From NCBI GenBank assembly GCA_964606895.1, contig CAZSHX010000003.1, positions 11,921 to 75,920 of the forward strand: a DNA stretch of 64,000 nt, written 5' to 3'. A program made the translations under genes and the position numbers. Below are positions 1-64,000 of this stretch, piece by piece; the first letter of the stretch is position 1; each line of letters begins with the position of its first letter. The notes beneath the pieces were generated by a model. It did no database searches. It saw nothing but the letters and a program-made list of their open reading frames with translations, and was not told where the DNA came from. The DNA is from an uncultured Hyphomicrobiales bacterium. Its GTDB lineage: Bacteria > Bacteroidota > Ignavibacteria > Kapaibacteriales > UBA2268.

Positions 1-1104
1 CAGGAAAATGTGACATTTGGAGAAAACCAATATATTCTTGTTTTATCCGAAAAGGCTTTTTCGGGTATTCAAAGTGCCGAAGGAATCAGATATGCATTAG
101 TCAATCTGCTGAAAACTCACAACATCAGCGAATCGAATATAGTTGCTGTTTGGGAGAGAGCTTTAAAAGGCGGATGCATTAACCTAACACCTACTGAAGC
201 AGGATTGCTCGCAAAGGATGCCAATGTTTCTTATGTTGTAAAAGATAAGATAGTCAAACTTAATGACGGTGTTCCTGAATATAGTTATTATAATAGTAAA
301 TCATATCAAATCCAGACACAAACACCTTCATGGGGAATTGATGCTGTAGGCGGATTCGTCAATGGAGCAAATTTGACCAGAAGTGCATGGATTATAGATA
401 CAGGTATTGAATTCAATCATCCAGATCTGAATGTAAATACATCACGTTCCAGAACATTTATCCCTTATGGCAGAGACAGCAGAACAGCTAATGATTATCA
501 TGGACACGGAACTCATTGTGCAGGAATCATAGCCGCTAAAAATAACAATATAGGTTCTGTCGGTGTAGCCGCCGGAGCAAGAGTTATTGCTGTCAAAGTA
601 ATGACTGACGGTGGTTGGGGTTATTGGTCGTGGTGTATCAGCGGTTTGAATTATGTTGCTATGAATGCCGGCAGAGGTGACGTTGCAAATATTAGCCTCG
701 GCGGCGATGGCTATACTCCTGTTGACGAGGCTGTTTACAACACTTCTGCATATCTGAAAATTGCAGTTGCCGCTGGTAATGAATCCGCTGATGCTAATAA
801 TTATAGTCCTGCAAGAGCAAATGGACCAAATATTTATACGGTTTCTGCCTACGATATTAATCATAACTTTGCTTGGTTCTCAAATTACGGTAATCCTCCG
901 GTTGACTATTCAGCTCCTGGGGTTAGTATCTATTCAACTATGATTGGAAATAGTTATGCTTCTTGGAGCGGCACTTCGATGGCGGCTCCGTTTGTTGCAG
1001 GTATTTTACTTGCAAATAATGGTGTGATTTACACTAATTCAAGTGTAACTGTCAGTGGCGATCCTGATGGTACTCCCGATCCGGTGGCTTCGAGAGTTCC
1101 ATAA
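1..1104 (+). CDS. Subtilisin-like serine protease (peptidase S8), 5'-partial; I9-type propeptide region followed by the catalytic domain
   Basis: Catalytic triad motifs are present: D in IIDTGI, H in HGTHCAGIIAA, S in GTSMAAPFVAGI. The reading frame stays open to base 1 and there is no signal peptide, so the gene begins upstream of the window. The listed start at 10 is a GTG. Confidence 0.85.
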   Translation, partial: QENVTFGENQYILVLSEKAFSGIQSAEGIRYALVNLLKTHNISESNIVAVWERALKGGCINLTPTEAGLLAKDANVSYVVKDKIVKLNDGVPEYSYYNSKSYQIQTQTPSWGIDAVGGFVNGANLTRSAWIIDTGIEFNHPDLNVNTSRSRTFIPYGRDSRTANDYHGHGTHCAGIIAAKNNNIGSVGVAAGARVIAVKVMTDGGWGYWSWCISGLNYVAMNAGRGDVANISLGGDGYTPVDEAVYNTSAYLKIAVAAGNESADANNYSPARANGPNIYTVSAYDINHNFAWFSNYGNPPVDYSAPGVSIYSTMIGNSYASWSGTSMAAPFVAGILLANNGVIYTNSSVTVSGDPDGTPDPVASRVP

Positions 1105-1250
1105 TTCATTATAAAAAAACGAATTATTAATGTATTTTCCCTTTGGTTTTAAACCTTTTATCTAAGAGGTTGAATCAAAGGGAATTTTTTTTTGAAAAAT
1201 TCTACAAATGTTGAAACATTTTTTGATTATAATCGTAAAAGAGTAACTTA

Positions 1251-4085
1251 ATGATTATTTATCAAATGGAGTATTTCATGAATCGAGTTTTGTTCAAACT
1301 TTTGTTTGCTTTCCTTTTTGTTGCTTTAGTATTGCCTATCAATGCCAAATACAAATTAGGGGATGATATCCCGACTGACCCAAAGGTCAAAATCGGGAAA
1401 TTGAGTAATGGTTTAACGTATTATATCCGAGAAAATAAAAAACCCGAAAAAAGAGCTGAATTACGTATCGTAGTTAATGCCGGTGCTATTTTGGAGGATG
1501 ATGACCAAAACGGGTTAGCCCACTTTACTGAGCACATGCTTTTCAATGGAACAAAAAATTTCCCAAAAGACAATCTTATTAGTTTCCTGCAATCAACCGG
1601 TATGAGATTCGGTGCTGATGTTAATGCATCCACAGGTCACGACCAAACATTTTATATGTTGCAATTACCAACTGACAAAGAGGATGTTCTGAACAAAGGT
1701 ATTCAGGTACTTGTTGACTGGGCACATTATGCATCATTCGATGATGAGGAAATTGACAAAGAACGCGGTGTAATTATCGAAGAATGGAGACAACGCAACG
1801 GTGCTAATGCTCGCGTTGGTAAAGTTCATAATGATAAAATATTTGCAGGTTCGAAATATGTTTTAAGAGACGTTATCGGCGATACCAATATTATCAGAAC
1901 TTTCAAACATGATGTAATCAGAAGATATTACAAAGATTGGTACAGACCAGACCTTATGGCAATAATCGCAATCGGTGATTTTGATGCGAATGCGATGGAA
2001 GCCAAACTAAAACAATCCTTTGGTGAAATTCCTGCAAATAATAATCCGAGAAAAAGAGAGTATTTCAATATTCCTCCTACAAAAGGTACTGAAGTTTCAT
2101 TCTCTACCGATAAAGAATATCCTATGTCGGTGGTACAGATAATTTACAAAAGACCTGAAATTACTGAAGGTAAATATGGAGATTATCGCCAATCTATCGT
2201 CAGGGGTCTTTACGACCAAATGTTTAATGCAAGATTGGATGAACTTTCCAAAAAGTCAGAATCTGCTTATATGAGAGCCGGAGCTCAGGAAACTAAATAT
2301 ATTGGTCCTGGCAGAGCTTATATGATTTTTGCAATCAGCAAAGAAAATAAAATTCTTGAAACCATTGAAACAGTAAATACAGAAGCATACAGAGTTTTGA
2401 AACACGGCTTCACTCAATCCGAATTAGTACGCGTTAAACAAGAATTTTTAAAAAATATTGAAAAATCATTTAAAGAAAAAGATAAAACTCCTTCTGCCGC
2501 TTACACTCGCGAGTACATGAGCAACTATCTTGAAAAAGAACCAATCCCCGGAATTGAAGAAGAATGGAAAATTGTTCAGGAATTTGTTCCTTCTATAACT
2601 CTTGCAGAAATTAATGCTCTTGCCAAAGACTATGTTAAAGAAGACAATAGAATAGTTACTATTTCTGCTCCCGACAAACCCGCAATAGTTTTACCTACAA
2701 AAGATGCTGTAATTGCAAAACTTAACGAAATCGCTAAAAGAGACATTCCTGCCTATCAGGACAAAGAAGCGAACAAACCTTTGTTCACCAAACAGCTTGA
2801 ACCCAAAGAAATTGTGGATACAAAACAATTAAAAGATATTGATGTTACTGAATTGAAGCTAAAAAATGGAGTGAAAGTTGTTTTCAAAAAGACCAATTTC
2901 AAAAATGATGAAATTGTACTTGTTGGAACAAGCCCCGGCGGTTTATCCTTAGCTAAAGATGAAGATTTTTATTCGGCATCTCGTGCCGCTGATATCGTTA
3001 ACGAAAGCGGACTTTCAGATTTTGATGATGTTACGCTTGGCAAAATGCTTTCCGGAAAAATTGTAAGAGTAGCTCCTCACATCGCCGACCTCACTGAAGG
3101 TTTCAGAGGAAGTACAACTCCCGAAGACCTTGAAACGGCAATGCAAATGATTTATCTCTATTTTACTCAACCAAGAAAAGATGCTGATGCTTTCAAATCT
3201 TACATTGACAATTCAAAAAATAGTGTAAAGAACAATGCGTTAAGTCCTGAAGCAAACTACAGAGATTCAGTTACTGCAATCATGTCACAATATAATTTCC
3301 GTGAAATGCCATGGACAGAAGATAAATTTTCAAAAGTTGATATGAATAAGGCATTTGAATTTTACAATGACAGATTCAAAGATGCAAGCGATTTCACTTT
3401 CTTCTTCGTAGGCAATTTTGACGAAGCAAAATTAAAAAATCTTTGCCAAAAATATCTTGGTAATCTACCTTCTATCAATCGCACTGAAAATTGGAAAGAT
3501 AATGGAGTTAAAGCACCTAAAGGAATGATTGACAAAAAAATCAGAAAAGGTGTTCTCGACAAGAGCATCGTTCGTTTGATATTCACCGGCGATGCAAAAT
3601 GGAGCACTGAAAACAGATTCATGTTAAACTCGATGATTGAAGTTTTGAACATGAGATTGCGCGAAGTAGTCCGCGAAGAAAAAGGTGGTACTTACGGTGC
3701 TTATTCAAACGGAACAATTACGCACTACCCAAAAGAAGGATTTAGAATTGACATCGGTTTCGGGTGTGACCCCAAACGTGTTGATGAATTAGTCAAAGCC
3801 GCATTGGATCAGGTTGAATTGCTCAAAAAAGAGCCTATGAGTCAGGATTATATTACTAAAGTTATCGAAACTGCTAAACGTCAGAATGAAACCAACATGA
3901 AAGAAAACAATTTTTGGTTGAACAGTTTAGTTGGCAAATATACCAACGATTGCGACCCAAATGAAATTCTTCAGACTGACAAACTTATTCAGAAAATTAA
4001 TCCCGAATCAATCCAAAAAATTGCTCAGGAATATTTTACTACAAAGAATGTTGCCCGTATAGTTCTTTTCCCTGAAAAAGACTAA
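1251..4085 (+). CDS. M16 family zinc metallopeptidase (pitrilysin-like, double-length, active)
   Basis: Has the HxxEH zinc motif (HFTEHMLFNGT). At 944 aa it has a two-M16-unit architecture. There is an N-terminal signal peptide; the true start is probably the internal Met at 1278 (MNRVLFKLL). Confidence 0.85.
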   Translation: MIIYQMEYFMNRVLFKLLFAFLFVALVLPINAKYKLGDDIPTDPKVKIGKLSNGLTYYIRENKKPEKRAELRIVVNAGAILEDDDQNGLAHFTEHMLFNGTKNFPKDNLISFLQSTGMRFGADVNASTGHDQTFYMLQLPTDKEDVLNKGIQVLVDWAHYASFDDEEIDKERGVIIEEWRQRNGANARVGKVHNDKIFAGSKYVLRDVIGDTNIIRTFKHDVIRRYYKDWYRPDLMAIIAIGDFDANAMEAKLKQSFGEIPANNNPRKREYFNIPPTKGTEVSFSTDKEYPMSVVQIIYKRPEITEGKYGDYRQSIVRGLYDQMFNARLDELSKKSESAYMRAGAQETKYIGPGRAYMIFAISKENKILETIETVNTEAYRVLKHGFTQSELVRVKQEFLKNIEKSFKEKDKTPSAAYTREYMSNYLEKEPIPGIEEEWKIVQEFVPSITLAEINALAKDYVKEDNRIVTISAPDKPAIVLPTKDAVIAKLNEIAKRDIPAYQDKEANKPLFTKQLEPKEIVDTKQLKDIDVTELKLKNGVKVVFKKTNFKNDEIVLVGTSPGGLSLAKDEDFYSASRAADIVNESGLSDFDDVTLGKMLSGKIVRVAPHIADLTEGFRGSTTPEDLETAMQMIYLYFTQPRKDADAFKSYIDNSKNSVKNNALSPEANYRDSVTAIMSQYNFREMPWTEDKFSKVDMNKAFEFYNDRFKDASDFTFFFVGNFDEAKLKNLCQKYLGNLPSINRTENWKDNGVKAPKGMIDKKIRKGVLDKSIVRLIFTGDAKWSTENRFMLNSMIEVLNMRLREVVREEKGGTYGAYSNGTITHYPKEGFRIDIGFGCDPKRVDELVKAALDQVELLKKEPMSQDYITKVIETAKRQNETNMKENNFWLNSLVGKYTNDCDPNEILQTDKLIQKINPESIQKIAQEYFTTKNVARIVLFPEKD

Positions 4086-4109
4086 AACAAACGTTTTACA
4101 AATTGAAAA

Positions 4110-4150
4110 AGAGTTGTGGGAAAATTGTTCTCACAACTCTTTTTTTTTTC
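4110..4150 (+). terminator. Rho-independent terminator after the M16 peptidase gene
   Basis: GC-containing hairpin agagttgtgggaaaattgttctcacaactct followed by a run of 9 T. Confidence 0.7.
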
Positions 4151-4234
4151 TGCTACATAATGACAACTTTGTTTTCTTGATTTCTTTTATTAATTTGCAT
4201 ACGGAAAAAGTTTGTTTAATCTTTTTGGGTTAAC

Positions 4235-5164
4235 ATGAATTACAAAATTTTAGTATCTGCAATTCTTTCGGCAATTTTCTTTTGCTTCTCTTCGCTGTAT
4301 TCGGCAGAGCCGCTGGTGAAATTCTATCTTCAGGATGGAAGCACAAAGCAATATAATCTCAGCGAGATTGACAGTTTGGGAGTTATTGACAAAAAGAATA
4401 ATTATGTGATGAGAATTCATTACGATGATACTCTTATCGCATATTACCCGACTGAAATAATCGGAAGCATCAATTTTGAAAAAGATTCTTTAAAAAGGAA
4501 GATGTTAAATGTTTACATTTTTAATTATCCTAAAAGTTATGAATTATTTTATATTGACAGCCTCATCTTTTACATTGACCAATGGCAACCCTTAACTATC
4601 GGCTCTCAGGTTTGGATGCTAAAGAATCTTAATGTTGACCACTACAGGAATGGAGATTCAATACCTAATATGAAATCTGATTCTGATTGGGTTAGTTGTG
4701 CAAATCCTCGAGTTGGTGCATTGTGCTTATATCAAAATTCTGATTCACTTGGTAAAATATATGGTAAGTTATACAATTGGTATGCTGTAGGTGACGCAAG
4801 AGAGTTAGCTCCTTCAGGTTGGCATGTACCAACGGATGCAGAGTGGAAAACACTTTCAAATTATCTTGGGAGTTATTATATTGCAGGAGGTAAAATGAAA
4901 GAAACCAGAACTATTCACTGGTATAAACCAAACAGCGGAGCAACTAACTCAAGCGGCTTTTCCGCTCTTCCAGGTGGCTTGCGTGGCTACGATAATGGCT
5001 GGTACTTACTTTATGAACTCAGCGGCATTTTCTGGACATCAACGGATACAAGTTATACAAATGCTTGGTATATGGGTTTGGCAAGCGATGATATAAATCT
5101 CGGCAGGTGGGATAAGGATAAAAGAAGCGGCTTTTCCGTTCGATGTGTGAAAGATGGGAAGTAA
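4235..5164 (+). CDS. Secreted protein with a C-terminal Fibrobacter-succinogenes-major-paralogous (FISUMP) domain
   Basis: Signal peptide present. The C-terminal ~170 aa show the FISUMP pattern (LYNWYAV…GWHVPT…EW…LGG..AGGKMKE…GATNSSGFSALPGG…WSST…GFSVRCVKD). The same domain recurs at 17487..18974. Confidence 0.65.
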   Translation: MNYKILVSAILSAIFFCFSSLYSAEPLVKFYLQDGSTKQYNLSEIDSLGVIDKKNNYVMRIHYDDTLIAYYPTEIIGSINFEKDSLKRKMLNVYIFNYPKSYELFYIDSLIFYIDQWQPLTIGSQVWMLKNLNVDHYRNGDSIPNMKSDSDWVSCANPRVGALCLYQNSDSLGKIYGKLYNWYAVGDARELAPSGWHVPTDAEWKTLSNYLGSYYIAGGKMKETRTIHWYKPNSGATNSSGFSALPGGLRGYDNGWYLLYELSGIFWTSTDTSYTNAWYMGLASDDINLGRWDKDKRSGFSVRCVKDGK

Positions 5165-5166
5165 TC

Positions 5167-5419
5167 TGAACTGTGATTTATATGATTTGTTTGATTAAGA
5201 TGAAGATTAAAGAAGGATGTCTTAATTACGAATTTTTTGGATGAAAGGATTACACTGATTATTCAAGAATTTCTTCTCCTGAATCCTCCTAATCCTCAAA
5301 TCCGTTTAATCCGCGATTCAGATATTTGAATTGCAACGACTTTTAAGTCGTGGGAAGATGTTGAATATATCTAAACTTTGATTTATATGATTTGTTTGAT
5401 TAAGATGATGATTAAAGAT
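5167..5419. repeat. ~48-bp near-perfect direct repeats (5167-5214 and 5372-5419) flanking a ~157-bp segment that carries a MITE-like element
   Basis: Direct comparison: ctgaactgtgatttatatgatttgtttgattaagatgaagattaaaga versus ctaaactttgatttatatgatttgtttgattaagatgatgattaaaga. Confidence 0.7.
5243..5334. repeat. MITE/REP-like palindromic intergenic element (family shared with 17372-17475 and 38652-38804)
   Basis: Shared modules: aaaggattNcacNgattNttcaagaat on one side and aatccgcgattcagatatttgaattg on the other. Confidence 0.5.
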
Positions 5420-5542
5420 GAATATATTTATTCCAAAAATGCAGGAAATATAAGCTCATTCAAAGTTCATACAGGTTTCAACCGATTACAAATATCCTAC
5501 TTTATGTACTGAAAATGCTTTCATGGAGGAAGATGGTTCTAA

Positions 5543-5594
5543 GAAAAAAGACTTCGAAAGTCTGACTGACAATCGAAGTCTAAATTTTTTTTTA
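5543..5594. terminator. Bidirectional rho-independent terminator, downstream of nuoB on the - strand and usable on the + strand
   Basis: Hairpin agacttcgaaagtct…cgaagtct with an A-run on one side (aagaaaaaag) and a T-run on the other (aaattttttttt). Confidence 0.6.
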
Positions 5595-5652
5595 GTTATT
5601 CTTAATCAACACCTAAACATCTTCCCAACTAAACAGCTAAGCACCTCAACAA

Positions 5653-6207
5653 CTAAACAATTATATCGGCGTATTTAGTCTCAAATCTCTCCTGAACCGG
5701 AGTGGGGGTGACATCTTTGCCGAAATTAAAAATATCGGGCTTGTGCTTTTTCTGAATTTTTTCCTGAACAGTCATCAAAGCTTTGATAACGGCTTCAGGT
5801 CTGGGAGGGCATCCCGCAACGTAAACATCAACAGGAAGAAATCTGTCAATGCCCTGAACTACGGGGTAGCTTCTGAACATCCCGCCGGTTGAGGCACAAA
5901 CTCCCATTGAAATTACCCATTTCGGGTCGGGCATCTGGTCGTAAATCTTGCGAACCACCCATGCCATTTTGTAAGTTACGGTTCCGGCAACGAGCAGTAA
6001 ATCTGATTGTCTGGGCGACATTCTGAATACTTCCGAGCCAAATCTGGATACATCAAACCTTGGCGAAGCAAAAGCCATCATTTCGATTGCACAGCATGAA
6101 ATTCCAAGGGGCATGGGCCAAACGGAATTTTTCTGTGCCCATTTAATCACTGCTTCTACTGATGTCGTAAGGAATCCATCCCTTGATAAAACCTGATCTA
6201 TTGCCAT
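5653..6207 (-). CDS. nuoB: NADH-quinone oxidoreductase subunit B (NuoB/NDH-1 20 kDa subunit)
   Basis: Conserved Fe-S cysteine motifs: [30 protein letters not shown]. Length 184 aa. Confidence 0.92.
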
Positions 6208-6566
6208 TCCAATCCACCTTTCTTAATCTCATAATAATATCCGGCAAACAGCACGACGATGAAAATAAACATTCCCACCATTGCCGCTACGCCGAGCGTC
6301 CTGAATTGAACAGCCCACGGATAAAGAAACACAACTTCAATATCGAAAACTATAAAACTCATAGCCACAAGATAGAATTTCACCGAAAATCTTTCTCTTG
6401 CCGTTTTGTAAGGCTTCATTCCGCTTTCGTAAGTGCTTTGCTTTTCGGCAGTATCACGTCTTGAGCCTAACCATTCGGAAAGAAACATGAAGATTATACC
6501 AAGGCTGAAACCGATTATCAGCATTATTATGAGCGGCAAATATGTTTGAACCATATTGTTTTCCAA
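6198..6566 (-). CDS. nuoA: NADH-quinone oxidoreductase subunit A (NuoA)
   Basis: 122-aa protein with 3 transmembrane segments and the [16 protein letters not shown] motif. Overlaps nuoB by 10 nt, as in an operon. Confidence 0.88.
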
Positions 6567-6645
6567 AAAGTTACGAAAAATTATTTTCTTATTTCAAATT
6601 TTCAAAATTCATTTTTTTAAACGAACCTGACTGAATTTTGTTTTA

Positions 6646-7830
6646 TTAACAAAGGCTCAATCCGGCTTCCAATCCATTCATCAGTTCGCCTACATCTTCA
6701 ATGCCGACCGAAAGTCTGACTAACCCGTCGGTAATCTGAGCCTGCTCGCGCATTTCTTTTCCCATGCTTGCATGAGTCATCGAAGCAGGATGCTGAATAA
6801 GGGATTCCACACCTCCAAGGCTGACAGCTAATTGCCAAACCTCAACATTATCCATTAATTTAATACCTGCCGGCAGTCCGCCCTTAAGCTCGCAGGAAAT
6901 CATTCCGCCGGAACCCTTCATCTGCCTTAAGCCCATTTCATGCTGGGGATGACTTTTCAGTCCCGGGAATCTTACCCATTCTACCTTCGGGTGGCTTTCC
7001 AAAAATTCAGCAACTTTTTGAGCATTTTCGCAATGTTTGTCCATTCTAAGTTTCAGGGTTTTTATGCCTCTGTGGACAAGGAAAGAGTTGAACGGGTCAA
7101 TCACACCGCCGACATGATTCAAAATCTTGCGAAATGCGGGATATTCTTCTGCATCCTTCATTACAATGATTCCTGCAACAACGTCGGCATGACCGTTTAA
7201 AAATTTAGTCATACTGTGGACAATATAATCAGCACCGAAATCAAAAGGCCTCTGCAGAATCGGACTGCTGAAAGTGTTGTCAACAGCGAGTTTTGCATCA
7301 TGGGATTTTGCTATTCTTGACATTTCTGTCAAATCGGTCATAACAAGAGTAGGGTTTCCGGGAGTTTCGATAAAAAGAAGTTTTGTATTCGATTTGAAAG
7401 CTTTTTCGACTGCATCCGAATCGGAGGTATCAACAAAAGTTGAATCAATTCCAAATTTCGAAAAAACATTCGTCAGCAAAGTAGTTGTCGGACCATAAAC
7501 AGATTCACTGCAAACCACATGGTCGCCACTTTTGAGCAAATAAGTGAAAAGAGTATTGATTGCCGCCATGCCGCTTGCACAGCCGAGTGCCTTTGTCCCA
7601 CCCTCGAGAATAGCCACGGAACTTTCCATAGCCTCGACGGTAGGATTACGCATTCGTGTATAAATATAGCCATCCTCTTCGCCCTTGAAAAGTTTGGAAC
7701 CGTGTTCCGCATTTTTAAATTTAAAGGTTGATGTTTGAAAAATTGGCGGCACAACCGAGCCGAATTCATAATCAGTAATCCCTGCATGGACGCACTTGGT
7801 ATCCATCGAATAGTTCTTAATATCTTTCAC
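6646..7830 (-). CDS. Cys/Met-metabolism PLP-dependent enzyme (methionine gamma-lyase / cystathionine gamma-synthase / O-acetylhomoserine sulfhydrylase family)
   Basis: 394 aa with a PLP-lysine motif (SMTKFLNGHADVVAG) and the overall CGS/MGL fold signature. The exact subfamily cannot be resolved without alignment. Confidence 0.85.
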   Translation of the reverse strand: MKDIKNYSMDTKCVHAGITDYEFGSVVPPIFQTSTFKFKNAEHGSKLFKGEEDGYIYTRMRNPTVEAMESSVAILEGGTKALGCASGMAAINTLFTYLLKSGDHVVCSESVYGPTTTLLTNVFSKFGIDSTFVDTSDSDAVEKAFKSNTKLLFIETPGNPTLVMTDLTEMSRIAKSHDAKLAVDNTFSSPILQRPFDFGADYIVHSMTKFLNGHADVVAGIIVMKDAEEYPAFRKILNHVGGVIDPFNSFLVHRGIKTLKLRMDKHCENAQKVAEFLESHPKVEWVRFPGLKSHPQHEMGLRQMKGSGGMISCELKGGLPAGIKLMDNVEVWQLAVSLGGVESLIQHPASMTHASMGKEMREQAQITDGLVRLSVGIEDVGELMNGLEAGLSLC

Positions 7831-8139
7831 TTTGACTCCAAAATTTATTATTGTCTTTTATAAACAAGCAATATAATGATTTAAGTTGAAAAGTAAAAAG
7901 CAACAAAAAGCAAATATGAGTTTTGAACCAAATAATTTGAAATAATATTCTTATTTGCTGAATTTATGTAGTTATGAATTCTTTTCAAGTAATTGAAATT
8001 ATTCATCAAAATAGACTGAATCCTTTTATCCAATAAGTTATGAATCAGAAAATCAAATTTTAAAATCTATAAAAGATTATTTCCTGATTTCCGGGTTTTA
8101 AACTAATACCATACCTCAAACTTCATATATTATTCGATT

Positions 8140-8799
8140 TTGGTATTCTTTATAAATTTGAATCTGTTTTTGAATATGCTTGAAACTGCAATAAATTTTC
8201 TGAATTCTTCTTATATACCTGTGTGGGGAATCCTTGCTTTCGCACTGTTTATTTCGTATCTGGAAAATGTTTTTCCTCCGTCTCCTTCTGACACAATCGT
8301 CATTTTGCTGGGAAGCTTTGTTGGAATCGGAAAAATCGGTTTTTTTCAACTGCTGTTATTTACATCCATCGGTTCCACTCTTGGATTTCTGACGATGTAC
8401 TACCTTGGGAGCGGTTTCGGGCACAGAATTGTTAAATCCAAAAAATGGACTTTCATCAATGAGGAGAACTTAGTAAAACCGCGTGCATGGTTCAAAAAAT
8501 ACGGTTATTTCCTGATTGTAGTCAACAGATTTCTAAGCGGAACTAGAGCCGTTATAAGCTTTTTTGCAGGTATGTCGGAATTGAAAGTCACAACAACAAT
8601 CATTCTGGCAACCATTAGCGGAATAATCTGGAATGGGATTCTGATAGCTCTCGGAATGGCCGCAGGTCAGAACTGGCATTTAGTTGACAAGACAATGGAA
8701 CTTTACGGAAACATTGTTTTTATTGTTGTTGCAGTCGTTGTCCTATTCTTTGTTGCCAAATTCTTTTACGACAAAAGAAAAACAAAGAAAGCAGAATGA
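8140..8799 (+). CDS. DedA/SNARE-associated (TVP38/TMEM64) family membrane protein
   Basis: Multi-pass membrane protein with a DedA-like core (VWGILAFALFISYLENVFPPSPSDTIVILLGSFVG). The true start may be the internal Met at ~8176. Confidence 0.6.
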   Translation: MVFFINLNLFLNMLETAINFLNSSYIPVWGILAFALFISYLENVFPPSPSDTIVILLGSFVGIGKIGFFQLLLFTSIGSTLGFLTMYYLGSGFGHRIVKSKKWTFINEENLVKPRAWFKKYGYFLIVVNRFLSGTRAVISFFAGMSELKVTTTIILATISGIIWNGILIALGMAAGQNWHLVDKTMELYGNIVFIVVAVVVLFFVAKFFYDKRKTKKAE

Positions 8800-8994
8800 T
8801 ATATTCTCCTGATTACAATCGCCAGATTGGGAAGCAGGTTAAAATGAGTCAAGGAAAATGAGGAAGAGATGAAGTCGAAAGTGGGAGTAAACACTGTCTG
8901 ATTGAATTTATCCGGCTTGGTTATAATAAGCCGGAAAAACTTACAATCCTTGAAGATTTATACCGATTGCTTTACAATTCTGTACACCAAACAA

Positions 8995-9031
8995 AAACTA
9001 AAAAAAAGGCAGATATTTTTATTATCTGCCC
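8995..9031 (-). terminator. Rho-independent terminator for the - strand M16 gene
   Basis: On the - strand, hairpin ggcagataataaaaatatctgcc followed by a T-run of 8+. Confidence 0.6.
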
Positions 9032-9074
9032 CTGATATTATCGTATATAGACTAAACTTTACTAAAATTCAATA

Positions 9075-11147
9075 TTATTTCTTTTCTGTTGAAAAAATTG
9101 AATCTTCAATTGGTTCATTAACCTTGTGGCTGTTATTAACTTTTATTGTAAACATCGGGAAAGTTGTTTCAAGCAATTTAGGTAACATAACTCCACCTGC
9201 TTTTTCGTAGTTTCCGAAAGTAATAGTAACAGGCATCGGACCTTGAGGTGTTTCTTCACTGGATTCAATTTTATTCAGAAGATATGTAACTGCATCGAAA
9301 TAAAAAAGTTTTTCTTCACCGTCCTTGAAGTTCACTTTCAATAAAATTTCATTTCCTTGTTTTCCGAGGACTTCACATTTATTATCTGAAGAGGCAAGTT
9401 CGGTTTCTTTAAACATTTTAGATTCTGCCAATCTTTTCTCCAATTCTTTACCTTCAAGTTTGGAAGTGTTGCCAAATGATTCTGTTGAGACATTTGTTCC
9501 GTCAACCCATATTTTCTGCTGAATCATACCCAGGTCAATAGACTGATACATTTTATTGGGGTATTTTTCAAAAATCTTGATAGTTCCTTCCATATCTTTT
9601 CCTTGAACGGTCATTTTAGCAGTTCCTTCGGTGATTATGGTTTTAGTGTTTGCAACAGCTTCTTTTCCGCCAATAGCATCAGTATATTTATTGATTAATT
9701 CTTTGGCATTCAAAGATATTTTTTCCATTTTTGCCTTTTCTCCCGATGCAGGATTGAGGTCTAAATCGTATTCGTAAACTTTTCCAAACCTGTCAAGTTT
9801 TTCTCTGACGCTTTGATTGCCAACTACTACAATGTATGCGGCTTCAGGATTCATGTATTTTTCTGCTATTCTTTGAATTTCATAAGGATTCATCAATGAA
9901 ATAATTTGTGGATAGGCTTTAACTTTTTCAAATGGTATTTTGTGAAAGTCAGCCATTTGTAACAAACCACCAATAAAACCGCCATTTTCAAATGACATCT
10001 GATATTCACCAACTTCATATTTTTTAATTCTGTTAAGTTCTTCATCAGTTGCGGGTTCTGATGCCATTAATTTCATCTGTTCTTTAATAACGTCAATAGC
10101 CGAATCAGTTACTGCATTCCGGACATCAGCTCCGCAGACAAAACTATTGAAATACTTGTTCTGACCTAACATTCCGAATGGAGTGTAAGTATATGAATAT
10201 TTTTCTCTGAGTGTTCTGAAAAGTCTTCCTCCAAAGCTTGAACCCATAAGGCTGGCGGCAAGTGACAGAGTCTCATATTTATCATCTGCGGCAGGAAGTC
10301 CTTTGGTTACAACACATATCGTTGACTGAACGGATGCAGGTCTTTTAATGAAGTAAACCCCCATAGGCATCGGCTCTACTTTTGGGATTACTATTTTTGG
10401 AACATCTCCTGATTTCCATGTTGAAAATGATTTTTCAAGTTTTGCAACTATTTCTTTTTCGGAAATATTACCATAGACAACTAAAGTCGCATTGTTAGGT
10501 TTGAAATATGTTTTGAAATATTCCTTGATATCATCCAGTTTAATAGATTTTAAAGATGCTTCGGTTTCCTTTTTACCATAAGGATGGTTTTCGCCATACA
10601 TCATCTTTTTGATAAGTCTGCCTGCAACTGACATAGGTTTGGATTTCTCATCCTGCAAACCTGCAATCATCAACGGAATCAATTTATCAAATTCATCCTG
10701 CGAGAAAGCAGGTTTTAAAATCATATCTGACATTAAGTCAAGAATTGTTTGCATATTCTTTTTCAAACCGCTACCTGAAATACTCATATAGTCAACATTC
10801 GAACCGGCACCAATACTGGCTCCGATTCCGTCGCTGGCTTGAGCAAATTGGAGGGCGTTTCGTGTACCGGCACCTTTTGTCAGTAACTCTGCAAGTAATG
10901 ACGATATACCGGATTTATTGCCGTCAACCGATGAACCTCCCTGAATAAGGAAACTGAATGCGATAGTTGGCTGTTCGTTATCGGGAACGATGAATACCTT
11001 TAAGCCGTTGCTTAAATTTACAATCGAATAGTCGGGGAATTTGAATGTCGTTTCTGCTAAAGGCTCGGGTTTTTTAGTGATGTCAACCTGAGCATAAGCT
11101 GAAAAAAGGAATCCAAAAAAACTAATTACTAATAAAATCTTTTTCAT
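9075..11147 (-). CDS. M16 family peptidase-like protein lacking the HxxEH motif (probable non-catalytic partner subunit)
   Basis: M16 fold and length with a signal peptide, but no HxxEH in the N-terminal domain. Lies directly downstream of an active M16 gene, the classic active/inactive pair arrangement. Confidence 0.7.
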   Translation of the reverse strand: MKKILLVISFFGFLFSAYAQVDITKKPEPLAETTFKFPDYSIVNLSNGLKVFIVPDNEQPTIAFSFLIQGGSSVDGNKSGISSLLAELLTKGAGTRNALQFAQASDGIGASIGAGSNVDYMSISGSGLKKNMQTILDLMSDMILKPAFSQDEFDKLIPLMIAGLQDEKSKPMSVAGRLIKKMMYGENHPYGKKETEASLKSIKLDDIKEYFKTYFKPNNATLVVYGNISEKEIVAKLEKSFSTWKSGDVPKIVIPKVEPMPMGVYFIKRPASVQSTICVVTKGLPAADDKYETLSLAASLMGSSFGGRLFRTLREKYSYTYTPFGMLGQNKYFNSFVCGADVRNAVTDSAIDVIKEQMKLMASEPATDEELNRIKKYEVGEYQMSFENGGFIGGLLQMADFHKIPFEKVKAYPQIISLMNPYEIQRIAEKYMNPEAAYIVVVGNQSVREKLDRFGKVYEYDLDLNPASGEKAKMEKISLNAKELINKYTDAIGGKEAVANTKTIITEGTAKMTVQGKDMEGTIKIFEKYPNKMYQSIDLGMIQQKIWVDGTNVSTESFGNTSKLEGKELEKRLAESKMFKETELASSDNKCEVLGKQGNEILLKVNFKDGEEKLFYFDAVTYLLNKIESSEETPQGPMPVTITFGNYEKAGGVMLPKLLETTFPMFTIKVNNSHKVNEPIEDSIFSTEKK

Positions 11148-11205
11148 TCTTTATATCCTGATTAATTATATTTCAAAATTATTAATTTGTTAAAACAAGT
11201 TTAAA

Positions 11206-12561
11206 TTATTCCCCGGTTTTCGGGACGTATGTTAAAACGACTCTTTTGTCGGTATCAAAATATTTTTGAGCTACTCTGACAAGGTCTTCCTTGGTGATTT
11301 TTGAATATCTGTCGAATTCAGTGTTAATCAAATTAGGGTCTCCGAAATATGCTAAATACTGAGCTAAGTCCTGAGCCTTTTCCAATACATTTTTCTTGTT
11401 CGAAATAAATTGTGTCTCGGAAATATTTTTTGCTTTCAGGAATTCTTCATCGGTTAAACCATTTTTAATAAACTTATTAATTTCATCAATCAGATTTTTT
11501 TCAACATCTTTAATGTCTTTTCCCGGAGCGGCAACACCAATTAAAAGGCAAGCTCCGGCATACTGAAGATTCAGCGGTGCAACCTGTGCGGCTACTGCGA
11601 TTTGGTCTTTTACTACTAATCTTTGGTAAAGTCTTGAGCTCTCACCGGATGAAAGAACCTGTGTGAGTAAGTTGAAAACATAATAATCGGGTTCGCCGAG
11701 TTTTGGTGCTGTATAACCTATGAAAACTGCAGGAAGCTGTGCTTTTGCATCTTCGATAGTTTCGTTTGAAAGTTTTTCAACTTTAGTCAGATTGAATTCT
11801 TCGCGAACGGGCATTGGAGCTGTAGGTATTGGACCAAAGTAATCTCTGACATATTTTTTTGTGTCATCAAGATTAATATCCCCTGCAATTACCAGAATTG
11901 CATTAATTGGCTGATAGAAATTGTTGTAAAAATTCTGGAATTCAACAATCTGAGCTTTGTCAATATGCTGGGCACTTCCGATTGGAGTCCAGCTGTAGGA
12001 ACTTCCCGGAAAGAGTTTTTCCATCATTTTTTCCATCCATGTGCCGTAAGGTGTATTGTCATTTCTCATCTTTCTTTCTTCCTTAACAACTCCACGCTGA
12101 GTTTCAACACCGATTTCGTTAACCTGAAGTTTTCTCATTCTTTGGGATTCAATCCATAGTGCAAGTTTAAGTTCGTTTGATGGTAATTTGAAAAAGTAAA
12201 CAGTTTCGTCGAAAGATGTGTGTGCATTTAATGTGCCCCCGGCATCCTGAACATATTTATCAATTGAAGAACGGGGAATGTTGTCGGTTGCTTCGAACAT
12301 AAGATGCTCGAAAAAGTGTGCAAAACCTGTTCTTGAAGGATTCTCATCGCGTGAACCTACTTTGTAATGAACAACAGTTGCGACAACTGGTGCACTTCTG
12401 TCAATCTGATAAATTATTTGAAGTCCGTTTGGAAGGGAATCCCTTATAAACTGAATAGGATTAAATTGACTGTAAGCACTTACAGTACTAAACATCAGGA
12501 CAAAGAACGCAATTCTGCCGAATGATTTGCCTGATTTTGTTAACTTTCTGAAATTCTTCAT
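11206..12561 (-). CDS. M16 family zinc metallopeptidase (active subunit)
   Basis: HxxEH motif present (GFAHFFEHLMFEAT). 451 aa with a signal peptide. Confidence 0.85.
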   Translation of the reverse strand: MKNFRKLTKSGKSFGRIAFFVLMFSTVSAYSQFNPIQFIRDSLPNGLQIIYQIDRSAPVVATVVHYKVGSRDENPSRTGFAHFFEHLMFEATDNIPRSSIDKYVQDAGGTLNAHTSFDETVYFFKLPSNELKLALWIESQRMRKLQVNEIGVETQRGVVKEERKMRNDNTPYGTWMEKMMEKLFPGSSYSWTPIGSAQHIDKAQIVEFQNFYNNFYQPINAILVIAGDINLDDTKKYVRDYFGPIPTAPMPVREEFNLTKVEKLSNETIEDAKAQLPAVFIGYTAPKLGEPDYYVFNLLTQVLSSGESSRLYQRLVVKDQIAVAAQVAPLNLQYAGACLLIGVAAPGKDIKDVEKNLIDEINKFIKNGLTDEEFLKAKNISETQFISNKKNVLEKAQDLAQYLAYFGDPNLINTEFDRYSKITKEDLVRVAQKYFDTDKRVVLTYVPKTGE

Positions 12562-12636
12562 TAAATAAACCCTTATTTTTAAAAAATTAAATGTAATATG
12601 ATAGTTAATATTATACGTAATATTGTTGTTTTAGTT

Positions 12637-14295
12637 TCAGTATTTTTTTTGTTTGTTTTTCGGTCGAAACAGCGAATAGAAAACCATTACAAGTGACACG
12701 AAAGTGCATAAATATGGTAACCAATCGCCAAACCTTACAAAAATTGTTTCATTTTTCAGAAGTGGAATTGAACCAATTGTTCCTGAACTTACATAAGGCT
12801 CTAACTTATTAAATGACTCGCCTGTCGGTCTGATAAAACCTGAAACTCCTGTGTTTGCACATCTTGCGATATATCTTTTAGTCTCAATTGCCCTCATGCA
12901 GGCTATTTGAAAATGCTGTTCTGGTCCAAAAGTATGGTCGTACCACGCATCATTTGTAATTATTGTTAAAAACTCGGCACCCTTTTTCACGAAATTAGCG
13001 ACAAAAGACGGATAGATTGATTCTATACATATTATTGAGCCAACTTTAGTCGGTGGGTTTGTGTTTTTCAATTCCAATGCTTTTTGTTCCGTACCCAATG
13101 CCCAGCTCGATATTCCGACACCCCATTCCAGCCACTTCAGAGCAACCGTATAAAACTCGACATAAGGAATTCTTTCGCCAAATGGAGTGAGCTTCATTTT
13201 ATGATAAATTTGTGCCTGAGCATGATATTTTGACGGATTAATCAAAACAGCCGAATTATAAGAATCGTAGTAAACACCATTTCTTTGTCTGTGTTTTTTA
13301 GAAGTCGGCAAATGCTTTTCGCCCGGTTTGTAAAAATATATATCGGCAAATCCGGTAAGCAAGGAACTGTTTGATGAATCCAGGCTTTCATTCATAAAGG
13401 AAAAATTATGACTGCTGTTGATTTCCAAACTTAAAACGGTTATTGCTGTTTCGCTCCAGACAAATAAATCTGTTTTCGGATGCAGATTAGTAAGAGAGTC
13501 CTGAATCCTCTGGTGCTGAAGTATCTGGTTTATAGCGTTTGTTTCCCATTTCCGCCAGGGATTAATATTCGGTTGGATTAGTCCAACTGAAATTGAAGGA
13601 TTTTCTTTCATCAGCTTTTGATGGTCATAAGCCCTAACAGAGAAAAAACCGTAAATGATTGGGATAATTATAATAGCAGATAACAAAATCAGGTTGTTCC
13701 GAATATTTCTATCTGAAAAAACATTTTTCAGATGAATAATGCCTTTGCCCGATTGCTTAAAGTAAACAACTATTCTGAATACAATTATATTTGCAAGCAC
13801 AATTAAGAAGCTTGCACCCCAAACGCCTGTTATATCAGCAAATTGAACCCATGAAGTATTTTTCACCTGTGTGTATCCAAGCGATAACCAAGGGTACGAA
13901 ACTTCGCCCAAACTGTGGAGCCATTCAAAAAATACCCATAAAAATGGAAAACTCCAGATAGCCGATTCAGAATTGAATCTCTTTTTTATGATTCTATAAA
14001 GGAAAAACGGAATCATGAAGAAAAAGGGATGAACAAGCCAAACAACTATTCCCGAAACAAGCAAATATGGGTCACCATCGGGTTGCCAACTGCTTATCCA
14101 GTAATTAGCACCTCCATGAAAAACAAAAAAAGTCAGATAAAGCAATAAGTAAGGTCTTTTCGGTTCAAATTCCAAAGCTGTAAGAAGCGGAACCAAAGCA
14201 ATAAAAGCCAACAGAGAAAAAGGTAGCGGAGGAAATGCCAGTGAGAGCATTATTCCTGTTATTAATCCGAATAAGTAAGTTTTTCGGGAGTTCAT
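12637..14295 (-). CDS. lnt: Apolipoprotein N-acyltransferase
   Basis: N-terminal polytopic membrane domain followed by a C-terminal CN-hydrolase domain with the catalytic Cys/Glu context (GSIICIESIYPSF). 552 aa. Confidence 0.8.
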   Translation of the reverse strand: MNSRKTYLFGLITGIMLSLAFPPLPFSLLAFIALVPLLTALEFEPKRPYLLLYLTFFVFHGGANYWISSWQPDGDPYLLVSGIVVWLVHPFFFMIPFFLYRIIKKRFNSESAIWSFPFLWVFFEWLHSLGEVSYPWLSLGYTQVKNTSWVQFADITGVWGASFLIVLANIIVFRIVVYFKQSGKGIIHLKNVFSDRNIRNNLILLSAIIIIPIIYGFFSVRAYDHQKLMKENPSISVGLIQPNINPWRKWETNAINQILQHQRIQDSLTNLHPKTDLFVWSETAITVLSLEINSSHNFSFMNESLDSSNSSLLTGFADIYFYKPGEKHLPTSKKHRQRNGVYYDSYNSAVLINPSKYHAQAQIYHKMKLTPFGERIPYVEFYTVALKWLEWGVGISSWALGTEQKALELKNTNPPTKVGSIICIESIYPSFVANFVKKGAEFLTIITNDAWYDHTFGPEQHFQIACMRAIETKRYIARCANTGVSGFIRPTGESFNKLEPYVSSGTIGSIPLLKNETIFVRFGDWLPYLCTFVSLVMVFYSLFRPKNKQKKY

Positions 14296-14319
14296 GGCTA
14301 AAATCTCATGTTGTTAATA

Positions 14320-14961
14320 TTATCTGTAATTTGTTAAATCTATGAATTTATTGCATAGAGAGGTTTCTCTCTCGTCGTTCGAAGCAATAACCAAAGCTCC
14401 ATTGTTTTTAAGCTGGTTCGCCATTATTTCCATTATGATTTCTATTCCGTCATGGTCCAGATTTGTGAATGGTTCGTCGAGAAACAGGATTTCGGGATAA
14501 TTCTGAAGAGCCTGAATGTATTTAACCCTTTGCTTCATACCCGACGAAAACGTCTTGATATGGTCGTTTCGTTTATGATAAAGTTTGAACTTTTGCAGAT
14601 AATTTTCGGCAAATTCCAAATCAAACTTAGTACCTTTCAAATCGGAAGTAATTCTGAAATGCTCAAGCGGTGAAAATTCTTCGTACAAAATCAGATAGGG
14701 CGACACAAATCCAAAGTGCATGAAATACAAATCGGGTTTGATTTCCTTTTCGTTAATCTGAAAAGAAATCTTACCTTTGGAAGGCTGGATTAAGCCTGAA
14801 AGAATTTTCAAGAGGGTGGACTTGCCTGAGCCGTTTTCTCCGACAATTGCAATGGAACTGTTATTGCTGATAACGGCAGGTACATTCTTGAAAATATATT
14901 TGCCATAAGAAAAGAACTTACTGACTGAAGGTGTGGTTAGACTGAAATTTGATTTTGACAT
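14320..14961 (-). CDS. ABC transporter ATP-binding protein (stand-alone ATPase, no adjacent permease)
   Basis: Walker A GENGSGKST, ABC signature SSGMKQR, Walker B LFLDEPFTNLD. 213 aa. Confidence 0.85.
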   Translation of the reverse strand: MSKSNFSLTTPSVSKFFSYGKYIFKNVPAVISNNSSIAIVGENGSGKSTLLKILSGLIQPSKGKISFQINEKEIKPDLYFMHFGFVSPYLILYEEFSPLEHFRITSDLKGTKFDLEFAENYLQKFKLYHKRNDHIKTFSSGMKQRVKYIQALQNYPEILFLDEPFTNLDHDGIEIIMEIMANQLKNNGALVIASNDERETSLCNKFIDLTNYR

Positions 14962-14974
14962 TCTTTTCTTTAAC

Positions 14975-16639
14975 TTATTTCACAACTGTAAATTTACCAT
15001 ACAAAATATCATTTTTCCACTCAACCGAGAAGATATATATACCGTCTGTGATTACATCGGGAAATGGATTTAATGCTATTATTTTATTACCGCTATCAAC
15101 ATCAACTTTAAGTTGGTTATTATAATATATTTTTTCCATTCCTGTAGTGAAAATCTGTAATTTCGCGTAATCACCCAACGCGGCATTAACCGGAGCAGGA
15201 AACATCATTTCGCTGTACACATCACGTCTGTATGGATTGGGATAACTGTAATTAATCAGGTTTGTAATGAAACCGTTATTGATAAACAATGTATCGAAAA
15301 CGTCTCCCGAATCGGCAATAAATGTGTAATACTTGTTTTTACCGATTTGTTTTGATGTCGGAATATATGTTTCGGTGCACAATATATCAAATGGTCTGGT
15401 TCTTTGATATCCCATTTGATTTAAAACTGCTTTTAAGTCAGTATTCGTAATCACAATATCTAAAGTATCATTAGTTTTTGCAGGGTCTTCGGGTGCAAAT
15501 TTGACTCGGAATGCTCTGATTTCAAAAGGCTTCAAAGCCTCGGAGGTTGAAAAAGTCGGGGAAGAGAAAACCGTATCGGAAAAGAATTTCAAAAGCGGGA
15601 ACTCTTTTGCCTGAGTAAAAAAGCTACCTTCTATTGTTCTGTGTCCTGTGTAATAAAGCCATGGCATAAAATTGCACCATTCTTTGACTAAACTCGTATT
15701 CCTTTCAATGAAAGCATCGTTCAATGCCTGGTATCCGGTGCGACCTGTTGACAGTATCTCCCACATCCTTCTCAAAAGTGAATCGCCGAAATTTCTTTCC
15801 ATGAACTGACCGAATATACAAAATCTATAGCCATTCTCTGGGCTTCCGTTTCCGAAAGTATAACGGTTCAGATTTGAAAACAGACTTTTTACAAATTGGA
15901 AGTAATCCGTAGTCTCAGGAAAAAGACGATGTTCCATATACGTACTTGTCACTTCATACAGCGAAGGACATGATTGGTCTTCACCGTACATTAGCTGAAG
16001 GGCATGGTGGAATTCATGGGCGGCAGTGATTTTCATTGCCGCAATTCCTGTATCGTTGAATGTCTTTGCTTTTTTACCACTGCTTAATAGAGTAGAGTCA
16101 AGTGAACTGAAATTGTTGTCAATTGCGATGAAAGATGTATATCTAATGAATTTACCTAATGGATAAATTGAATCTTCTTGAGTAGTGAAACCATACCATA
16201 CATTACCATTTAAGCCATCACCAATTTCCAGAAGATAAACATCATAAGCATCAGAGCCGCCACGTCCGCTGTCGGGAGCGGGGGGGAGGTACTTCAGCGA
16301 ATCTACTTCCATCAGGTAGGCGTAGTTAAAATAGTAAGCAACAGAATCAACATAATCAGGAATTCCGTTATTATTTTTATCGGTCAAATCAACGGCATTT
16401 TTTCCTGTTGTATCGTAGTGTATAACAAAACGTCCTCCGGGAGCTGAGTATTGGGTTTGATTGACAGGCCTTTTGTTGTTATCCGTAATTTGACAAATAC
16501 GAAATTTTTGTTCTTTAGACATGAAACTGCCGCATTTTGCAGAATACTCATCTTCGCTTCCATTATTCAAAATATCGTATGAATATGAAAATGAATATAG
16601 AGTAAAAAAACAAAAAAACAAAAAACCGGCTATTCTCAT
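14975..16639 (-). CDS. Secreted putative zinc metalloprotease (HExxH)
   Basis: Signal peptide. HEFHH motif in AAHEFHHALQLMYGED. The C-terminal beta-rich tail may be a T9SS sorting domain. Confidence 0.5.
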   Translation of the reverse strand: MRIAGFLFFCFFTLYSFSYSYDILNNGSEDEYSAKCGSFMSKEQKFRICQITDNNKRPVNQTQYSAPGGRFVIHYDTTGKNAVDLTDKNNNGIPDYVDSVAYYFNYAYLMEVDSLKYLPPAPDSGRGGSDAYDVYLLEIGDGLNGNVWYGFTTQEDSIYPLGKFIRYTSFIAIDNNFSSLDSTLLSSGKKAKTFNDTGIAAMKITAAHEFHHALQLMYGEDQSCPSLYEVTSTYMEHRLFPETTDYFQFVKSLFSNLNRYTFGNGSPENGYRFCIFGQFMERNFGDSLLRRMWEILSTGRTGYQALNDAFIERNTSLVKEWCNFMPWLYYTGHRTIEGSFFTQAKEFPLLKFFSDTVFSSPTFSTSEALKPFEIRAFRVKFAPEDPAKTNDTLDIVITNTDLKAVLNQMGYQRTRPFDILCTETYIPTSKQIGKNKYYTFIADSGDVFDTLFINNGFITNLINYSYPNPYRRDVYSEMMFPAPVNAALGDYAKLQIFTTGMEKIYYNNQLKVDVDSGNKIIALNPFPDVITDGIYIFSVEWKNDILYGKFTVVK

Positions 16640-16715
16640 AATAAAAAATGGAAATTTGATAATCTAAAATCATTTAGAAGAATTCAAAAGGAAAATATTT
16701 CAGAGGTTATGTTTT

Positions 16716-17135
16716 TTAGCGGAACATTTCTTTTATCATGCCCCATGTACGGCGGATTCCGCTGACATTGTGGGCGACAAAAGCAGTATTGCTGTAAGAT
16801 GCAGTATTATCTTTGCTGATGATTTTCAGTCTGTATTTGTAAGTTCCGAGTCCTTGTGTATTACCATTTCCTTCGCCTCGAAGGAAAGCTGTTTCGTCAG
16901 TGAAGTTGTAGTTGTAACCGTAACCTTTTGCAGGAATTGTACTTATTGAAGTAAAAGGCTGATTCGAAGAAGAACGTTCAATTTCATAAGTCTTTATTGC
17001 ACTTTCGTCAGTTGACTTCCACGACAAGGTAATAACTTTGCTGTTGGAAGTGGCTACAAATGAATCCAGTACATCATTTGCGAAGAGCAAGGATGTAGTT
17101 AGAAGCAAACCTAATATTAAAATTTTAGTTTTCAT
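16716..17135 (-). CDS. Small secreted hypothetical protein (Fn3-like fold)
   Basis: Signal peptide. 139 aa. Beta-sandwich-like pattern (VITLSWKSTDES…TYEIERS). Confidence 0.45.
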   Translation of the reverse strand: MKTKILILGLLLTTSLLFANDVLDSFVATSNSKVITLSWKSTDESAIKTYEIERSSSNQPFTSISTIPAKGYGYNYNFTDETAFLRGEGNGNTQGLGTYKYRLKIISKDNTASYSNTAFVAHNVSGIRRTWGMIKEMFR

Positions 17136-17371
17136 AATACAAATCTATATATTTGAATTAACTTTTCCAAATTATTTATCAAATTCTCTGAAAATTAACA
17201 ATCTTAAGCACTTTTCAGCGGCAGAATTTTCCTCCTGCCGTTTCTGCTGAGAGCAAACTTTTGATGTTCGTTTCAAACAACTTTTCTAAAGACGCATTTT
17301 TCACTTAAAAAGTTACAAGAAAAAAATATTTATTTTATTGAGGTAAATGGGGACTTCTTCTTAGACAAATA

Positions 17372-17475
17372 TTCTGAATCACGGATTCAACGGATTTTAG
17401 GACTAAGATGGATTTAGGAAATTCACTTGGAAAATTATAAAATCCTTTAACCCGACAAATCCGTGATTCAGATTT
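17372..17475. repeat. MITE-like element with perfect ~15-bp terminal inverted repeats (tctgaatcacggatt / aatccgtgattcaga)
   Basis: The inverted repeat is seen directly in the sequence. Located immediately 3' of the - strand gene that ends at 17487. Related copies at 5243-5334 and 38652-38804. Confidence 0.6.
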
Positions 17476-17486
17476 CTAAATTCTGG

Positions 17487-18974
17487 TCAGTCTTTAACAC
17501 ATCGAACTGATAACCCGTTTCCTTTAAAGTTGAAATATCTTTCAATATATCCAAAATCATTTTTCACGGCTCTTCTCCAAGCATCTGTGGGACTTTGGTC
17601 TGTTGAAGACCACCAATCACCAAAAATATTTAAATTTGAGAATTGACCATTTTTGTTTCTGTAGCCGCCAGGTAAAGCTGTAAATCCGGTTTCGTTAGTT
17701 GCTCCTTTGTTTGGACTTTTCCAATGTGATGTATCGGATTCTTTCATCTTTCCTCCTGCGACAAGCTGTCCACCTAAACAAGTTTCTAATTTTAGCCAAT
17801 CCGTTTCACTTGATACATGCCAACCGGAAGGTGCTAAACCACGAGAGTCATTAACGGCATACCAATTATATAACTTACCATAAATAGCACCTAAAGAGGG
17901 GTCATTATTGTAATAACACCAAGCTCCTGTTTTAAGGTTAACCCATGTAGCACTATCCCTTACTTCTGGTATTGGGTCGCCATTCCGAAAATGCTCAACA
18001 TCCAGGTTTCGATTTGCCCAATCAGTCACGCAAGGTTTTAAACTAATTATTTCAATATCAACCTCATTACTAATATTCCCACCTACTGAGATCCATACTT
18101 TCCCACTTTTCGCTTCATTTGGAACGATTACCATTATTAATGTTTCATTCCAGTTTAAATATTCTGTTGCTTTGATATTATTAAATGAAATAAAGTCAGT
18201 TTTTTGTCTGGAACCAAATCTTGTTCCGGTTATTGTAACCTTATCACCAATTTTTGAAGAATATGGATTTATTTTAGTTATTTGTAGAGTATTCTCGGGA
18301 TCAGTTGCTTTTACAGAAAATTCTACTTCATTGCTACTTATTTTATCTACGACAACCGTTATTCTTCCACTTGTAGCTCCAATTGGAACTTTGACTATTA
18401 TTAGTGTATCGTTCCAAATAACGAAATCCGTGGCTTGAGTCTTATTAAATAAAACAAGGCTTTTGTTCTGTGTGGAACCAAATCTGGTTCCTATTATTGA
18501 AACAGTATCGTTGATTTTTGCTGATTCAGGTATAATATTCGAGATTTGAAAAATGGTAAATACTTTGAAATCAACCTCATTACTCTTAATTCCATTTATA
18601 GTTCCCCAATTTTTTACTCCGAATTGTGATGTCATACCTTTTACACCGTTTAAAGTAATCCACAGTTTTCCACTTTTGGAATATTTTGGTAGAATGACTT
18701 TTATCATTGTATCACTCCAAAATTTGTATTGTGAAGCTTGAAGATCGTTGAAGTATAAAACACTTGAACCACGAGAAGATCCGAAATCACTACCAATAAC
18801 TGAAATAATATCGCCAATTTTAGCTGAATCGGGGATAATTCTAAAAATTTGAACTTTTTTCACAGGGTCAATCGGATTATCTTTTTTACAGCTAACTAAA
18901 AAAGTGAATACAATTAGAGAAAGTACTAAAAATTTGTGATTCATGATTCTATCCTTTATGTATAAATCAAACAC
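17487..18974 (-). CDS. Lipoprotein/secreted protein with three IPT/TIG-like Ig repeats and a C-terminal FISUMP domain
   Basis: Three repeats of the IGD..S..G..FGS…F motif. C-terminal FISUMP pattern (LYNWYAV…GWHV…GGKMKE…GATNETGFTALPGG…WSST…GLSVRCVKD). Confidence 0.65.
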   Translation of the reverse strand: MFDLYIKDRIMNHKFLVLSLIVFTFLVSCKKDNPIDPVKKVQIFRIIPDSAKIGDIISVIGSDFGSSRGSSVLYFNDLQASQYKFWSDTMIKVILPKYSKSGKLWITLNGVKGMTSQFGVKNWGTINGIKSNEVDFKVFTIFQISNIIPESAKINDTVSIIGTRFGSTQNKSLVLFNKTQATDFVIWNDTLIIVKVPIGATSGRITVVVDKISSNEVEFSVKATDPENTLQITKINPYSSKIGDKVTITGTRFGSRQKTDFISFNNIKATEYLNWNETLIMVIVPNEAKSGKVWISVGGNISNEVDIEIISLKPCVTDWANRNLDVEHFRNGDPIPEVRDSATWVNLKTGAWCYYNNDPSLGAIYGKLYNWYAVNDSRGLAPSGWHVSSETDWLKLETCLGGQLVAGGKMKESDTSHWKSPNKGATNETGFTALPGGYRNKNGQFSNLNIFGDWWSSTDQSPTDAWRRAVKNDFGYIERYFNFKGNGLSVRCVKD

Positions 18975-19180
18975 ATTTTTGCAAATTTATGAATTCTGTC
19001 ACACAATTCACCGGACCGATATCGAACAACAAATATAAAGACACATTAACCGCAAAAAAGTTACAAGAAAAAAATATTTTTTCTATTTTAAATATTTTTT
19101 AGTGTGAAAAGTAACTTTTTCCTTAATTTTTAGTCTATATATTATGACAATTTACAAAAATATTAATTTATGGTAAACAA

Positions 19181-21307
19181 ATGAGAAAAATACTACTCGT
19201 GGTTCTTTTGGCAGGACTTGGTTTCAGTGCCAAAGCCCAACATATTCCCTATTTTTTCAATGCAGGTTCGGATCAGGTTTCCGAATCCAAATCCACTTTC
19301 CGTGAAGATCCGGTAAGCGAAAAAGGCAAGTATGACTATCTTCTTTCGGCTATTGTTCATAGAACTTACGATGTGCTGAAATATGACCTTTATATGGATT
19401 GGAACGACGTTCTTTTGAGAAAGGGTGTTGATTCAGCAAGCAGAGTTTGGCGTGGAAGCAATAAAATCACTGTCAGAATTGATTCGGCAAACGTTAAATA
19501 TCTTGAATTTGACGCTGAAAACTTGCAAATTCAGTCTGTTATGGTTAAAAACTTCAACATTACTCCGATTCCTCAGCCTGTAAAAGGATTATTGAGAATC
19601 AATCTGCCCAGTACAAGTAATACCGGCGATACGGTTGATGTTACGATTAACTATCAGTATATTGGTAAAACAGATCTTGGTTTTTATCTCAATCCCGAAA
19701 AGCAGTATGTTGGTCTTCTGCCAAACGGAGATTCAGTTTTCGTTGAAGCTCGTCTTGCTTACACGATGAGCGAACCGCAGGATGCCCGCTTTTGGATGCC
19801 TTGCAACGATGCTCCTCACGACAAAGCTATTGCAACAATAAGCGTTAGGGTTCCTAAGGACTTCACAGCCGTTTCCAACGGTCTGGTTTACAAAGTTGAT
19901 GATATGAATGACTATAAAGTTTTTACATGGAAAGATAACACTCCGATTGCAACTTATCTAATGGCAGTTACAGCTTCCAAATTTGCTACTTTTTCGCATT
20001 GGTACAAAAAAGTAACGAATCCCAAAGATTCTATTGAGATTCAGTATTATATCTGGCAGAAGGATTATGATGCAACCAAAACAGACCAAACCCAGTATAA
20101 TGCCCACAATACATTCCTTCCCGTTGTTGACATGGTTACGACTTATGCCAATAAATTTATCGAATATCCATTTATAAAATACGGAATGGTTGCTATTCAG
20201 CCATTTAGTTTCGGAGGAATGGAGCATCAGACAATAACCTCGATTAACAGAGTCTGGATGAGAACTGCAGACCAGTTTGGCGTTGCTCACGAACTTGCTC
20301 ATCAATGGCTGGGCGACTTAATTACTTGTGCAACTTGGAAAGATGTCTGGATTAACGAAGGCGGAGCAACATGGAGCGAAGGTCTTTGGGCTGAAAAACT
20401 TTGGGGTTCACCGGGATATATGGACCGCATGTATTGGAAAAGATTTGAATATATGAGAGCAGGAGGGCTTTCTCTGCCAGCAATTTACGACTTGCCGGTA
20501 AATACAATTTTTGGTGATAATTATATCCTTGTTTATCAGAAAGCCAGCTGGGTTTATCATCAGCTGAGAACAATGCTCGGAGATTCCGTTTACTTCCCTG
20601 TCCTAAGGAAAATGTTGAACAAATATGCTTATAAATCAATCGAAAGCGAAGATTTCAAAAATCATTTTGTAAATGAAGTCAAAAATCCGCCAATAAGTTT
20701 AACAACCTATTTTGACCAGTGGCTGAAACATCCCGGACATCCGGTATTTGATATCGCAGTAGTTTCAACAAAATCAGGGCAGGATTACAATCAAAGCATT
20801 ACAATCAATCAGGTTCAAAAAGGTCCCGACATTCCCGCAAGTTTTGAAACTGTTGTAAGAATGTTGTTCTGGGGAAATAATGGCACTTTAACAATGGACA
20901 CGCTGGTTGTTAAACAAGGTAGCGAAAATTTCAATGTTGTACTGCCATTTATACCCGATTCGGTTAAACTTGATTCATCATTTTCTATGTTTGAAATTAA
21001 AACCTTACTGACTACCGTTCAGGAAGACAAAGGCGGCAGTCAGATTCAGAAAATGGAAATCAGACCAAATCCCGCTTCCGGCGATGATGTTACTTATGTG
21101 TTAATCCCCGTTAAACATTCAGGTATTTGCAACATTGACCTTTATGACAATTTGGGAAACAAACTAAGAAATATCTACAACAGTCAGCTTGACGAAGGTA
21201 CTTACAAGTTCTCGATTCCAACCGAATCATTGCCATCCGGAGTATATCGTATTATATATAGAAATGCTTCAAAAGTCGAGTCAACACAATTCGTTATAGT
21301 TAAATAA
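19181..21307 (+). CDS. M1 family aminopeptidase (gluzincin) with a T9SS C-terminal sorting domain
   Basis: GGMEH (GAMEN-like) exopeptidase motif. HELAHQW…WINEG, i.e. HExxH followed 18 residues later by E. Signal peptide. C-terminal ~80-aa Por-secretion-type beta tail. Confidence 0.85.
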   Translation: MRKILLVVLLAGLGFSAKAQHIPYFFNAGSDQVSESKSTFREDPVSEKGKYDYLLSAIVHRTYDVLKYDLYMDWNDVLLRKGVDSASRVWRGSNKITVRIDSANVKYLEFDAENLQIQSVMVKNFNITPIPQPVKGLLRINLPSTSNTGDTVDVTINYQYIGKTDLGFYLNPEKQYVGLLPNGDSVFVEARLAYTMSEPQDARFWMPCNDAPHDKAIATISVRVPKDFTAVSNGLVYKVDDMNDYKVFTWKDNTPIATYLMAVTASKFATFSHWYKKVTNPKDSIEIQYYIWQKDYDATKTDQTQYNAHNTFLPVVDMVTTYANKFIEYPFIKYGMVAIQPFSFGGMEHQTITSINRVWMRTADQFGVAHELAHQWLGDLITCATWKDVWINEGGATWSEGLWAEKLWGSPGYMDRMYWKRFEYMRAGGLSLPAIYDLPVNTIFGDNYILVYQKASWVYHQLRTMLGDSVYFPVLRKMLNKYAYKSIESEDFKNHFVNEVKNPPISLTTYFDQWLKHPGHPVFDIAVVSTKSGQDYNQSITINQVQKGPDIPASFETVVRMLFWGNNGTLTMDTLVVKQGSENFNVVLPFIPDSVKLDSSFSMFEIKTLLTTVQEDKGGSQIQKMEIRPNPASGDDVTYVLIPVKHSGICNIDLYDNLGNKLRNIYNSQLDEGTYKFSIPTESLPSGVYRIIYRNASKVESTQFVIVK

Positions 21308-21326
21308 AATAAAATTTTGTATATTT

Positions 21327-21370
21327 AGAAATTCCATCTTTCACAAGGTGGAATTTCTAATTTATTTTTT
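21327..21370 (+). terminator. Rho-independent terminator after the aminopeptidase gene
   Basis: Hairpin agaaattccatctttcacaaggtggaatttct followed by a T-rich tract. Confidence 0.65.
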
Positions 21371-21391
21371 ATTTAACTAACTCAAAATTAT

Positions 21392-22543
21392 ATGTCTGAA
21401 CAACTACCACCTCCCAAAAAAGACCGACTGATCTTTATTGACGTTATGCGCGGCATAGCTGTTCTCTGGATGATTGAAACTCATGTTATTGATGTAGTAT
21501 TAAAATCCGTCTATAAGTCAGGTTTTATCTACAACATGACCAATCTGTCAAACGGATTCGTTGCAGTCAGCTTTTTGTTTTGTGCCGGTGCGGGCTTTTG
21601 GCTTGCCGCAATGAAAAAAGCAGACGATTATAAGCATTTCAGGGCACCGCTTTGGGTTTACCTCCGAAGGCTTGGACTAATTCTCATAATTGCCTATTGG
21701 CTTCATTTCCCGGCATTATCGCTTCAGAAGTTCTTTCTTCTTGACTATGCAGGATGGCTGAGGTTTTTCGAATGTGATGTGCTTCAGACTATAGTTTATT
21801 CATCTTTGATTGCATTGATTATTTTAATGGTTACTCCAAAAATCAAATATCTTCCATATATTTTTGCAGTTCTGGCATTAATCGTTTTTCTTGCAGCTCC
21901 TTTTGTTTGGTGTTCTGACCCATTAATGTATATGCCTCCATTTTTTGGTGCTTTATTTGCAAAATTTCCGATTTCCAAATTTCCGTTGCTTCCATGGAGC
22001 GGTTACTTTTTTGCAGGTACTGCATTAACAGCATATTTTATGAGTTATGAAAACAAGAAAAAACTTGCTCAGATTCTTGCTATTGTTAGCGTATCACTCG
22101 TATTTATCATTTATAATTTCAACTATTATTTGAATTTCTATCCAAGCGTTACTAATTGGTGGCATACTTCACCTTTCCACTCACTCTTCCGTGTTTGCGG
22201 TGCAATCGGAGCTTTTTCAATTTTATTCCTTCTTGAAAAATGGTACAAAGATACAAGATTTGGAAATGCCATGAAACTTTGCGGCCAAGAATCTTTATAT
22301 GTTTATGTCAGTCATAATATGCTCGTTTACGGCTCAATTGCTAATTATGGCATGAGAACAATGATTGGTAACAGATTGGAAGTTCCCGGAACAATTCTTA
22401 TTATTATCGGTGTTGCAATCGGATGTTACGTTACGGCTTTGGGCTGGAATGTGCTTAAAGCTAAGGACATTAAGCGAGCGAGATTAGTAATGGCTGGTAT
22501 TTTTGCTTTATTTGTAATTATCTTTTTAGTGAATCCTGCATAG
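21392..22543 (+). CDS. Polytopic membrane protein, DUF1624/HGSNAT-like acyltransferase family
   Basis: N-terminal RLIFIDVMRGIAVLWMIETHV motif typical of the heparan-glucosaminide N-acetyltransferase-like family. About 10 TM segments. Confidence 0.55.
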   Translation: MSEQLPPPKKDRLIFIDVMRGIAVLWMIETHVIDVVLKSVYKSGFIYNMTNLSNGFVAVSFLFCAGAGFWLAAMKKADDYKHFRAPLWVYLRRLGLILIIAYWLHFPALSLQKFFLLDYAGWLRFFECDVLQTIVYSSLIALIILMVTPKIKYLPYIFAVLALIVFLAAPFVWCSDPLMYMPPFFGALFAKFPISKFPLLPWSGYFFAGTALTAYFMSYENKKKLAQILAIVSVSLVFIIYNFNYYLNFYPSVTNWWHTSPFHSLFRVCGAIGAFSILFLLEKWYKDTRFGNAMKLCGQESLYVYVSHNMLVYGSIANYGMRTMIGNRLEVPGTILIIIGVAIGCYVTALGWNVLKAKDIKRARLVMAGIFALFVIIFLVNPA

Positions 22544-22552
22544 GTTTTTTAA

Positions 22553-24619
<2,067 letters not shown>

Positions 24620-24699
24620 GAGTTGAGGTTTTTAGACGGTTAGGTGTTTAGGTGGTAAAGAGTCATCCTTGTGTGTCTGCGGAGCAGACGGAGGTAGAT

Positions 24700-25535
24700 A
24701 ATCTTTCCCAAATTGCATCTTTTATTATTTCCCGAAAAAGATGCAATCAATTTTCAGCTAAACGGTTGATATTATTTCAAATAACAAAATTTTAACCATT
24801 GCATCATTGGATGCAAAATGATGCAAAGATGCAATTTTTGGATGTTTTTTCAAAGAACAGATTTGTATGTTCCGTAGGAACAACCTGTTTGTAGAAACCC
24901 AAAACATTTTAAACATCAAGCTCCGTAGGAGCGGACAGTTGAAATTATGAATTTGAATAATTAGATCGCTCCTACGGAGTTTTAATATTATATGGTCTAC
25001 TTTTCTACAAACAGTTGCTCCGCTGGAGCAATTCTCACTTCATTTTTCCCAATTTGCATTGCATCATCAAAAAATATAATTTAAAAAATGTAATTATTTA
25101 ACAGCTAACCTGTTGATATTATTTCAAATAACGATATTTTTCTCGTTGCATCTTTGGGCTAAAAAAGATGCAAAGATGCAATTTTTGGATGTTTTTTCAA
25201 AGAACACATTTGTATGTTCCATAGGAACAACCTGTTTGTAGAAACCCAAAACATTTTAAACATCAAGCTCCGTAGGAGCGGACAGTTGAAATTATGAATT
25301 TGAATAATTAGATCGCTCCTACGGAGTTTTAATATTATATGGTCTACTTTTCTACAAACAGTTGCTCCGCTGGAGCAATTCTCACTTCATTTTTCCCAAT
25401 TTGCATTGCATCATCAAAAAATATAATTTAAAAAATGTAATTATTTAACAGCTAACCTGTTGATATTATTTCAAATAACGATATTTTTCTCGTTGCATCT
25501 TTGGGCTAAAAAAGATGCAAAGATGCAAATTCTTA
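24700..25535. repeat. Tandem array of a ~346-bp structured repeat: a partial leading unit, two ~99%-identical full units (24821-25167 and 25168-25513) and a trailing stub
   Basis: Direct sequence comparison. Each unit contains multiple palindromes (gttccgtaggaac; ctccgtaggagcg…cgctcctacggag; ttgctccgctggagcaa; ggaacaacctgtttgtagaaa pairing at long range with tttctacaaacagttgctcc), plus the TTGCATCTTT…AAAGATGCAA hairpin and the GTTGATATTATTTCAAATAAC box. Confidence 0.85.
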
Positions 25536-25718
25536 CAGCCTTCTCCAAGAATAGGATGGGGTAAGGTTGACTTACTTTCAATGTACGAAATCAAAAGCAA
25601 TTAACGAAGATAACGATTATTTATTGCTATAAAATTGGAGTAATAATTTACTTCTTATTACAAGAATCGGCAGGTGGAGTTCCTGCCGATTTGGTAAATG
25701 CTGATTTTATAAACTCAT

Positions 25719-28004
25719 TTACGTCTTTACTAATTTTATTACGTGGACATAACCCATTGAAGAGAGCTTTACGATATAAACTCCCAATGGTAATGCAGAT
25801 ATATTATAGTTGAACTCTGATGTGGAACCATTATTGTTATCGTTTGCATAAGCAGATAAATCCATGACTTCGTCACCGAAAATATCCAATATTTTAAAAC
25901 TAAGCGGGCTATCCTTAACAGAATAAAGACCATATATTTTGAATTTTACTATATTTGAAACAGGATTTGGAGCTATACTAATAAAAAAGTAAGGATTAAA
26001 AATATTGACAGTTTCTTTAACAATATTAAGCGAATCCGGCATTTTTACACCCCTGATTAAGCGATTGTAGCCGTAAAGGAAAACAGTATCTTTATTCTTG
26101 ATTGTAATTCCTGAATAATCACAAGATCTTGCCCATCCCGACTTTGCAGGTATTTGTTCGCTTTGCCAATTTTTGCCTCCGTCGGTTGTTATAAAAACCG
26201 TGTCATTTATTGAGCCGGCAATGCCCAATTGAGAGTCTAAAAATTTCATTGATGAAATTCTATGCTTATTTGAGTCTAACTTCTGCCAATTCCAGCTTTG
26301 ACCACCGTCAGTGGTTACCAGCATATCATAACCCGAACCAAAAAGAAAACCGTTATTTTCATCTTTAAAGTAGGCATTATCAACATAGAGTCTGGCATTG
26401 CCAACTGTTGCAATTGTATCGAATGAATCGCCGCCGTTTTCGGTTTTTAGAACTCTGTACGCATTTCCATAAGGAAAATTTATTGTGTCGTCTGTCGGGT
26501 AGGCACCCTGCCTGCCGTGAATGAAGCCGACATCTTTTGTTTTGAAATCAACTTCCCAAAAATTCATCATATTTTTGGTAGATAATATAGCTTTTGTGAA
26601 CCAAGTCTCTCCTCCATCAGTCGTTTTGCTGAAATTCGAATCTGAAACGGCAAAGCCGGTTTCTTCTTCGGGAAAACTCAGCGAACGAGCTTTAATTTTA
26701 TCATTTGCTGTCCAAGCTAAACCACCGTCACTCGTAAATATTGTTAAATCTGCAAGATATTTGGGCGGTTGAAATTGTCTTTTGCCGACAAGGAAACCTT
26801 CTTTTTCTGATTTGAAATGATGAGCGAAAAGTGTTGAACCTCCAAATTTTAAATAATAATCTATGGAATCATAGGGGTAACTATGGTTGAACATAGTGCC
26901 GCCATCCACAGACCTGAATATATTGCTTTTTTCGCCATAAAACAAACATTCGTTTTCATTTAGAAATGCAAGGCCTGCCATATAAATCATCGTTGGTTGT
27001 ACTGTCATATCAAACCAGTTTACAAATTTAAAGTTATTGCCGTAATCAGTTGATTTAACAATACTATGGTTAAATCCAAGATAATATATTGTGCCGTTAT
27101 CTAATGCAGATATTGAATTAATTAAAACCGACTCAGGATATACATTCAGGTAATCCTTTGTTGTTAGTTCGGTATTGCTAAAAGTTTTAAAGAAATCATC
27201 TGTTTTAAATACTCCTTTCCAACCGAATAATAATACCTTTTGGGGTCCATACATTTTGGCACCAACCCAATATTCCCATAAATCCAATTTAACTGTATCC
27301 CATGTTTGCCCGCCGTCGGTAGTAGTATAAGTCAGTGAACGATGACCAAGACTATCCATGCCGCCGATAACTCCATGATTTATATCAAAAAAATCAACTG
27401 CACAAAGCTGAAATAACTTATTATGGTTTTGAAATATGCTTGTCCAGTTATCTCCGCCGTCAACGGTTTTGAAGGCAAAATTATGCTCACCTACTGTATA
27501 GCCTGTCTTGTCGTCTATGAATTTTATTCTTTTCAGGCAGGTGCTGTCATTCTCAAATTTCAGAACCCAGTTCTTTCCGCCGTCTGTTGTTTTGTAGATA
27601 ACACCTCTGTCGCCTACAGCAATTATGTTATTATTATCAATCATTTTTACTGCAAATAACCTTTTATTCCCAACTTTTTGTGAAGTCCATGTTTTGCCGG
27701 AATTCTGAGTGGAAAGAACGTAACCGCTGTCGCCCACAGCAAAACCGTTATTCGTATCTGTAAAACTAACAGACATTAAATTTGCCCGGATGTATGATTC
27801 CTGCCATTTCCACTTAACTCCGCCGTCATAGGACCTAAGAATTTTTCCATCATTACCGACAAGATAGAAATTCAGGGAATCAATTAATAAGATTTCTTTT
27901 TCATCTGCAGAAATGTTCTGCCATATAAATTTAGCATGACTTGGGTTTGGGAATAGATATAGGATTACAAGAAAAATGTAAAAAACAGTTTTTAAAGTTT
28001 TCAT
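25719..28004 (-). CDS. BNR/Sortilin-type beta-propeller repeat protein with a T9SS C-terminal sorting domain
   Basis: Many S/T-x-D-G-G-x-(T/N)-W repeats (YDGGVKW, TDGGKNW, VDGGDNW, TDGGQTW, TDGGETW, TDGGQSW, TDGGKNW). Signal peptide. C-terminal Por-type tail. Confidence 0.7.
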   Translation of the reverse strand: MKTLKTVFYIFLVILYLFPNPSHAKFIWQNISADEKEILLIDSLNFYLVGNDGKILRSYDGGVKWKWQESYIRANLMSVSFTDTNNGFAVGDSGYVLSTQNSGKTWTSQKVGNKRLFAVKMIDNNNIIAVGDRGVIYKTTDGGKNWVLKFENDSTCLKRIKFIDDKTGYTVGEHNFAFKTVDGGDNWTSIFQNHNKLFQLCAVDFFDINHGVIGGMDSLGHRSLTYTTTDGGQTWDTVKLDLWEYWVGAKMYGPQKVLLFGWKGVFKTDDFFKTFSNTELTTKDYLNVYPESVLINSISALDNGTIYYLGFNHSIVKSTDYGNNFKFVNWFDMTVQPTMIYMAGLAFLNENECLFYGEKSNIFRSVDGGTMFNHSYPYDSIDYYLKFGGSTLFAHHFKSEKEGFLVGKRQFQPPKYLADLTIFTSDGGLAWTANDKIKARSLSFPEEETGFAVSDSNFSKTTDGGETWFTKAILSTKNMMNFWEVDFKTKDVGFIHGRQGAYPTDDTINFPYGNAYRVLKTENGGDSFDTIATVGNARLYVDNAYFKDENNGFLFGSGYDMLVTTDGGQSWNWQKLDSNKHRISSMKFLDSQLGIAGSINDTVFITTDGGKNWQSEQIPAKSGWARSCDYSGITIKNKDTVFLYGYNRLIRGVKMPDSLNIVKETVNIFNPYFFISIAPNPVSNIVKFKIYGLYSVKDSPLSFKILDIFGDEVMDLSAYANDNNNGSTSEFNYNISALPLGVYIVKLSSMGYVHVIKLVKT

Positions 28005-28115
28005 TTGATTCTCAGAATTATTGGATAATTGAACTATTGATTTATTTCACCGTTAATACAATGACAGACAAAATTTCATTTAGAATCTTTGTCTGCCACT
28101 GATAGTAAATTAATG

Positions 28116-28700
28116 CTATGGACAACTTCCGTTACATGGTGAGTCACAATTATCACCTAAGACACTATTACTAATCCAAGTTATAGTTTTAATTCCAGCT
28201 GTACAGCAGACATGATAAATCCCTTGACAATATGAATTTCCATTGCAAGATATACCATTTGTCCAACATCTGTCATAATAAGCCCTATATTCGATAAATT
28301 CATCAGGACATGGAGGGCAAATCCATGGTAAATTATGGGGATTTTGTTTTAAAATGGCTTCAGCTAAAAGTCTCATTAATAGTGGTCCATCATAAATATA
28401 CTCAATTGGTGGACAGTTTGGGTCGACAGGTCCTCCTCCTTTTACATAAACCTCAATATATGGTGCAACAACTCCAACACTTCTCCAACAATAACACACA
28501 TTGTATGCACATATCTTCCCATTGGGAAAAGTTACATAGACTACCGTACTTGGCATTGAAATCCATGGGATATTAACGGGAGGAATATCAGTAGGGCAGG
28601 GGTCTTCACATAAGGCAAAAGACTTCAGTGAAGTTAAAGTAAACAATAATGCAATTATTGAAATGTAATAAAAGTAGCGTTTTATAAATAGTTTAAACAT
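28116..28700 (-). CDS. Cysteine-rich secreted hypothetical protein (16 Cys in ~165 mature residues)
   Basis: Signal peptide. Cys-dense motifs CEDPCPTD, CAYNVCYCW, CPPCPDE, CNGNSYCQGIYHVCCTAG, DNCDSPCNGSCP. Confidence 0.5.
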   Translation of the reverse strand: MFKLFIKRYFYYISIIALLFTLTSLKSFALCEDPCPTDIPPVNIPWISMPSTVVYVTFPNGKICAYNVCYCWRSVGVVAPYIEVYVKGGGPVDPNCPPIEYIYDGPLLMRLLAEAILKQNPHNLPWICPPCPDEFIEYRAYYDRCWTNGISCNGNSYCQGIYHVCCTAGIKTITWISNSVLGDNCDSPCNGSCP

Positions 28701-28833
28701 ATAAGTACCTTAATATTATAATAACAAAATGAAATTAATTGTGTAATTTTGCAATTGACAAATCACTTGGGTCCTGAACTTTCAGTGATTTTTCGACGAG
28801 GAATCTGGAATTTTCTTCCGGATTTTGTTATTG

Positions 28834-28868
28834 GTCAAGACTGTCGTACCAGTCTTGACCTTTTTTTA
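28834..28868 (+). terminator. Terminator-like hairpin on the + strand with no upstream + strand ORF (possible small RNA 3' end)
   Basis: ggtcaagactgtcgtaccagtcttgacc followed by ttttttt. Further stem-loops lie upstream at 28775-28830. Confidence 0.4.
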
Positions 28869-29244
28869 AGACGCATAGTTTTTCCCTCTCAAAAGTGAAT
28901 GAAAACAGACAATTAAGAAATAAATTTGGAATTTTTCAAATATAACAAAGCCTAAGTATGACAAAAAAGATGTCTTACTCTGTTTTTCTGCTTTTTTGCA
29001 ATTCAGTAAGTGAAATTATATAGAACTATTTTTTGGTTGCAAATCTATCCTCGTTAATCATTTTACGAAAAATAATAAAGTTACAAATCATACAATGACA
29101 ATATAACATTAATTTTTTTACAAAGCAAGACATTATTTATTTATTTTTTGGGGATTAGTTAGCTAATGTTTAAATACATAAATTTCAGTGAATTTTTTTC
29201 TACGAATAAATTCAAGGAAGTGGAAACAAGCAACAGATCAAATC

Positions 29245-30027
29245 TTACTGTTTCTCCCCCATCCACATAACTTGCTGGGGAAATGGAATGACAATGCCTG
29301 CTTCGTCAAGGGCTTTTTTCATCAAAAGCAGAGAGTCCTTTTTCATCGCCCACCAATGCGTTGTGGGAGCCCAAAGACGGATTTCAATGTCAATTGAACT
29401 TTCGGCTAACTTCAGAACAAATATTTCAGGGGCAGGATTAACCAATACAAGCGGATGATTATCGGCAGTAGCCTTTAATACCTTAATTGCAAGCTCAACA
29501 TTCGAGGTATAATCAATTCCTATTACGTACTCAACTCTTCGGGCACAATGAACAACGTTGTTCACGATGTTCGACAGAAATACTTTTTCGTTTGGTATTC
29601 GGACATAAAGCCCGTCGTAGGTTCTGATGATTGTGGAAAGCACCTTAATATCTTCAACAAAACCACCGAATCCCTCAATATTAACATCACTTCCGATGCT
29701 GACAGGACGTTCTACAAACAAAAACAAACCCGAAATAAGATTGCCGACAATCCTCTGGCTTGCAAATCCGAGAACTATACCCGCAATTCCGCCTGCAACC
29801 ATCAATCCCGAAAAATTCACGCCAAAGAAAGTAAGAATTGAAAATATATATAATAATATTATTCCATAATATGAAAACTTCAAAATAAAACTCAGCTGAG
29901 TTTTATTCAGCTTGTCCTTGAATAATCTTTTCAAACGGATGCTTATAAACTTGGCGATGAAAAGCACCACAACAAAAATTGCAACTGATATTCCCAGCTC
30001 CATCAATGAAAATCCTTTGAATATCAT
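29245..30027 (-). CDS. Small-conductance mechanosensitive channel (MscS family)
   Basis: Three TM helices followed by the MscS beta domain (GFASQRIVGNLISGLFLFVERPVSIGDVNIEG…FVEDI…RTYDG). Confidence 0.85.
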   Translation of the reverse strand: MIFKGFSLMELGISVAIFVVVLFIAKFISIRLKRLFKDKLNKTQLSFILKFSYYGIILLYIFSILTFFGVNFSGLMVAGGIAGIVLGFASQRIVGNLISGLFLFVERPVSIGSDVNIEGFGGFVEDIKVLSTIIRTYDGLYVRIPNEKVFLSNIVNNVVHCARRVEYVIGIDYTSNVELAIKVLKATADNHPLVLVNPAPEIFVLKLAESSIDIEIRLWAPTTHWWAMKKDSLLLMKKALDEAGIVIPFPQQVMWMGEKQ

Positions 30028-30815
30028 AGTCCTGCCTCCATCATAAATTTGGTTGAAGTAACGCTGAGCATAAGCCTTTTCTGCCGGTAAATCTGGAAAG
30101 ATTTATCATAGGATGAATTAGACGGCAAATCCTCGAAGTCCGTTTCGGCAATAAGATGATTAAATATTTTCACATTTGCCTTTGAATATACTTCTTCGGG
30201 TGTATAGTTGACAGTCATCCGACTGCAGTCAAAAACTATCCGATTCATTTCAATCCAGTTATCCGTTGAATTCGTTATACTGACCTCGAGTATTCCTTCC
30301 TTGACATAATCCGTCTGAGGCTTTTCGTGATAAACGGAGCTTTTAAAATAACGGCAAATTGTGCCAATATGTGGGTCGCCGTAAAGCGAAAATTTTGCAG
30401 GAACAAAGCTGAAAATATCAATCAAATCGGATTGCTCGCCCGTAATAACAAAAACACCGATATGAACAGGAAATTTCAGATAAATACTATTAATTGAATC
30501 AGGTTCGATTTCCATTCGGCTGTCGAATTCAATCATCAGATGCTTGGCTGATTTGAAGTCAAGAAAAATCGGTTCAACGGGATGAATGATTATTTGAGCA
30601 TTTTTTGCAAGAATTTCTTTTTCCTCAATTGCTCCAAGAAAATTCCTGTAATAATACAGACCGTTTGGCTGAGTATGGAGATTCATAGCCAGAAAGTCAT
30701 TTTCGATAGCATAAGGCGGACTATAATGTCCGTAGGTAAGCTCATCAAACACAGTAACAGGATTCATTTTTTTTCCTTCCAAGAAAAAAAACCTCTTGTG
30801 CAAAGCATACATCAA
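30024..30815 (-). CDS. Hypothetical protein (no recognisable domain), overlapping the MscS gene start
   Basis: 263-aa ORF with plausible coding composition and a 4-nt overlap with the downstream MscS gene. The likely start is the internal Met (MNPVTVF) at ~30770. Confidence 0.5.
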   Translation of the reverse strand: MMYALHKRFFFLEGKKMNPVTVFDELTYGHYSPPYAIENDFLAMNLHTQPNGLYYYRNFLGAIEEKEILAKNAQIIIHPVEPIFLDFKSAKHLMIEFDSRMEIEPDSINSIYLKFPVHIGVFVITGEQSDLIDIFSFVPAKFSLYGDPHIGTICRYFKSSVYHEKPQTDYVKEGILEVSITNSTDNWIEMNRIVFDCSRMTVNYTPEEVYSKANVKIFNHLIAETDFEDLPSNSSYDKSFQIYRQKRLMLSVTSTKFMMEAGL

Positions 30816-30847
30816 GAGGTTTAAAAAAAAAAGAAAAGTAACATGCT

Positions 30848-31207
30848 TTAAATTACGTCATCGTCGTCATCTATATCGTCTTCGTCATCGTCATCTTCGT
30901 CGAAAAGAGAGTCGAAATCTTGTTCGTAGCCTTCTTCTTCAAGTTCATCTTCAAATTCCTCGTCCAATTCTTCAATAATTTCGTCCTCGTCCAGTTCGTC
31001 AAAATCATCATCATCTAAATCATCGTCATCTTCTTCTTCATCATAAAGATCGTCTTCTTCCCATTTAGTTGGTGAGAGCATCATTGATAAAGAAAAGCCG
31101 TCGCTGTGGTCGAATGACAAGAAATCATCTGACTCGATTTCTCCAAAACTCATTTCATCTTGTTTCATTAAATCATCTCCAATTATTATCAAATTTTGTT
31201 TTCTCAA
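30848..31207 (-). CDS. Hyper-acidic low-complexity protein (C-terminal ~75 aa almost entirely D/E)
   Basis: 119-aa ORF between the GT2 gene and the hypothetical gene on the same strand. Long runs such as EEEDDDDLDDDDFDELDEDE and DEDDDDEDDIDDDDD. Confidence 0.5.
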   Translation of the reverse strand: MRKQNLIIIGDDLMKQDEMSFGEIESDDFLSFDHSDGFSLSMMLSPTKWEEDDLYDEEEDDDDLDDDDFDELDEDEIIEELDEEFEDELEEEGYEQDFDSLFDEDDDDEDDIDDDDDVI

Positions 31208-31291
31208 GAATTATTTATCGGATATTATTTCAAAAAATCAAATTAATATTTTAATAAACTGCAAAATTAAAAAAAAAAGAATTAAATCAAA

Positions 31292-32296
31292 TTATATTTT
31301 CATCAACTTGCTTTTTTCTATCGTTTCAATCAATTCCAATGCTTTCAGAATATCTTTCTTAGGAACAAGCTCAGAAGCAGAAACTTCTTTGGAACAATAG
31401 AGTTCTTTTGCTTTTTCAAATTCGTTCCTGAACAGCATGGAAGCGGCAAGAACATATTTTCTCAAACCTTCAAGCTGAAGGTCGGAGCATATAAAATCTG
31501 CATATTTCCCTACTGATTCGTAACTCCCTTCACTTAGAAAAATTTGTGCTAATCTTATTCGGGATTTTTCATAATGCTGAGGTATTACATCCGCCGATTC
31601 GAGAATTTTCAGATAATTGTCCTTTGCTATTTGGTTATGCCCATCTGTAAACTCAGTTTCTGCAAGATGGAACATAAGCCATGCATCATTTTCGTTTTGT
31701 TCAAGCTCTTTTTTAAGCAGTTTTCTGTTTCGTTCAATTTTTTCATCAGAATGTTCGGAATAGCCATAATGGATAATTTCAATATCCGATGGAATTATAT
31801 CATATCCTGCAGATTCAATGCTTTCGGCTATTTGTTCATGAATTGAACCTGAAAAACGAATTTTGGGATTATTTCTGAAAATTCTGGTATAAGTGTGAGC
31901 CGACTTTGCCGAATCAGGCTCATTCCCCAAAAAATTTGTTAACTTAACCTTTATTCCTCCAATGGATGGATTTTCAAATAAATTAAAATTCCTGATGAAA
32001 GAATTTGTCAGAAGTTCTTCGTCTGCATCAATCACTAAAACCCATTCGGTATGCATGAACCGAAGACCATAATTTCTTGCTTCGGAAAAATTATCCTGCC
32101 ATTTATGGAAATGGAGTTCTGCCCCATTCCTTTTGCAAATTGCAGGTGTACTGTCCAGAGAGCCTGTGTCAACCACAACAAGTTGACGGCAAATCGGCAA
32201 AACTGATTTGATTGCCCGTTCAATTGTTTTGGATGCATCTTTGACAATTATCGCAACTCCAAGGTCCGACTTATTCGAATTCGTATTATTATTCAT
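31292..32296 (-). CDS. Family 2 glycosyltransferase with a C-terminal helical (TPR-like) region
   Basis: GT2 N-terminal motifs (VAIIVKDASKTIERAI…VVVDTGSLDSTP…NFSEARNYGL). Paralogous to both GT2 modules of 43163..45472. Confidence 0.75.
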   Translation of the reverse strand: MNNNTNSNKSDLGVAIIVKDASKTIERAIKSVLPICRQLVVVDTGSLDSTPAICKRNGAELHFHKWQDNFSEARNYGLRFMHTEWVLVIDADEELLTNSFIRNFNLFENPSIGGIKVKLTNFLGNEPDSAKSAHTYTRIFRNNPKIRFSGSIHEQIAESIESAGYDIIPSDIEIIHYGYSEHSDEKIERNRKLLKKELEQNENDAWLMFHLAETEFTDGHNQIAKDNYLKILESADVIPQHYEKSRIRLAQIFLSEGSYESVGKYADFICSDLQLEGLRKYVLAASMLFRNEFEKAKELYCSKEVSASELVPKKDILKALELIETIEKSKLMKI

Positions 32297-32377
32297 ATAT
32301 TTTCAACAAAAACAATTTAAATGCGTCAAGAAAAATGTAATTTATAAAGTATTAAATTAATTAATTCTGTCGCCATT

Positions 32378-33700
32378 ATGAACTCTTTTTTAAAATTTCT
32401 GAAAATATTTTTTTTGTTCGCTTTTTTTATAGCTTTTTCATCCAATCTGAAGTCGCAGGAAAGGAACAGTGACAAAGCGGGTGCATTCAGTTTTGATGCC
32501 GTTGTTTTCAAATCCGACTCTGACAGTTTGGGAATAGTCGGCAGGCTGGATGTCTTTGCCATTGTACCGTTTCAGACTTTGGAATTTGTTAAAACAGGTG
32601 AATTGTATCTGGCAGGATATGAAATGATTATTAACATCAACGATAGTACAGGCAAGTTGGTCGAGACAAAGACCGTTAAGAAATCTATCCGCGAGAAAGA
32701 TTATTTCACGGCTCAGGGTGGTAACGGCAAATTTGATTACTCCCAGACAATTTTCGGACTGAAAGCCGGCAAATACGAGGTCGAAGCTGTTTTTACAGAC
32801 AGCTACAACCGAAAATCAAGCAGAAAAACAAGGGATGTGATTGTAACCGATTTCTCGAAATTCAATTTTACTCTTAGTGGAATGATGTTCGTAAGTTCGA
32901 TTGAAGAAAAGGGAAGCAGATTCGTTATCACTCCTCATGTTTCAGACAATGTTGGTGAACTGAAAGACGGATTTTTTGTATTTTACGAGACATATTCAAA
33001 ACTTTTGGACACAATTGATATTTTTTACGAAGTGCTTGACAAAAGCAACGAAGTGAAATTCAAAAGTCCTAAGCAAAGAATAAAGTGCACTGCTCCCTCG
33101 ATTCAGCATTACTTAAAGGTCAAACTTCCTGCTGAATTATCCCAAAACAACTATAAACTGCGTTTAATCGCTATAAAACCATCAAGTGGTGAAGAAGTCA
33201 GGACAAGCGATTATCTTGCCATCTCGGAAAGAACAATCAAGTTTTTCAGGGTTATCGGAAGTTTCGTAATGAACGATTTGGAAAAAGCAGTTCGTCAGTT
33301 AAAATATGTTGCAAACAGTTCTGAGCTTGATTATATTAAGGAAGCAAAAACTCCCGACGAAAAGCAGAGAAGGTTCGATGACTTTTGGAAGAATTTGGAC
33401 CCATCACCAAATACAGAGATAAACGAAGCATTTGAAGAGTATTATTCCAGAATCGAATATGCAAATCAGAATTTCCGTTCCTATACCGAAGGCTGGAACA
33501 CCGACAAAGGATTGGTTTTCATAGTTTACGGAAAGCCTTCAAATGTGGAACGAACAAACTCAACAAGCGATTCACGTGTTTACGAAAGATGGACTTACCA
33601 ATCCAACAGGCAGTACACTTTTGTTGACAACAGCGGTTTTGGGGAATTCAGACTCTACCAGCCTATGACTGTTACCGACAAATATAAATTCGAGAGATAG
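32378..33700 (+). CDS. Secreted protein with a C-terminal GWxTD-type domain
   Basis: Signal peptide. C-terminal GWNTDKGLVFIVYGKPSNVER…YERWTY matches the GWxTD domain signature. Function unknown. Confidence 0.5.
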   Translation: MNSFLKFLKIFFLFAFFIAFSSNLKSQERNSDKAGAFSFDAVVFKSDSDSLGIVGRLDVFAIVPFQTLEFVKTGELYLAGYEMIININDSTGKLVETKTVKKSIREKDYFTAQGGNGKFDYSQTIFGLKAGKYEVEAVFTDSYNRKSSRKTRDVIVTDFSKFNFTLSGMMFVSSIEEKGSRFVITPHVSDNVGELKDGFFVFYETYSKLLDTIDIFYEVLDKSNEVKFKSPKQRIKCTAPSIQHYLKVKLPAELSQNNYKLRLIAIKPSSGEEVRTSDYLAISERTIKFFRVIGSFVMNDLEKAVRQLKYVANSSELDYIKEAKTPDEKQRRFDDFWKNLDPSPNTEINEAFEEYYSRIEYANQNFRSYTEGWNTDKGLVFIVYGKPSNVERTNSTSDSRVYERWTYQSNRQYTFVDNSGFGEFRLYQPMTVTDKYKFER

Positions 33701-33784
33701 AAGAAATTAGGTAATGAAAAGATAAATGGTTAATTTAGATTGTAAGGATATGATAAAATACAAGAACTCATGAACGATTTTATC

Positions 33785-33890
33785 CGAGCAATTTATTTCA
33801 AATATGATGGTTGGGGGAAAAGTTGGGAATTGTGATAATGCAAAGCAGAAGTTGCATCTTTTTTACCTAAAAGATGCAAGAGATGCAATG
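33785..33890. repeat. Degenerate single copy of the hairpin-plus-box repeat core
   Basis: aatttatttcaaatatgatgg followed ~40 bp later by ttgcatcttttttacctaaaagatgcaagagatgcaa. Confidence 0.5.
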
Positions 33891-34065
33891 GGTCAAGTAT
33901 TATAACCAACAATAACCGTTGTCCTTATAAGAAAAATATATCCAAAAGGTACAGATGATATCCTAGGAAGACGATTCCTATAACTTCATTACATAATATG
34001 AAAGGATAAATAATGTTATATTTATAACTCCATTTTTTATTAATCATCCATTTCAAAAATAATCC

Positions 34066-37000
34066 TTATGGCGTATTCACCAGATTTACTAATTTAGTTA
34101 TACTTTTTGTGCCAGCAACAAGCCTTAAAACATATACTCCGCTTGAAAGATTATTGAAATCATCAGATTCATTCAACTGAACTTTTTGGTCTCCTTTGTC
34201 AAAATAACCATTTGAGATTGTAGTAATTTCATTTCCTGCTAAATCATACAAAACCAATCGGATATATGCCGCATCAGTTAAATTGAATATAATATTTGAA
34301 TTTCGGTTTGCAGGATTTGGAATAATATCAAAATATCCGATTATACTATTAATTCCAAATAAATCATCAACACTCTTCGGTGTTTCACCTAAACCGGATA
34401 GTGCTATTGAATCCACAGACAGATTGCTTGTAATCCTTATAATGCTGTTATACTGAATACCATTAGTCGGGGAGAATCTTGCACCTATATTTGCTGTATC
34501 GCCTGGTGCAATATTGACATTTGATCTTAAAACAGAAAATGCAGGAGAAAAGGTTCTCATATTGCTTATTTTTAGAGTATCAGTACCAACATTACCAATA
34601 ATAAAAGCGGAATCTTTGGTTTTACCTGTTTCGATGGTTCCAAAATTTATTGACCTGACACTCAAAGTCATTTTAGGAACAGAAACATTAACTCCGAGTC
34701 CGGTTCCTTTTATCGTGTCGTTTGATGCATTACTGAACACCGAAAACAAACAAGACAACTGACCGTTTGATTTCGGAGAAAATGAAAGAGTTAAATTTGA
34801 CGAATCTCCGGGTAATATTGTCAGATTGGTTGTCGTGCTTGAAAATGAAGTGGAATTTGAACGAATCATTGAAATAATCAAAGTATCTTGTCCAATATTT
34901 TTTACAGGTATTAATGTATCCTTGGTTTGACCGCCTTCAACACTTCCGAAATCAACATCTTTTGAGGACAAGAGCATTTTCGGATATTTAAAATTAATAC
35001 CTTCGCCGCTGACATTAATGCTGTCAGGATATGTATTACTGGCAATTCGGAAAGTACCTTTGACAATTCCCTGGGCATTAGGGGTAAATCTTATCGCCAA
35101 GGAATAGGAAGAACCCGGAGCCACATTGAATGCCCTGATTGGAGCACTAAAAACTCCATTGGTTGAAGTAATATTGGTAACGCGTAAAGTATCTTTTCCA
35201 GTGTTATTGACTTTAATACTTGAATCTTTGGAAGTGCCTTGGGAAACCTGACCAAAATCTAAAACTTTAGAACTTAGAGTCATAACAGGAAGTTTGATGG
35301 GTGCGGCATTCAATTTGAAAGCTCCTCTGGCACAATATGCATACATTGAATTACCATTCCCCATTAGTCCTCTGACTGCAACGCTGTCCAATCCGGCATA
35401 CTTCCATGTTGTACCCAAATCATCCGAAACATAAACACCCCAACTTGTTCCGTTGTAGTAAACAGGGGTGAAGTTGACATAAAGAGCACCTGTAGAATCA
35501 AAAGCCAATGTAGCTATATCCGTTGATGAAAAAGGAGGTAATGGTATACTTTTCCATGAATTTTCTGTAATATCCTGTGAATATAAGGAAGAAACACCAA
35601 GTTTATTTATCAATGAACCTGCGAACATTTTTCCTTTTGAGTTTACCGTGAAAGTATTTATAAGTGCATCACCCAAACCTGAAGTATCCGGAACCCAATT
35701 CCCGCCAACAAATTGATTTTTTTTGAAAACAGCTGGCTGCAGAATTTGTTGTCCGGTATAGGAGAATGTACTAAAAAATAAATTTGATTTGGCATCAGAG
35801 CCAAAATTAGCTAATACTTTAAATTGGTTAGTTCCTGCGGCTGTTAAGTTTGCTCCGGTAGTATCAGGATTCCATTCAGCAAAAGGAGTTCTTGAATATA
35901 TTCTTATCGGGTTAGTACCCGAAGAAGTCAAACCAAAATGCTGATTTGAGAATTCATCCACGAAAAATGCCGTAGCAAAGAACCCGGTGGAAACAGGTAC
36001 AATTGAAATACCCAAAGTATCATAATTCCAAGTAACTCCCGCATCGGTACTCTTCAGCACATTTGCCTGATGAGTCTGTCCGGTTCCTGAAGCAGTTTCC
36101 TGCATAAATAAATTGCCGAACATATCCCTTTTGATGATTTTACCACTTAAAAACCCGGTTTGGGGATACCTCTTTATCCAGTCACTTGTTGAACTTGACT
36201 GCGAATAGACACCAAAACCGGTACTTACAACTGCTTTCTCATTTCCAAGAAAGTGGAGGCTGTAAATATTTTCGGACATAATTCCAGCATAAGCAGGCGA
36301 ACAATTATCACCTGAAGTTAAACTTGAATAAACGCAATAGTTAGTTGCGGCTTCAAGGGTTGAATCTCCCCGGACATCATTATAAACGAGAGTTGTACCA
36401 ACTGAATTACGCAAATTTGTATCTATTCTAATCCATGCGGGTTCAGAGGTTTTTTTGCGATATAAAGTTGTGGATTGATTTCCACCCATAGCATATTTTG
36501 TTCCATAGCTGTCATCCCCGAAACGAGTTACACTGAAGTTGCCAAATCCGGTTGTATCTCGGCTCCATGTTGTCCCATTATCAATTGAAAGAAATGGACC
36601 CTTTGTGCTTGTTGCCACATAAAGTCCGGAGTTGTTGCGACAGTTGAAGATTGTTAAGCAGTTTAAAGTTGAATCGAATGAATTTACTTTTGTCCATTGG
36701 CTTGAAGTATCAATAATACTATAAACTCCTTTTGAAGTAGCGGCAATTACAGTATTATTATTCAAAAAGCATATATCGGAAACCGTAATATTTTTCAAAC
36801 CCAAGGTATCGGCAAACCAACCGTTGTTATCCTTGCGGTTGACCCAAACTCTGCTGTTATTCAGAAGGAATGCGAAATTTGAACTGATTAATTTTTTGGG
36901 GCGGATAGATGTTGTCCCAGGACCAGGAAAAATTTTTGTAGTTTCGAAAGTTTGATTCAAAGGATTGAATGTGAAGTATAAGGTTGTTGCATTATCAAGA

Positions 37001-37368
37001 AGAACCCACAGAGTACGCTTTTTCCCTGTTTCACCATATTGAAAGTTCATATCAGTAATGGTTCTGCCCGGATCGGTCTGATACAAAAATTTGCTTTTGG
37101 ACCATCCGATGTTATCCCAATTTTTTGAGGAATAGATAGAAGTATTTGTGCAGACAATACGATACTGAATTCCATCAACAGTAGCAATTGAGAGCCTTCT
37201 GGTTTGCTCGCCGTCTGCCGTTGGGAATCTTTGAGAATATAAGTTAGTAGCAATAAATAGTAACATGCAAACAATTACTATTCGAGAAAAAAATGTATAA
37301 AGTTTTCGCATATCCTTAGCTCCTGATAAATAAAAATAAAAAGTCAACTTTGTTTTACAAATAAACAA
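34066..37368 (-). CDS. Large secreted T9SS cargo protein: N-terminal beta-propeller-like region, four choice-of-anchor-D/ASH-like Ig repeats, C-terminal T9SS sorting domain
   Basis: Four repeats of LDFG.V..G.SKD..I.V.N.G.DTL.V.NI motifs. C-terminal Por tail (…GVYVLRLVAGTKSITKLVNLV). The likely start is the internal Met at ~37311, followed by a signal peptide. Confidence 0.7.
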   Translation of the reverse strand: MFICKTKLTFYFYLSGAKDMRKLYTFFSRIVIVCMLLFIATNLYSQRFPTADGEQTRRLSIATVDGIQYRIVCTNTSIYSSKNWDNIGWSKSKFLYQTDPGRTITDMNFQYGETGKKRTLWVLLDNATTLYFTFNPLNQTFETTKIFPGPGTTSIRPKKLISSNFAFLLNNSRVWVNRKDNNGWFADTLGLKNITVSDICFLNNNTVIAATSKGVYSIIDTSSQWTKVNSFDSTLNCLTIFNCRNNSGLYVATSTKGPFLSIDNGTTWSRDTTGFGNFSVTRFGDDSYGTKYAMGGNQSTTLYRKKTSEPAWIRIDTNLRNSVGTTLVYNDVRGDSTLEAATNYCVYSSLTSGDNCSPAYAGIMSENIYSLHFLGNEKAVVSTGFGVYSQSSSTSDWIKRYPQTGFLSGKIIKRDMFGNLFMQETASGTGQTHQANVLKSTDAGVTWNYDTLGISIVPVSTGFFATAFFVDEFSNQHFGLTSSGTNPIRIYSRTPFAEWNPDTTGANLTAAGTNQFKVLANFGSDAKSNLFFSTFSYTGQQILQPAVFKKNQFVGGNWVPDTSGLGDALINTFTVNSKGKMFAGSLINKLGVSSLYSQDITENSWKSIPLPPFSSTDIATLAFDSTGALYVNFTPVYYNGTSWGVYVSDDLGTTWKYAGLDSVAVRGLMGNGNSMYAYCARGAFKLNAAPIKLPVMTLSSKVLDFGQVSQGTSKDSSIKVNNTGKDTLRVTNITSTNGVFSAPIRAFNVAPGSSYSLAIRFTPNAQGIVKGTFRIASNTYPDSINVSGEGINFKYPKMLLSSKDVDFGSVEGGQTKDTLIPVKNIGQDTLIISMIRSNSTSFSSTTTNLTILPGDSSNLTLSFSPKSNGQLSCLFSVFSNASNDTIKGTGLGVNVSVPKMTLSVRSINFGTIETGKTKDSAFIIGNVGTDTLKISNMRTFSPAFSVLRSNVNIAPGDTANIGARFSPTNGIQYNSIIRITSNLSVDSIALSGLGETPKSVDDLFGINSIIGYFDIIPNPANRNSNIIFNLTDAAYIRLVLYDLAGNEITTISNGYFDKGDQKVQLNESDDFNNLSSGVYVLRLVAGTKSITKLVNLVNTP

Positions 37369-37637
37369 ATTAGTTTTAACTAAACAAAATAATATTTTTT
37401 ATATTGTAAAAATTTGATTTTTTTTAGATTTTACCGACGATATTTTATTTCCAATCATTTCATTCTGATAATATGCAGGACAGTAGGTAATACCAAGCCT
37501 TATTCTTTCTTGTAATTATCTTTCTCAAAACGAAGAATCAATTTTAAGTTTCAAAATGTGCAATTAATCCTTCGAAGGCAAAGAACACGAAATAGCAAGC
37601 CCAATTTAACAATTAGGAGCTTTAACTTTACAATCGC

Positions 37638-38351
37638 CTAATAGCCTGTAGATAAAGACAAAAACTGAAAAACAAGCAAAAATTCCGATAATTTCAGAAA
37701 AACACGTTTTGTGAAAAAGAAATAAAATATGAGGCTGAAATTGTCTAATAATCGAATTTGAAAACGCCAAATGCAGTTGAGAATCCAAGATAAGAAGAAA
37801 TTTGAGTTGGCAAGGGACTGTTTAGGTGTTCCAATGCCGAATAACTTTCTCATAAGAAGAGAAAGGTTGTAGCTCGCCACAGCGATTCTATATCGCTTCA
37901 GTATGTTTTCGTTTTTGCTAAGAGTGGTTCTTTGCTGACCGCCTGAGTCAAGTACTTGAGCAAAACTTCGCTCAACCTGCGATCCGCGTAGTCCCAGAAG
38001 TGCCTTACCTTCCTTGCTTTTTACTTCGGCTTTTGCGAAACGCAGTGGTATTCTTTCTTCAATAGTAAGCTTTTCCAGATTACGATTGTAAATGAAGTCG
38101 GGAATTACTGTCATAACGTCCATATCATGAATTGCTTGAATCTCAGTCGCTTTAAAATATCCTTTGTCCGATGTAACTGTCTGAATCTGTAAAACAGTTG
38201 TAGGGTCTTCAGCTATGTCGTTAAGTCTGATCTGGGCATTAATAATACGTTCGGAAAGCTCGCTTGAATCGGCTTGATTACAGTGAAGCATGTTTACTTC
38301 TATTATTGCACCTGTGACAGGGGCAACATTAAGGTCAAATTTTGAGTTCAT
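37638..38351 (-). CDS. DDE transposase (IS4/IS5 type; short, possibly catalytic core only)
   Basis: DxGY motif (TSDKGYF) and R-x3-E-x6-K-like C1 region (RGSQVERSFAQV). The ORF runs into the terminal IR. Confidence 0.65.
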   Translation of the reverse strand: MNSKFDLNVAPVTGAIIEVNMLHCNQADSSELSERIINAQIRLNDIAEDPTTVLQIQTVTSDKGYFKATEIQAIHDMDVMTVIPDFIYNRNLEKLTIEERIPLRFAKAEVKSKEGKALLGLRGSQVERSFAQVLDSGGQQRTTLSKNENILKRYRIAVASYNLSLLMRKLFGIGTPKQSLANSNFFLSWILNCIWRFQIRLLDNFSLIFYFFFTKRVFLKLSEFLLVFQFLSLSTGY

Positions 38352-38491
38352 GAGTGGGAATCCACATTGATGTTTGTTTTGGTATCTTTTTCTTCTTAAT
38401 CATTATGATCTTCGATATTTGTTATATATTTTATACCATTAAGACTTAAATCGTGTTTATTGTTGTATTGATTAATCAACAGGCTCTTAAA
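37638..38491 (-). mobile_element. IS element, 854 bp, IS4/IS5-superfamily (IS1031-group-like size), copy 1
   Basis: 100% identical to 55188..56041. Imperfect terminal IRs TAATAGCCTGTAGAT / TAAGAGCCTGTTGAT. Both copies are flanked by TAA (TNA-type target duplication, or the element termini). Single transposase ORF. Confidence 0.75.
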
Positions 38492-38651
38492 CTCTTCAAC
38501 AATAAAGCAACTAAAACCTCAACTCTTTGAAATACATAATTCTTCTCTTCCGTACAGGACGGAACTTCTTGGGCAGTTTTTTTTTCTACCGAGCTTTTGT
38601 CACTACGTCACAATGAAAATTGTTGATTATCGAGGATTGAGCTTGGGAATG

Positions 38652-38804
38652 TCTGAATCGCAGATTATTTGGTTTAAAGGATTCCACGGATTTTCAAGAA
38701 TATATTGGAAAGATGTCCTACATGTGCCAGATGTAGGACATCTGATAAACATATCCTCTTAATCCCGAAATCCTTTTAATCAGTGATTCAGAAATTTGAA
38801 TTGG
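38652..38804. repeat. MITE-like element (ctgaatcgcagatt … aatcagtgattcagaa TIRs) containing a nested 12-bp-stem hairpin
   Basis: TIR similarity to 17372-17475. Internal hairpin gatgtcctacatgtgccagatgtaggacatc, also found at 43064. Confidence 0.5.
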
Positions 38805-38888
38805 TATTAAAAATTATTGATTATTTCAAAAAAAAAGTCCGGCACTTTTTCAAATGCACGACTTTTTAAGATTTATTTAAAAGAATAA

Positions 38889-40505
38889 TTATCTTGGTTC
38901 CATCTCAATCACTGGAATAATCATTTCTTCGAGCGAAATGCCGCCGTGCTGGAAACTGTCGCGGTATTTCTGAAGATAAAAATGAAAATCAGTAGGATAG
39001 ACAAAATAATAATCTTCCTTTGCAATGATGTTATTAACCGTCAATCCTAATCGGGGAAGCCTGAAATCCGTCGGGTCTTTGATTGACATCGCATGGCGGT
39101 CGTCTGCCTTAACATTCTTCCCGAATTTATAGCGGAGACATGTTGAAGTGTCCTTGTCGCCGATAACCTTAACGCCCCGCATACAGCGAATCGAACCGTG
39201 GTCGGTGGTTAGAACGATTTTAACATTTTTAATTTCCGAAATTGCTTTCAGCATTCCAAACAATGATGAATGCTGGAACCACGACTGAGTCAGCGAGCGG
39301 TAAGCAGGTTCATCTGGTGCAATTTCTTTCAGAATGGCATAGTCCGAACGCGAATGGGCAATCATATCAACCGAATTAACAACAATCGAAGTCAGATGGT
39401 TGTTTGCATATTTCATAATTTCGGATTCGACTTTCTTACCAAATTCTGTATCATGAATTTTGACATAAGCAGTGTTAGTTTTTAACTTTACTCTTTTTCT
39501 TTTCAACTGCTCGTCCAAAAGTTCCTTTTCAAAAGAATTCAGCTTATGTTCTTCGGTATTCATTTCATTAATCCAATATTGCGGATAATTTTTTTGAATA
39601 TCGGCAGGATAGAGTCCTGCAAAAATTGAATTTCTTGCATAAGGGGTAGCTGTGGGCAAAATCGCTGAATAATAATCTTTTTTGAATGTGTAAAATGGAC
39701 GGAGAAGTTCTTCCATCATGAGCCACTGGTCAACACGAAGGCAGTCAATCACGAAAAAGAAAACAGGGTCGCCCGATTTGAGATGAGGCACAAGAAATTT
39801 TTCGACAATATCAGGCGAAAACACAGGTTTGTCTTCATTATCTTTTGAAAAAATCCAATCCTTATAGTTGTCTTCAACAAATTTGGAATAAGCCGAATTG
39901 CACTCTCGCCACTGGTCCAGAAGTGTCTGCTGGAAACCAAGCTGAGGAAAACGGTCCAGTTCTATTGACCAGTTAACCAGCTTCAGATAAATATCACGCC
40001 AGTCTTCCCAGTATAATCTGTCGTAAAGTCGTTGGGTGATCTCGGTAAAGCCCTGCAAATATCTTTGAGTAATAGATTCCTGACTAATGCGGTCGGACTC
40101 GAGAAATTTCTTGCAAGCGGCAAGAATTTGAGTCGGATTTACAGGTTTTGTAAGATAATCGTCAATTTTTTTACCGATTGCATCTTCCATAACGCTTTCT
40201 GCTTCATTTTTGGTAACCATAACGACAGGCGTGGAAGGGTCAATCTCTTTCAGAACAGGCAGGGCATCAAGCCCGCTCATGCCAATCATTGACTCATCGA
40301 GGAAAGTCAGGTCGTAATGGTTATGCCTGTAAAGCTCGATGGCATCCTCACCGTTTGTGGCGGTAGAGACTGTGTAGCCGCGTTGTTCGAGTAAAAATAT
40401 ATGAGGCTTCAAAAGCTCAATTTCATCATCTATCCAAAGAATCTTACCTTTGGTTTGTTCCATTTTAATAACTCCAGAAAATTGATAAAAAAAACGGAGT
40501 AGCAA
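38889..40505 (-). CDS. porX: PorX-type response regulator: CheY-like receiver domain fused to a PglZ/alkaline-phosphatase-superfamily effector domain
   Basis: N-terminal REC domain (ILWIDDE…D at FLDESM…VVMVTK). C-terminal ~400-aa domain carries AP-superfamily metal-site-like motifs (FVIDCLRVD, VVNSVDMIAHS, TTDHGS). About 525 aa from the likely start, as in P. gingivalis PorX. Confidence 0.65.
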   Translation of the reverse strand: MLLRFFYQFSGVIKMEQTKGKILWIDDEIELLKPHIFLLEQRGYTVSTATNGEDAIELYRHNHYDLTFLDESMIGMSGLDALPVLKEIDPSTPVVMVTKNEAESVMEDAIGKKIDDYLTKPVNPTQILAACKKFLESDRISQESITQRYLQGFTEITQRLYDRLYWEDWRDIYLKLVNWSIELDRFPQLGFQQTLLDQWRECNSAYSKFVEDNYKDWIFSKDNEDKPVFSPDIVEKFLVPHLKSGDPVFFFVIDCLRVDQWLMMEELLRPFYTFKKDYYSAILPTATPYARNSIFAGLYPADIQKNYPQYWINEMNTEEHKLNSFEKELLDEQLKRKRVKLKTNTAYVKIHDTEFGKKVESEIMKYANNHLTSIVVNSVDMIAHSRSDYAILKEIAPDEPAYRSLTQSWFQHSSLFGMLKAISEIKNVKIVLTTDHGSIRCMRGVKVIGDKDTSTCLRYKFGKNVKADDRHAMSIKDPTDFRLPRLGLTVNNIIAKEDYYFVYPTDFHFYLQKYRDSFQHGGISLEEMIIPVIEMEPR

Positions 40506-40698
40506 TTTTTGGCAGAGTAATTTTTTTCATTAGTTAAACATTCTATTCGTTCAATGTGAAGTAATAAGCCTGATTTTATTTTATAAAGCATGATTTTCCA
40601 ATAAAAACAGTACTTCTTCTTTTATAGAGTCTGAAAATATATTATTTTGCAAATTCTATTTGAAACAAATATTTAATAAATAAATTCAGGTTATTATT

Positions 40699-41772
40699 AT
40701 GAAAAAATTCAGCTTATTCTTTGCTGTCATGTTCTTTGCAATCGTATTCGTTACCTTTTCAATCGAAAAGCCAAAGATTAAAATTCTTGAAAGAAATGAT
40801 GTATCCATGTCAATTAAATGGGATGATAACAACAGTTCCAAAAAAATAATTGTTGTCCACACCAAAAAAGACAATGCTGTTAAGCCGGCTTTGGAAAAGA
40901 CTTACAAGCCCGTTTCAGGTTTCGATTCATCTTTAACTGAATCCTACACAGGCTTAGGCAATTTAGTAGTTTATTCAGGGAATGATAAAACAGGTACTAT
41001 TAAGCTTTCAAATACAAATGCCGATACCGATTACGAAATTGATTTCTATTATGTAAATGAATCAAATAAAACTTTTGAAAATAAAGGCAATCCCTTTACC
41101 GAATCATTTTTTACTTCGGCAGTCAAACCTTCCAAAGGTACCCGTAATGTTGCTTTTACTAAAGTGAGTGACACTCAGTTTGAGATCAACTGGAAAAGAG
41201 GCGACGGGAAAAAATGTATCATGATAATTAAAAAAGGCAAGGGTGGACTGACTCTTCCTGTAAATGGAACTGAGTACAAAGCCAGCGAAGAATTCGGAAA
41301 AGGTTCTAAAACCGACAAAGACAGCACTTTTGTTGTTTATTCGGGTTCCGGAAATGATGTTACAGTTAAAAATCTTCAGCCTAATACTTTCTACACGATG
41401 CAGGTGGTGGAATACAACGGTTCCGGCGAAAAAATTAATTATCAGTCAGCTACAGGTTTTTTTAATCCCAACAACAGAACAACACTACTCGAAACACCAA
41501 CATTATATAATGCCGAAAATATTACCGAATCTTCATTTGTTGCCAAATGGAAAAAGGTTGACGGAGCTGATGTTTACGAACTTGATTTGGGTTATGACAA
41601 GGAATTTCAGAAAATGCACCCCGATTTCACTGCCATTGATGTAGGAAATATTAATGAATATATGTTCGAAGAATTGAAACCCGGCAAATATTATCTTCGT
41701 GTTCGTGCTTTCGGGAATAAGAATCACAGCGAAAATTCAAAACCCATTCAATTCGAACTAAAAGCGAAATAA
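40699..41772 (+). CDS. Secreted hypothetical protein with three Fn3-like repeats
   Basis: Signal peptide. Repeated beta-sandwich modules (…FEINWKRGDG…, …FVAKWKKVDGADVYELD…). Confidence 0.5.
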   Translation: MKKFSLFFAVMFFAIVFVTFSIEKPKIKILERNDVSMSIKWDDNNSSKKIIVVHTKKDNAVKPALEKTYKPVSGFDSSLTESYTGLGNLVVYSGNDKTGTIKLSNTNADTDYEIDFYYVNESNKTFENKGNPFTESFFTSAVKPSKGTRNVAFTKVSDTQFEINWKRGDGKKCIMIIKKGKGGLTLPVNGTEYKASEEFGKGSKTDKDSTFVVYSGSGNDVTVKNLQPNTFYTMQVVEYNGSGEKINYQSATGFFNPNNRTTLLETPTLYNAENITESSFVAKWKKVDGADVYELDLGYDKEFQKMHPDFTAIDVGNINEYMFEELKPGKYYLRVRAFGNKNHSENSKPIQFELKAK

Positions 41773-41822
41773 GAATTTTAAAGCAGATCAATCTTATTGA
41801 ATTTTAGAATTATCTTTAATAA

Positions 41823-43028
41823 TTGCAGGAGAACAAAATGATTAGAACTATAGACACCATGATTTTCACCCATAAACTTGTGTTAATCAGAGTTGATTTC
41901 AATGTTCCATTGGATGAGAATAACAAAATTACTGACGATACAAGGATTAACGAATCATTGTCTACCATCAACAAAGTTATTGACGACGGCGGGATTCCTG
42001 TTCTGATGTCACACCTTGGAAGACCAAAGGGCGAGAGAAATATGAAATATTCTCTCAAACCGGTTGCTGATTATCTTGAAAATCATTACGGTTACGATGT
42101 TATTTTCGCTGAAGATTGTATTGGCGAATCGGCAAAAGCCGCAGTAAAAAAAGCTGAAATAGGCCAGATTGTTTTGCTCGAAAACCTCCGCTTTTACAAA
42201 GAAGAAGAAAAGAATGATTTGGAATTTGCCCGAAAACTTGCCGATTTGGGCGATGCCTATATTAATGATGCATTCGGTACTGCTCACCGTGCTCATGCCA
42301 GCACAGCGGCAGTAGCGTCCTTTTTCACCGACAGGTTTGCAGGCAAGCTCCTTACTGACGAAATTGAATATCTTGGCAAAGCTGTTCAGAATCCACGCAG
42401 ACCTTTTGTCGCAATTTTGGGCGGTGCGAAAATTTCAGGTAAGATTGATGTTATTGATAATCTCATGGATAAATGCGATGCAATCCTTATCGGCGGTGGA
42501 ATGATGTTTACTTTTTACAAAGCAATGGGACTTGAAATCGGGAAATCAATTCTTGAAGCTGATAAGGTTCAACTTGCTAGTGAAATTCTTGAAAAAGCAA
42601 AAAAGAAAAACATCAGATTGCTATTACCTCAGGATGTTACAATTGCTAACAGCTTTTCGAACGATGCTGAAACTAAAATTGTTCCCTTTAATGAAATACC
42701 TGCCGATTGGTTTGGAATGGATATTGGTCCATTAACTATGGCGACATTTGAAAAAGAAATTGTCGGAGCAAAAACTGTTATTTGGAATGGACCGATGGGG
42801 GTTTTTGAAATGGAGAATTTTGCCAAAGGCACTTTCTCTATTGCTCAATCCCTTGCCAAAGCAACCAATATCGGTGCAATCACGATTGTCGGCGGCGGCG
42901 ATTCTGCGGCGGCAATTTCTCAAATGAAATTCAAGAACAAAGTTACGCATGTTTCCACAGGCGGTGGTGCTTCGCTCGAATATCTCGAAGGTAAAATTCT
43001 GCCCGGCATTTCTGCTTTGGAAATATAG
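41823..43028 (+). CDS. pgk: Phosphoglycerate kinase
   Basis: VDFNVP, SHLGRPKGE, GGGASLE and other PGK hallmarks. The likely start is the Met at 41838. Confidence 0.93.
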   Translation: MQENKMIRTIDTMIFTHKLVLIRVDFNVPLDENNKITDDTRINESLSTINKVIDDGGIPVLMSHLGRPKGERNMKYSLKPVADYLENHYGYDVIFAEDCIGESAKAAVKKAEIGQIVLLENLRFYKEEEKNDLEFARKLADLGDAYINDAFGTAHRAHASTAAVASFFTDRFAGKLLTDEIEYLGKAVQNPRRPFVAILGGAKISGKIDVIDNLMDKCDAILIGGGMMFTFYKAMGLEIGKSILEADKVQLASEILEKAKKKNIRLLLPQDVTIANSFSNDAETKIVPFNEIPADWFGMDIGPLTMATFEKEIVGAKTVIWNGPMGVFEMENFAKGTFSIAQSLAKATNIGAITIVGGGDSAAAISQMKFKNKVTHVSTGGGASLEYLEGKILPGISALEI

Positions 43029-43063
43029 CTTTTTATTGGATATCAGAGATTTTTTTTATAAGA

Positions 43064-43096
43064 TGCCCTACATCTGCCAGATGTAGGACATCTTTA
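43064..43096. repeat. REP-like hairpin (gatgccctacatctgccagatgtaggacatc) between convergent genes; probable terminator
   Basis: Near-identical to the hairpin at 38714-38746. Confidence 0.55.
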
Positions 43097-43162
43097 TTCT
43101 CTCAACCTGATCCAACTTGGAAAGAGAACAATTATCTTCCATGATATATACGAATCTATTCT

Positions 43163-45472
43163 TTATCCCAAATTCTTTCTTGCTTCATTCAAGCCTTTCA
43201 AAACGACATCTTCGGGAATTGCAATATCAAATCCTGTTTTGGGAACGCCTTTTTTGGCTCGTATTCTTTTTAGAACCTCGAGAAAACATTGTTCAGATTC
43301 TCTGAATCTGCCTAAGTAAAAGAGTGAATAAGCTTTCAGGTGCATTCCATAAACCTGCTCAGGTGCTTTCTCAAGAGATTTTTCAGCCCATTGAAGTGCT
43401 TCATCGTATTTTTTCTGCCCTCCCAATATCTGGCATAAAGTTGCCGAAGCAGAGGCATAAACAGAAGGGGACAAATCATCAAGATTCAGAGAAAAGCGAA
43501 TTGCATTTTCAGCTTCTGCACGAAGATTCATTTGAGCAAGAGTTTGCCCAAGCTGATACCATGCATAAGCATTCAGCGGTTCTTCCTTGACGTGTTCTAT
43601 AAGCAGAGAGTAATTTCGCTTAACTTTTTGCTCCATTACCTCACGGGTTTGGTTGTAACCAAGGTGAATAATGACTAAATCTGAGTTTACAACTGCTTTC
43701 CCCAAAGCAAAAAGCGAAGGAGTAATCTGCTCGTGAACCCTGCCCTGAAAATTAATCTTCGGATAGCCGTAGTTTCTGAAAAGTCTTGGATAGCCGCCAC
43801 TGTGCATTTCAGTTGCACCGTCTATCTGTATATGGTTGCTTTCTATTGTAATAATAAATCCGTCAATATCATCGGGAGTCTGCTGAATCATATTTTTTAT
43901 AGAAACCGAAGAATTCGGCGATAACCTTTCGTCAGCATCCATATATAAAATCCATGAACCTGTACTGTGTTTCAAAGATTCATTACGTGCGGCGGCAAAA
44001 TCATTTATCCATTTGAAATCAAAAATTTTTGCATTGAATTTTTGTGCAATTTTCTTTGTATTGTCGGTGGAGCCTGTATCAATTATTACTATTTCATCAA
44101 CTGCTCCCTGAACACTTTGCAAACATCCTTCCAGCATCAGTTCTTCGTTTTTGACAATCATTGCAAGAGTTATCAATGGTTTTGAACTGTTGGGTTGAAA
44201 ATTTCCGGAATTCTGAGTTTGAATATTCTGATTGGTATCAGGTAAATTTATAGCATGCTTAATCTGCTCAAGATATCCGGGAAGTGAAGGATTATCAGGT
44301 TGTATAGATAATGCTTTTTCAATTAATTGCTTGGCTTTAGGATAGTTTTTGTTATTATACTCAACATTTGCAATTCCAACCAAATTGCTGACATCTTTTG
44401 GATTGATATCATTGCCTTGTTTAAAAAACACCATGGCATTTTCGTAATCTTTCAATCCTACATAGCATTTGCCAATTCTGAAAGCAAGCTGTTCAATCGG
44501 GAGATAATAATCTCCTGCAATATGAGCATTAAGTTCAGGCGACCTCTGAGCCTCATCCATTTTAAAATATGCTTCAAGAGCAGGTGCGTAATTGTGTTGA
44601 GCAGTTAAAGTTTCGCCATAAATAAAATTTGCAAAAGACTGCTTTGGAATTACTTTAAGCGACAATAAACAGCGTTCGATTGCCGTATCGTAATTTCCCA
44701 GCTGATAAGAAATTACAGCACCGAAATTCAGAGCCTGAGGGTAAACTGCACTGTCAGTGTTAACAATTGTCAAGCATTTTCTTATGTCCTGCTCAGCTTG
44801 TGCAAGATTACCAAGAGCAAGAAAAGTTTTGGCTCGTTGGAATATATTATAAGCATTATTTGGGTCTGAAGTTAAAGTTAAATTAAGTAAATCCAGATTT
44901 CTGATTTGCTTTTTTCTCATTTCATCCGGAGAATGAGCATAACCCAGATGTGTAATTTTCAATGGAGTAGCTTCAATTTTCAAACCCAACTTTAATATTG
45001 GGTCAACTACTTGTTCATGAATAATCCCATAGAACCGAATATCCCTATGATTTATAAATAGCCTGAGCAGATTACTGATGTAAGTATCCAAACTTCCGTC
45101 TTTTCTGGTCGCGGTTGAAACTACTTCAATCAACCAGCCGCCGGTATTGGATTTAGACGAATTCAAAACGGGGATTAGAAGTTCAGGATTGGTAATCCTT
45201 TCGTCAGCATCCAAACTGAGAATATATTTATTTGTTGCATGGCTTAAAGCAATGTTACGAGCTTTGGAAAAATCATTTTCCCACTTTTCTCTGATTACCT
45301 TGCATCCAAAACTTTCAGCAATAGAGATAGTTTTATCATTCGATCCGGTATCAACAACAATTATTTCATCAGCTATTCCTCGGATTGACCGAAGGCAATC
45401 CGGCAACATTTTTTCTTCATTTTTAGCAATAATACAAACTGATAGTTTTCCTGAAACTCTGTTATTTTCCAT
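43163..45472 (-). CDS. Tandem double GT2 glycosyltransferase with interleaved TPR repeats (GT2–TPR–GT2–TPR)
   Basis: Two GT2 cores (LSVCIIAKNEEKMLPDCLRSI…IVVDTGSNDKT; ITLAMIVKNEELMLEGCLQSV…IVIIDTGSTDNT), each followed by a TPR-like helical region. 769 aa. Confidence 0.75.
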   Translation of the reverse strand: MENNRVSGKLSVCIIAKNEEKMLPDCLRSIRGIADEIIVVDTGSNDKTISIAESFGCKVIREKWENDFSKARNIALSHATNKYILSLDADERITNPELLIPVLNSSKSNTGGWLIEVVSTATRKDGSLDTYISNLLRLFINHRDIRFYGIIHEQVVDPILKLGLKIEATPLKITHLGYAHSPDEMRKKQIRNLDLLNLTLTSDPNNAYNIFQRAKTFLALGNLAQAEQDIRKCLTIVNTDSAVYPQALNFGAVISYQLGNYDTAIERCLLSLKVIPKQSFANFIYGETLTAQHNYAPALEAYFKMDEAQRSPELNAHIAGDYYLPIEQLAFRIGKCYVGLKDYENAMVFFKQGNDINPKDVSNLVGIANVEYNNKNYPKAKQLIEKALSIQPDNPSLPGYLEQIKHAINLPDTNQNIQTQNSGNFQPNSSKPLITLAMIVKNEELMLEGCLQSVQGAVDEIVIIDTGSTDNTKKIAQKFNAKIFDFKWINDFAAARNESLKHSTGSWILYMDADERLSPNSSVSIKNMIQQTPDDIDGFIITIESNHIQIDGATEMHSGGYPRLFRNYGYPKINFQGRVHEQITPSLFALGKAVVNSDLVIIHLGYNQTREVMEQKVKRNYSLLIEHVKEEPLNAYAWYQLGQTLAQMNLRAEAENAIRFSLNLDDLSPSVYASASATLCQILGGQKKYDEALQWAEKSLEKAPEQVYGMHLKAYSLFYLGRFRESEQCFLEVLKRIRAKKGVPKTGFDIAIPEDVVLKGLNEARKNLG

Positions 45473-45661
45473 ATTTTTCCGATTATAATATTATTTAGCA
45501 TTCTTTTAAAAAAAGTGTAACTTTTTTCCTGTAAAAAACATCTTTATATATTGGCACAAGAAGTAATTTAAAATAAATATAAATTTACTAATTTTGTAAT
45601 AATAAATGACGATAATATTTATTATGATGTTGATTTTTTATAATATAAATTTTGGGATTCT

Positions 45662-48600
45662 ATGAAGACTCGTTTTTTAAAAAGTTTTGTTCCTCAAACT
45701 GCATTGATTTTAATAGCAGTATTTTTAGTGAATTTCAGCAATGGATTGTCTCAGGCGTGGATAAAACCTGTGGATGCTGAAAAACCTTTTTCATTTCCTG
45801 AAGCTCAGCAAAAATTCAATGAATATTGGAAAGATAAAAAACCTGCCAAAGGTTCGGGTTGGAAAGTTTTCAAAAGACTCGAATGGTTTTGGGAGCAAAG
45901 GTTGTACCCTTACAACGAAATGCCCGATGCAAACAGAATTTATAAGGACTGGAATAATTATCTTGAAAATAAAAAGTCAAGTGATAAAATGAATTCCAAA
46001 GCAGACTGGAAATTTTTAGGACCTACACAAAAACCCCAAACGAAACCGGGTGAAATTCCTCCTGGCATTGGTAGAATCAACTGTGTGGCTTTCGATCCTT
46101 CGAATCCCAATATTCTTTGGGCAGGAGCCGCTTTTGCCGGAGTTTGGAAATCAACAAACGGCGGTTCAACATGGACAACATTTCCACAAACAGATTTTAT
46201 GGCTGTTGGAGTTTCGGATATTGGAGTAGCACCCTCAGCACCAAATACCATTTATGTTGCAACCGGAGATGCTGAATCCGGAGGATTTTTCGGACAAAAT
46301 TTCTCATTCAGTATAGGAATATTGAAATCTACCGATGGTGGAGCATCTTGGAAGCAAACAGGATTACAGGCTCCACAATCAAATACGTTGCTAATCAATA
46401 GACTGCTTGTTCATCCTACCGACCCAAATACAGTTTATATGGGTTCCAATGCAGGTGTTTATAAAACTGTTGACGGTGGTACTAACTGGACTCAGATAAG
46501 TGCAGAAATTTGCCGCGATTTGGAATTCAAACCTACCGACCCGACAATCCTTTACGCCTCAATTATCAATAGTGGTGTATATTCAATTAGAAAATATACA
46601 GTAGCATCAGGTCAATGGTCAAGACAACTTGAATTTGCCCAAAATGAAGTTGCAAGAATTGCATTAACTACTTCAAAAGGGAATGCTTCCTATGTTTATG
46701 CTGTTGTTGCAGGAGCAGATATGGGATTCCATTCATTCTGGAAAACTACAAACGAAGGCACAACTTGGACAAAAATTTCAGATAAATCCAAAACACCTAA
46801 TTTATTGTCATTCGAATTCGATGGCAGTACAGCAGGAGGGCAAGGGATGTACGATCTGGCTTTGACTGCGGATCCTGTTGACCCAAAAACAGTTTATGTC
46901 GGTGGAGTGAATATTTGGAAATCAACCGACGGAGGTAGTAAATGGAATTTATTAGCTGATTGGACAGGTTATTACGCTCCATGGGTTCATGCTGACCATC
47001 ATTATCTCGATTTTTCACCAAATGGAACATTGTTCTCGGCGAATGACGGAGGTTTGCAAAAATCTTCAAATTACGGAACCAACTGGACAGATATTAGTAA
47101 TGGTTTAGCCGTAATGCAATTCTATCGTTTAGCAACATCGAAAACTGATGCCGACTTCATTATTGCAGGTGCTCAGGACAATGGAACAAACAAATTAAAC
47201 GGTGGTGTTTGGCAAAATATTCAGGGCGGCGACGGAATGGAGTGCTTGATTGATTATTCAGATGCTAAATATATTTATGCCTCTCTTTATTATGGAGAAT
47301 TAACCCGATCAGTGGATGGCGGTAATACTTTCACTCAAATGTTTGACCCAAAAAAAGTCAATGAACAAGGCGGATGGGTAACACCGATGATTATGCATCC
47401 CTCAGATCCTAAAATACTTTTTGCAGGATTACACAATATTTGGAAAACAACCGATAGAGGAGTTAATTGGGGACCAATTTCAAATTTTGCCGGAAACGGT
47501 AATTTCAGAGCTCTTACAATTGCACCTTCAAATCCGAATTATATATATGCGGCGGCTTATAACCAATTAGTTCAATCAACTAATGGGGGAACAAGCTGGA
47601 ATATTACTTACACTGCTGAAGTTCAAATCAGTTATATTGTTGTTGATCCCACCAAACCCGACAGAATTTGGTTAGCACTATCAGGTTTTAAGGACGGGTC
47701 AAAAGTGCTTAAAATTGATAATGGAACATTGACCAATGTCTCAGGAACCCTTCCAAATGTTCCGGTAAATTGTATAGTTTACCAGAATAATTCGGTAGAA
47801 AGACTTTATATCGGGACTGATATTGGAGTGTTTACCCGCGATAAAAGTTCAAAAGATTGGGAGTTATTCAATGATGGATTACCGCCTGTAGTAATTAATG
47901 AACTTGAAATTCATTATGGTGGGCAAAAGCTCAGAGCCGCAACTTATGCAAGAGGATTGTGGGAGACTAAACTTTCAGACTGTGATATTCAAACTCCTGA
48001 TATTGTTGTGACAGGTAAAACAAATATTTGCAAAGGTGATTCTACCATTTTAGAATGTTCAGGTGATTTTGCATCTTACAAATGGTCGAGCGGACAATCA
48101 TCAAAAAAAATTACAGTTAAAACTGCCGGTTCATTCAGTTGCCTTGTGACTGATGCCAAGAAATGCGAAGCTACTTCTATCCTTGTAACAATTACAGTGA
48201 ATGACCCACCCGATATTACGATCAAAGCACTTTCCAAACATCCGTTCTGCGAAGGGGACAGTGTTCAGCTAAGCGGACCCGGGTTGCAGTATTCCACAGT
48301 CAATTGGTCAAACGGTGAAACAGTAAGGAAAATTTGGGTGAAGAAACCCGGTCCATTAACGGTTACAGGTCTGACGTCATCAGGTTGTTCGAAAGTATCT
48401 CCTACATTTGTTGTTGAGATGCTTCCGAAACCATCAAAACCAATCATAACTAAATCGGGAGAAGAACTGATTTCGAGTGATGCACTATCGTATCAGTGGT
48501 TTTTTAATGGAGATTCAATTCCCGGAGCAAATAAGAAGAATCTGATGCCTGCAAAATCAGGAAAATATAAAGTTGAAACAGGTGATAATAAGGATTGCAA

Positions 48601-48907
48601 AAACACATCTGATGAATTTGCTTATGGAACAGATGCAGTTGAGCAAAATGTAAATAGCCAATTTATACGAATTATGCCAAATCCCTCGAAAGACTTTTTC
48701 AATCTCGAAATAAATGGTGAATTTCAAGGGGATGTTACTCTATCAGTAACGAATTTACTTGGAATCGAATTGTTCTCTGCTAAGGAAGTATATGCCGGAA
48801 ATTCATTTTTCAAACAGCTTGATTTGTCAAAATTTCCAACAGGAGTCTATTTTGTCAAAATTGGATTGAATACAGGCATAATTATAAAAACTATAACAAA
48901 AGATTAA
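45662..48907 (+). CDS. BNR/Sortilin (GH74-like) double beta-propeller protein with Ig-like domains and a T9SS C-terminal sorting domain (paralog 1)
   Basis: At least 9 x (K/R)(S/T)xDGGxxW repeats. Three Cys-containing Ig-like modules. C-terminal Por tail (IRIMPNPSKDFFNLEI…GVYFVKIGLNTG). Signal peptide. Confidence 0.7.
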   Translation: MKTRFLKSFVPQTALILIAVFLVNFSNGLSQAWIKPVDAEKPFSFPEAQQKFNEYWKDKKPAKGSGWKVFKRLEWFWEQRLYPYNEMPDANRIYKDWNNYLENKKSSDKMNSKADWKFLGPTQKPQTKPGEIPPGIGRINCVAFDPSNPNILWAGAAFAGVWKSTNGGSTWTTFPQTDFMAVGVSDIGVAPSAPNTIYVATGDAESGGFFGQNFSFSIGILKSTDGGASWKQTGLQAPQSNTLLINRLLVHPTDPNTVYMGSNAGVYKTVDGGTNWTQISAEICRDLEFKPTDPTILYASIINSGVYSIRKYTVASGQWSRQLEFAQNEVARIALTTSKGNASYVYAVVAGADMGFHSFWKTTNEGTTWTKISDKSKTPNLLSFEFDGSTAGGQGMYDLALTADPVDPKTVYVGGVNIWKSTDGGSKWNLLADWTGYYAPWVHADHHYLDFSPNGTLFSANDGGLQKSSNYGTNWTDISNGLAVMQFYRLATSKTDADFIIAGAQDNGTNKLNGGVWQNIQGGDGMECLIDYSDAKYIYASLYYGELTRSVDGGNTFTQMFDPKKVNEQGGWVTPMIMHPSDPKILFAGLHNIWKTTDRGVNWGPISNFAGNGNFRALTIAPSNPNYIYAAAYNQLVQSTNGGTSWNITYTAEVQISYIVVDPTKPDRIWLALSGFKDGSKVLKIDNGTLTNVSGTLPNVPVNCIVYQNNSVERLYIGTDIGVFTRDKSSKDWELFNDGLPPVVINELEIHYGGQKLRAATYARGLWETKLSDCDIQTPDIVVTGKTNICKGDSTILECSGDFASYKWSSGQSSKKITVKTAGSFSCLVTDAKKCEATSILVTITVNDPPDITIKALSKHPFCEGDSVQLSGPGLQYSTVNWSNGETVRKIWVKKPGPLTVTGLTSSGCSKVSPTFVVEMLPKPSKPIITKSGEELISSDALSYQWFFNGDSIPGANKKNLMPAKSGKYKVETGDNKDCKNTSDEFAYGTDAVEQNVNSQFIRIMPNPSKDFFNLEINGEFQGDVTLSVTNLLGIELFSAKEVYAGNSFFKQLDLSKFPTGVYFVKIGLNTGIIIKTITKD

Positions 48908-48911
48908 AATA

Positions 48912-51900
48912 ATGTTATTAAAATTAAAATCACAAAGAATTAAAATGAAAAAAGTGTTAAATATCGTTACGATTGTTTTGTGTGTGCTTTTTGCAGGTTA
49001 TACTGCAGATTCACAAACTCAGTTACAGAATTTGGCAAAACAAAGCAATCCAAAATTTGAAGATGTCCGTAATGCTTCAGAAGCAATTTGGAAAGACATT
49101 CCTGTTGACCAAAGAAAAGGTTGGAAACAGTTTAAAAGATGGGAATATTTTTGGCAGAGCAGATTGAATCCTGATGGGACTTTCCCAAATTCAAATCAAT
49201 TGATGAATTCAATAAAATCAGTTCAGGTTCAAAATCAGAAATCAAGTGATAAAATGCAGGGTAATGTTCCTCAATGGAAATCACTCGGACCAAAAGTTAA
49301 TCCAAACAGCGGTTCAACAGAACTTGGCATTGGCAGACTAAATGTTATCAGATTCAACCCTGTAAATTCCAAAATAATTTGGGCAGGTTCTGCCGGCGGA
49401 GGATTATGGCGGTCTTTAAACGGCGGTAAAAATTGGGAGACTTTTGCGTTCACCCAATTTCTTTCATTAGGTGTATCGGATATTGCAATATCTATGTCAA
49501 ATCCAAGCACAATTTATGTTGCAACCGGTGATGCTGACGGTATTGGCGGCGGTGGGGGTAATTCTTATAGTATTGGTGTTATTAAATCTATTGATAATGG
49601 TTTAACCTGGGAGGTCACAAATCTGAATTATGGATTTGCTAATCAAAAGTTAGTTTCTCGACTGCTTGTTGATCCTAAGAACTCCAATATCCTTTTAGCC
49701 GCTACAATCGAAGGTATTTTCAAAACTACTGATGGGGGAGCAAGTTGGGCAAGAAAATCGGATAATATTTATTTCAAAGATATGGAATTCAAACCCGATG
49801 ACCCGAACGTAATTTATTCTGTAACAAATGGTTGGTCCGGAACATGCACAATTTTTAAATCTGTTGATATGGGAGAAACCTGGAAACAAGGTTATTCAGT
49901 CTCCGGAACGTCAAGAATTGCCCTGGCTGTAACTTCGGCAAATTCAAATAATGTTTATGCAGTATGTGCCGCATCAAATAGTTCCTTTCATTCCTTTTTG
50001 AAATCAGATGACGAAGGTGAAACATGGACTAATCTATATGACAATAACAAAGGAGTTAATCTTTTGGGTAGGGAAGATGGTACAGGTAATGACCGGTATG
50101 TTGGACAAGGCTGGTATGACCTTTGTTTAGCCATTTCGCCTTTTGACGAAAATGAAATATTTGTTGGTGGTGTCAATATCTGGAAATCAACAACCGGAGG
50201 TTCAAGTTGGACATTAAATGCTCATTGGTATGGCGGGCAGGGTGGAAAACCTTATGTCCATGCAGACCAGCATGACCTTATTTATGATGAAAATGATGGA
50301 TATTTATATTCCGCAAATGATGGAGGAATTGACCGGACAATGGACGGAGGAGTGAAATGGACTAATTTTAATAATGGCATGAATATTACTCAATATTATA
50401 GAATTGCCTGTTCGGCGCAAGACTCAAATGTTATTTATGGCGGTGCTCAGGATAATGGTTCCCATAGATATGAAAAGGGTACATGGACGAAGGTTTATGG
50501 CGGTGATGGGATGAACTGTGAGGTTGATTGGGTTGACCCATTGACCGCTTATGTTTCACTTTACAACGGAGCATTGTACCGGACTACAAATGGCTTTTCT
50601 TTTTCAAAAATGGACATTACCTCTGAAGGTGGGGCATGGGTAACTCCATTTATTATAAGTCCAATAAATCATTTTGTTCTATATGCCGGATTTAAAAATG
50701 TATGGAAATCTGAAGACGGCGGAAGGAAATGGAGTAAACTTTATTCTTTGAATAATAACACGACTCTTCGCTCCCTTGCGGCGGCTCCATCTGATTCAAA
50801 TACAATTTATGCCGCTACTTACAATACTTTATGGGTAACTTATGATGGCGGTAAATCATGGACTACAATTCCTAACGTACCGGAAAGTATATCATCAATT
50901 GCTGTTGACCCGAAAAACGCAAAGAGGTTCTGGCTTACTAATGATGGTTTTAATGACAAAAATAAAGTATTTGAATATAATGGAGATACGAAAACGAATA
51001 TTTCAGGAAATCTCCCAAATTTACCGGTTAATTGCGTTACTTATCAAAAAGATTCTCCAGACAGACTCTATATTGGAACCGACATTGGAGTTTATTATAG
51101 TGATTATGGTTCCGCTAACTGGGAACCTTTTGGCGAGGGATTGCCAAATTTGATTGTTAATGATATTGAAATTCATTATGGTTCAAGCAAATTACTAATT
51201 GCTACTTACGGTAGAGGTGTTTGGGAAACTAATATTATCAATTGTAATCTTTCGGAACCACAGGTAAAAACAATCGGGAAGACTGTCTTTTGCTGGGGGG
51301 ATTCTGTAATCCTTGAATCTGTAGGCGATTATCAGGATCTTTACTGGTCAACGGGAGAAAAAACTAAAAGAATTACTGTTAAAGAATCAGGTGATTATAA
51401 TATTACAATTGTTGACCCATCAGGTTGCAAAGCCAGTTCAAAGGCAATTATTGTTGATGTTAAATCTGCTTCTCCTATTCAAATTAAGCCAATTGGTAAA
51501 TTTCCTGTTTGTGAAGGCGATGTTATCAGTCTTGAACTGAATGTACCTATGGGATTCAATAAATATCTTTGGTCAACCGGAGATACTATAAGGAGAATAA
51601 AAATAACCCAACCCGGAAAATATAATGTTACTGCAACTACGTCAGATGGATGTTTTTCAACTGACAGCTTTGAAATTATTATATATCCAAGACCTGAAAA
51701 GCCTAATATTATAAGATACTGGTATAAACTTCTCAAGGCTTCTGATGCCTTGTCATTCCAATGGTATCTGGATGGAAAAATCATTTCCGGTGCAACAGAT
51801 CAGATTCTTGAAATTGATAAGCTTGGGGACTATACTGTTCAGATTTCCGATAAAAATGGTTGTACAAACACTTCGGAATTGTATAATGTTATTTCAGGTG

Positions 51901-52169
51901 TTGAAGAAAATTCAATTATAGGAGAAAATGTTTATATTTACCCAAATCCAAATGACGGAAATTTTGATTTAACAATCAAATCTGACAAAATGGATAATTA
52001 CAAAGTTTCTATTCAGAATATTTTGGGTTTAACCATTCAGGAATTGTCATTTAGTATTGATAAAAAATGGTCGGGACAGATTGATTTAACCAAATATTCT
52101 GCCGGAGTTTACAATGTTATTATAAAAAATTCTTTTGAAACTAAAGTTTTAAAGGTTATTAAAAACTAA
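48912..52169 (+). CDS. BNR/Sortilin (GH74-like) double beta-propeller protein with Ig-like domains and a T9SS C-terminal sorting domain (paralog 2)
   Basis: Same architecture as the upstream gene and collinear with it. Gap of 4 nt. The likely start is the Met at 48945 (MKKVLNIV). Confidence 0.7.
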   Translation: MLLKLKSQRIKMKKVLNIVTIVLCVLFAGYTADSQTQLQNLAKQSNPKFEDVRNASEAIWKDIPVDQRKGWKQFKRWEYFWQSRLNPDGTFPNSNQLMNSIKSVQVQNQKSSDKMQGNVPQWKSLGPKVNPNSGSTELGIGRLNVIRFNPVNSKIIWAGSAGGGLWRSLNGGKNWETFAFTQFLSLGVSDIAISMSNPSTIYVATGDADGIGGGGGNSYSIGVIKSIDNGLTWEVTNLNYGFANQKLVSRLLVDPKNSNILLAATIEGIFKTTDGGASWARKSDNIYFKDMEFKPDDPNVIYSVTNGWSGTCTIFKSVDMGETWKQGYSVSGTSRIALAVTSANSNNVYAVCAASNSSFHSFLKSDDEGETWTNLYDNNKGVNLLGREDGTGNDRYVGQGWYDLCLAISPFDENEIFVGGVNIWKSTTGGSSWTLNAHWYGGQGGKPYVHADQHDLIYDENDGYLYSANDGGIDRTMDGGVKWTNFNNGMNITQYYRIACSAQDSNVIYGGAQDNGSHRYEKGTWTKVYGGDGMNCEVDWVDPLTAYVSLYNGALYRTTNGFSFSKMDITSEGGAWVTPFIISPINHFVLYAGFKNVWKSEDGGRKWSKLYSLNNNTTLRSLAAAPSDSNTIYAATYNTLWVTYDGGKSWTTIPNVPESISSIAVDPKNAKRFWLTNDGFNDKNKVFEYNGDTKTNISGNLPNLPVNCVTYQKDSPDRLYIGTDIGVYYSDYGSANWEPFGEGLPNLIVNDIEIHYGSSKLLIATYGRGVWETNIINCNLSEPQVKTIGKTVFCWGDSVILESVGDYQDLYWSTGEKTKRITVKESGDYNITIVDPSGCKASSKAIIVDVKSASPIQIKPIGKFPVCEGDVISLELNVPMGFNKYLWSTGDTIRRIKITQPGKYNVTATTSDGCFSTDSFEIIIYPRPEKPNIIRYWYKLLKASDALSFQWYLDGKIISGATDQILEIDKLGDYTVQISDKNGCTNTSELYNVISGVEENSIIGENVYIYPNPNDGNFDLTIKSDKMDNYKVSIQNILGLTIQELSFSIDKKWSGQIDLTKYSAGVYNVIIKNSFETKVLKVIKN

Positions 52170-52175
52170 AAAATT

Positions 52176-52778
52176 ATGATTGCCAGATTAAAAGGAAAAT
52201 TAGCTCAAAAAGGTTCAACCGAAGTTATTATTGACTGCGGCGGTGTCGGATATTTGGTATTTGTTTCTGTAAATACTTCATCGCAATTGCCCGCTGAGGG
52301 AGAGGACGTTGTTCTGTTAACTCTGTTAATCCCTCGCGAAGATGCTCTGCAACTTTTTGGATTTATAAATGATGAGGAAAGAGAAGCTTTCAAGCTTTTA
52401 ATCTCCATATCCGGCATAGGACCCAAGATTGCAATGGGTGTTCTGTCGTCGTTAACTGTATCTGACCTTCAGCAATACATTCTTTCGGGTAACATTGTAT
52501 CTTTGCAAAAGATGCCCGGTATCGGCAAGAAAACAGCCGAAAGGATTCATCTTGAGCTGAAGGATAAAATTTCCAAACTTGGAATTTCCGATAAATCAAT
52601 GCCCGGTGGAATTACAAATCTGATTCGTTCAGAAGCTGTTTCGGCATTGATTGCTTTGGGTTATTCAAGTGCTATAGCAGAAAAAGCTGTTAGAAAAGTC
52701 TATGAAGGTGAGAACAGCGAAGGATTAACTGCAGAAAATTTAATCAGAAAATCATTAAAAATTGCAGTAAGTATATAG
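52176..52778 (+). CDS. ruvA: Holliday junction branch-migration protein RuvA
   Basis: N-terminal OB domain (MIARLKGKL…VIIDCGGVGYLVFVS), HhH motifs (GIGPKIA, GIGKKTAERI), C-terminal RuvB-binding domain. Confidence 0.9.
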   Translation: MIARLKGKLAQKGSTEVIIDCGGVGYLVFVSVNTSSQLPAEGEDVVLLTLLIPREDALQLFGFINDEEREAFKLLISISGIGPKIAMGVLSSLTVSDLQQYILSGNIVSLQKMPGIGKKTAERIHLELKDKISKLGISDKSMPGGITNLIRSEAVSALIALGYSSAIAEKAVRKVYEGENSEGLTAENLIRKSLKIAVSI

Positions 52779-52796
52779 CATATATGGTTCGAATAG

Positions 52797-52838
52797 AAAA
52801 GGGATGTTATTAGTAACTATATGACATCCCTTTTTTTA
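52797..52838. terminator. Rho-independent terminator after ruvA (possibly bidirectional)
   Basis: Hairpin gggatgttattagtaactatatgacatccc followed by ttttttt. Confidence 0.65.
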
Positions 52839-52858
52839 TAAAAATCTGCTGAAAAAGA

Positions 52859-53506
52859 TTAGAAGTAATTAACTAAATACTTGCTCAAATCTTTTCCGAG
52901 TTTTGCATAAGCTTCCATGATTCTTGTTCCGGTATCAAAATCATATCCACCGAAGGAAGCACCCTGAACTTTATCATGCTGTAATTTTGCAAGTACTTTA
53001 CCAGGATTTTTAGTTTCAACAAATGTAATATCCACATTAATGTGGGCATTTTTTCTGGAAATATAGATATTATACCCGGGTTCTGTATATACAGTATGTA
53101 TAATCATTGTATATTTAGCATCATCCCAGCCTGTATCGCCGTTAACATTGATTTTGCCCATATATTTATTGAACAATTCTTCAAATTTAGGCTGGAATCT
53201 TGTTGCTCTGTCGTTAACCCATGCTTTTCTCCAGTTATCACCTTTGCCGGGTTCTTTGTCGTTGTATTCGGTAACTTTTTTGTTGATGTATTCTTCTTCT
53301 TTTTCGAATTTACCTACACCCATATTGCTATAGTCATATTTAATTTTTATCTTGCCCTGACCTTTTAGGAAACCAAGGTCACCTTCTACCATCTTAATTC
53401 CACCGCATGATGACAGCAGAAAAGAAATTGCAAAAACAGCTGTAATAATTGCTGTAAATTTTAAATGTTTCATTCGAAACTCCTTAAATTTGTAAAAAAA
53501 AATCAA
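52859..53506 (-). CDS. Hypothetical lipoprotein
   Basis: Lipobox LLSSC after the signal peptide. The likely start is the Met at ~53473. The C-terminal GASFGGYDFDTG motif resembles the C-terminus of the neighbouring 206-aa protein. Confidence 0.5.
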   Translation of the reverse strand: MIFFYKFKEFRMKHLKFTAIITAVFAISFLLSSCGGIKMVEGDLGFLKGQGKIKIKYDYSNMGVGKFEKEEEYINKKVTEYNDKEPGKGDNWRKAWVNDRATRFQPKFEELFNKYMGKINVNGDTGWDDAKYTMIIHTVYTEPGYNIYISRKNAHINVDITFVETKNPGKVLAKLQHDKVQGASFGGYDFDTGTRIMEAYAKLGKDLSKYLVNYF

Positions 53507-53553
53507 AAATTAGAAATCATTATTTATCAACTTTGACTAATTCAAAATCTTTG

Positions 53554-54174
53554 TTATTTCCCGTATTTTTCTTTCCATACAGGATAAATTTTTTCGCAGT
53601 GTTCCATTCCGTTATAGAATACTTTTGCCCAAAAATTTCTGAAACCAAAGCCACCGGCGGCGGCAGATACATTTTCCATAAAAAGAATATTCTTTGATGC
53701 AATATCGAAAAACACTACATAGAAAGTACCACTCTCCGTTGATTTATTCATATATTCGGCAATGAACACAAGACCAACTCCATCTTTGGATTGAATGTTA
53801 TAAGATGAAATTAATTTTTGAATCATTGGTTCAGTAAGTCTATTTGTTACCTGACCACTAATTTCATCAGGTTTAATTTTCAAATTTCCGGGTGCAACTA
53901 CTTCCAAATCATAAATGATACTTGCTTTGTAGAAAAACTTTCCGGGATTATACTTTTTCATTTCTTTTAAAAATAAGCCATTAATACTCGGAATATGTTT
54001 GTTGATGACATCATTCTTATCTTTAATCCCCTCCGGATAAAAGAATTTAGCATGTGTAAAGTCAATTCCGCAAAACACTATTTCGTTAGATTCGAAAACA
54101 TCTTTGGCAGTCTTTGAAGAAAGAACACCAAAAGAGATTAGCAATATTGCCGAAAAAAATAAAATCTTTTTCAT
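53554..54174 (-). CDS. Hypothetical secreted protein
   Basis: Signal peptide. 206 aa. C-terminal AAGGFGFRNFW motif shared with the adjacent lipoprotein. Confidence 0.5.
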   Translation of the reverse strand: MKKILFFSAILLISFGVLSSKTAKDVFESNEIVFCGIDFTHAKFFYPEGIKDKNDVINKHIPSINGLFLKEMKKYNPGKFFYKASIIYDLEVVAPGNLKIKPDEISGQVTNRLTEPMIQKLISSYNIQSKDGVGLVFIAEYMNKSTESGTFYVVFFDIASKNILFMENVSAAAGGFGFRNFWAKVFYNGMEHCEKIYPVWKEKYGK

Positions 54175-54195
54175 ATATTTATCCTCCTTTATTAA

Positions 54196-54930
54196 TTATC
54201 TTCTTTTTCTTGTTGCAACATGTTCGAAAACGTCATGAATGCGAAACATTGCCGAAATATTAACGAAAAATTCCTTTTCACTTCTATATATCGGGTCACT
54301 TTGTCTTGAACTGTAAGTATCCAGATAATAAGTGTAATCATAATCTGCGGCACCAATCAGATAAGAAAATCTATAACCCATATCTCCGCAAATGGAGAAC
54401 ATACTTCCAATATTGAAATTAATTCCAACTACAGGAGCAAATCCTAATCCAAACTGGACTGATGTAAATTCATTAGAATTTGAATTTCCGCTACCGACTC
54501 CCCATCCCAATCTAATCTGTGGTCCAGCCCATACCCGCATAAAATTTGTTCTTACAAAACCAAAACCCAAAGTGTTATCAAATGAGATTTTATACATGTC
54601 GTAATCGTATCCGTTAGTGGCATAAGTTCCATTTGGATACCTTTGATTAATACCGTCAAATTTATTTGACTGAGTGCTAAATCCAACATTTAAACGATAG
54701 TTTACAAGTTTATCATCAGCAACTTTAGTATCGAGGACGAATCCAATACCATAAGCACTGTGAGTTGTGTTCCAAGGTCTGATTGCTGTTGAGGATTCCT
54801 GAATCTCATCGTAGCCTGAACCAAATGTTAATGGTGCATACAAACCGAGTCCGATTGAATAACTTGTTGAAACTGAAGCAAATAAAAGTAAAGAAAAAAG
54901 CAAAATTTGATTTTTAGAAAATAGTTTCAT
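54196..54930 (-). CDS. Putative outer-membrane beta-barrel protein
   Basis: Signal peptide. Alternating hydrophobic/aromatic beta-strand pattern rich in G, Y, F and N throughout (OMP_b-brl-like). Confidence 0.45.
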   Translation of the reverse strand: MKLFSKNQILLFSLLLFASVSTSYSIGLGLYAPLTFGSGYDEIQESSTAIRPWNTTHSAYGIGFVLDTKVADDKLVNYRLNVGFSTQSNKFDGINQRYPNGTYATNGYDYDMYKISFDNTLGFGFVRTNFMRVWAGPQIRLGWGVGSGNSNSNEFTSVQFGLGFAPVVGINFNIGSMFSICGDMGYRFSYLIGAADYDYTYYLDTYSSRQSDPIYRSEKEFFVNISAMFRIHDVFEHVATRKRR

Positions 54931-55187
54931 TCATACTCCTTTATAATTTGAAAACAAATAAGAATAACAGAATCTAAAATTAGCAAAAAAAAATACATTA
55001 ACCAAACTTTTGTAATAAAAATATCCAAAGTTTGTTGATTTTTTGAAAAATTTACTTCTGACTGAATCCAAATTATTGAAGTTGATTGAATGTCGAATCA
55101 AATGGCTAAAACAAACTGTCTATTTTTTATTTATTTAACTACGATATAAATTTGTTTATCTGCGGTCTATATACAATAGAAGGATTT

Positions 55188-55901
55188 CTAATAGCCTGTA
55201 GATAAAGACAAAAACTGAAAAACAAGCAAAAATTCCGATAATTTCAGAAAAACACGTTTTGTGAAAAAGAAATAAAATATGAGGCTGAAATTGTCTAATA
55301 ATCGAATTTGAAAACGCCAAATGCAGTTGAGAATCCAAGATAAGAAGAAATTTGAGTTGGCAAGGGACTGTTTAGGTGTTCCAATGCCGAATAACTTTCT
55401 CATAAGAAGAGAAAGGTTGTAGCTCGCCACAGCGATTCTATATCGCTTCAGTATGTTTTCGTTTTTGCTAAGAGTGGTTCTTTGCTGACCGCCTGAGTCA
55501 AGTACTTGAGCAAAACTTCGCTCAACCTGCGATCCGCGTAGTCCCAGAAGTGCCTTACCTTCCTTGCTTTTTACTTCGGCTTTTGCGAAACGCAGTGGTA
55601 TTCTTTCTTCAATAGTAAGCTTTTCCAGATTACGATTGTAAATGAAGTCGGGAATTACTGTCATAACGTCCATATCATGAATTGCTTGAATCTCAGTCGC
55701 TTTAAAATATCCTTTGTCCGATGTAACTGTCTGAATCTGTAAAACAGTTGTAGGGTCTTCAGCTATGTCGTTAAGTCTGATCTGGGCATTAATAATACGT
55801 TCGGAAAGCTCGCTTGAATCGGCTTGATTACAGTGAAGCATGTTTACTTCTATTATTGCACCTGTGACAGGGGCAACATTAAGGTCAAATTTTGAGTTCA
55901 T
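55188..55901 (-). CDS. DDE transposase (identical to the one at 37638..38351)
   Basis: Identical 237-aa ORF. Confidence 0.65.
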   Translation of the reverse strand: MNSKFDLNVAPVTGAIIEVNMLHCNQADSSELSERIINAQIRLNDIAEDPTTVLQIQTVTSDKGYFKATEIQAIHDMDVMTVIPDFIYNRNLEKLTIEERIPLRFAKAEVKSKEGKALLGLRGSQVERSFAQVLDSGGQQRTTLSKNENILKRYRIAVASYNLSLLMRKLFGIGTPKQSLANSNFFLSWILNCIWRFQIRLLDNFSLIFYFFFTKRVFLKLSEFLLVFQFLSLSTGY

Positions 55902-56041
55902 GAGTGGGAATCCACATTGATGTTTGTTTTGGTATCTTTTTCTTCTTAATCATTATGATCTTCGATATTTGTTATATATTTTATACCATTAAGACTTAAA
56001 TCGTGTTTATTGTTGTATTGATTAATCAACAGGCTCTTAAT
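55188..56041 (-). mobile_element. IS element copy 2 (identical to 37638..38491, same orientation)
   Basis: 854/854 identity by direct comparison. Inserted 9 bp after the stop of the - strand gene ending at 56050. Confidence 0.75.
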
Positions 56042-56049
56042 ATGCCCGC

Positions 56050-57357
56050 CTACTCTATCTTGATAAAACTCCCTTCAAAAAGATTGCTTTCTGATTTCAT
56101 CCTGAAGAAATACCACCCTGATGGAATTGAATTTAAATGTAAATTGATTACTTTATCATTTAATTCAATAATTTCGGAGTACCTGCTTGCTGTTAATTGT
56201 CCGTAAGAATTGTAAATATCAATTGATGAGCAATTTAAAACACCATTTTCAAATTTGAAAACTAACATGTTATTTTTGACAAATTTATCATAAGTGATTG
56301 TTGGTTTGAGTTTTATCTGCCTGATTCCAAAGGCACAGACATCAATTGTTATACTGCCATCTTTAAGAGAATATGTGCAATTTGAATCATTAACAGAAAA
56401 ATCATAAATCATTAAAGGATTGATTTGGTTCCCGGACAAATAGATTTTTCCTGTTAATTTCATGGGAATCGTTGAGTCATTCGAAAATTCAGCAGTGCCT
56501 GAGATAGTTATCTTTCTGATTCCATCTTCTATTTTATTGCTTATAATATTTGCGGAACATTGTTCATGAAGGAATAATCCTGCATCATACCCCAAAGTAG
56601 TTGTATATGCTAATTTTCGAGGTGATTTCAATTGATTTGTTATCGCTTTAAGTGGTATTTCAAATCTTGATTGACTTGGTATGGCAAAAGTATCAGGCAA
56701 CCAAACCCTTATTTCGAAATCAGCTTGATGATACTGAATATTGAAATTATCTATTGCCCAGCTTTCATTTGAGAGATTTGGAAAATTGTCTTTGAGATTT
56801 GCTTCAAGAGAAATTGATAAAGAATAATTAATATGGGGAATCACTTTTTCAATCCGAAAAATTGCATACTTTGTTATTCCGTAAGTAATAAACTTATTGC
56901 TACTGGTTTTCCATGGGAAATTACCTTTTGGGTAGTCGTCGGGATAGGCTTGATTCTGTCCTTCATTAAGAGAAAACGTTGTATTTATTAAACTTTTGTC
57001 ATCAGCCTGCATAATGAACAAATCCGGAGTATCAACGTTTTTGCTGTCTTTATTACCGTCCCAAGTGTTAATAATTATTAAGTCATAGCTTATTCGAACT
57101 GAATCATGTTCGGGTATATTTTGGGATTGGTAGATTATTTTTTGTTTGCCGAACTGACCAAGGAATCCAGTAGTAGAATTTTTAATTGAGTCAATTTGAA
57201 TGGGATTTTGCCAAACAGGATTACGGACATCAGTTGACCATGAACAAGTATCAATATTTTCTTCAAATGAACTTGATAAATAATTCCACCATTTTGATTG
57301 TGCGGAATAGGAAGTCAAAAAAAGCAATAATATGATAACCCATTTAGACATATTCAT
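56050..57357 (-). CDS. Secreted hypothetical protein with a T9SS-type C-terminal tail
   Basis: Signal peptide. C-terminal beta tail (…LNSIPSGWYFFRMKSESNLFEGSFIKIE). Confidence 0.5.
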   Translation of the reverse strand: MNMSKWVIILLLFLTSYSAQSKWWNYLSSSFEENIDTCSWSTDVRNPVWQNPIQIDSIKNSTTGFLGQFGKQKIIYQSQNIPEHDSVRISYDLIIINTWDGNKDSKNVDTPDLFIMQADDKSLINTTFSLNEGQNQAYPDDYPKGNFPWKTSSNKFITYGITKYAIFRIEKVIPHINYSLSISLEANLKDNFPNLSNESWAIDNFNIQYHQADFEIRVWLPDTFAIPSQSRFEIPLKAITNQLKSPRKLAYTTTLGYDAGLFLHEQCSANIISNKIEDGIRKITISGTAEFSNDSTIPMKLTGKIYLSGNQINPLMIYDFSVNDSNCTYSLKDGSITIDVCAFGIRQIKLKPTITYDKFVKNNMLVFKFENGVLNCSSIDIYNSYGQLTASRYSEIIELNDKVINLHLNSIPSGWYFFRMKSESNLFEGSFIKIE

Positions 57358-57453
57358 TTACATATATATTTTTAAGATTTTAAAGACGCAATGAAATAAA
57401 TTTATTTGAAATAATAATATAAACATCAGAATCGTCAATGTATTTTTGCATTA

Positions 57454-58197
57454 ATGAAAATAAATATGGTTTCTGAAATTCACAAAATCGTTAGTTCAAA
57501 CCTTTCAAAAGAGGTTGAATTGAAATTTTATGGTCATTATGGTGCGGCTCTTTTGCTCTTTCCTGCTTTGGCAGATCATGTTGAAGAATACGAAGAAAAC
57601 GGTCTGATTCAGTCAATTTCTCATCTTATAAAAAAAGGCAAATGCAGGGTTTTCAGCATTGGTAATGTTAACAGCAAATGCTGGCTGAATGATTCCCTTT
57701 CCAATGAAGAAAAGTCAAAGCGTCATTTGGAATTCAATAATTTCATAATGGAAGAATTACTCTCAGAAATTTATGCCCACTGCGGTGGTCCTGTTCCTAT
57801 TATCACCTGTGGTGCATCTATGGGTGCCTACCATGCGGCAAATGCATATTTTCGCAGACCTGATGTTTTTCATGGCGTTGTTTCCATGAGCGGCTTCTAC
57901 AATATTGATGTCCTTGCCAAAGGATATTACGATTCAAATTGTTATTTCAACTCACCTGTTCATTATCTTCCAAATTTGACTGATAACTACTGGCTCTCTT
58001 TTCTTATCAGCAAAAAACATGTTTACTTACTCAGCGGTTCAGGAACCGATGAAAACCCTTCTGCAACTGTTCATTTTCATGATATTCTTACAGCAAAGGG
58101 AATTCCGCATAACCTCGAAATCTGGGATGACAAATGGGGACACAACTGGAACACGTGGAACAAGATGCTCCCAAAAATCATTGAATCCAGATTCTGA
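57454..58197 (+). CDS. Alpha/beta-hydrolase, putative esterase (esterase-D / enterochelin-esterase-like family)
   Basis: Nucleophile elbow GASMGA. Family-like layout with a His near the C-terminus (WGHNW). 247 aa. Confidence 0.55.
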   Translation: MKINMVSEIHKIVSSNLSKEVELKFYGHYGAALLLFPALADHVEEYEENGLIQSISHLIKKGKCRVFSIGNVNSKCWLNDSLSNEEKSKRHLEFNNFIMEELLSEIYAHCGGPVPIITCGASMGAYHAANAYFRRPDVFHGVVSMSGFYNIDVLAKGYYDSNCYFNSPVHYLPNLTDNYWLSFLISKKHVYLLSGSGTDENPSATVHFHDILTAKGIPHNLEIWDDKWGHNWNTWNKMLPKIIESRF

Positions 58198-58485
58198 TAT
58201 TGTATATCTTTCTTCTTTTTCCGTTCCGTTAGTTTTTAAAGTTGACTTCTAAACTATTCATTTTTTCAATACAATTCCCAAATTGCATCTTTTTGTTTTT
58301 TTTCAAAAAAGCTACAATGTCATTTCGATTCATAACTCATTCGGGTATTATTTTCATCGGGTTAGAACATCAGTTCCAATGACCTTTTTTAATTCCCTGC
58401 CATGACCAATCTTCTTCTTCATTAACAGAATTAGATATTGTTGAAAAAAAATATGTATTTTTGTACTTATTTTTTGAACTGAATT

Positions 58486-60261
58486 ATGCGAATAACTTCT
58501 GTTAGAGACAAACTGATTGTGGCATTTGTTCTGCTGAGTGTGACGGCAGTGGCACTCGTTGGCGGATATGCATACATAAAAGCAAAATCTGCACTGACCG
58601 AGCGCACGTTCGACCAGCTTATTTCTCTGCGTGTGGTGAAAAAACGTCAGATTGAATCTTATTTCAGCGATAGACTCAAAGATATCAGGATTTTTGCTGA
58701 ATCTGAGCATATATCAGAAATCCTGCCCGATATTTTCATTGATAAGAACAAAATCTCAAGTACCACAGCAGTTGATGCTATTCGTCAATATCTGCAATAT
58801 AATAAATATTTCAGAAGCATTTCCATTTTGAATGGGAACAATGAGTTAATAAAGCTGGAACGAACAGGTAATACAAGTTTTGAAAAGTGTTACGATTCTT
58901 CAATTATTCAAAAAACAAAAAATAGTATCAGGCAGAAACAATTTGTGATATTGGATAACTCCAAAAACGGTCAGAATAATCCGAATGTTTGCATTATTGC
59001 ACCCATGAGTTTTCATTTCACTTCCGAGTGTGCTCTGCTTTTTGAAATTGATATTTCAACTATTAATGAAATTATGCTTGAGACTAATCCCAAAGAAGGT
59101 GTTGGCGAATCGGGCGAATCCTATATTGTAGCCGATGATTTGCTGATGAGAACTCAATCCAGACTGCATAAAAATCTGCCCCTGAAAATCAAGGTCAATA
59201 CCTACGCCACTCAAAACATGATGATAGGAAAAGAAGGGACCGCAGAATATTTGGATTACCGTAATGTCAAGGTACTTGGTTCCTACAGCAAGCTTGATGT
59301 GCAGGGCTTGAACTGGTTCGTTCTTGCCGAAATTGATTTCAACGAAGCATTCAAACCTATTGCAGGTTTGCGAAACAGTATTTTGCTGATAACAATAATA
59401 ATCACACTCATAGTTTTCATCGTTTCATTTATTTTGTCCCGACAGGTAACAATCCCGATTATAAAGCTCACAAATGCCGCTACAGAAATCGGAGAAGGCA
59501 GGTACGACCAGAAAATTGAAATAAAAACGAATGACGAAATCGGCAAACTGACCGAAACTTTCAATCTGATGGTTTCCAAATTGAAACATTCCGAGGAAGA
59601 CCTGAAACGCGAAAGAATGCAAAGACTTTCTGCTTCTATTGACGCTATGGAACTCGAACGCAAGCGGCTTTCGAGGGAATTGCACGACGGACTCGGGCAG
59701 AATCTTGTAGGGATGAAGCTCAAACTGGAAAGCATGGATTTATTGAAATCCGAGCGGGCGGCTACAATTTTATCCGAGACCAAAACAGCCATGAACGACT
59801 GCATTAACGAAGTCAGGAGCATTTCTAACGGATTGATGCCTGCCGTTCTGATTGAGTTCGGGATAGTTAATGCAATTAGAAATCTATGCGACGAGCTGAA
59901 TGAGTACTCCAGATTAAAAGTAACAATGAAATCGAACCTTAGCAAAGAAATCAAAAGCTCCAGAATAAAGATTTACATATTTAGAATAATTCAGGAAGCG
60001 TTGAAGAATGCCGTAATGCACGCTGATGCAGTGAGTGCGGTGGTGGAATTAACTGAGGATAGCACAGATTTAATCATTTCCGTAAAAGATAATGGTTGCG
60101 GGTTTGATTCGTCCAAAGCAACTACGGGTAACGGACTGTACAACATACAAGAGCGGATTGCACTGATGGGCGGGAAATTTATTCTCAAGTCTGCTTTCAA
60201 CAGCGGAACCGAAATTATAGCAATAATTCCAATTGACAGGTTGAATGATGAAGAAAGTTAA
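58486..60261 (+). CDS. Sensor histidine kinase: two TM segments flanking a Cache-like periplasmic domain, then HAMP, a HisKA_3 (NarX/DegS-type) H-box and HATPase_c
   Basis: H-box ERKRLSRELHDGLGQNL. ATPase N/G boxes (IQEALKNAVMHA; VKDNGCGFD; GNGLYNIQER). No adjacent response regulator. Confidence 0.8.
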   Translation: MRITSVRDKLIVAFVLLSVTAVALVGGYAYIKAKSALTERTFDQLISLRVVKKRQIESYFSDRLKDIRIFAESEHISEILPDIFIDKNKISSTTAVDAIRQYLQYNKYFRSISILNGNNELIKLERTGNTSFEKCYDSSIIQKTKNSIRQKQFVILDNSKNGQNNPNVCIIAPMSFHFTSECALLFEIDISTINEIMLETNPKEGVGESGESYIVADDLLMRTQSRLHKNLPLKIKVNTYATQNMMIGKEGTAEYLDYRNVKVLGSYSKLDVQGLNWFVLAEIDFNEAFKPIAGLRNSILLITIIITLIVFIVSFILSRQVTIPIIKLTNAATEIGEGRYDQKIEIKTNDEIGKLTETFNLMVSKLKHSEEDLKRERMQRLSASIDAMELERKRLSRELHDGLGQNLVGMKLKLESMDLLKSERAATILSETKTAMNDCINEVRSISNGLMPAVLIEFGIVNAIRNLCDELNEYSRLKVTMKSNLSKEIKSSRIKIYIFRIIQEALKNAVMHADAVSAVVELTEDSTDLIISVKDNGCGFDSSKATTGNGLYNIQERIALMGGKFILKSAFNSGTEIIAIIPIDRLNDEES

Positions 60262-60314
60262 GGAAATATTGGTAGATAAAAACAACTAAATTCAATTTAC
60301 TTTATGAGAATTTC

Positions 60315-60800
60315 ATGAAAAGCAAAAAATTTCAAATTGTAACCCTACTTTTAATAATGACATCAATCATGTTGTTTCTTCTTTATGATAATCATATTAA
60401 GTCAAAAAGAATTGAAAAACTAACTCAGCAAGTAAAGATTCTACAGCCAAAATATACTGCAAAGGATACAACAGAACTATTGAATTTGGTATTATATGTT
60501 AAAGAGTTTGAGGCAAATTCAAAATTATTAGATTCAACAAAACGAATATTAATTTCCACATATCCATTCTTCACCAGAGATTACTCTCTGACTAAATTTG
60601 GGAAAAAAGTAGAATTTTATTATAATCCAACAATGACACCGTGGCTTGATAATGAGTTTGTGTTTGATGAATTCAAACTATATCAAAATGATTCTGCTTA
60701 CATTTATTTTAAATTTAGTGAATATAGGTGTGGGTGTTTCTCCTTTAAAATTGATCATGGGAAATGGGTCGTTAAGGATTATGAGTTTGGTCGAAAATAA
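60315..60800 (+). CDS. Hypothetical membrane-anchored protein
   Basis: 161-aa ORF with an N-terminal TM/signal segment, immediately downstream of the kinase. Confidence 0.4.
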   Translation: MKSKKFQIVTLLLIMTSIMLFLLYDNHIKSKRIEKLTQQVKILQPKYTAKDTTELLNLVLYVKEFEANSKLLDSTKRILISTYPFFTRDYSLTKFGKKVEFYYNPTMTPWLDNEFVFDEFKLYQNDSAYIYFKFSEYRCGCFSFKIDHGKWVVKDYEFGRK

Positions 60801-61184
60801 AGTAATGAAGATATACAAAGAAAAGGCTTGAAAAAATTCTCAAACATATTATCTACAATCTCCTGGCTGATAAAGCATGGTTGATACCTCCATTTCGTCA
60901 GCAGTTACTATCAGTTTGTGATGCTCCGGGTTCTATACCGCCATTGGACAGCACCGAACAACAACCACAGTTTCGGCTACAACGGCATGGAAAAGGACGA
61001 CAAAGTGATTGGGCTGGGGAAATTGATTCAGGCATAATCGGATTAAAATGATGAATCATGAAAAGAAGTTGAATATTACCTCTTTTCCATAGCAATAATT
61101 AATCATGCTTTTCGTTTATATTTTGTGAGTTCTCGTTCTTTGACAGTTTGTCAACCTCACCCCGACATTCATGGAGAAGAGGTA

Positions 61185-61600
61185 AAAATTGCATCTTTGC
61201 ATCTTTTTCAGCACAAAGATGCAATTGACAAAAAGTCGTTATTTGAAATAATATCAATAGGTTAGATAATAATTGCATTGCATGTTTTTTTGAAAAAAAA
61301 TAAAAGTGCAAAGATGCAATGAAGGAAATCCGATTTCGCGTAGCGATTGAATATAGAACGAACATTTGCCGTCGTATTTATATTTAACCCCTGACGGGGT
61401 TAAGGATTTTTTTGGGTTCTATGTGTTACAGATATTCATTCCCTACGGGAATCGGAAGAATGAAAAACAACCATAAATTGCATCTTTTTGCATTCAAAGA
61501 TGCAATGGCTCAAAACTCGTTATTTGAAATAATATCAATAGGTTATGCGGTTTACTTACTGCATTTTCTTAAGTAAAAAAAAGATGCAATTTGGGGAAAA
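61185..61600. repeat. Two diverged units (~290 bp apart, 61190 and 61480) of the hairpin-plus-box structured repeat family, inside a ~1.07-kb gene-free region
   Basis: ttgcatctttgcatctttttcagcacaaagatgcaattgacaaaaagtcgttatttgaaataatatcaataggttag and ttgcatctttttgcattcaaagatgcaatggctcaaaactcgttatttgaaataatatcaataggttatg. Intervening palindromes aacccctgacggggtt and attccctacgggaat. Confidence 0.8.
61385..61414 (+). terminator. Strong terminator-like hairpin inside the repeat region
   Basis: ttaacccctgacggggttaa followed by ggattttttt. Confidence 0.5.
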
Positions 61601-61869
61601 TGAAGAAAAAAGAAGTGGTTAGACGCGTGTTTAATCAAGATTTAAAAATCCAACGCTTATACGATTTTCAATTCTAAATTCACAATTTCTCCTCTTTACC
61701 CTCTCCCTCGTCCTTCAGCCCTTGTGCGATAATAAGTTGAGATGTTTAGTTTCTTAGGCGTTTAGATGTTGAATGAATAAATAAATCTCCCAAAATTGAT
61801 TTTAGAATCAGCCAATCTATTAATCCAAAAAAAAAATTTCCAAAAATAAATATTTTTTTGGAAATTTAA

Positions 61870-62376
61870 TTGTTTTTTCATAATTTAGTTGTATATGCAA
61901 CTGTTGTATTACCAACTAATATTATTATGGACGAATTTCAAAATATGGATAAATCAATAGGCTTCCATCTGGGGCATACTTTCAGAATGGTTAAGTCTGT
62001 TATGAACAAAGTATTTCAGGAAAATGGTTACAATATCACTTCAGACCAATGGCAGATTCTGATGTGTCTTTGGGGCAAGGACGGCAAAACTCAGCAGGAA
62101 GTAACTCAATTTGTAACAAAAGAAAAAGCTACAGTAACAAGATTGATTGACGGGCTTGAAAAAAGGAATCTTTTCATTCGCGTTCAGGACAAAACCGACC
62201 GCAGAAAAAATCTGCTCTATCTGACCGACGAAGCTAAACAATTGAAAGACAAGCTGATGCCTATCGCTACAAAAACTTTGGATATTGCCGTTAAAGGATT
62301 TGAGGAATCCGAAATCGAAATGCTTAAATCATTGCTTATTCGTGTTCAGGAAAATCTAAAAGTTTTTGAAAAATAA
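61870..62376 (+). CDS. MarR family transcriptional regulator
   Basis: Winged-HTH MarR pattern (LTSDQWQILMCLW…QQEVTQFVTKEKATVTRLIDGLEKRNLFIRVQDKTDRRKNLLYLTDE). The likely start is the Met at ~61927. Confidence 0.8.
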   Translation: MFFHNLVVYATVVLPTNIIMDEFQNMDKSIGFHLGHTFRMVKSVMNKVFQENGYNITSDQWQILMCLWGKDGKTQQEVTQFVTKEKATVTRLIDGLEKRNLFIRVQDKTDRRKNLLYLTDEAKQLKDKLMPIATKTLDIAVKGFEESEIEMLKSLLIRVQENLKVFEK

Positions 62377-62447
62377 TGTTTTAAACTAAATATATCAATT
62401 CGAATAAAAATGAAAAATAAATTATCAATAAAATTTCAGGAGGTTGA

Positions 62448-63779
62448 ATGAGGAAAATTCAAAATCAAATGATTCTCATAATTTTATTCGTGACTCCATT
62501 AATACTTTCAGCCCAAGTCAGATTATTGACTTTGGATGAATGCATTAAAACAGGTCTCAACAACAGTAAAATTCTCAAAGTTTCAAAATCAAAAACTCAA
62601 GCGGCTGAATCCCGTCTCGACGAAGTGAATGCAGGTCGTCTTCCGTCATTAAAGTTTTCAGGCAGTTATTCCAGATTGAGCGAAGTGGACCCATTTTATG
62701 TGGAGATTAACGGACGGAAAATGTCTATTTCTCCTGTATTATTGAACAGCACCCAATTTCGTTTGACTCTTGCACAGCCAATTTTTACAGGTTTCAGGCT
62801 TGATGCAAATTCTGAAATGACAGGATATCTTCAAAAGGCAACCGAAGAAGATTACAAAAAGGATGTAGCTCAGCTAATATTGGACATTAAGAATAATTAT
62901 TGGTCACTCTATAATGCTCTTGAAGCTCAGAAGTCAATCACTGAATCCATTCAACAGCTGAAAGCTCACTTCACTGATTTGGAAAATATGTTCAATTCAG
63001 GTCTTGCAACAAAAAATGATGTTTTAAAAACCCGTGTTCAGCTATCCAATCTGGAATTAACCAAAATGGACATTGAAAATGGACTTCAAATGGCAATGAT
63101 GGCACTGAACAATACTATTGGGATACCCGTCACGACAGAAATTACAGTAAAACCCGAAATAAATTATCAGGAATCAACATTTCCTGAAAAAGATGATTTA
63201 ATCAAAAAAGCCTTAAATGAACGAAATGAAATAAAAGCTATGGAATTGAGAATCAAAGCAGGAGATGCAGGCGTGACCATGTCACAATCCGGATGGTATC
63301 CTCAGCTTTCATTCTCGGCAAATTATCTTCTTGCAAACCCTAACCAAAGAATAATGCCGTCCAAGAATGAATTTATGGGTACTTGGGATTTGAACCTGAA
63401 TCTTTCTATGGATTTGTGGAACTGGATGACCGTTTCTCATCAAACTGCACAGGCAAAAGCCACACTTGAGCAAAGCAAATATGGACTTGAACAAATCAGG
63501 GACGGTATTACACTCGAACTTTCGCAAAGCTATATGTCTTTGAAAAAATTTCGTGAAAAGATAGTATTTGCAGGCGAAACTATTAAGCAAGCTGAAGAAA
63601 ATTTTAGGGTAACCAATGAAAAATTCAAATCGGGAATTGCTATCAATTCTGACCTTCTTGATGCCGAAACGGCTTTGCTTGTTAGTAAAATCAACTATTC
63701 CACTTCAATAGCTGAATATGAGATTGCTATGGCAAAATTAGAAAAATCTTATGGAAAAAATGTCGAACAAATTAAATAA
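62448..63779 (+). CDS. TolC-family outer-membrane efflux protein
   Basis: Signal peptide. 443 aa. Two-repeat coiled-coil / beta-barrel OEP pattern. Lies between a MarR gene and a membrane-fusion-protein gene. Confidence 0.8.
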   Translation: MRKIQNQMILIILFVTPLILSAQVRLLTLDECIKTGLNNSKILKVSKSKTQAAESRLDEVNAGRLPSLKFSGSYSRLSEVDPFYVEINGRKMSISPVLLNSTQFRLTLAQPIFTGFRLDANSEMTGYLQKATEEDYKKDVAQLILDIKNNYWSLYNALEAQKSITESIQQLKAHFTDLENMFNSGLATKNDVLKTRVQLSNLELTKMDIENGLQMAMMALNNTIGIPVTTEITVKPEINYQESTFPEKDDLIKKALNERNEIKAMELRIKAGDAGVTMSQSGWYPQLSFSANYLLANPNQRIMPSKNEFMGTWDLNLNLSMDLWNWMTVSHQTAQAKATLEQSKYGLEQIRDGITLELSQSYMSLKKFREKIVFAGETIKQAEENFRVTNEKFKSGIAINSDLLDAETALLVSKINYSTSIAEYEIAMAKLEKSYGKNVEQIK

Positions 63780-63818
63780 TTCCGAAAATTAATAAAATTG
63801 AAATACAAAGGATAAATT

Positions 63819-64000
63819 ATGAAAAAGATATTAGTTATAGTTTTTGTTTTAGTGGTTGTTGGCGGTGTAGTTGCCATTCTATTTTCAAACAAAGCTAAGA
63901 ATGAAGCAAAAACAAAGGCAGGTTCTTTATTGAATTCTTATTCAGTAACCACCATGCCTACCGAGAAGAAACTTTTGGAAGAAAACCTTATTCTGACAGG
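63819..64000 (+). CDS. Efflux periplasmic adaptor (membrane fusion protein), 3'-partial
   Basis: ATG at 63819 with an upstream aaggat RBS. N-terminal TM anchor (MKKILVIVFVLVVVGGVVAILF). Open to the end of the window. Sits directly downstream of the TolC gene. Confidence 0.55.
   Translation, partial: MKKILVIVFVLVVVGGVVAILFSNKAKNEAKTKAGSLLNSYSVTTMPTEKKLLEENLILT

Follow-up and report, generated by a model that had tools for sequence, protein, structure and literature searches.

Modular palindromic repeats in the intergenic DNA of an uncultured Ignavibacteria-like bacterium: a putative lineage-specific family

The tandem repeat array located between ligA and a BNR/T9SS protein gene (array 1) is regarded, with a probability of roughly 55%, as one locus of a lineage-specific, modular and palindrome-rich intergenic repeat family of the MITE/BIME-like kind in an uncultured Ignavibacteria-like bacterium. 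Within the analyzed window, a stretch of 64,000 nucleotides, five full A modules are found at two loci, and partial copies are located at ~33.8, 57.4 and 58.3 kb. The pieces of array 1 belong to this dispersed family of modular palindromes; the locus is not a demonstrated RNA gene array. The structured ncRNA gene array envisaged in the first-pass annotation is not supported as stated: the array has no Rfam match, its two strands fold about equally well, and the clues to the transcribed strand conflict.

Tandem Repeats Finder detected a period of 347 with 2.2 copies at 24755-25528. The position-by-position comparison of 24822-25181 with 25169-25528 revealed differences in 2 of 360 nt (24860 and 24874), corresponding to 99.4% identity. 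The two near-identical units of 346/347 bp, their setting between convergent genes and every inverted repeat listed in the first-pass annotation, including the ttgcatcttt...aaagatgcaa hairpins present in the units, were recovered (Table 1). Two details had to be corrected. The long-range pair described as ~20 bp is perfect over 13 bp, but its extension to ~20 bp requires one indel and one mismatch. The partial unit at the left end is a diverged A module with ~70-83% identity to the other A copies rather than a truncated near-identical unit. The exclusion of a CRISPR array holds, as the period is 347, the units are uniformly near-identical, and neither short repeats of ~23-50 bp nor unique spacers occur. 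The views that the array is unusually structured, that it is other than simple satellite DNA and that the near-identity of its units reflects a recent event were also upheld.

Table 1. Positions of the repeat modules, their hairpins and the neighboring genes in the 64-kb window
Feature	Position	Strand	Remarks
ligA	22553-24619	+	left neighbor of array 1
ligA-BNR gap	24620-25718		1099 nt; convergent flanking genes
Gene-proximal hairpin GTCTGC-gga-GCAGAC	24674-24694	+	right after ligA stop; -8.5 kcal/mol; outside repeat family
Module A0	24701-24850	+	diverged A; nhmmer A profile E 3.9e-46
A0 parts	P1 24710-24749; core 24766-24785; P2 24797-24840
Module B, copy 1	24851-25041	+	long foldback
Inverted repeat gttccgtaggaac	24869-24881		unit 2 version gttccAtaggaac
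Inverted pair ctgtttgtagaaa / tttctacaaacag	24885-24897, 25002-25014		13 bp perfect
Inverted pair aagctccgtaggagcg / cgctcctacggagttt	24918-24933, 24967-24982		13 bp perfect, 16 bp at 94%
Inverted repeat ttgctccgctggagcaa	25015-25031
Module A1	25042-25197	+	hybrid: left part as A2, right part (from ~25169) as right part of A0
P2 hairpin of A1	25144-25187	+	12-bp stem, then TTTTT; -16.5 kcal/mol (RNAfold)
Module B, copy 2	25198-25388	+	two differences from copy 1 (equivalents of 24860 and 24874)
Module A2	25389-25528	+	last A copy; P2 without the 3' T-run seen after A0 and A1
Module C	25529-25664	+	136-nt tail, weakly structured; nhmmer E 4.5e-39
Gene-proximal hairpin AATCGGCAGG...CCTGCCGATT	25661-25692	-	right after BNR stop; -16 to -18 kcal/mol; outside repeat family
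BNR/T9SS protein gene	25719-28004	-	right neighbor of array 1
Core TTGATATTATTTCAAATAAC	24766-24785 (+), 25113-25132 (+), 25460-25479 (+), 61238-61257 (-), 61519-61538 (-)
Lone degenerate half-A	33793-33889	+	between convergent genes; core-like TTATTTCAAATAT; P2 hairpin with duplicated 3' arm
A-core remnant	57382-57417	-	AAAGACGCAAT...TTATTTGAAATAATAA on window + strand
Degenerate A fragment	58248-58353	+	P1-type hairpin AAATTGCATCTTTTTG...CAAAAAAGCTACAAT
Second family copy A3-B'-A4-C'	61056-61608	-	inverted relative to array 1; 64% identical overall

The modules of array 1 are arranged in the order A0-B-A1-B-A2-C. Module A is ~150 nt long and carries TTGCATCTTT/AAAGATGCAA hairpins on either side of the invariant core TTGATATTATTTCAAATAAC. 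The two AATTGCATCTTT/AAAGATGCAATT hairpins thus flank a nearly invariant A/T-rich center; the module has inverted TTGCAT-type boundaries, and its ends are of the CCAAATTGCATCTTT type. In A0 the terminal inverted repeats AAATTGCATCTTT ... AAAGATGCAATTT match at 13/13 positions and lie 102 nt apart, and doubled TTGCAT motifs are found at both ends of A1 and A2. The P2 stem of A0 contains the compensated change TTGCATCaTT/AAtGATGCAA. Module B (~190 nt) is a long foldback, the arms of which carry mini-hairpins with 5-bp stems and GTA triloops. Its first copy consists of the mini-hairpin gttccGTAggaac, the arm CTGTTTGTAGAAA, a 16-bp inverted pair with a 33-nt loop, the arm TTTCTACAAACAG and the mini-hairpin gctccGCTggagc. 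In the second copy, the change matching 24874 converts the loop GTA into ATA and leaves the stem unbroken. Module B is seen only between A modules and never alone, and its nhmmer matches are limited to array 1, on both strands.

The positions at which the identity of the units breaks off coincide with the shared AAAGATGCAAAGATGCAA. The arrangement of the modules shows the tandem duplication to be the product of a recent unequal crossover in this shared sequence, which converted A-B-A-C into A-B-A-B-A-C. This follows from the middle module A1, which is a hybrid of the outer A modules. Two A modules recombined at their right ends, which duplicated one B-A unit and produced the 347-bp repeat. As read from the module order, the ancestral form at this locus is A-B-A-C and the array is secondary; the A-B-A-C form is still present at the second locus. 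The same two-unit array was found in a separate metagenome assembly of a second strain (L002), and a third assembly (L001) has a run of Ns at the array. L002 matches the locus at 100% identity outside a single 160-nt block, in which the identity is 81%. The replaced block occurs in both units and is partly closer to the second locus, which is compatible with recombination among family members.

As taken from short-read assemblies, the copy number is at least two units. The duplication, or the near-identity of its units, might have been created by the short-read assembly of a repeat. The related contigs have a low coverage of ~4-6x, contig ends fall at repeats, one assembly contains Ns inside the array, and the replaced block of L002 appears identically in both units. 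Such an artefact is nevertheless extremely unlikely: the order A0-B-A1-B-A2 is identical in two assemblies with different strain alleles, both SNPs that distinguish the units are common to the two assemblies, and the order is anchored by the distinct flanks of the three A modules.

The second locus (array 2) was aligned by blastn with 63.8% identity over 627 nt (25038-25656 versus 61605-61063). It sits among unrelated genes, and its sequence is identical in the independent assembly L016. The tails of the two loci are identical at 98 of 145 positions (68%), and the B modules, B and B', share ~60% identity. The foldback architecture of B' is the same as that of B, the arm sequences are almost entirely different, and the stems of the mini-hairpins contain compensated changes. 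Neutral decay is disfavored for B and B' because the architecture has been kept while the arms differ almost completely. This points to selective maintenance of the structure, in RNA or in ssDNA, or else to templated palindrome repair; the comparison comprises two independent sequences for B and effectively four for A.

The search for further copies delivered the second locus and partial A copies but no relatives in other collections. The 20-nt core gave 9 chance matches in the genome contig collection, the pattern core-N13-TTGCATC gave one chance match, inside a gene, in the metagenome contig collection, and the hairpin pattern gave 4 chance matches, inside genes, in the viral contig collection. 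No blastn match was obtained against plasmids and phages. The ligA loci of the nearest relatives, with 64-69% LigA identity, possess neither the element nor synteny, and a protein search with an 88-aa spurious ORF spanning A4 and C' returned only the self match. Comparative support for the family is therefore lacking from these genome, metagenome, viral, plasmid and phage collections. The window contains at least three further families of small intergenic repeats, among them a TIR-bounded element of ~110 nt that has a further palindrome nested in it. The intergenic DNA of this genome is generally a mosaic of such elements.

Several properties of the family are those of MITEs. A0 is a short non-coding element, within the MITE size range of about 50-500 bp, enclosed by terminal inverted repeats and has no conserved ORF, and dispersed copies are present within the 64-kb window. 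A coding signal is absent at the locus, which contains short non-conserved ORFs, and the differences between paralogues have no third-codon-position bias. Direct repeats that would represent target-site duplications are not evident at the boundaries of the A modules, the lone copy or the composite elements. No empty site is found among the three assemblies covering the 33.8-kb copy, all of which are identical there; one of them ends at its hairpin. No cognate transposase was found in the window, whose sole transposase-like ORF is a fragment of the IS1182 family with ends that do not resemble those of A. Conservation in A is highest in the center rather than at the termini. This is unusual for a MITE driven by a transposase and points to a selected function.

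Module B might alternatively be a cluster of units of the REP/REPIN type, that is, single-stranded DNA hairpins mobilized by a Y1 (RAYT/IS200-like) transposase encoded elsewhere. The mini-hairpins share the sequence YC-GTA-GR, with GTAG in 5 of 7, and triloops of the C-GNA-G type have a very high stability in single-stranded DNA. Two mini-hairpins form a REPIN-like inverted doublet with 16-bp arms around 33 nt, and REP clusters that reiterate together with flanking DNA have been described (PMC3733652). REPs are, however, palindromes of 20-40 bp with a GTAG/CGTC tag at one end outside the stem (PMC3733652). In module B, GTA forms the loop and the next G opens the 3' stem, and the mini-hairpins measure 13-17 nt with 5-bp stems, compared with REP stems of mostly 6-9 bp. 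Within the 64 kb, the motif YCCGTAGGR appears nowhere outside the two arrays, no Y1 transposase was detected among the 43 window ORFs scanned, and no GTAG repeats have been reported in Bacteroidetes or Chlorobi (PMC3733652). A REP/REPIN origin of B is thus very unlikely, and membership in the GTAG or CGTC superfamilies of REPs and BIMEs fails on the geometry of the tag.

The sequence AAGATGCAA has 23 matches in the 64-kb window compared with 1.7 expected. The motif GATGCAA has 25 intergenic matches, all of them inside family elements, and 13 matches in 56 kb of coding sequence, where ~7 are expected. The motif's restriction to the repeat elements speaks against a DUS/USS uptake signal, which was rejected. 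A replication origin was rejected as well, the element having two copies and neither a skew switch nor a DnaA-type context. An integron attC site, a retron RNA and a prophage att site are unsupported, with no integrase or reverse transcriptase domain among the scanned window ORFs.

The core TTGATATTATTTCAAATAAC occurs in five exact copies compared with 0.08 expected, and the 13-mer TTTGAAATAATAT has 9 matches compared with 1.05 expected. The reverse complement of the core contains the promoter-like motifs TGaAATAAT, which resembles an extended -10 element, and TAATAT. The latter fits the RpoD -7 motif of Chlorobaculum, TA[ATC][ATC][AT]T (bioRxiv 10.1101/172254). Core remnants are found in sense orientation upstream of two genes. 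The one at 57382-57417 lies 37 nt upstream of the start of an esterase gene (57454) and is oriented toward it; the one at 31222-31234 would lie a few tens of nt upstream of its gene if the shorter gene call of L022 gives the true start. With the core as a promoter or protein-binding site, such remnants may supply promoter activity to these genes. The motifs TAnnTTTG and TAnAAT have no clear strand-specific enrichment upstream of 28 genes, so that the promoter reading of the core is tentative.

In all five copies the same strand of the core also contains TATCAAYAGGTTA, which fits the IHF consensus WATCAANNNNTTR; the arrangement GTTATTTGAAATAA-TATCAAYAGGTTAG corresponds to an A/T tract followed by this consensus. 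By analogy with the E. coli RIP/BIME-1 (REP-IHF site-REP), module A may be a host element, a platform for a DNA-bending protein of the HU/IHF type flanked by palindromic sites for a dimeric factor, which would be kept for nucleoid organization or for the insulation of neighboring transcription units. The P2 stem is conserved in sequence beyond mere pairing, the better conservation of the center of A fits as well, and the A cores account for 5 of the 11 window matches to the IHF pattern. This total is, however, what is expected by chance (10.8), and several family copies are partial or decayed. The five matches are copies of one sequence and hence represent one post-hoc match in an A/T-rich core, to a proteobacterial consensus that may not be the host's. 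We consider such a host element quite unlikely.

Strong structure was obtained for one unit on each strand, with -99 kcal/mol (z -8.3) on the plus and -96.9 kcal/mol (z -6.8) on the minus strand, but no strand preference emerged. This equal folding is as expected of DNA palindromes. The cruciform-forming element considered in the first-pass annotation is unlikely on general grounds, since the long arms lie 33-104 nt apart and the stems of the mini-hairpins comprise 5 bp. Terminator-like sites number 8, compared with 0.8 expected. On the plus strand, P2 of A0 forms a 12-bp stem (-13.5 kcal/mol) followed by U5, as P2 of A1 does with a similar stem. In B', a T7 run comes right after the hairpin TTTAACCCCTGACGGGGTTAAG (61383-61404) on the plus strand of the window, the whole site spanning 61383-61415. 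The P2 hairpins of A0 and A1 and the B' hairpin look like intrinsic terminators, combining a stable hairpin with a U-run. The strand clues diverge: the best terminator of array 2 lies on the strand equivalent to the minus strand of array 1, and the pairs in module C that are possible only as G-U, together with P2 and its U5, favor the plus strand of array 1. The Rfam 15 scan of the whole window gave 0 matches at gathering thresholds, and a permissive scan of the locus (E up to 10) gave noise far below threshold, mostly miRNA-precursor-like hairpins. No tRNA or tmRNA was found.

These features could also be read as those of a family of small structured RNA genes. The core of A would act as a promoter on the minus strand of array 1 and the plus strand of array 2, driving a long-hairpin RNA of ~150-190 nt that comprises the P1 part of A and B and ends at the central hairpin of B. 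The palindromic P2 site upstream would possibly have a regulatory role, and the duplication would simply provide one more copy of the gene, in the manner of known tandem sRNA arrays. In favor of this, the promoter-like motifs lie in a core invariant in 5 copies, and array 2 has a TTGACA-16-AATAAT promoter match (11/12, with TG) and, ~150 nt downstream on that strand, a strong terminator, the interval between them folding with z -2.8. The preserved architecture and compensated stems of B and B', changes restricted to loops in unit 2 and in L002, and the sense-oriented core remnants ahead of two genes agree with it. Against it, the -35 region is not conserved among the copies, the equivalent 'terminator' of array 1 has no clean U-run, and P1, which lies inside the proposed RNA, is decayed in several copies. 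The absence of an Rfam family, the equal folding of both strands, the G-U pairs in C and P2 with U5 on the other strand, and the two independent B sequences also weigh against it. It is thus unlikely that the A-B units represent a previously unknown structured sRNA gene family of an uncultured Ignavibacteria/Kapaibacteria-like lineage, with a promoter cassette co-opted upstream of protein-coding genes.

As a matter of layout, such putative sRNA genes would have a nearly invariant promoter core behind a palindromic operator, and the RNA architecture rather than the sequence would be kept between paralogues.

We propose for the modular repeat family that its basic element is A-B-A-C, with a length of ~550 nt. 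Homologous recombination among family members would reshuffle and homogenize the copies, as the 160-nt block of L002 suggests. The hairpins may act as transcription stops or stabilizers of RNA ends between genes. The conserved core would be bound by proteins, as a promoter directed toward the P1/B side, as the target of a DNA-bending protein, or in both roles.

The analysis adds a family of modular palindromic repeats from a part of the FCB group that has been poorly sampled and from which such elements have hardly been described. Array 1 is also a clear case of unequal crossover leading to tandem amplification, and of block replacement between repeat copies. The repeats further account for the contig breaks of independent assemblies of this organism, which fall at these positions. 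Should the core turn out to be a portable promoter or the target of a DNA-bending protein, the family would distribute transcription signals in a lineage-specific manner, comparable to the Correia elements of Neisseria. Discrete transcripts of the B foldbacks would constitute a new family of sRNAs. No general principle would change in any of these cases.

Tandem arrays of sRNA genes are represented by NsiR1 in Nostoc and LhrC1-5 in Listeria. Array 1 resembles them in its head-to-tail units, each of which could carry a promoter-like core, a hairpin RNA and a terminator-like end, and differs in that its duplication is single and very recent, the second locus has one B, and the strand is ambiguous. 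BOX elements are likewise modular, with the structure boxA-boxBn-boxC and a variable number of middle modules. SPRITE is a terminator-like repeat, and the pneumococcal BOX, RUP and SPRITE elements occur in clusters and as insertions within each other (PMC10969869). Their module sizes and sequences differ from those described here, and the present host belongs to the FCB group.

In E. coli, BIME-1, or RIP, has the structure REP-IHF site-REP, and BIME-2 is tandemly reiterated. The layout of A, with a predicted bending site between two hairpins, is that of BIME-1, and the tandem reiteration of composite units is that of BIME-2. Array 1 also shares with the BIMEs the mosaic of palindromic units and linker motifs and the preferred location at the 3' ends of genes (PMC2817692, PMC3333891). 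In contrast to BIMEs, with their units of roughly 80 bp, the unit has 347 bp, its A/T-rich hairpins have no terminal GTAG tag, no RAYT was found in the 64-kb window, and the host belongs to a different phylum.

Like the Correia/NEMIS elements of Neisseria, module A is a non-coding intergenic element of ~150 nt with terminal inverted repeats (PMC2229807, PMC10969869). It also shares with them a central match to the IHF consensus, promoter-like sequences and a predicted hairpin-forming transcript. In A, unlike in Correia/NEMIS, no TA or other target-site duplication is observed, the center is better conserved than the ends, and the module always occurs here with B or C or as fragments; the sequences have no similarity. 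[quoted passage not shown] Its internal repeat is a 23-nt minisatellite as opposed to the 347-nt composite unit, and no sequence similarity exists; the species-restricted, strictly intergenic and modular nature is common to both (PMC4596501). MITEs have been described that carry IHF sites, outward promoters and terminator-like hairpins, that cluster and that insert into each other (PMC2229807, PMC10969869, PMC4596501). By these likenesses, the family is judged to be of the same general kind as the MITEs (Correia, BrickBuilt, SPRITE), the BOX elements and the BIMEs of E. coli.

As the first-pass annotation had described, the gene of a BNR protein (BNR/Sortilin-type, with a sorting tail for T9SS) is convergent with ligA; the gap between the two genes measures 1099 nt. 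Tandem Repeats Finder detected one array in this gap (24755-25528, period 347, 2.2 copies). Base-by-base comparison at an offset of 347 nt showed that the segments 24822-25181 and 25169-25528 differ at 2 of 360 positions (24860 and 24874), which bears out the near-identical tandem units claimed from the sequence. The inverted repeats described earlier were all found at their places; however, the long-range pair given as ~20 bp is perfect over 13 bp only, and its extension requires one indel and one mismatch. On the plus strand, a single unit is predicted to fold at -99 kcal/mol (z = -8.3); the value for the minus strand is -96.9 kcal/mol (z = -6.8). Terminator-like sites number eight against 0.8 expected. 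The density of structure in the repeat is far above chance.

The units of this array (array 1) are not equivalent. They are built of modules in the order A0-B-A1-B-A2-C. Module A has P1 as its left hairpin (AAATTGCATCTTTT ... AAAAGATGCAAT), then a core of the same sequence in all copies (TTGATATTATTTCAAATAAC; five copies against 0.08 expected) and, exactly 13 nt beyond the core, a right hairpin P2 (TTGCATCTTT ... AAAGATGCAA), the 3′ arm of which is present in duplicate (AAAGATGCAAAGATGCAA). The ends of A are inverted copies of one another (13/13 in A0). Module B is a long foldback of 191 nt. It consists of the mini-hairpin gttcc-GTA-ggaac, the arm CTGTTTGTAGAAA, a 16-bp inverted pair with a 33-nt loop, either arm of which is a gctcc-GTA-ggagc mini-hairpin, the arm TTTCTACAAACAG and the mini-hairpin gctcc-GCT-ggagc.

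Positions of the repeat modules, flanking features and other repeat elements (window positions unless stated)
Feature	Position	Strand or orientation	Remark
ligA	22553-24619	+	left flank of the 1099-nt gap
ligA-side hairpin	24674-24694		between ligA stop codon and array 1
Module A (~150 nt), array 1 copies	24701-24850, 25042-25197, 25389-25528		
Module C	25529-25664		tail, weakly structured
BNR-gene-side hairpin	25661-25692		between BNR gene stop codon and array 1
BNR/Sortilin-type protein gene	25719-28004	-	right flank of the gap
160-nt block	L002 3808-3966 and next unit; window 24976-25132, 25323-25479		variant in L002
Partial A	33793-33889		between convergent genes
Partial A	57382-57417		
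Partial A	58248-58353		
Array 2 (A3-B'-A4-C')	61056-61608	opposite to array 1	presumed ancestral layout
~110-nt element, inverted repeats CTGAATCACGGATT ... AATCCGTGATTCAG	5207-5333, 8000-8054, 17361-17482, 38647-38803		four sites
Palindrome AGATGTCCTACATCTGGCAGATGTAGGACATCT (33 nt)	38688-38765, 43038-43095		third family

A0 shares ~70-83% identity with A1 and A2. The left part of A1 is exactly that of A2, and from ~25169 on A1 corresponds to the right part of A0, including TTTTTGGATG, which A2 lacks. Judged by these junctions, A1 is a hybrid of A2 and A0, as would be expected from a single unequal crossover within the AAAGATGCAAAGATGCAA shared by two A modules. Such a crossover would convert A0-B-A2-C into A0-B-(A2/A0 hybrid)-B-A2-C. 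With two substitutions in 360 nt the duplication is recent, which was one of the two alternatives that the earlier reading gave for the near-identity. Since the crossover can be read straight from the sequence, selection for an "array" need not be invoked.

L002, an independent metagenome assembly, also has the array with two units, distinguished by the same two SNPs; thus, the tandem repeat is not an artefact of a single assembly. In L001, a third assembly, array 1 contains a run of Ns. Creation of the tandem repeat by assembly is very improbable, and the copy number of array 1 from short reads is at least two. Independent short-read assemblies break or gap at family repeats (L001, L016, L019 and L024); the L024 contig ends directly after a lone P2 hairpin, and the contig of the closest relative stops shortly past ligA.

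The family is dispersed in the window. Array 2 shows 64% identity to array 1 over 627 nt, and its neighbours, a 161-aa ORF and an Rhs-core-like fragment on one side and a MarR regulator with an efflux operon on the other, are unrelated to those of array 1. Its sequence is identical in L016, an independent assembly whose contig begins just upstream of it. All 25 intergenic copies of the heptamer GATGCAA in the window lie inside family elements, which excludes an uptake-signal-like genome-wide motif; 13 copies occur in 56 kb of coding sequence. The short ORF 60918-61037 just upstream of array 2 has no Pfam match and ends in HSFGYNGMEKDDKVIGLGKLIQA, a sequence similar to the core motif conserved in Rhs/YD-repeat toxins; the ORF is possibly an orphan piece of an Rhs gene. 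The preceding 161-aa ORF is likewise without a Pfam match. A palindrome distinct from the repeat family, TTTCCAAAAATAAATATTTTTTTGGAAA (61838-61866), directly precedes the MarR gene (61870-62376) and may be the MarR operator; genes for an outer-membrane factor and an RND adaptor follow the MarR gene.

All-against-all comparison of the 8 kb of intergenic DNA in the window revealed several further repeat families, including other short repeats. The ~110-nt element bounded by CTGAATCACGGATT looks MITE-like from its inverted repeats. One copy of the palindrome AGATGTCCTACATCTGGCAGATGTAGGACATCT stands by itself between convergent genes, on the downstream side of pgk, and the other is nested in a copy of the ~110-nt element, which shows insertion of repeat into repeat. 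The presence of several mutually nested families implies that mosaic small repeats are a general property of this genome. An 853-nt segment occurs twice with 100% identity (37638-38490 and 55188-56040). Each copy encodes a 237-aa ORF, and the boundary of the repeat lies exactly at its stop codon. The ORF matches IS1182-family transposases at their C-terminal end only (NF033551, positions 425-487 of the 488 in the profile, E 1.2e-7). The pair is either a recently duplicated truncated IS remnant or an assembly effect. Its ends show no relation to the family repeats, and it is the sole transposase-like sequence in the window. A G/T-rich motif, GTTGAGGT..TTAGGTGTTTAGGTG, occurs at three sites, 24621-24659, 61735-61773 and, as reverse complement, 5591-5638. 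It is found directly past the ligA and nuoB stop codons and beside array 2; L020, a distant relative, has a loosely similar TTAGAC/TGTAGG run after ligA. Direct repeats of ~67 nt (17273-17339 and 19022-19087; 79% identity overall, 94% over 33 nt) flank a Fib_succ_major/TIG-domain gene (17487-18974), and a related 33-nt piece lies at 37383-37415.

Conservation within the family is uneven. The core of A with a few flanking bases (CTAACCTRTTGATATTATTTCAAATAACGA) is nearly invariant, and the remainder of the element is ~64% conserved. The P2 stem is kept as sequence, its sole variant (A0) being the compensated double change TTGCATCaTT/AAtGATGCAA; P1 is decayed in several copies. B and B' have a common architecture, in which a central hairpin and long-range arms are flanked by GTA mini-hairpins. 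The sequences of their arms are unrelated, and the changes between the stems of the mini-hairpins are compensated (GTTCC/GGAAC against ATTCCC/GGGAAT; GCTCC/GGAGC against AACCCC/GGGGTT). Changes within array 1 and in L002 fall in loops and spare the stems (GTA to ATA, GCT to TCC). The near-invariant core, the conserved P2 stem and the pattern of change in B, of which there are two independent sequences, argue for maintenance of at least these three parts, whether by selection or by repair templated on the palindromes. From ligA through the array to the BNR gene, L002 is 100% identical to the window with a single exception, a 160-nt block that comprises the right half of B and the left part of A in both units. 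The block has 81% identity to the window, with indels, is partly nearer to array 2 (88%) and restores P1 as a perfect 10-bp hairpin. The pattern points to recombination with a further member of the family and subsequent homogenisation; alternatively, reads may have been shared between the two units during assembly.

The best non-self match of LigA has 69% identity, and those matches that carry a name are MAGs with the labels Ignavibacteria, Kapaibacteria, Bacteroidota or FCB group. The genes of the window are those of an ordinary chromosome (nuoAB, pgk, ruvA, lnt, peptidases, T9SS cargo proteins), and no integrase or Y1 transposase was found among the 43 ORFs scanned. The 20-nt core gave nine matches in 185,579 species genomes, all by chance, core-N13-TTGCATC one chance match within a gene in JGI metagenomes, and the hairpin pattern four chance matches within genes in IMG/VR. 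Blastn against plasmids and phages matched nothing, a protein search with a spurious 88-aa ORF spanning A4 and C' returned only itself, and the nearest relatives lack the element at their ligA loci. So far as these searches show, the family is restricted to this organism, and the comparative tests cover paralogues and one strain variant.

On the plus strand of array 1, P2 folds into a stem of 12 bp with U5 after it (-16.5 kcal/mol) and is a reasonable candidate intrinsic terminator for transcription arriving from ligA. B' has, on the opposite strand, the textbook terminator form TTTAACCCCTGACGGGGTTAAG followed by T7; at the homologous position B has a hairpin and then a broken T-run. The strand evidence for any RNA from the repeat is contradictory, both strands folding equally well, and a family of sRNA genes is a doubtful reading of the units. 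Cruciforms are unlikely to form in duplex DNA with arms 33-104 nt apart or with 5-bp stems, and on this general ground the cruciform-forming element of the first-pass annotation is judged unlikely.

The reverse complement of the core, GTTATTTGAAATAATATCAAYAGGTTAG, could act as a promoter. It contains TGaAATAAT, which is extended -10-like, and TAATAT, which fits the RpoD -7 motif TA[ATC][ATC][AT]T of Chlorobaculum tepidum (bioRxiv 10.1101/172254). The 13-mer TTTGAAATAATAT occurs nine times against 1.05 expected, and three of its copies outside the arrays are intergenic and oriented toward a downstream gene. One is 37 nt ahead of the esterase start (57454); another (31222-31234) is upstream of the ORF 30848-31207, and its derived distance to the start would be a few tens of nt if the shorter gene call in the compared contig L022 is correct. 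However, the -35 position is not conserved among the A copies, and no clear promoter consensus of the organism emerged when 28 upstream regions were surveyed crudely. The core could alternatively be a DNA-bending site: in its reverse complement, TATCAAYAGGTTA comes after an A/T tract and matches the proteobacterial IHF consensus WATCAANNNNTTR exactly. This counts as a single post-hoc match multiplied by copying, because the pattern occurs 11 times window-wide against 10.8 expected. A host architectural site is improbable as an explanation of the repeat.

The observation of the first-pass annotation stands, and its interpretation holds in part only, given the unequal crossover, the dispersed family and the contradictory RNA strand evidence. 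We favour, with a probability of roughly 0.55, a mosaic MITE/BIME-like family, duplicated here by a recent unequal crossover, that has probable local transcription-boundary effects and a conserved protein-binding or promoter-like core. A REP/RAYT-type element is very unlikely; membership in the REP superfamilies fails, as GTA is a loop here and a terminal, unpaired tag there, and the stems of the repeat are shorter than a REP requires (PMC3733652). The family shares terminal inverted repeats, small size, non-coding character and dispersed copies with MITEs, and no target-site duplications, empty sites or, in the window, parent IS were found for it; its membership among MITEs is partial. We therefore file it under modular palindromic intergenic repeats, as a new and lineage-specific member of this broad class that belongs to no named family. 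The locus is a tidy, well-resolved case of a known kind of element in an under-studied lineage. E. coli BIMEs have a hairpin-IHF site-hairpin arrangement, with composite units tandemly reiterated. The closest known kinds are these BIMEs (PMC2817692, PMC3333891), the Correia/NEMIS MITEs (PMC2229807, PMC10969869), which are TIR-bounded, measure ~150 nt and carry promoters and an IHF site, the BOX/RUP/SPRITE clusters of pneumococci (PMC10969869) and BrickBuilt of P. gingivalis, which is species-restricted, consists of a leader, an internal tandem repeat and a tail, and has promoter activity (PMC4596501).

Follow-up and report, generated by a model that had tools for sequence, protein, structure and literature searches.

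What are the repeated sequences that fill the two largest gene-free gaps (1099 and 1069 bp) of the window, the whole 64-kb stretch of DNA analysed here? An earlier note had described a core of about 90 bp, made of a hairpin (module A) and a near-palindromic box (module B), that recurs between genes at a kept spacing, and had suggested either an array of protein-binding sites or a mobile repeat of the REP/BIME type. The repeated intergenic two-module motif is real. Its octamer, AGATGCAA, occurs 24 times on the two strands of the 64-kb window, compared with 3.71 +/- 1.81 expected, and none of 100 shuffles reaches 24. Twenty of these octamers lie in four intergenic loci and four are inside open reading frames (ORFs). 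The box-B 19-mer TTATTTGAAATAATATCAA has five exact copies, where 0.34 would be expected with up to three mismatches. Five complete units share one layout, and two decayed fragments accompany them. The spacing between A and B is indeed kept, although it is exactly 13 nt in all five units rather than ranging over 10-14 bp. Chance frequency with no conserved spacing, which had been named beforehand as grounds for dropping the motif, is clearly not what we observe.

The 90-bp core proved too short, and the conserved, non-coding unit is about 120-137 bp long. An outer inverted repeat (AAATTGCATC...GATGCAATTT) of 13-18 nt encloses every unit, and hairpin A lies just within the left end, so that the AGATGCAA palindromes are nested. 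Hairpin A is followed by the 13-nt spacer and box B, and a hairpin that we call C closes every unit; the right end reads GATGCAAT(TTGGGGAAAATGAAG). A five-unit profile finds the five units at E = 1e-35 to 1e-45. The two arrays comprise the following features.

24707..24837, minus strand: unit U1, with hairpin A at 24799-24826, box B at 24759-24785(-) and the C box at 24707-24719; profile E = 3e-45. The C hairpin is intact at 24712-24747, and hairpin A carries the compensatory variant CATT/AATG.
25048..25184, minus strand: unit U2, a tandem duplicate of U3, with hairpin A at 25146-25173, box B at 25106-25132(-) and the C box at 25048-25060; profile E = 1e-44.
25185..25394, minus strand: variable stretch ("cargo") between U3 and U2, with hairpins TTGCTCC-AGC-GGAGCAA and GTTCC-TAT-GGAAC and a 13-nt long-range inverted repeat around a 16-nt inverted repeat.
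25395..25531, minus strand: unit U3, with outer arm AATTTGCATC, hairpin A at 25493-25520, box B at 25453-25479(-) and the C box at 25395-25407; profile E = 2e-43.
25532..25665, minus strand: leader L1, about 125-134 nt, homologous to L2 (local alignment z = 17.5).
61050..61185, plus strand: leader L2, homologous to L1, ahead of the first unit in array 2.
61186..61321, plus strand: unit U4, with hairpin A at 61197-61224, box B at 61238-61264(+) and C at 61302-61321. Its terminal inverted repeat, TTGCATCTTTGCAYCTTTT, is 18 nt with one mismatch (T/C, position 14), and its DNA fold has z = -5.7.
61322..61474, plus strand: variable stretch between U4 and U5, with hairpins TCGC-GTA-GCGA and TTCCC-TAC-GGGAA and an intrinsic-terminator-like site at 61383-61414.
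61475..61595, plus strand: unit U5, with hairpin A at 61478-61505, box B at 61519-61545(+) and the C box at 61583-61595. Its terminal inverted repeat, AAATTGCATCTTTTT/AAAAAGATGCAATTT, is perfect over 15 nt.

The copy at about 24705-24790 had been taken to have rearranged modules. However, the element assigned to module A there, at 24712-24747, is hairpin C, and the true hairpin A is an TTGCATCATT/AATGATGCAA variant at 24799-24826. The copies reported at 25100-25190 and 25446-25530 are present, but they are not independent, as both lie in a 347-bp tandem repeat (24755-25528; 2.2 copies, 96% matches), whose duplication gave rise to two of the five units. One 347-nt repeat unit (24851-25197, near-identical tandem copy, U2 plus cargo) has a predicted fold of -95.7 kcal/mol (z = -6.6). 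Repeats of this kind also break short-read assemblies: a Logan contig stops within a unit, and in one ENA contig the tandem array is put together wrongly.

The two large loci run colinear for about 600 bp, in the order leader, unit, variable hairpin-rich stretch, unit, and the homologous leader of about 125 nt precedes the first unit in each array. In array 1, L1 immediately precedes the first unit and follows the terminator hairpin of a BNR/T9SS gene. As the earlier note had it, all copies are intergenic, in the window's two largest gaps, which the arrays fill, and at other loci. Three shorter features lie at those other loci.

33793..33889, minus strand: U6, a degenerate mosaic copy with an intact hairpin A at 33852-33879; profile E = 5e-4, for the A part only.
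57402..57414, no strand assigned: a lone, exact box-B palindrome, TTATTTGAAATAA; profile E = 0.16.
58272..58340, minus strand: U7, a fragment with the C hairpin and C box (AAAAAGATGCAATTTGGGAA) and a possible decayed B; profile E = 0.09.

U6 bears out the degenerate copy reported near 33785-33890. Its B-like box, TTATTTCAAATAT, sits out of register by about 45 nt, with an inverted piece resembling the C flank (TTGGGAATTGTGAT) between it and hairpin A. The sequence of U6 is identical across three assemblies. The isolated half-site noted at 58272 does correspond to a C hairpin/C box fragment that sits, in the opposite orientation, upstream of the histidine-kinase gene, with the profile score listed. 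About 27 nt separate the palindrome at 57402-57414 from a TAnnTTTG box, downstream of it, that precedes an esterase gene, and the palindrome represents either what is left of a unit or an operator in its own right. The visible census within the 64-kb window is about seven copies at four loci.

Hairpin A, TTGCATC[T/A]TT-N8-AA[A/T]GATGCAA, is 28 nt long with 10-bp arms, and its loop is 8 nt in all six copies. Pairing is intact in 70 of 70 cells, and since nine of the ten pairs are invariant in sequence while U1 has one compensatory double change, both sequence and pairing are kept. The outer inverted repeats give DNA folds with z = -2.1 to -5.7; indels make the alignment of the outer stem and of hairpin C unreliable for covariation. 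In the AT-rich box B, a 6-1-6 palindrome (TTATTT-G-AAATAA) and an IHF-type bend motif (TATCAA-N4-TTA) come together. In the seven unit sequences compared, GTTATTTGAAATAATATCAA-NNNN-TTA shows no change at any of its 23 specified positions, and each of its four N positions varies. Box B is a perfect match to the IHF consensus WATCAANNNNTTR in all five units, although this consensus is that of E. coli and this phylum may have no IHF that reads it. Window-wide the consensus is not in excess (11 found, 10.8 expected), and a 150-nt consensus would contain such a match by chance with a probability of about 0.025.

We put at about even the chance that the units are a lineage-specific, non-coding, mosaic family of intergenic repeats that would work in the manner of E. 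coli BIME-1 (RIB) or Neisseria Correia elements. By this we mean palindromes that would be bound as DNA or RNA hairpins, with a bend site at the center. The units look like neither a replication origin nor a gene. Of the two roles proposed earlier, the BIME-like repeat is the better supported, because the units have palindromes around a linker, are amplified in tandem, lie in extragenic sites, have decayed fragments elsewhere and turned up in none of the sequence from relatives. Judged by sequence match, hairpin A, about 60-80 nt containing WATCAANNNNTTR, and hairpin C occur in this order in all five units, which corresponds to the BIME arrangement of two palindromes plus a linker. The six copies of hairpin A also agree with the 20-40-nt imperfect hairpin palindromes of REP/BIME elements. 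Membership in REP proper fails, because the GTAG/CGTC tag is absent: the flanks of hairpin A are AAAAA/TTGCATCT, CTCG, CAAT or CCAT, and neither tetranucleotide is found on either strand. The proposed array of sites for a DNA-binding protein is compatible with the BIME-like reading and probably belongs to the element's mode of action. A sequence-specific protein may recognize the octamer palindromes, probably as extruded or single-stranded hairpins, and an architectural protein of the HU/IHF type could bend box B so that the unit ends meet. Units, together with the fast-evolving leader and spacer, would then spread by tandem duplication, gene conversion between copies and occasional moves to new intergenic sites, with recombination and mobilization in trans among the possible routes. 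Units that are transcribed would form long stem-loops at gene ends, and they may affect the neighboring genes.

Related genomes were to be checked for the same elements, and roughly 45 kb of sequence from three relatives yielded no unit copy. Relatives located through MarR (69% and 47% identity), PGK (82%) and LigA (69%) have no units. The related organisms are not syntenic. They are unusable as empty sites, because only the LigA relative keeps the local gene order and its contig stops 91 nt past ligA. When the 185,579 representative genomes of GTDB were scanned with an A+B pattern, 43 single hits came up, all attributable to chance. Scans of metagenome contigs with this pattern, and of viral contigs, plasmids and phages, gave nothing. 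A scan with hairpin A returned 85 unrelated hairpins, and two look-alikes (L070; L061/L114) are also unrelated. The L070 sequence appears eukaryote- or giant-virus-like, and L061/L114 carry telomere-like TTTAGGG repeats. A profile search of 148 loci detected full units only in contigs from the same organism. Within the collections scanned, the family thus appears restricted to one lineage.

Between strains, U4-U6 are identical. Strain L133 is identical to the window over 6.1 kb except for one patch of about 130 nt, which is about 18% diverged and is present in both tandem copies. This patch points to sequence exchange among copies; that it is identical in both copies may reflect real concerted evolution or an assembly collapse.

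Several of these properties would also fit a classical MITE, i.e., a deletion derivative of an insertion sequence that is moved in trans by a DDE transposase binding the tandem terminal octamers. Like MITEs, the units have terminal inverted repeats (13-18 nt), are shorter than about 200 bp (about 120-137 bp), are AT-rich and have no coding capacity, and fragments are present at unrelated loci. Moreover, DNA transposons were recently active in this genome, as two identical 853-bp IS1182-like elements indicate. However, no target-site duplication or empty site was found at any unit flank, the homology continues beyond the inverted repeats and takes in the leader and flanks, and the units form head-to-tail arrays instead of scattered single insertions. 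The 853-bp IS1182-like element is the sole insertion-sequence-like or transposase-like element in the window, and its ends (TAAnAGCCTGTnGAT) are unrelated to the AAATTGCATCTTT-type ends of the units. No parent insertion sequence with the same ends occurs in the window, nor does a transposase or RAYT with matching ends. We therefore regard a MITE origin as improbable.

A coding origin is more improbable still. Under this explanation, the units would be remnants of small protein-coding loci or of loci similar to type I toxin-antitoxin systems, in which long direct repeats specify a short peptide together with an antisense RNA. The tandem repeats of about 290-350 bp at one locus with a copy elsewhere, and the highly structured DNA, are consistent with such loci. 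There are also short ORFs starting with the conserved ATGAAG (22 and 25 codons; 77-95 in strain L133), and U4 and L133 retain an intact ORF on the opposite strand whose beginning is hydrophobic (MQLLSNLLILFQIT...). However, the ATGAAG ORF stops at codon 3 in U2 and U3 and is absent from U1, and 1-nt indels shift frames between strains. In U1, U2, U3 and U5 the opposite-strand ORF is disrupted, and most of the differences in it are non-synonymous. No small ORF is conserved on either strand, and the hydrophobic ORF expected of type I direct repeats is broken or shifted in most copies.

Against a repeat family, the two large loci might go back to a single old segmental duplication, with selection and not mobility keeping the units alike. 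The hairpins in the variable stretches hold their position while their sequence changes, and one is a canonical terminator, which makes the arrays look more like a selected transcription unit than junk. The units could be tandem small-RNA or regulatory transcription units, the main alternative, which we consider doubtful but worth weighing. Each unit would then be a conserved regulatory module, in which a dimeric regulator uses the inverted octamers as its operator or enhancer and an architectural protein has its site in box B. This module would drive a short transcript that starts near GGGAAAAATGAAG, begins with a 5′ hairpin and stops at a terminator. Alternatively, the opposite-strand unit itself could be the RNA, with hairpin A and a T-run as its terminator; on that strand, T-runs do follow hairpin A.

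In favor of transcription units, a short hairpin of differing sequence lies about 15-27 nt after the C box in U1, U2/U3, U4 and U5, and GGGAAAAATGAAG recurs at the right edge of units. The stretch after U4 ends with the terminator at 61383-61414, whose aligned counterpart in array 1 is GCTCC-TAC-GGAGC followed by a T-run. The combination of a conserved module, a variable body and a tandem layout is reminiscent of tandem sRNA gene families, and the lone B palindrome is at about -45 of a promoter-like box (57402-57441). Promoter signals, however, are missing from the units. For the Bacteroidetes-type promoter, in which a TTTG lies about 19-21 nt before the -7 box TAnnTTTG, none of the 20 intergenic -7 boxes in the window is inside a unit. 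Matches similar to sigma-70 promoters are at chance frequency and differ in position between units, the sigma-54-like GG-N10-GC occurs in U5 only, and no match to either promoter type is conserved. The putative RNA bodies share no common sequence, which is unusual among sRNA paralogues, and none of the 43 genes in the window has a unit as its upstream region. In Rfam 15, no curated RNA family matches at gathering thresholds, and the hits are at chance level (E up to 5). The TAnnTTTG box itself precedes many genes in the window.

There are two less conventional possibilities, which together we consider unlikely. The arrays could be no selfish repeats but an undescribed, regulated non-coding locus of the Kapabacteria/Ignavibacteriota, in which enhancer-like units, made of the octamer palindromes and a site for an architectural protein, drive a family of short, diverging structured RNAs whose 5′ hairpin and terminator are kept. 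Otherwise, they could be a hairpin-recognizing, single-stranded-DNA mobile element with a bend site, of a kind to which no transposase family has yet been linked.

Other identities were rejected. The unit ends AAATTGCATC/GATGCAATTT differ from the RYYYAAC...GTTRRRY of integron attC sites, and the window encodes no integrase domain. Box B has one arm similar to a XerC/D dif-like site, but the second arm is missing. We saw neither the adenine-specific differences nor the reverse transcriptase that a DGR or retron would have. The octamer is clustered, not dispersed as a DNA-uptake sequence would be. MarR does not fit as the binding protein, as its operator is a different palindrome (GTTGTATATGCAAC-like) that is also found upstream of MarR relatives without units.

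The likeness of the octamers to iterons, raised by the earlier note, is superficial. Both involve a short motif present several times in about 100 bp beside AT-rich DNA. Iterons, however, are direct repeats of about 17-22 bp by a rep gene, DnaA boxes or an AT-rich unwinding element, at one origin, whereas the motif here is 8 nt, mostly inverted or nested, and present at at least four chromosomal loci. None of the 43 ORFs has a rep-like domain, and there are no origin features nearby and no skew switch. The units also resemble the layout of sigma-54 promoters, with inverted repeats, an IHF-type site and a further element about 85-95 bp downstream. The likeness stops at layout, given that the -24/-12 element is confined to U5 and no activator gene is adjacent.

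In Proteobacteria and a few Firmicutes, small palindromic intergenic repeats have been studied well; in the FCB group they have, to our knowledge, hardly been described. We found no relative of the present repeat in the collections scanned. Its units can serve as strain markers and, if they are transcription units after all, would be candidate sRNA arrays, the first from this uncultured lineage.

Like REPIN/REP elements, which are linked to the RAYT Y1 transposase TnpA-REP, the units have hairpins of 20-40 nt that occur singly, as inverted doublets and in clusters, show compensatory change and are limited to one lineage. By contrast, they lack the GTAG (or CGTC) tetranucleotide that is conserved at the foot of the REP palindrome (PMC3333891; PMC3733652). 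REP/BIME elements are also expected at more than 100 copies per genome along with a RAYT gene; the 64 kb analysed here, a part of the genome, show about seven copies.

The Correia elements of Neisseria (CREE/NEMIS) are similar in being non-coding and intergenic, about 105-155 bp long, with terminal inverted repeats and an internal IHF site, and their transcripts fold as long hairpins (PMC2229807; PMC2649163). They have, however, 26-bp inverted repeats with TA ends and a TA duplication, and exist as hundreds of dispersed single copies. The units described here show no duplication, form head-to-tail arrays, share leader homology and have no sequence similarity to Correia elements.

BIME-1 (RIB/RIP) is defined by a linker carrying an IHF site between two palindromes (PMC3333891), and the units likewise have two short palindromes around a conserved linker that matches the IHF consensus. 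Both are extragenic, often between convergent genes, show no target-site duplication, are mosaic with other motifs, and exhibit tandem amplification and local strain variation (PMC3333891). In the units, however, the GTAG/CGTC tag is absent, the stems are AT-rich where those of BIME-1 are G+C-rich, the palindromes are nested such that the outer stem closes the unit, the left arm is a tandem octamer, and the host belongs to a different phylum, in the FCB group. If the BIME-like reading is correct, the units would be a second, independent case of two palindromes around an IHF-type bend site, a layout that would then suggest a convergent solution for hairpin-based DNA elements.

The repeat described in the earlier note is real and occurs above chance frequency. 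Across the window the octamer AGATGCAA has 24 occurrences where 3.7 are expected, a count that 0 of 100 shuffles attained, and five exact copies of the 19-mer at the core of box B are present, compared with 0.34 expected even with up to three mismatches. Most of the octamers (20 of 24) lie inside four intergenic loci, with just four within ORFs, and the repeat elements occupy the window's two largest non-coding gaps, of 1099 and 1069 bp. A profile of the five units recovers those same units at E = 1e-35 to 1e-45, a degenerate copy located at 33.8 kb (U6) at E = 5e-4 and a fragment located at 58.3 kb (U7) at E = 0.09.

The five units form two arrays, U1-U3 in array 1 and U4-U5 in array 2. Exact pattern matching located hairpin A and box B (GTTATTTGAAATAATATCAA-NNNN-TTA) as follows:

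24759-24785, minus strand, box B, array 1
24799-24826, minus strand, hairpin A, array 1
25106-25132, minus strand, box B, array 1
25146-25173, minus strand, hairpin A, array 1
25453-25479, minus strand, box B, array 1
25493-25520, minus strand, hairpin A, array 1
33852-33879, minus strand, hairpin A, U6
61197-61224, plus strand, hairpin A, array 2
61238-61264, plus strand, box B, array 2
61478-61505, plus strand, hairpin A, array 2
61519-61545, plus strand, box B, array 2

Aligned in one orientation, the copies share the order left octamer (AAATTGCATCT), hairpin A, 13 nt, box B, about 10 nt, hairpin C (ATTGCATnTTTTT ... AAAGATGCAAT) and a terminal TTGGG(G)AAAATGAAG. Hairpin A has 10-bp arms and an 8-nt loop without exception. 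The spacing between the two modules is kept, as previously claimed, but the range of 10-14 bp was too loose: exactly 13 nt separate hairpin A from box B in every unit. The unit is closed by an outer inverted repeat (13-18 nt) formed between the left octamer and hairpin C's right arm. This repeat is perfect over 15 nt in U5, with arms 88 nt apart, and spans 18 nt with one mismatch in U4. Both the outer stem and the inner hairpin A were recovered when each unit was folded as DNA. The unit exceeds the ~90-bp core first described. The copy at ~24705-24790, formerly called rearranged, is canonical, with hairpin A at 24799-24826 and an intact hairpin C at 24712-24747. The copies at 25.1 and 25.45 kb, counted separately before, are not independent, as both form part of one tandem repeat of 347 bp (96% matches).

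Across seven sequences, the pairing of hairpin A is intact in 70 of 70 cells. Nine of the ten pairs are invariant, and in U1 both partners of the remaining pair have changed, T-A becoming A-T. Because the sequence itself is kept as well as the pairing, this conservation argues for a protein that recognizes the element, possibly as a hairpin, rather than for generic structure. All 23 specified positions of box B are invariant in seven sequences, and all four positions of its gap vary (CAGG, TAGG, CCGT and CAAG). Its TATCAA-N4-TTA, which is preceded by an AT-rich tract, perfectly matches WATCAANNNNTTR, the E. coli IHF consensus, which may not be the specificity of the host phylum. Window-wide, this consensus shows no excess (11 found, 10.8 expected), and five of the 11 fall in the five units. 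Given a chance of ~0.025 that a 150-nt consensus contains a match of this kind, the candidate IHF site in box B is suggestive, not proof.

The two arrays are paralogous and colinear. The minus strand of array 1, read from 25656 down to 25038, can be aligned to 61063-61605 of array 2 over ~600 columns, in the common order of a ~125-nt leader, a unit, a variable stretch and a second unit. The leaders are clearly homologous (z = 17.5). The variable stretches of the two arrays have no significant sequence in common, and carry hairpins of differing sequence at corresponding positions. A short hairpin lies ~15-27 nt past every C box (the box of hairpin C):

U1, minus strand, GTCTGC/GCAGAC
U2 and U3, minus strand, TTGCTCC/GGAGCAA
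U4, plus strand, TCGC/GCGA
U5, plus strand, TTAGAC/GTTTAA

A terminator-like hairpin with a T-run occupies 61383-61414, and its array-1 counterpart in the alignment is GCTCC-TAC-GGAGC plus T-rich sequence. Ahead of the next unit stands a final hairpin, GTTCC-TAT-GGAAC for array 1 and TTCCC-TAC-GGGAA for array 2. Compared with its shuffles, the 347-nt repeat unit folds much better (z = -6.6).

A 5′ hairpin and a terminator conserved in position favor the main rival explanation, namely that unit and variable body form a small regulated transcription unit (sRNA or regulatory). The putative RNA bodies lack sequence conservation and there is no conserved promoter, which counts against this explanation; we judge it unlikely. 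TAnnTTTG is the -7 box of Bacteroidetes-type promoters; it precedes many window genes in the correct orientation and is missing from all units. Matches to sigma-70-like promoters occur in the units at chance frequency and at positions that are not conserved. In Rfam the units had no match at the gathering thresholds, and permissive ones yielded nothing but noise. That the units are decayed small-ORF loci is very improbable. Short ORFs from a conserved ATGAAG have two codons in U2 and U3, are absent from U1 and change frame from strain to strain through 1-nt indels. On the opposite strand, an ORF across box B is intact in U4 and strain L133 only, and its differences are mostly non-synonymous.

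We favor the reading that the unit family is a lineage-specific mosaic intergenic repeat, giving it an even chance of being correct. No units were found in ~45 kb from three related organisms or in the public collections scanned. U6 is itself mosaic, with hairpin A intact, a B-like box displaced and a C-flank piece inverted, and U7 is a fragment of the C end. The second-strain locus L133 is identical to the window over 6.1 kb apart from one ~130-nt patch that is ~18% diverged. The patch begins within the N4 of box B, and both tandem copies carry the identical version (L133 3524-4390 versus window 24690-25554). It alters the loop of the hairpin TTGCTCC-NNN-GGAGCAA, leaving the stem unchanged, and locally resembles U4 more than it does the allele of the window. 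This fits exchange among copies followed by homogenization (concerted evolution), or an assembly collapse or artifact. U4, U5 and U6 show no differences in the other assemblies. The repeats fragment assemblies, as short-read contigs of the source organism break or are mis-joined precisely where unit sequences lie:

L148 end (window 33892), in the flank of hairpin A
L003 start (window 61545), at the end of box B
L132 2490-2591, inside the tandem array

The window is ordinary chromosome of an uncultured FCB-group member. Its genes include T9SS sorting domains, a PorX-like regulator and the housekeeping LigA, PGK, RuvA and Lnt. The best named relatives of PGK and LigA are in Kapabacteria/Ignavibacteriota MAGs (59-71% identity), and the closest overall reach 82% (PGK) and 69% (LigA). 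ENA assemblies ERZ4201038 and ERZ4223250 and Logan run SRR12676970 also contain the source organism. Downstream of array 2, the MarR gene is served by an operator that differs from the unit and that is conserved in relatives without units. A GTTGTATATGCAAC / GTTGCGTATGCAAC-type palindrome at 61882-61900, immediately before this gene or at its start, is likely a MarR auto-operator; it likewise occurs in two distant relatives (L141/L142 ~120-150; L140 ~9960-9985). The MarR ORF call of 168 aa probably begins too early, because the relatives have 144-149 aa. Just upstream of array 2, a short ORF (MLRVLYRHWTAPNNNHSFGYNGMEKDDKVIGLGKLIQA, 60921-61037) matches no profile and may be a pseudogene fragment. 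Its FGYNGMEKDD stretch is reminiscent of Y-x-F-x-G-K-E-x-D, a motif found in RHS repeat-associated core domains.

Neither a rep gene nor an integrase or reverse transcriptase is present in the window, and we rejected the iteron (replication) reading of the octamers. A true MITE is improbable, and the unit could not be classed as a classical MITE: no target duplication is seen, homology extends past the inverted repeats, and the window's sole transposase-like element has unrelated ends. That element is 853 bp long and present in two 100% identical copies (37638-38490 and 55188-56040), with imperfect terminal inverted repeats TTAAGAGCCTGTTGAT / CTAATAGCCTGTAGAT. At its C-terminus, the 237-aa ORF of the element resembles the final part of IS1182-family transposases, matching model positions 425-487 of 488 (NCBIfam E = 1.2e-7). 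The element is probably an insertion-sequence derivative that carries an internal deletion and was active recently.

Other intergenic repeats also occur in the window. A 65-nt direct repeat (5151-5213 / 5355-5418, 89% identical) represents another short family. GATT-rich pieces (…aatcctcaaatccgtttaatccgcgattcagatatttgaattg…) lie in two intergenic regions (5278-5330 and 38650-38805), one time as an inverted pair. A 41-nt palindromic repeat (…gatgtcctacatgtgccagatgtaggacatc…, 90-94% identity), common to two intergenic regions (38709-38749 and 43055-43095), may represent a family of terminator-type hairpins. Directly downstream of genes, low-complexity motifs of the CCTAAACA / ACCTCAAC type recur (5608-5659, 24618-24660, 38500-38530 and 61735-61775). 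Exact copies of the 14-mer AAACCTCAACTCTT lie at 24618 and 38514, two matches that alone are not significant.

The earlier suggestion of a REP/BIME-like mobile repeat survives in part. Lacking the defining GTAG/CGTC tag, the unit falls outside REP, and a BIME-1-like mosaic repeat is best supported. We likened the unit, with its putative IHF site, to E. coli BIME-1/RIB, in which two palindromes flank a linker with an IHF site and which is mosaic, tandemly amplified and strain-variable (PMC3333891). It was also likened to the Neisseria Correia elements, which are bounded by inverted repeats, have an IHF site inside and form RNA hairpins on transcription (PMC2229807; PMC2649163).

What the first reader, a model, noticed from the sequence alone, without database searches (positions are those of the whole stretch)
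60801..61869. 1.07-kb gene-free region upstream of marR–tolC–MFP holds a second, diverged pair of the same structured repeat, with compensatory changes in its palindromes
This window is otherwise gene-dense, yet this stretch has no credible ORF. It contains two units about 290 bp apart, each carrying the same conserved core as the 24.7-kb array. Between the cores the sequence has diverged, but it again forms palindromes built on the same scaffold: aacccctgacggggtt and attccctacgggaat here, against gctccgtaggagc, gttccgtaggaac and ctcctacggag in the other array. The stems differ (ttccc/gggaa, gttcc/ggaac, gctcc/ggagc) while the pairing is kept. That pattern is what selection on secondary structure (RNA or DNA cruciform) produces, not conservation of a protein-binding sequence. 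The aacccctgacggggttaaggattttttt hairpin looks like a + strand intrinsic terminator, so a transcript may end about 460 bp upstream of marR. The position suggests possible cis-regulation of the MarR efflux locus.
Basis: partly seen in the sequence, partly recalled or inferred. Interest (0 to 1): 0.72.

Follow-up and report, generated by a model that had tools for sequence, protein, structure and literature searches.

The report
Dispersed hairpin–core–hairpin intergenic repeat
The long spacer upstream of marR holds two copies of a non-coding, palindrome-rich repeat, specific to this lineage, that also occurs in four other spacers of the window; it most resembles the REP/BIME or MITE repeats of other bacteria and does not look like a regulator of the efflux genes.

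Summary
Positions 60801-61926 contain no credible gene. They carry two repeat units (61186-61474 and 61475-~61700) homologous to the three tandem units at 24.7-25.5 kb. Each unit starts with a 120-145-bp module:
- a 28-bp palindrome (TTGCATCTTT-N8-AAAGATGCAA);
- 13 nt of linker;
- an invariant core, GTTATTTGAAATAATATCAA;
- a second palindrome with the same arms.

A fast-diverging tail follows, carrying mini-palindromes with C-GTA-G or C-TAC-G triloops. A solo palindrome (33852) and two decayed modules (58.3 kb, 57.4 kb) lie in other spacers. Part of the "empty" DNA (60888-61028) is a relic of an Rhs core domain.

The module arms are conserved in sequence, with one compensatory pair among 19. 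The tails cannot be aligned significantly, and any two palindromes compared will show "double changes", so covariation is not shown. Regulation of marR is not supported. marR has its own conserved operator next to its start codon. Orthologous marR loci have 110-255-bp spacers without modules. The other array lies between convergent genes.

Best reading: a BIME/MITE-like mosaic repeat in an uncultured Ignavibacteria-like genome. It is a new member of a known kind and of modest interest.

The parts
60888..61028 (+). Relic (44-46 codons) of an RHS repeat-associated core domain. It is truncated about 30 nt before the repeat begins and is not part of the repeat itself.
   Evidence: phmmer against 1.84 billion representatives gives 9 hits with E <= 1e-3. 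The best, P0130, is 61% identical over 44 aa. P0130, P0137 and P0138 carry TIGR03696 at the aligned residues. tblastn limits the homology to 60888-61028 (92).
61055..61185 (+). 'Leader' of the repeat block, homologous to the sequence in front of the first unit of the other array
   Evidence: 61063-61179 matches 25656-25540 at 72% identity, E 4e-12; alignment
61186..61326 (+). Module B1: extra half-site 61189-61195, palindrome H1 61197-61224, core 61238-61264, palindrome H2 61272-61320
   Evidence: nhmmer E 4e-34; motif coordinates; consensus fold
61327..61474 (+). Tail of unit B1 with three mini-palindromes: tcgcGTAgcga 61336-61346, ttaaccccTGACggggttaa 61384-61403, attcccTACgggaat 61438-61452. 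It also contains a 22-codon ORF, 61319-61387, that is not conserved.
   Evidence: the ORF frame is not conserved between copies
61383..61413 (+). Intrinsic-terminator-like hairpin with a T7 tail
   Evidence: Terminator scan: 9 pairs, loop TGAC, tail GATTTTTTTG. The region has 3 such sites against 0.5 expected.
61475..61607 (+). Module B2: H1 61478-61505, core 61519-61545, H2 61559-61590, then TTGGGGAAAATGAAG
   Evidence: nhmmer E 4e-32; a 15-nt perfect inverted repeat at 61475-61489 / 61578-61592; coordinates
61608..61790 (+). Decayed tail of unit B2. It is weakly similar to the P2-P3 spacer of the other array, and its mini-palindromes are lost. It contains a 25-codon ORF, 61600-61677.
   Evidence: local alignment z 2.0, with 12 of 300 shuffles as good; alignment
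61887..61902 (.). marR-proximal palindromic box AGTTGTATATGCAACT. It is not part of the repeat and is the likely MarR autoregulatory site. An A/T palindrome lies just upstream at 61837-61864.
   Evidence: The box is conserved as GTTGCGTATGCAAC or GTTGCAAATACAAC at the same distance before marR orthologues L139-L142.
24697..25665 (-). Sister array: leader 25532-25665; units A1 (module 25382-25531), A2 (25035-25184) and A3 (24697-24837). A1 and A2 form a 347-bp tandem repeat with 4 differences. The array lies between convergent ligA and a BNR/T9SS gene.
33852..33879 (-). Solo copy of palindrome H1 (TTGCATCTTT-N8-AAAGATGCAA) with an extra upstream half-site, in a convergent spacer 3' of a T9SS gene
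   Evidence: nhmmer E 1e-3 (67)
58276..58352 (-). Decayed module: second half of the core, H2 and TTTGGGAA
   Evidence: local alignment z 6-7 against B1, B2 and A3; nhmmer E 0.014, model positions 62-133 (67)
57382..57416 (+). Decayed module fragment in a divergent promoter spacer: right arm of H1 (AAAGACGCAAT) plus a core-like TTATTTGAAATAATAA
   Evidence: alignment z 3.6-5.3 (66); nhmmer E 0.11 (67). This is the weakest of the relics.

Best explanation
The spacer is filled by a non-coding mosaic repeat specific to this lineage, of the same general kind as enterobacterial BIMEs (REP - IHF-site linker - REP) and Correia-type MITEs.

Shown:
- A 120-145-bp module recurs five times at two loci, and three relics lie in other spacers. 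All are intergenic and they occur in both orientations.
- The module is two palindromes with identical 10-bp arms around an invariant 20-nt A/T-rich core. The outermost arms form a 13-19-bp terminal inverted repeat.
- Units are amplified in tandem.
- The DNA between modules evolves fast but stays studded with small G+C-rich palindromes followed by T-rich runs, on both strands.

Inferred:
- The arms and core stay constant in sequence because proteins recognise them. Candidates are a transposase or recombinase acting in trans on the hairpin or TIR ends, and an IHF/HU-type bending protein on the core. The core matches WATCAANNNNTTR in all five copies, and only the N positions vary.
- Copies spread by transposition-like insertion and then by unequal recombination or gene conversion.
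- The mini-palindromes are a second, REP-like component. Their palindromy is kept by hairpin-level constraint or by templated quasi-palindrome correction.
- For the host they act mainly as terminators or insulators at gene ends.
- In this spacer the block sits next to a truncated Rhs fragment and upstream of marR's own conserved promoter-operator.
For: - Five strong module hits and three intergenic relics in 64 kb.
- H1 is a 28-bp palindrome with a fixed 8-bp spacer at six sites.
- The core 20-mer is identical in all five copies, while the adjacent 13-nt linker differs at about half its positions.
- The IHF consensus is kept in all five copies and in the strain variant L134 (CAGG to CAAG).
- TIR-like arms of 13-19 nt (3).
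- A1 and A2 are nearly identical 347-bp tandem units.
- The strain variant shows a mosaic block of about 25% divergence flanked by identical sequence. The P1 stem is kept and its loop is changed, which suggests exchange with other copies (36-39).
- Metagenome contigs of the same organism break at module edges, at 61210 and 61545 (49).
- Terminator-like sites: 8 against 0.4 expected in array A, and 3 against 0.5 expected in B, on both strands.
- All 7 C-GTA-G / C-TAC-G hairpins of the window lie in the arrays.
- No Rfam family matches, and there is no tRNA or conserved ORF (7-10, 27, 28, 51, 52).
- marR orthologues have short upstream spacers without modules (72-77).
- Rhs-relic homology stops about 30 nt before the repeat (92).
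- Published descriptions of BIMEs list an IHF-binding L linker, tandem copies that are well conserved within a locus, and REP types that differ yet retain complementarity (PMC3333891). Correia elements have TIRs, an IHF site and divergent promoters (PMC2229807).
Against: - Copy number outside the window is unknown. The core 20-mer gave only chance hits in 185,579 species genomes. The hairpin-plus-core pattern gave none in JGI metagenomes or viral contigs.
- No transposase, RAYT or recombinase gene is in the window.
- There are no clear target-site duplications, TA termini or empty-site comparison.
- The REP hallmark, a GTAG head at the foot of the stem, is absent.
- The IHF match was noticed after the fact. 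The consensus occurs about 10 times per window by chance, so the chance of one falling in a given 29-nt core is about 0.003 (31). Whether this phylum has an IHF with that specificity is unknown.
- The conserved TTGGGAAAAATGAAG beyond the right arm, and the conserved leader, show that the copies at the two loci also arose by segmental duplication.
Confidence: 0.5

Rival explanations
1. Tandem cassettes for small RNAs or small proteins. The core is an extended -10 promoter, H1 and H2 are operators of one repressor, and each unit gives a short transcript that ends at a tail hairpin. This would resemble tandem sRNA paralogues or the long-direct-repeat type I toxin-antitoxin loci of E. coli.
For: - The core reads TGAAATAAT on the unit strand and TGATATTAT on the other strand.
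- In B1 it lies 16 nt after a perfect TTGACA (11 of 12 matches, with TG).
- Core-like 16-mers occur in three other promoter-bearing spacers (8 matches against 0.6 expected, of which 5 are the modules).
- In B1 an ATG preceded by the conserved H2 opens a 22-codon ORF whose stop codon abuts a canonical terminator.
- Sequence, not just pairing, is conserved in the arms and core.
- The tandem layout plus a second locus resembles sRNA or type I TA repeats (this comparison is from my own knowledge).
Against: - Promoter-like sites are not enriched: 5 against 5.7 expected, and 7 against 5.5 expected.
- Only B1 has a good -35.
- ORF frames and lengths are not conserved. A1 and A2 stop at codon 3, A3 has no ATG, and B1 uses a different frame (my reading).
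- The peptides have no family match.
- The putative transcribed part is the least conserved part.
- Relics in other spacers look like decay.
- Folding shows no strand preference.
Confidence: 0.25
2. One reading: the block is a cis-regulatory region of the marR-tolC-MFP operon, acting as a remote operator, an attenuator or a long structured 5' leader.
For: - The units point towards marR, and B2 has no terminator between it and marR.
- The arms contain TTGC/GCAA, as does the marR box.
Against: - The conserved MarR box is GTTGY-N4-GCAAC, with adjacent arms. That architecture is not found in the modules.
- Four orthologous marR loci have 110-255-bp upstream spacers with the box and no module (72-77).
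- The same repeat fills a spacer between convergent genes and leaves relics elsewhere.
- A terminator-like hairpin lies inside the block.
Confidence: 0.07
3. Site-specific recombination or inversion switches. Inverted repeats flank a short segment carrying an IHF site and a promoter-like core, as in the E. coli fim switch, so the segment would flip orientation.
For: - Inverted repeats of 13-19 bp flank about 90 bp that hold an IHF consensus and -10-like hexamers on both strands.
- A second set of 13-14-nt inverted repeats exists in the tails (P2/P3 in array A, P2'/P4' in B1).
Against: - No recombinase gene is in the window.
- All five metagenome assemblies show region B in one orientation with 100% identity.
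- The strain variant of array A is diverged, not inverted.
- The segments are much shorter than known invertons (from my own knowledge).
Confidence: 0.05

Closest known systems
E. coli BIME-1 / RIB (RIP) elements: REP - L linker with IHF site - inverted REP
   Same: - Extragenic, often at the 3' ends of convergent transcription units.
- Two palindromes flank a well-conserved linker carrying an IHF consensus.
- Mosaic of several motif types.
- Tandem amplification, with copies at one locus nearly identical.
- Palindrome types differ in sequence yet retain complementarity (PMC3333891).
   Different: - No sequence similarity.
- The palindromes here are perfect, A/T-rich, and have an 8-nt loop.
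- No GTAG or CGTC head at the stem foot.
- No RAYT gene seen.
- Copy number unknown.
- The host belongs to the FCB group (Ignavibacteria/Kapaibacteria-like), not Proteobacteria.
Correia / NEMIS miniature inverted-repeat elements of Neisseria
   Same: - A 105-155-bp non-coding unit.
- Terminal inverted repeats.
- A central IHF-binding site.
- Putative divergent promoters inside the element.
- Transcripts fold into long hairpins (PMC2229807).
   Different: - No TA termini or target-site duplication can be shown here.
- Each end is itself a hairpin, because an inverted copy of the arm lies just inside it.
- Conserved sequence extends beyond the right arm.
- Copies occur in tandem with a long variable tail.
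Tandem sRNA paralogues and long-direct-repeat type I toxin-antitoxin loci (e.g. E. coli ldrABC + ldrD) - recalled from my own knowledge, not tested
   Same: Units of 300-500 bp repeated in tandem in one spacer, with a further copy or copies at a second locus. Each unit has promoter-like, short-ORF and terminator-like features.
   Different: The short ORFs here are not conserved in frame, are basic rather than hydrophobic, and are interrupted in most copies. No antisense partner is evident.

Membership tests
REP / BIME | 20-40-nt (imperfect) palindromes in extragenic DNA | tested here: met
   H1 is a 28-bp palindrome at six intergenic sites. Mini-palindromes of 11-20 nt occur only in the arrays.
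REP / BIME | Conserved GTAG (or CGTC) tetranucleotide at the foot of the stem | tested here: not met
   H1 is preceded by A-runs (AAATTGCATC). In the mini-palindromes GTAG spans the loop and stem (ccGTAGg) and is not at the stem foot (definition from PMC3333891).
REP / BIME | Pairs in inverse orientation separated by conserved linkers; an IHF site in the long linker (BIME-1) | tested here: inconclusive
   Two palindromes flank a conserved core that matches WATCAANNNNTTR in 5 of 5 copies. The palindromes are symmetric, so orientation is undefined, and binding was not tested.
REP / BIME | High copy number (typically over 100 per genome) and an associated RAYT (TnpA-REP) gene | not testable with these tools
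   Only 64 kb of this genome is readable. No HUH or transposase gene is in the window. Collection scans found no other copies.
MITE (Correia-like) | Non-coding unit under 200 bp with terminal inverted repeats | tested here: met
   Modules of 118-145 bp; arms 61188-61206 / 61302-61320 (19 nt, 89% complementary) and 61475-61489 / 61578-61592 (15 nt, 100%).
MITE (Correia-like) | Target-site duplication or TA termini; filled versus empty sites | tested here: inconclusive
   Flanks show only A-rich similarity (AAAAACAT.. / AAAAATGAAG), and the right flank is itself conserved between copies. marR orthologues lack the block, but their MarR proteins are only 45-69% identical, too distant to count as empty sites (71-77).
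MITE (Correia-like) | Dispersed copies at unrelated loci | tested here: inconclusive
   Five loci in the window, but only two hold intact modules, and those two also share flanking 'leader' homology.
Any Rfam RNA family | Covariance-model score at or above the gathering threshold | tested here: not met
   0 hits at gathering score in the whole window. At E <= 10 there are only chance-level matches far below threshold.
   Module: 2 pairs of 19 with a double change; 40 of 500 shuffles do as well. Tails cannot be aligned (z 0.4). z is about -6 on both strands. There are only 5 distinct sequences.
Intrinsic terminator | G+C-rich stem-loop followed directly by a T-run | tested here: met
   61383-61404 plus GATTTTTTTG, 9 pairs. 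Function was not tested.
MarR operator | The palindrome conserved in front of marR orthologues (GTTGY-N4-GCAAC) | tested here: not met
   Present at 61887-61902 next to marR and in L139-L142. In the modules the inverted arms are 8 nt or more apart and the sequence differs.

The most novel reading that the evidence does not exclude
The hairpin-core-hairpin module could be a previously undescribed functional unit of this uncultured Ignavibacteria-like lineage. It might be a regulated bidirectional promoter cassette giving a family of short structured RNAs, or a new hairpin-ended mobile element that uses an IHF/HU-type host factor. In either case the satellite mini-palindromes would be kept by genuine selection on hairpin formation.
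Probability: 0.2. Interest if true: 0.5.

Novelty: new member of a known kind. Interest (0 to 1): 0.3.

Why it matters
The finding would add a BIME/MITE-like repeat family to a phylum-level group (Ignavibacteria/Kapaibacteria-like FCB bacteria) known almost only from metagenomes. It explains why assemblies of this organism break at these spacers. It also stops the 1.1-kb spacer from being read as a regulatory region of the marR-tolC efflux operon. If the core really binds an IHF/HU-type protein, it would be an independent origin of the palindrome - bend site - palindrome design seen in enterobacterial RIB elements and in Correia elements. The practical value is modest.

Tried and rejected
- **Rfam.** Nothing at gathering score for the whole window, and nothing meaningful at E <= 10 for either array. 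No tRNA or tmRNA.
- **Coding potential.** No frame is conserved, and the short ORFs have no Pfam or NCBIfam hit. A chimeric query of all spurious ORFs against 5.8 billion proteins found nothing.
- **More copies elsewhere.** The 20-mer core in 185,579 species genomes gave 9 chance hits inside genes. Hairpin plus core gave 0 hits in viral contigs and JGI metagenomes. The hairpin alone gave more than 120 loci, all generic hairpins without the core. Plasmid and phage BLAST found no match.
- **Closest relatives.** The best non-self LigA hit is only 69% identical, and MarR relatives are 45-69% identical, so orthologous non-coding comparison is impossible.
- **Known regulator sites.**
  - The LexA boxes of Bacteroidetes are GGA-N5-TCC and CTAA-N5-TTAG, which do not match (PMC8565304).
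  - The FNR/CRP spacing is off by one base; the sigma-54, Fur, Rex and CIRCE consensus sequences do not fit (read by eye against consensus sequences recalled from memory).
  - The Bacteroidetes-type -7 box TAnnTTTG is absent from the modules.
- **MarR binding to the modules.** Rejected because the box conserved among orthologues has a different architecture.
- **Inversion.** No alternative orientation appears in five assemblies.
- **The Rhs idea.** My first guess that 60.9-61.0 kb is Rhs-like failed a direct HMM scan. It was then confirmed through its homologues (87-92).

Full report
**What is at the coordinates.** The DNA between the 161-aa ORF (60315-60800) and marR has no credible gene. marR has a MarR domain, and its likely start is ATG 61927. 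The longest ORFs in the spacer are 88, 65, 56 and 54 aa. None is kept in frame in the homologous copies, none has a Pfam or NCBIfam match, and gene callers placed nothing there on an identical metagenome contig (L010).

61197-61264 and 61478-61545 are 85% identical and 281 bp apart. Their 29-nt core recurs at 25106 and 25453 on the minus strand, with zero matches expected by chance. A third, more diverged copy lies at 24759-24785. The quoted palindromes and the terminator-like hairpin 61383-61413 are present.

**Anatomy.** Aligning the five units gives a conserved module of 120-145 bp:
- an extra half-site TTGCATC;
- a 28-bp palindrome H1, TTGCATCTTT-N8-AAAGATGCAA, with a fixed 8-bp spacer at all sites;
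- a 13-nt variable linker;
- an invariant GTTATTTGAAATAATATCAA, followed by nnGKTTA;
- about 20 variable nt;
- a second palindrome H2 built from the same arms;
- then TTGGGAAAAATGAAG.

The outermost arms form a 13-19-nt inverted repeat around the module. A tail of 100-200 bp follows and differs strongly between loci. It carries small G+C-rich palindromes about 50 nt apart, most with a GTA or TAC triloop closed by C-G. Such hairpins (stem of 4 bp or more) occur seven times in the window, and all seven lie in the two arrays; 0.68 are expected per 64 kb. In front of the first unit, both loci share a leader of about 120 nt (72% identity, E 4e-12).

Units A1 and A2 form a 347-bp tandem repeat with four differences. 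The units fold much better than shuffled sequence (z about -6), but equally well on both strands. That is what palindromic DNA does, and it gives no information about a transcribed strand.

**Distribution.** A profile of the module finds the five intact copies (E 1e-32 to 1e-37). It also finds a solo H1 at 33852-33879 (E 1e-3), a decayed half-module at 58276-58352 on the minus strand (E 0.014; pairwise z 6-7), and a weaker fragment at 57382-57416 (E 0.11). All are intergenic and they occur in both orientations.

The large array lies between convergent ligA and a BNR/T9SS gene, so nothing lies downstream for it to regulate. No Rfam family matches.

The organism is a deep-branching member of the FCB group. 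Its LigA is at most 69% identical to anything else, and the named hits are Ignavibacteria, Kapaibacteria or Bacteroidota MAGs. The same genome appears only as short contigs in three ENA assemblies and two Logan runs. Region B is 100% identical in all of them. Contigs end at 60909-60984, 61210 and 61545, which are repeat edges.

Searches for further copies found nothing informative:
- species genomes gave only chance hits;
- viral contigs and JGI metagenomes gave no hairpin-plus-core match;
- the hairpin alone gave generic hairpins without the core;
- plasmids and phages gave no match.

The genome-wide copy number is therefore unknown.

**A strain variant.** In assembly ERZ4201038, the array between ligA and the BNR gene differs from the window by a block of about 25% divergence. 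The block runs from just after the core to the second mini-palindrome, appears in both A1 and A2, and is flanked by identical sequence. Inside it:
- the first mini-palindrome keeps its 7-bp stem and changes only its loop (AGC to GGA);
- the core's only change falls on an N position of the IHF-type consensus;
- H2 is better paired than in the window.

A mosaic block like this suggests exchange with other copies. Collapse of tandem copies in a 5x short-read assembly is a caveat.

**Covariation.** In the module, 11 of 19 predicted pairs never vary. Only two pairs have a change on both sides; the one in H1 is in A3 (TTGCATCATT / AATGATGCAA). 40 of 500 shuffles reach the same count. The arms are therefore conserved as sequence, which points to recognition by a protein more than to structure alone.

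In the tails, B1 cannot be aligned to the other array better than shuffled sequence (z 0.4). B2 is marginal (z 2.0). Anchored on their loops, the three palindromes of B1 and their presumed counterparts show 7 identical pairs, 8 pairs changed on both sides and none changed on one side. Any two perfect palindromes must give that pattern, so it proves palindromy, not covariation.

Positional homology rests on four weaker points: the same order, the roughly 50-nt spacing, the same succession of loop orientations (GTA, then T(G)AC, then TAC), and two short anchors (GCGAT after the first palindrome, TTTTGGGTTyCTA after the second). Keeping palindromes while sequence drifts can come from selection on hairpins. 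It can also come from templated correction of quasi-palindromes; that alternative comes from established knowledge of mutational mechanisms and was not tested here.

**marR.** A palindrome, AGTTGTATATGCAACT, lies at 61887-61902, 25-40 nt before the start codon. The same box lies at the same place before marR orthologues whose proteins are 69%, 58% and 45% identical (GTTGCGTATGCAAC or GTTGCAAATACAAC). Their upstream spacers are only 110-255 bp and hold no module. marR autoregulation therefore has its own conserved proximal site, and the 0.9 kb of extra DNA is a lineage-specific addition. The module arms share only TTGC/GCAA with this box and have a different architecture.

**The rest of the 'empty' DNA.** 60888-61028 encodes, in one frame, 44-46 residues that are 52-61% identical to the start of the RHS repeat-associated core domain. 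The matching proteins are 370-440 aa long, and their aligned segment is TIGR03696. The homology stops about 30 nt before the repeat leader, and the rest of the domain is absent from the window. The spacer is thus a patchwork of a truncated Rhs fragment, the repeat block, and marR's promoter-operator.

**What it most likely is (confidence about 0.5).** It is most likely a mosaic intergenic repeat of the REP/BIME or MITE kind. The design of palindrome, conserved linker with an IHF-type consensus, then palindrome is that of E. coli BIME-1/RIB elements. Published descriptions of those also list tandem amplification with near-identical copies within a locus, location at the 3' ends of transcription units, and palindrome types that differ yet stay complementary (PMC3333891). 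A unit of about 120-150 bp with terminal inverted repeats, a central IHF site and divergent promoter-like hexamers is also the description of Correia elements (PMC2229807).

The IHF match (WATCAANNNNTTR in 5 of 5 copies, with variation only at N) was noticed after the fact. The consensus occurs about 10 times per window by chance, so a hit within a given 29-nt core has a probability of roughly 0.003. Binding is not tested.

The many hairpins followed by T-rich runs on both strands suggest a host-level role as terminators or insulators: 8 terminator-like sites against 0.4 expected in array A, and 3 against 0.5 expected in B.

Membership in REP proper fails on the GTAG head. Membership in MITEs is open, because no target duplication or empty site can be shown. 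No transposase, RAYT or recombinase gene lies in the window.

**Main rival (about 0.25).** Each module could be a regulated promoter for a short RNA or peptide.
- For: the core reads as an extended -10 on both strands. B1 has a perfect TTGACA 16 nt upstream. Core-like 16-mers occur in three other promoter-bearing spacers. B1 has a 22-codon ORF ending at the terminator.
- Against: promoter-like sites are not enriched. The ORFs are not conserved. The would-be transcribed part is the least conserved. Decayed relics lie elsewhere.

Regulation of marR (about 0.07) and an inversion switch (about 0.05) are less likely, for the reasons given above.

**Verdict.** The feature is a new member of a known kind of bacterial repeat in a poorly known lineage. 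Interest is modest (0.3). The decisive step is a census in the full genome and raw reads, followed by transcript mapping.

Noticed in passing
window 60888-61028 (+): Truncated relic of an RHS repeat-associated core domain (..FGYNGMEKDDKVIGLG..), 52-61% identical to the TIGR03696 segment of 370-440-aa proteins. No rhs gene is nearby. Metagenome contigs of this organism break at 60909-60984, which suggests further copies in the genome.
   Followed up: yes
window 37638-38490 and 55188-56040: A perfect 853-bp duplicate containing a 237-aa ORF with no Pfam match plus 139 nt upstream. One ENA assembly holds it as an 853-bp contig at about twice the local coverage, consistent with two copies per genome.
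   Followed up: partly
window 61887-61902; L139, L140, L141, L142 upstream of marR: A conserved palindromic box, GTTGY-N4-GCAAC, 25-40 nt before the start codon of marR and of its orthologues (45-69% identical proteins). It is the probable MarR autoregulatory operator.
   Followed up: yes
L134 3453-4560 (strain variant of window 24620-25718): A block of about 150 bp in both tandem units is about 25% diverged from the window, while the flanks are identical. This looks like mosaic exchange or gene conversion, though collapse of tandem copies during assembly cannot be excluded.
   Followed up: partly
window 5164-5227 / 5369-5432; 24640-24690; 5590-5652: Another convergent spacer holds a 64-nt direct repeat (87% identical). 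G/T-rich TTAGGTG-type runs follow the stop codon of ligA and the stop codon of the gene ending at 5653. This may be a separate small repeat family.
   Followed up: no
L028 4862-4921, L129 267-322, L082 11010-11073: Metagenome contigs with very different G+C content (0.36 to 0.59) share a long perfect intergenic palindrome, GGYGYCAGGC-TTGCATCTTTGCATCTT...AAGATGCAAAGATGCAA-GCCTGRCRCC. It contains the same TTGCATCTTTGCATC doublet as the left arm of H1. Unexplained.
   Followed up: no
window 4757-4979 vs 17663-17885: Two Fib_succ_major-domain proteins (4235-5164 and 17487-18974) are paralogues, about 70% identical at the DNA level over 223 nt.
   Followed up: no
window 25719-28004, 34066-37368, 45662-52169: Four large BNR/Sortilin- or Ig-like proteins have T9SS C-terminal sorting domains. 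Array A and the solo palindrome each lie just 3' of one of them.
   Followed up: no
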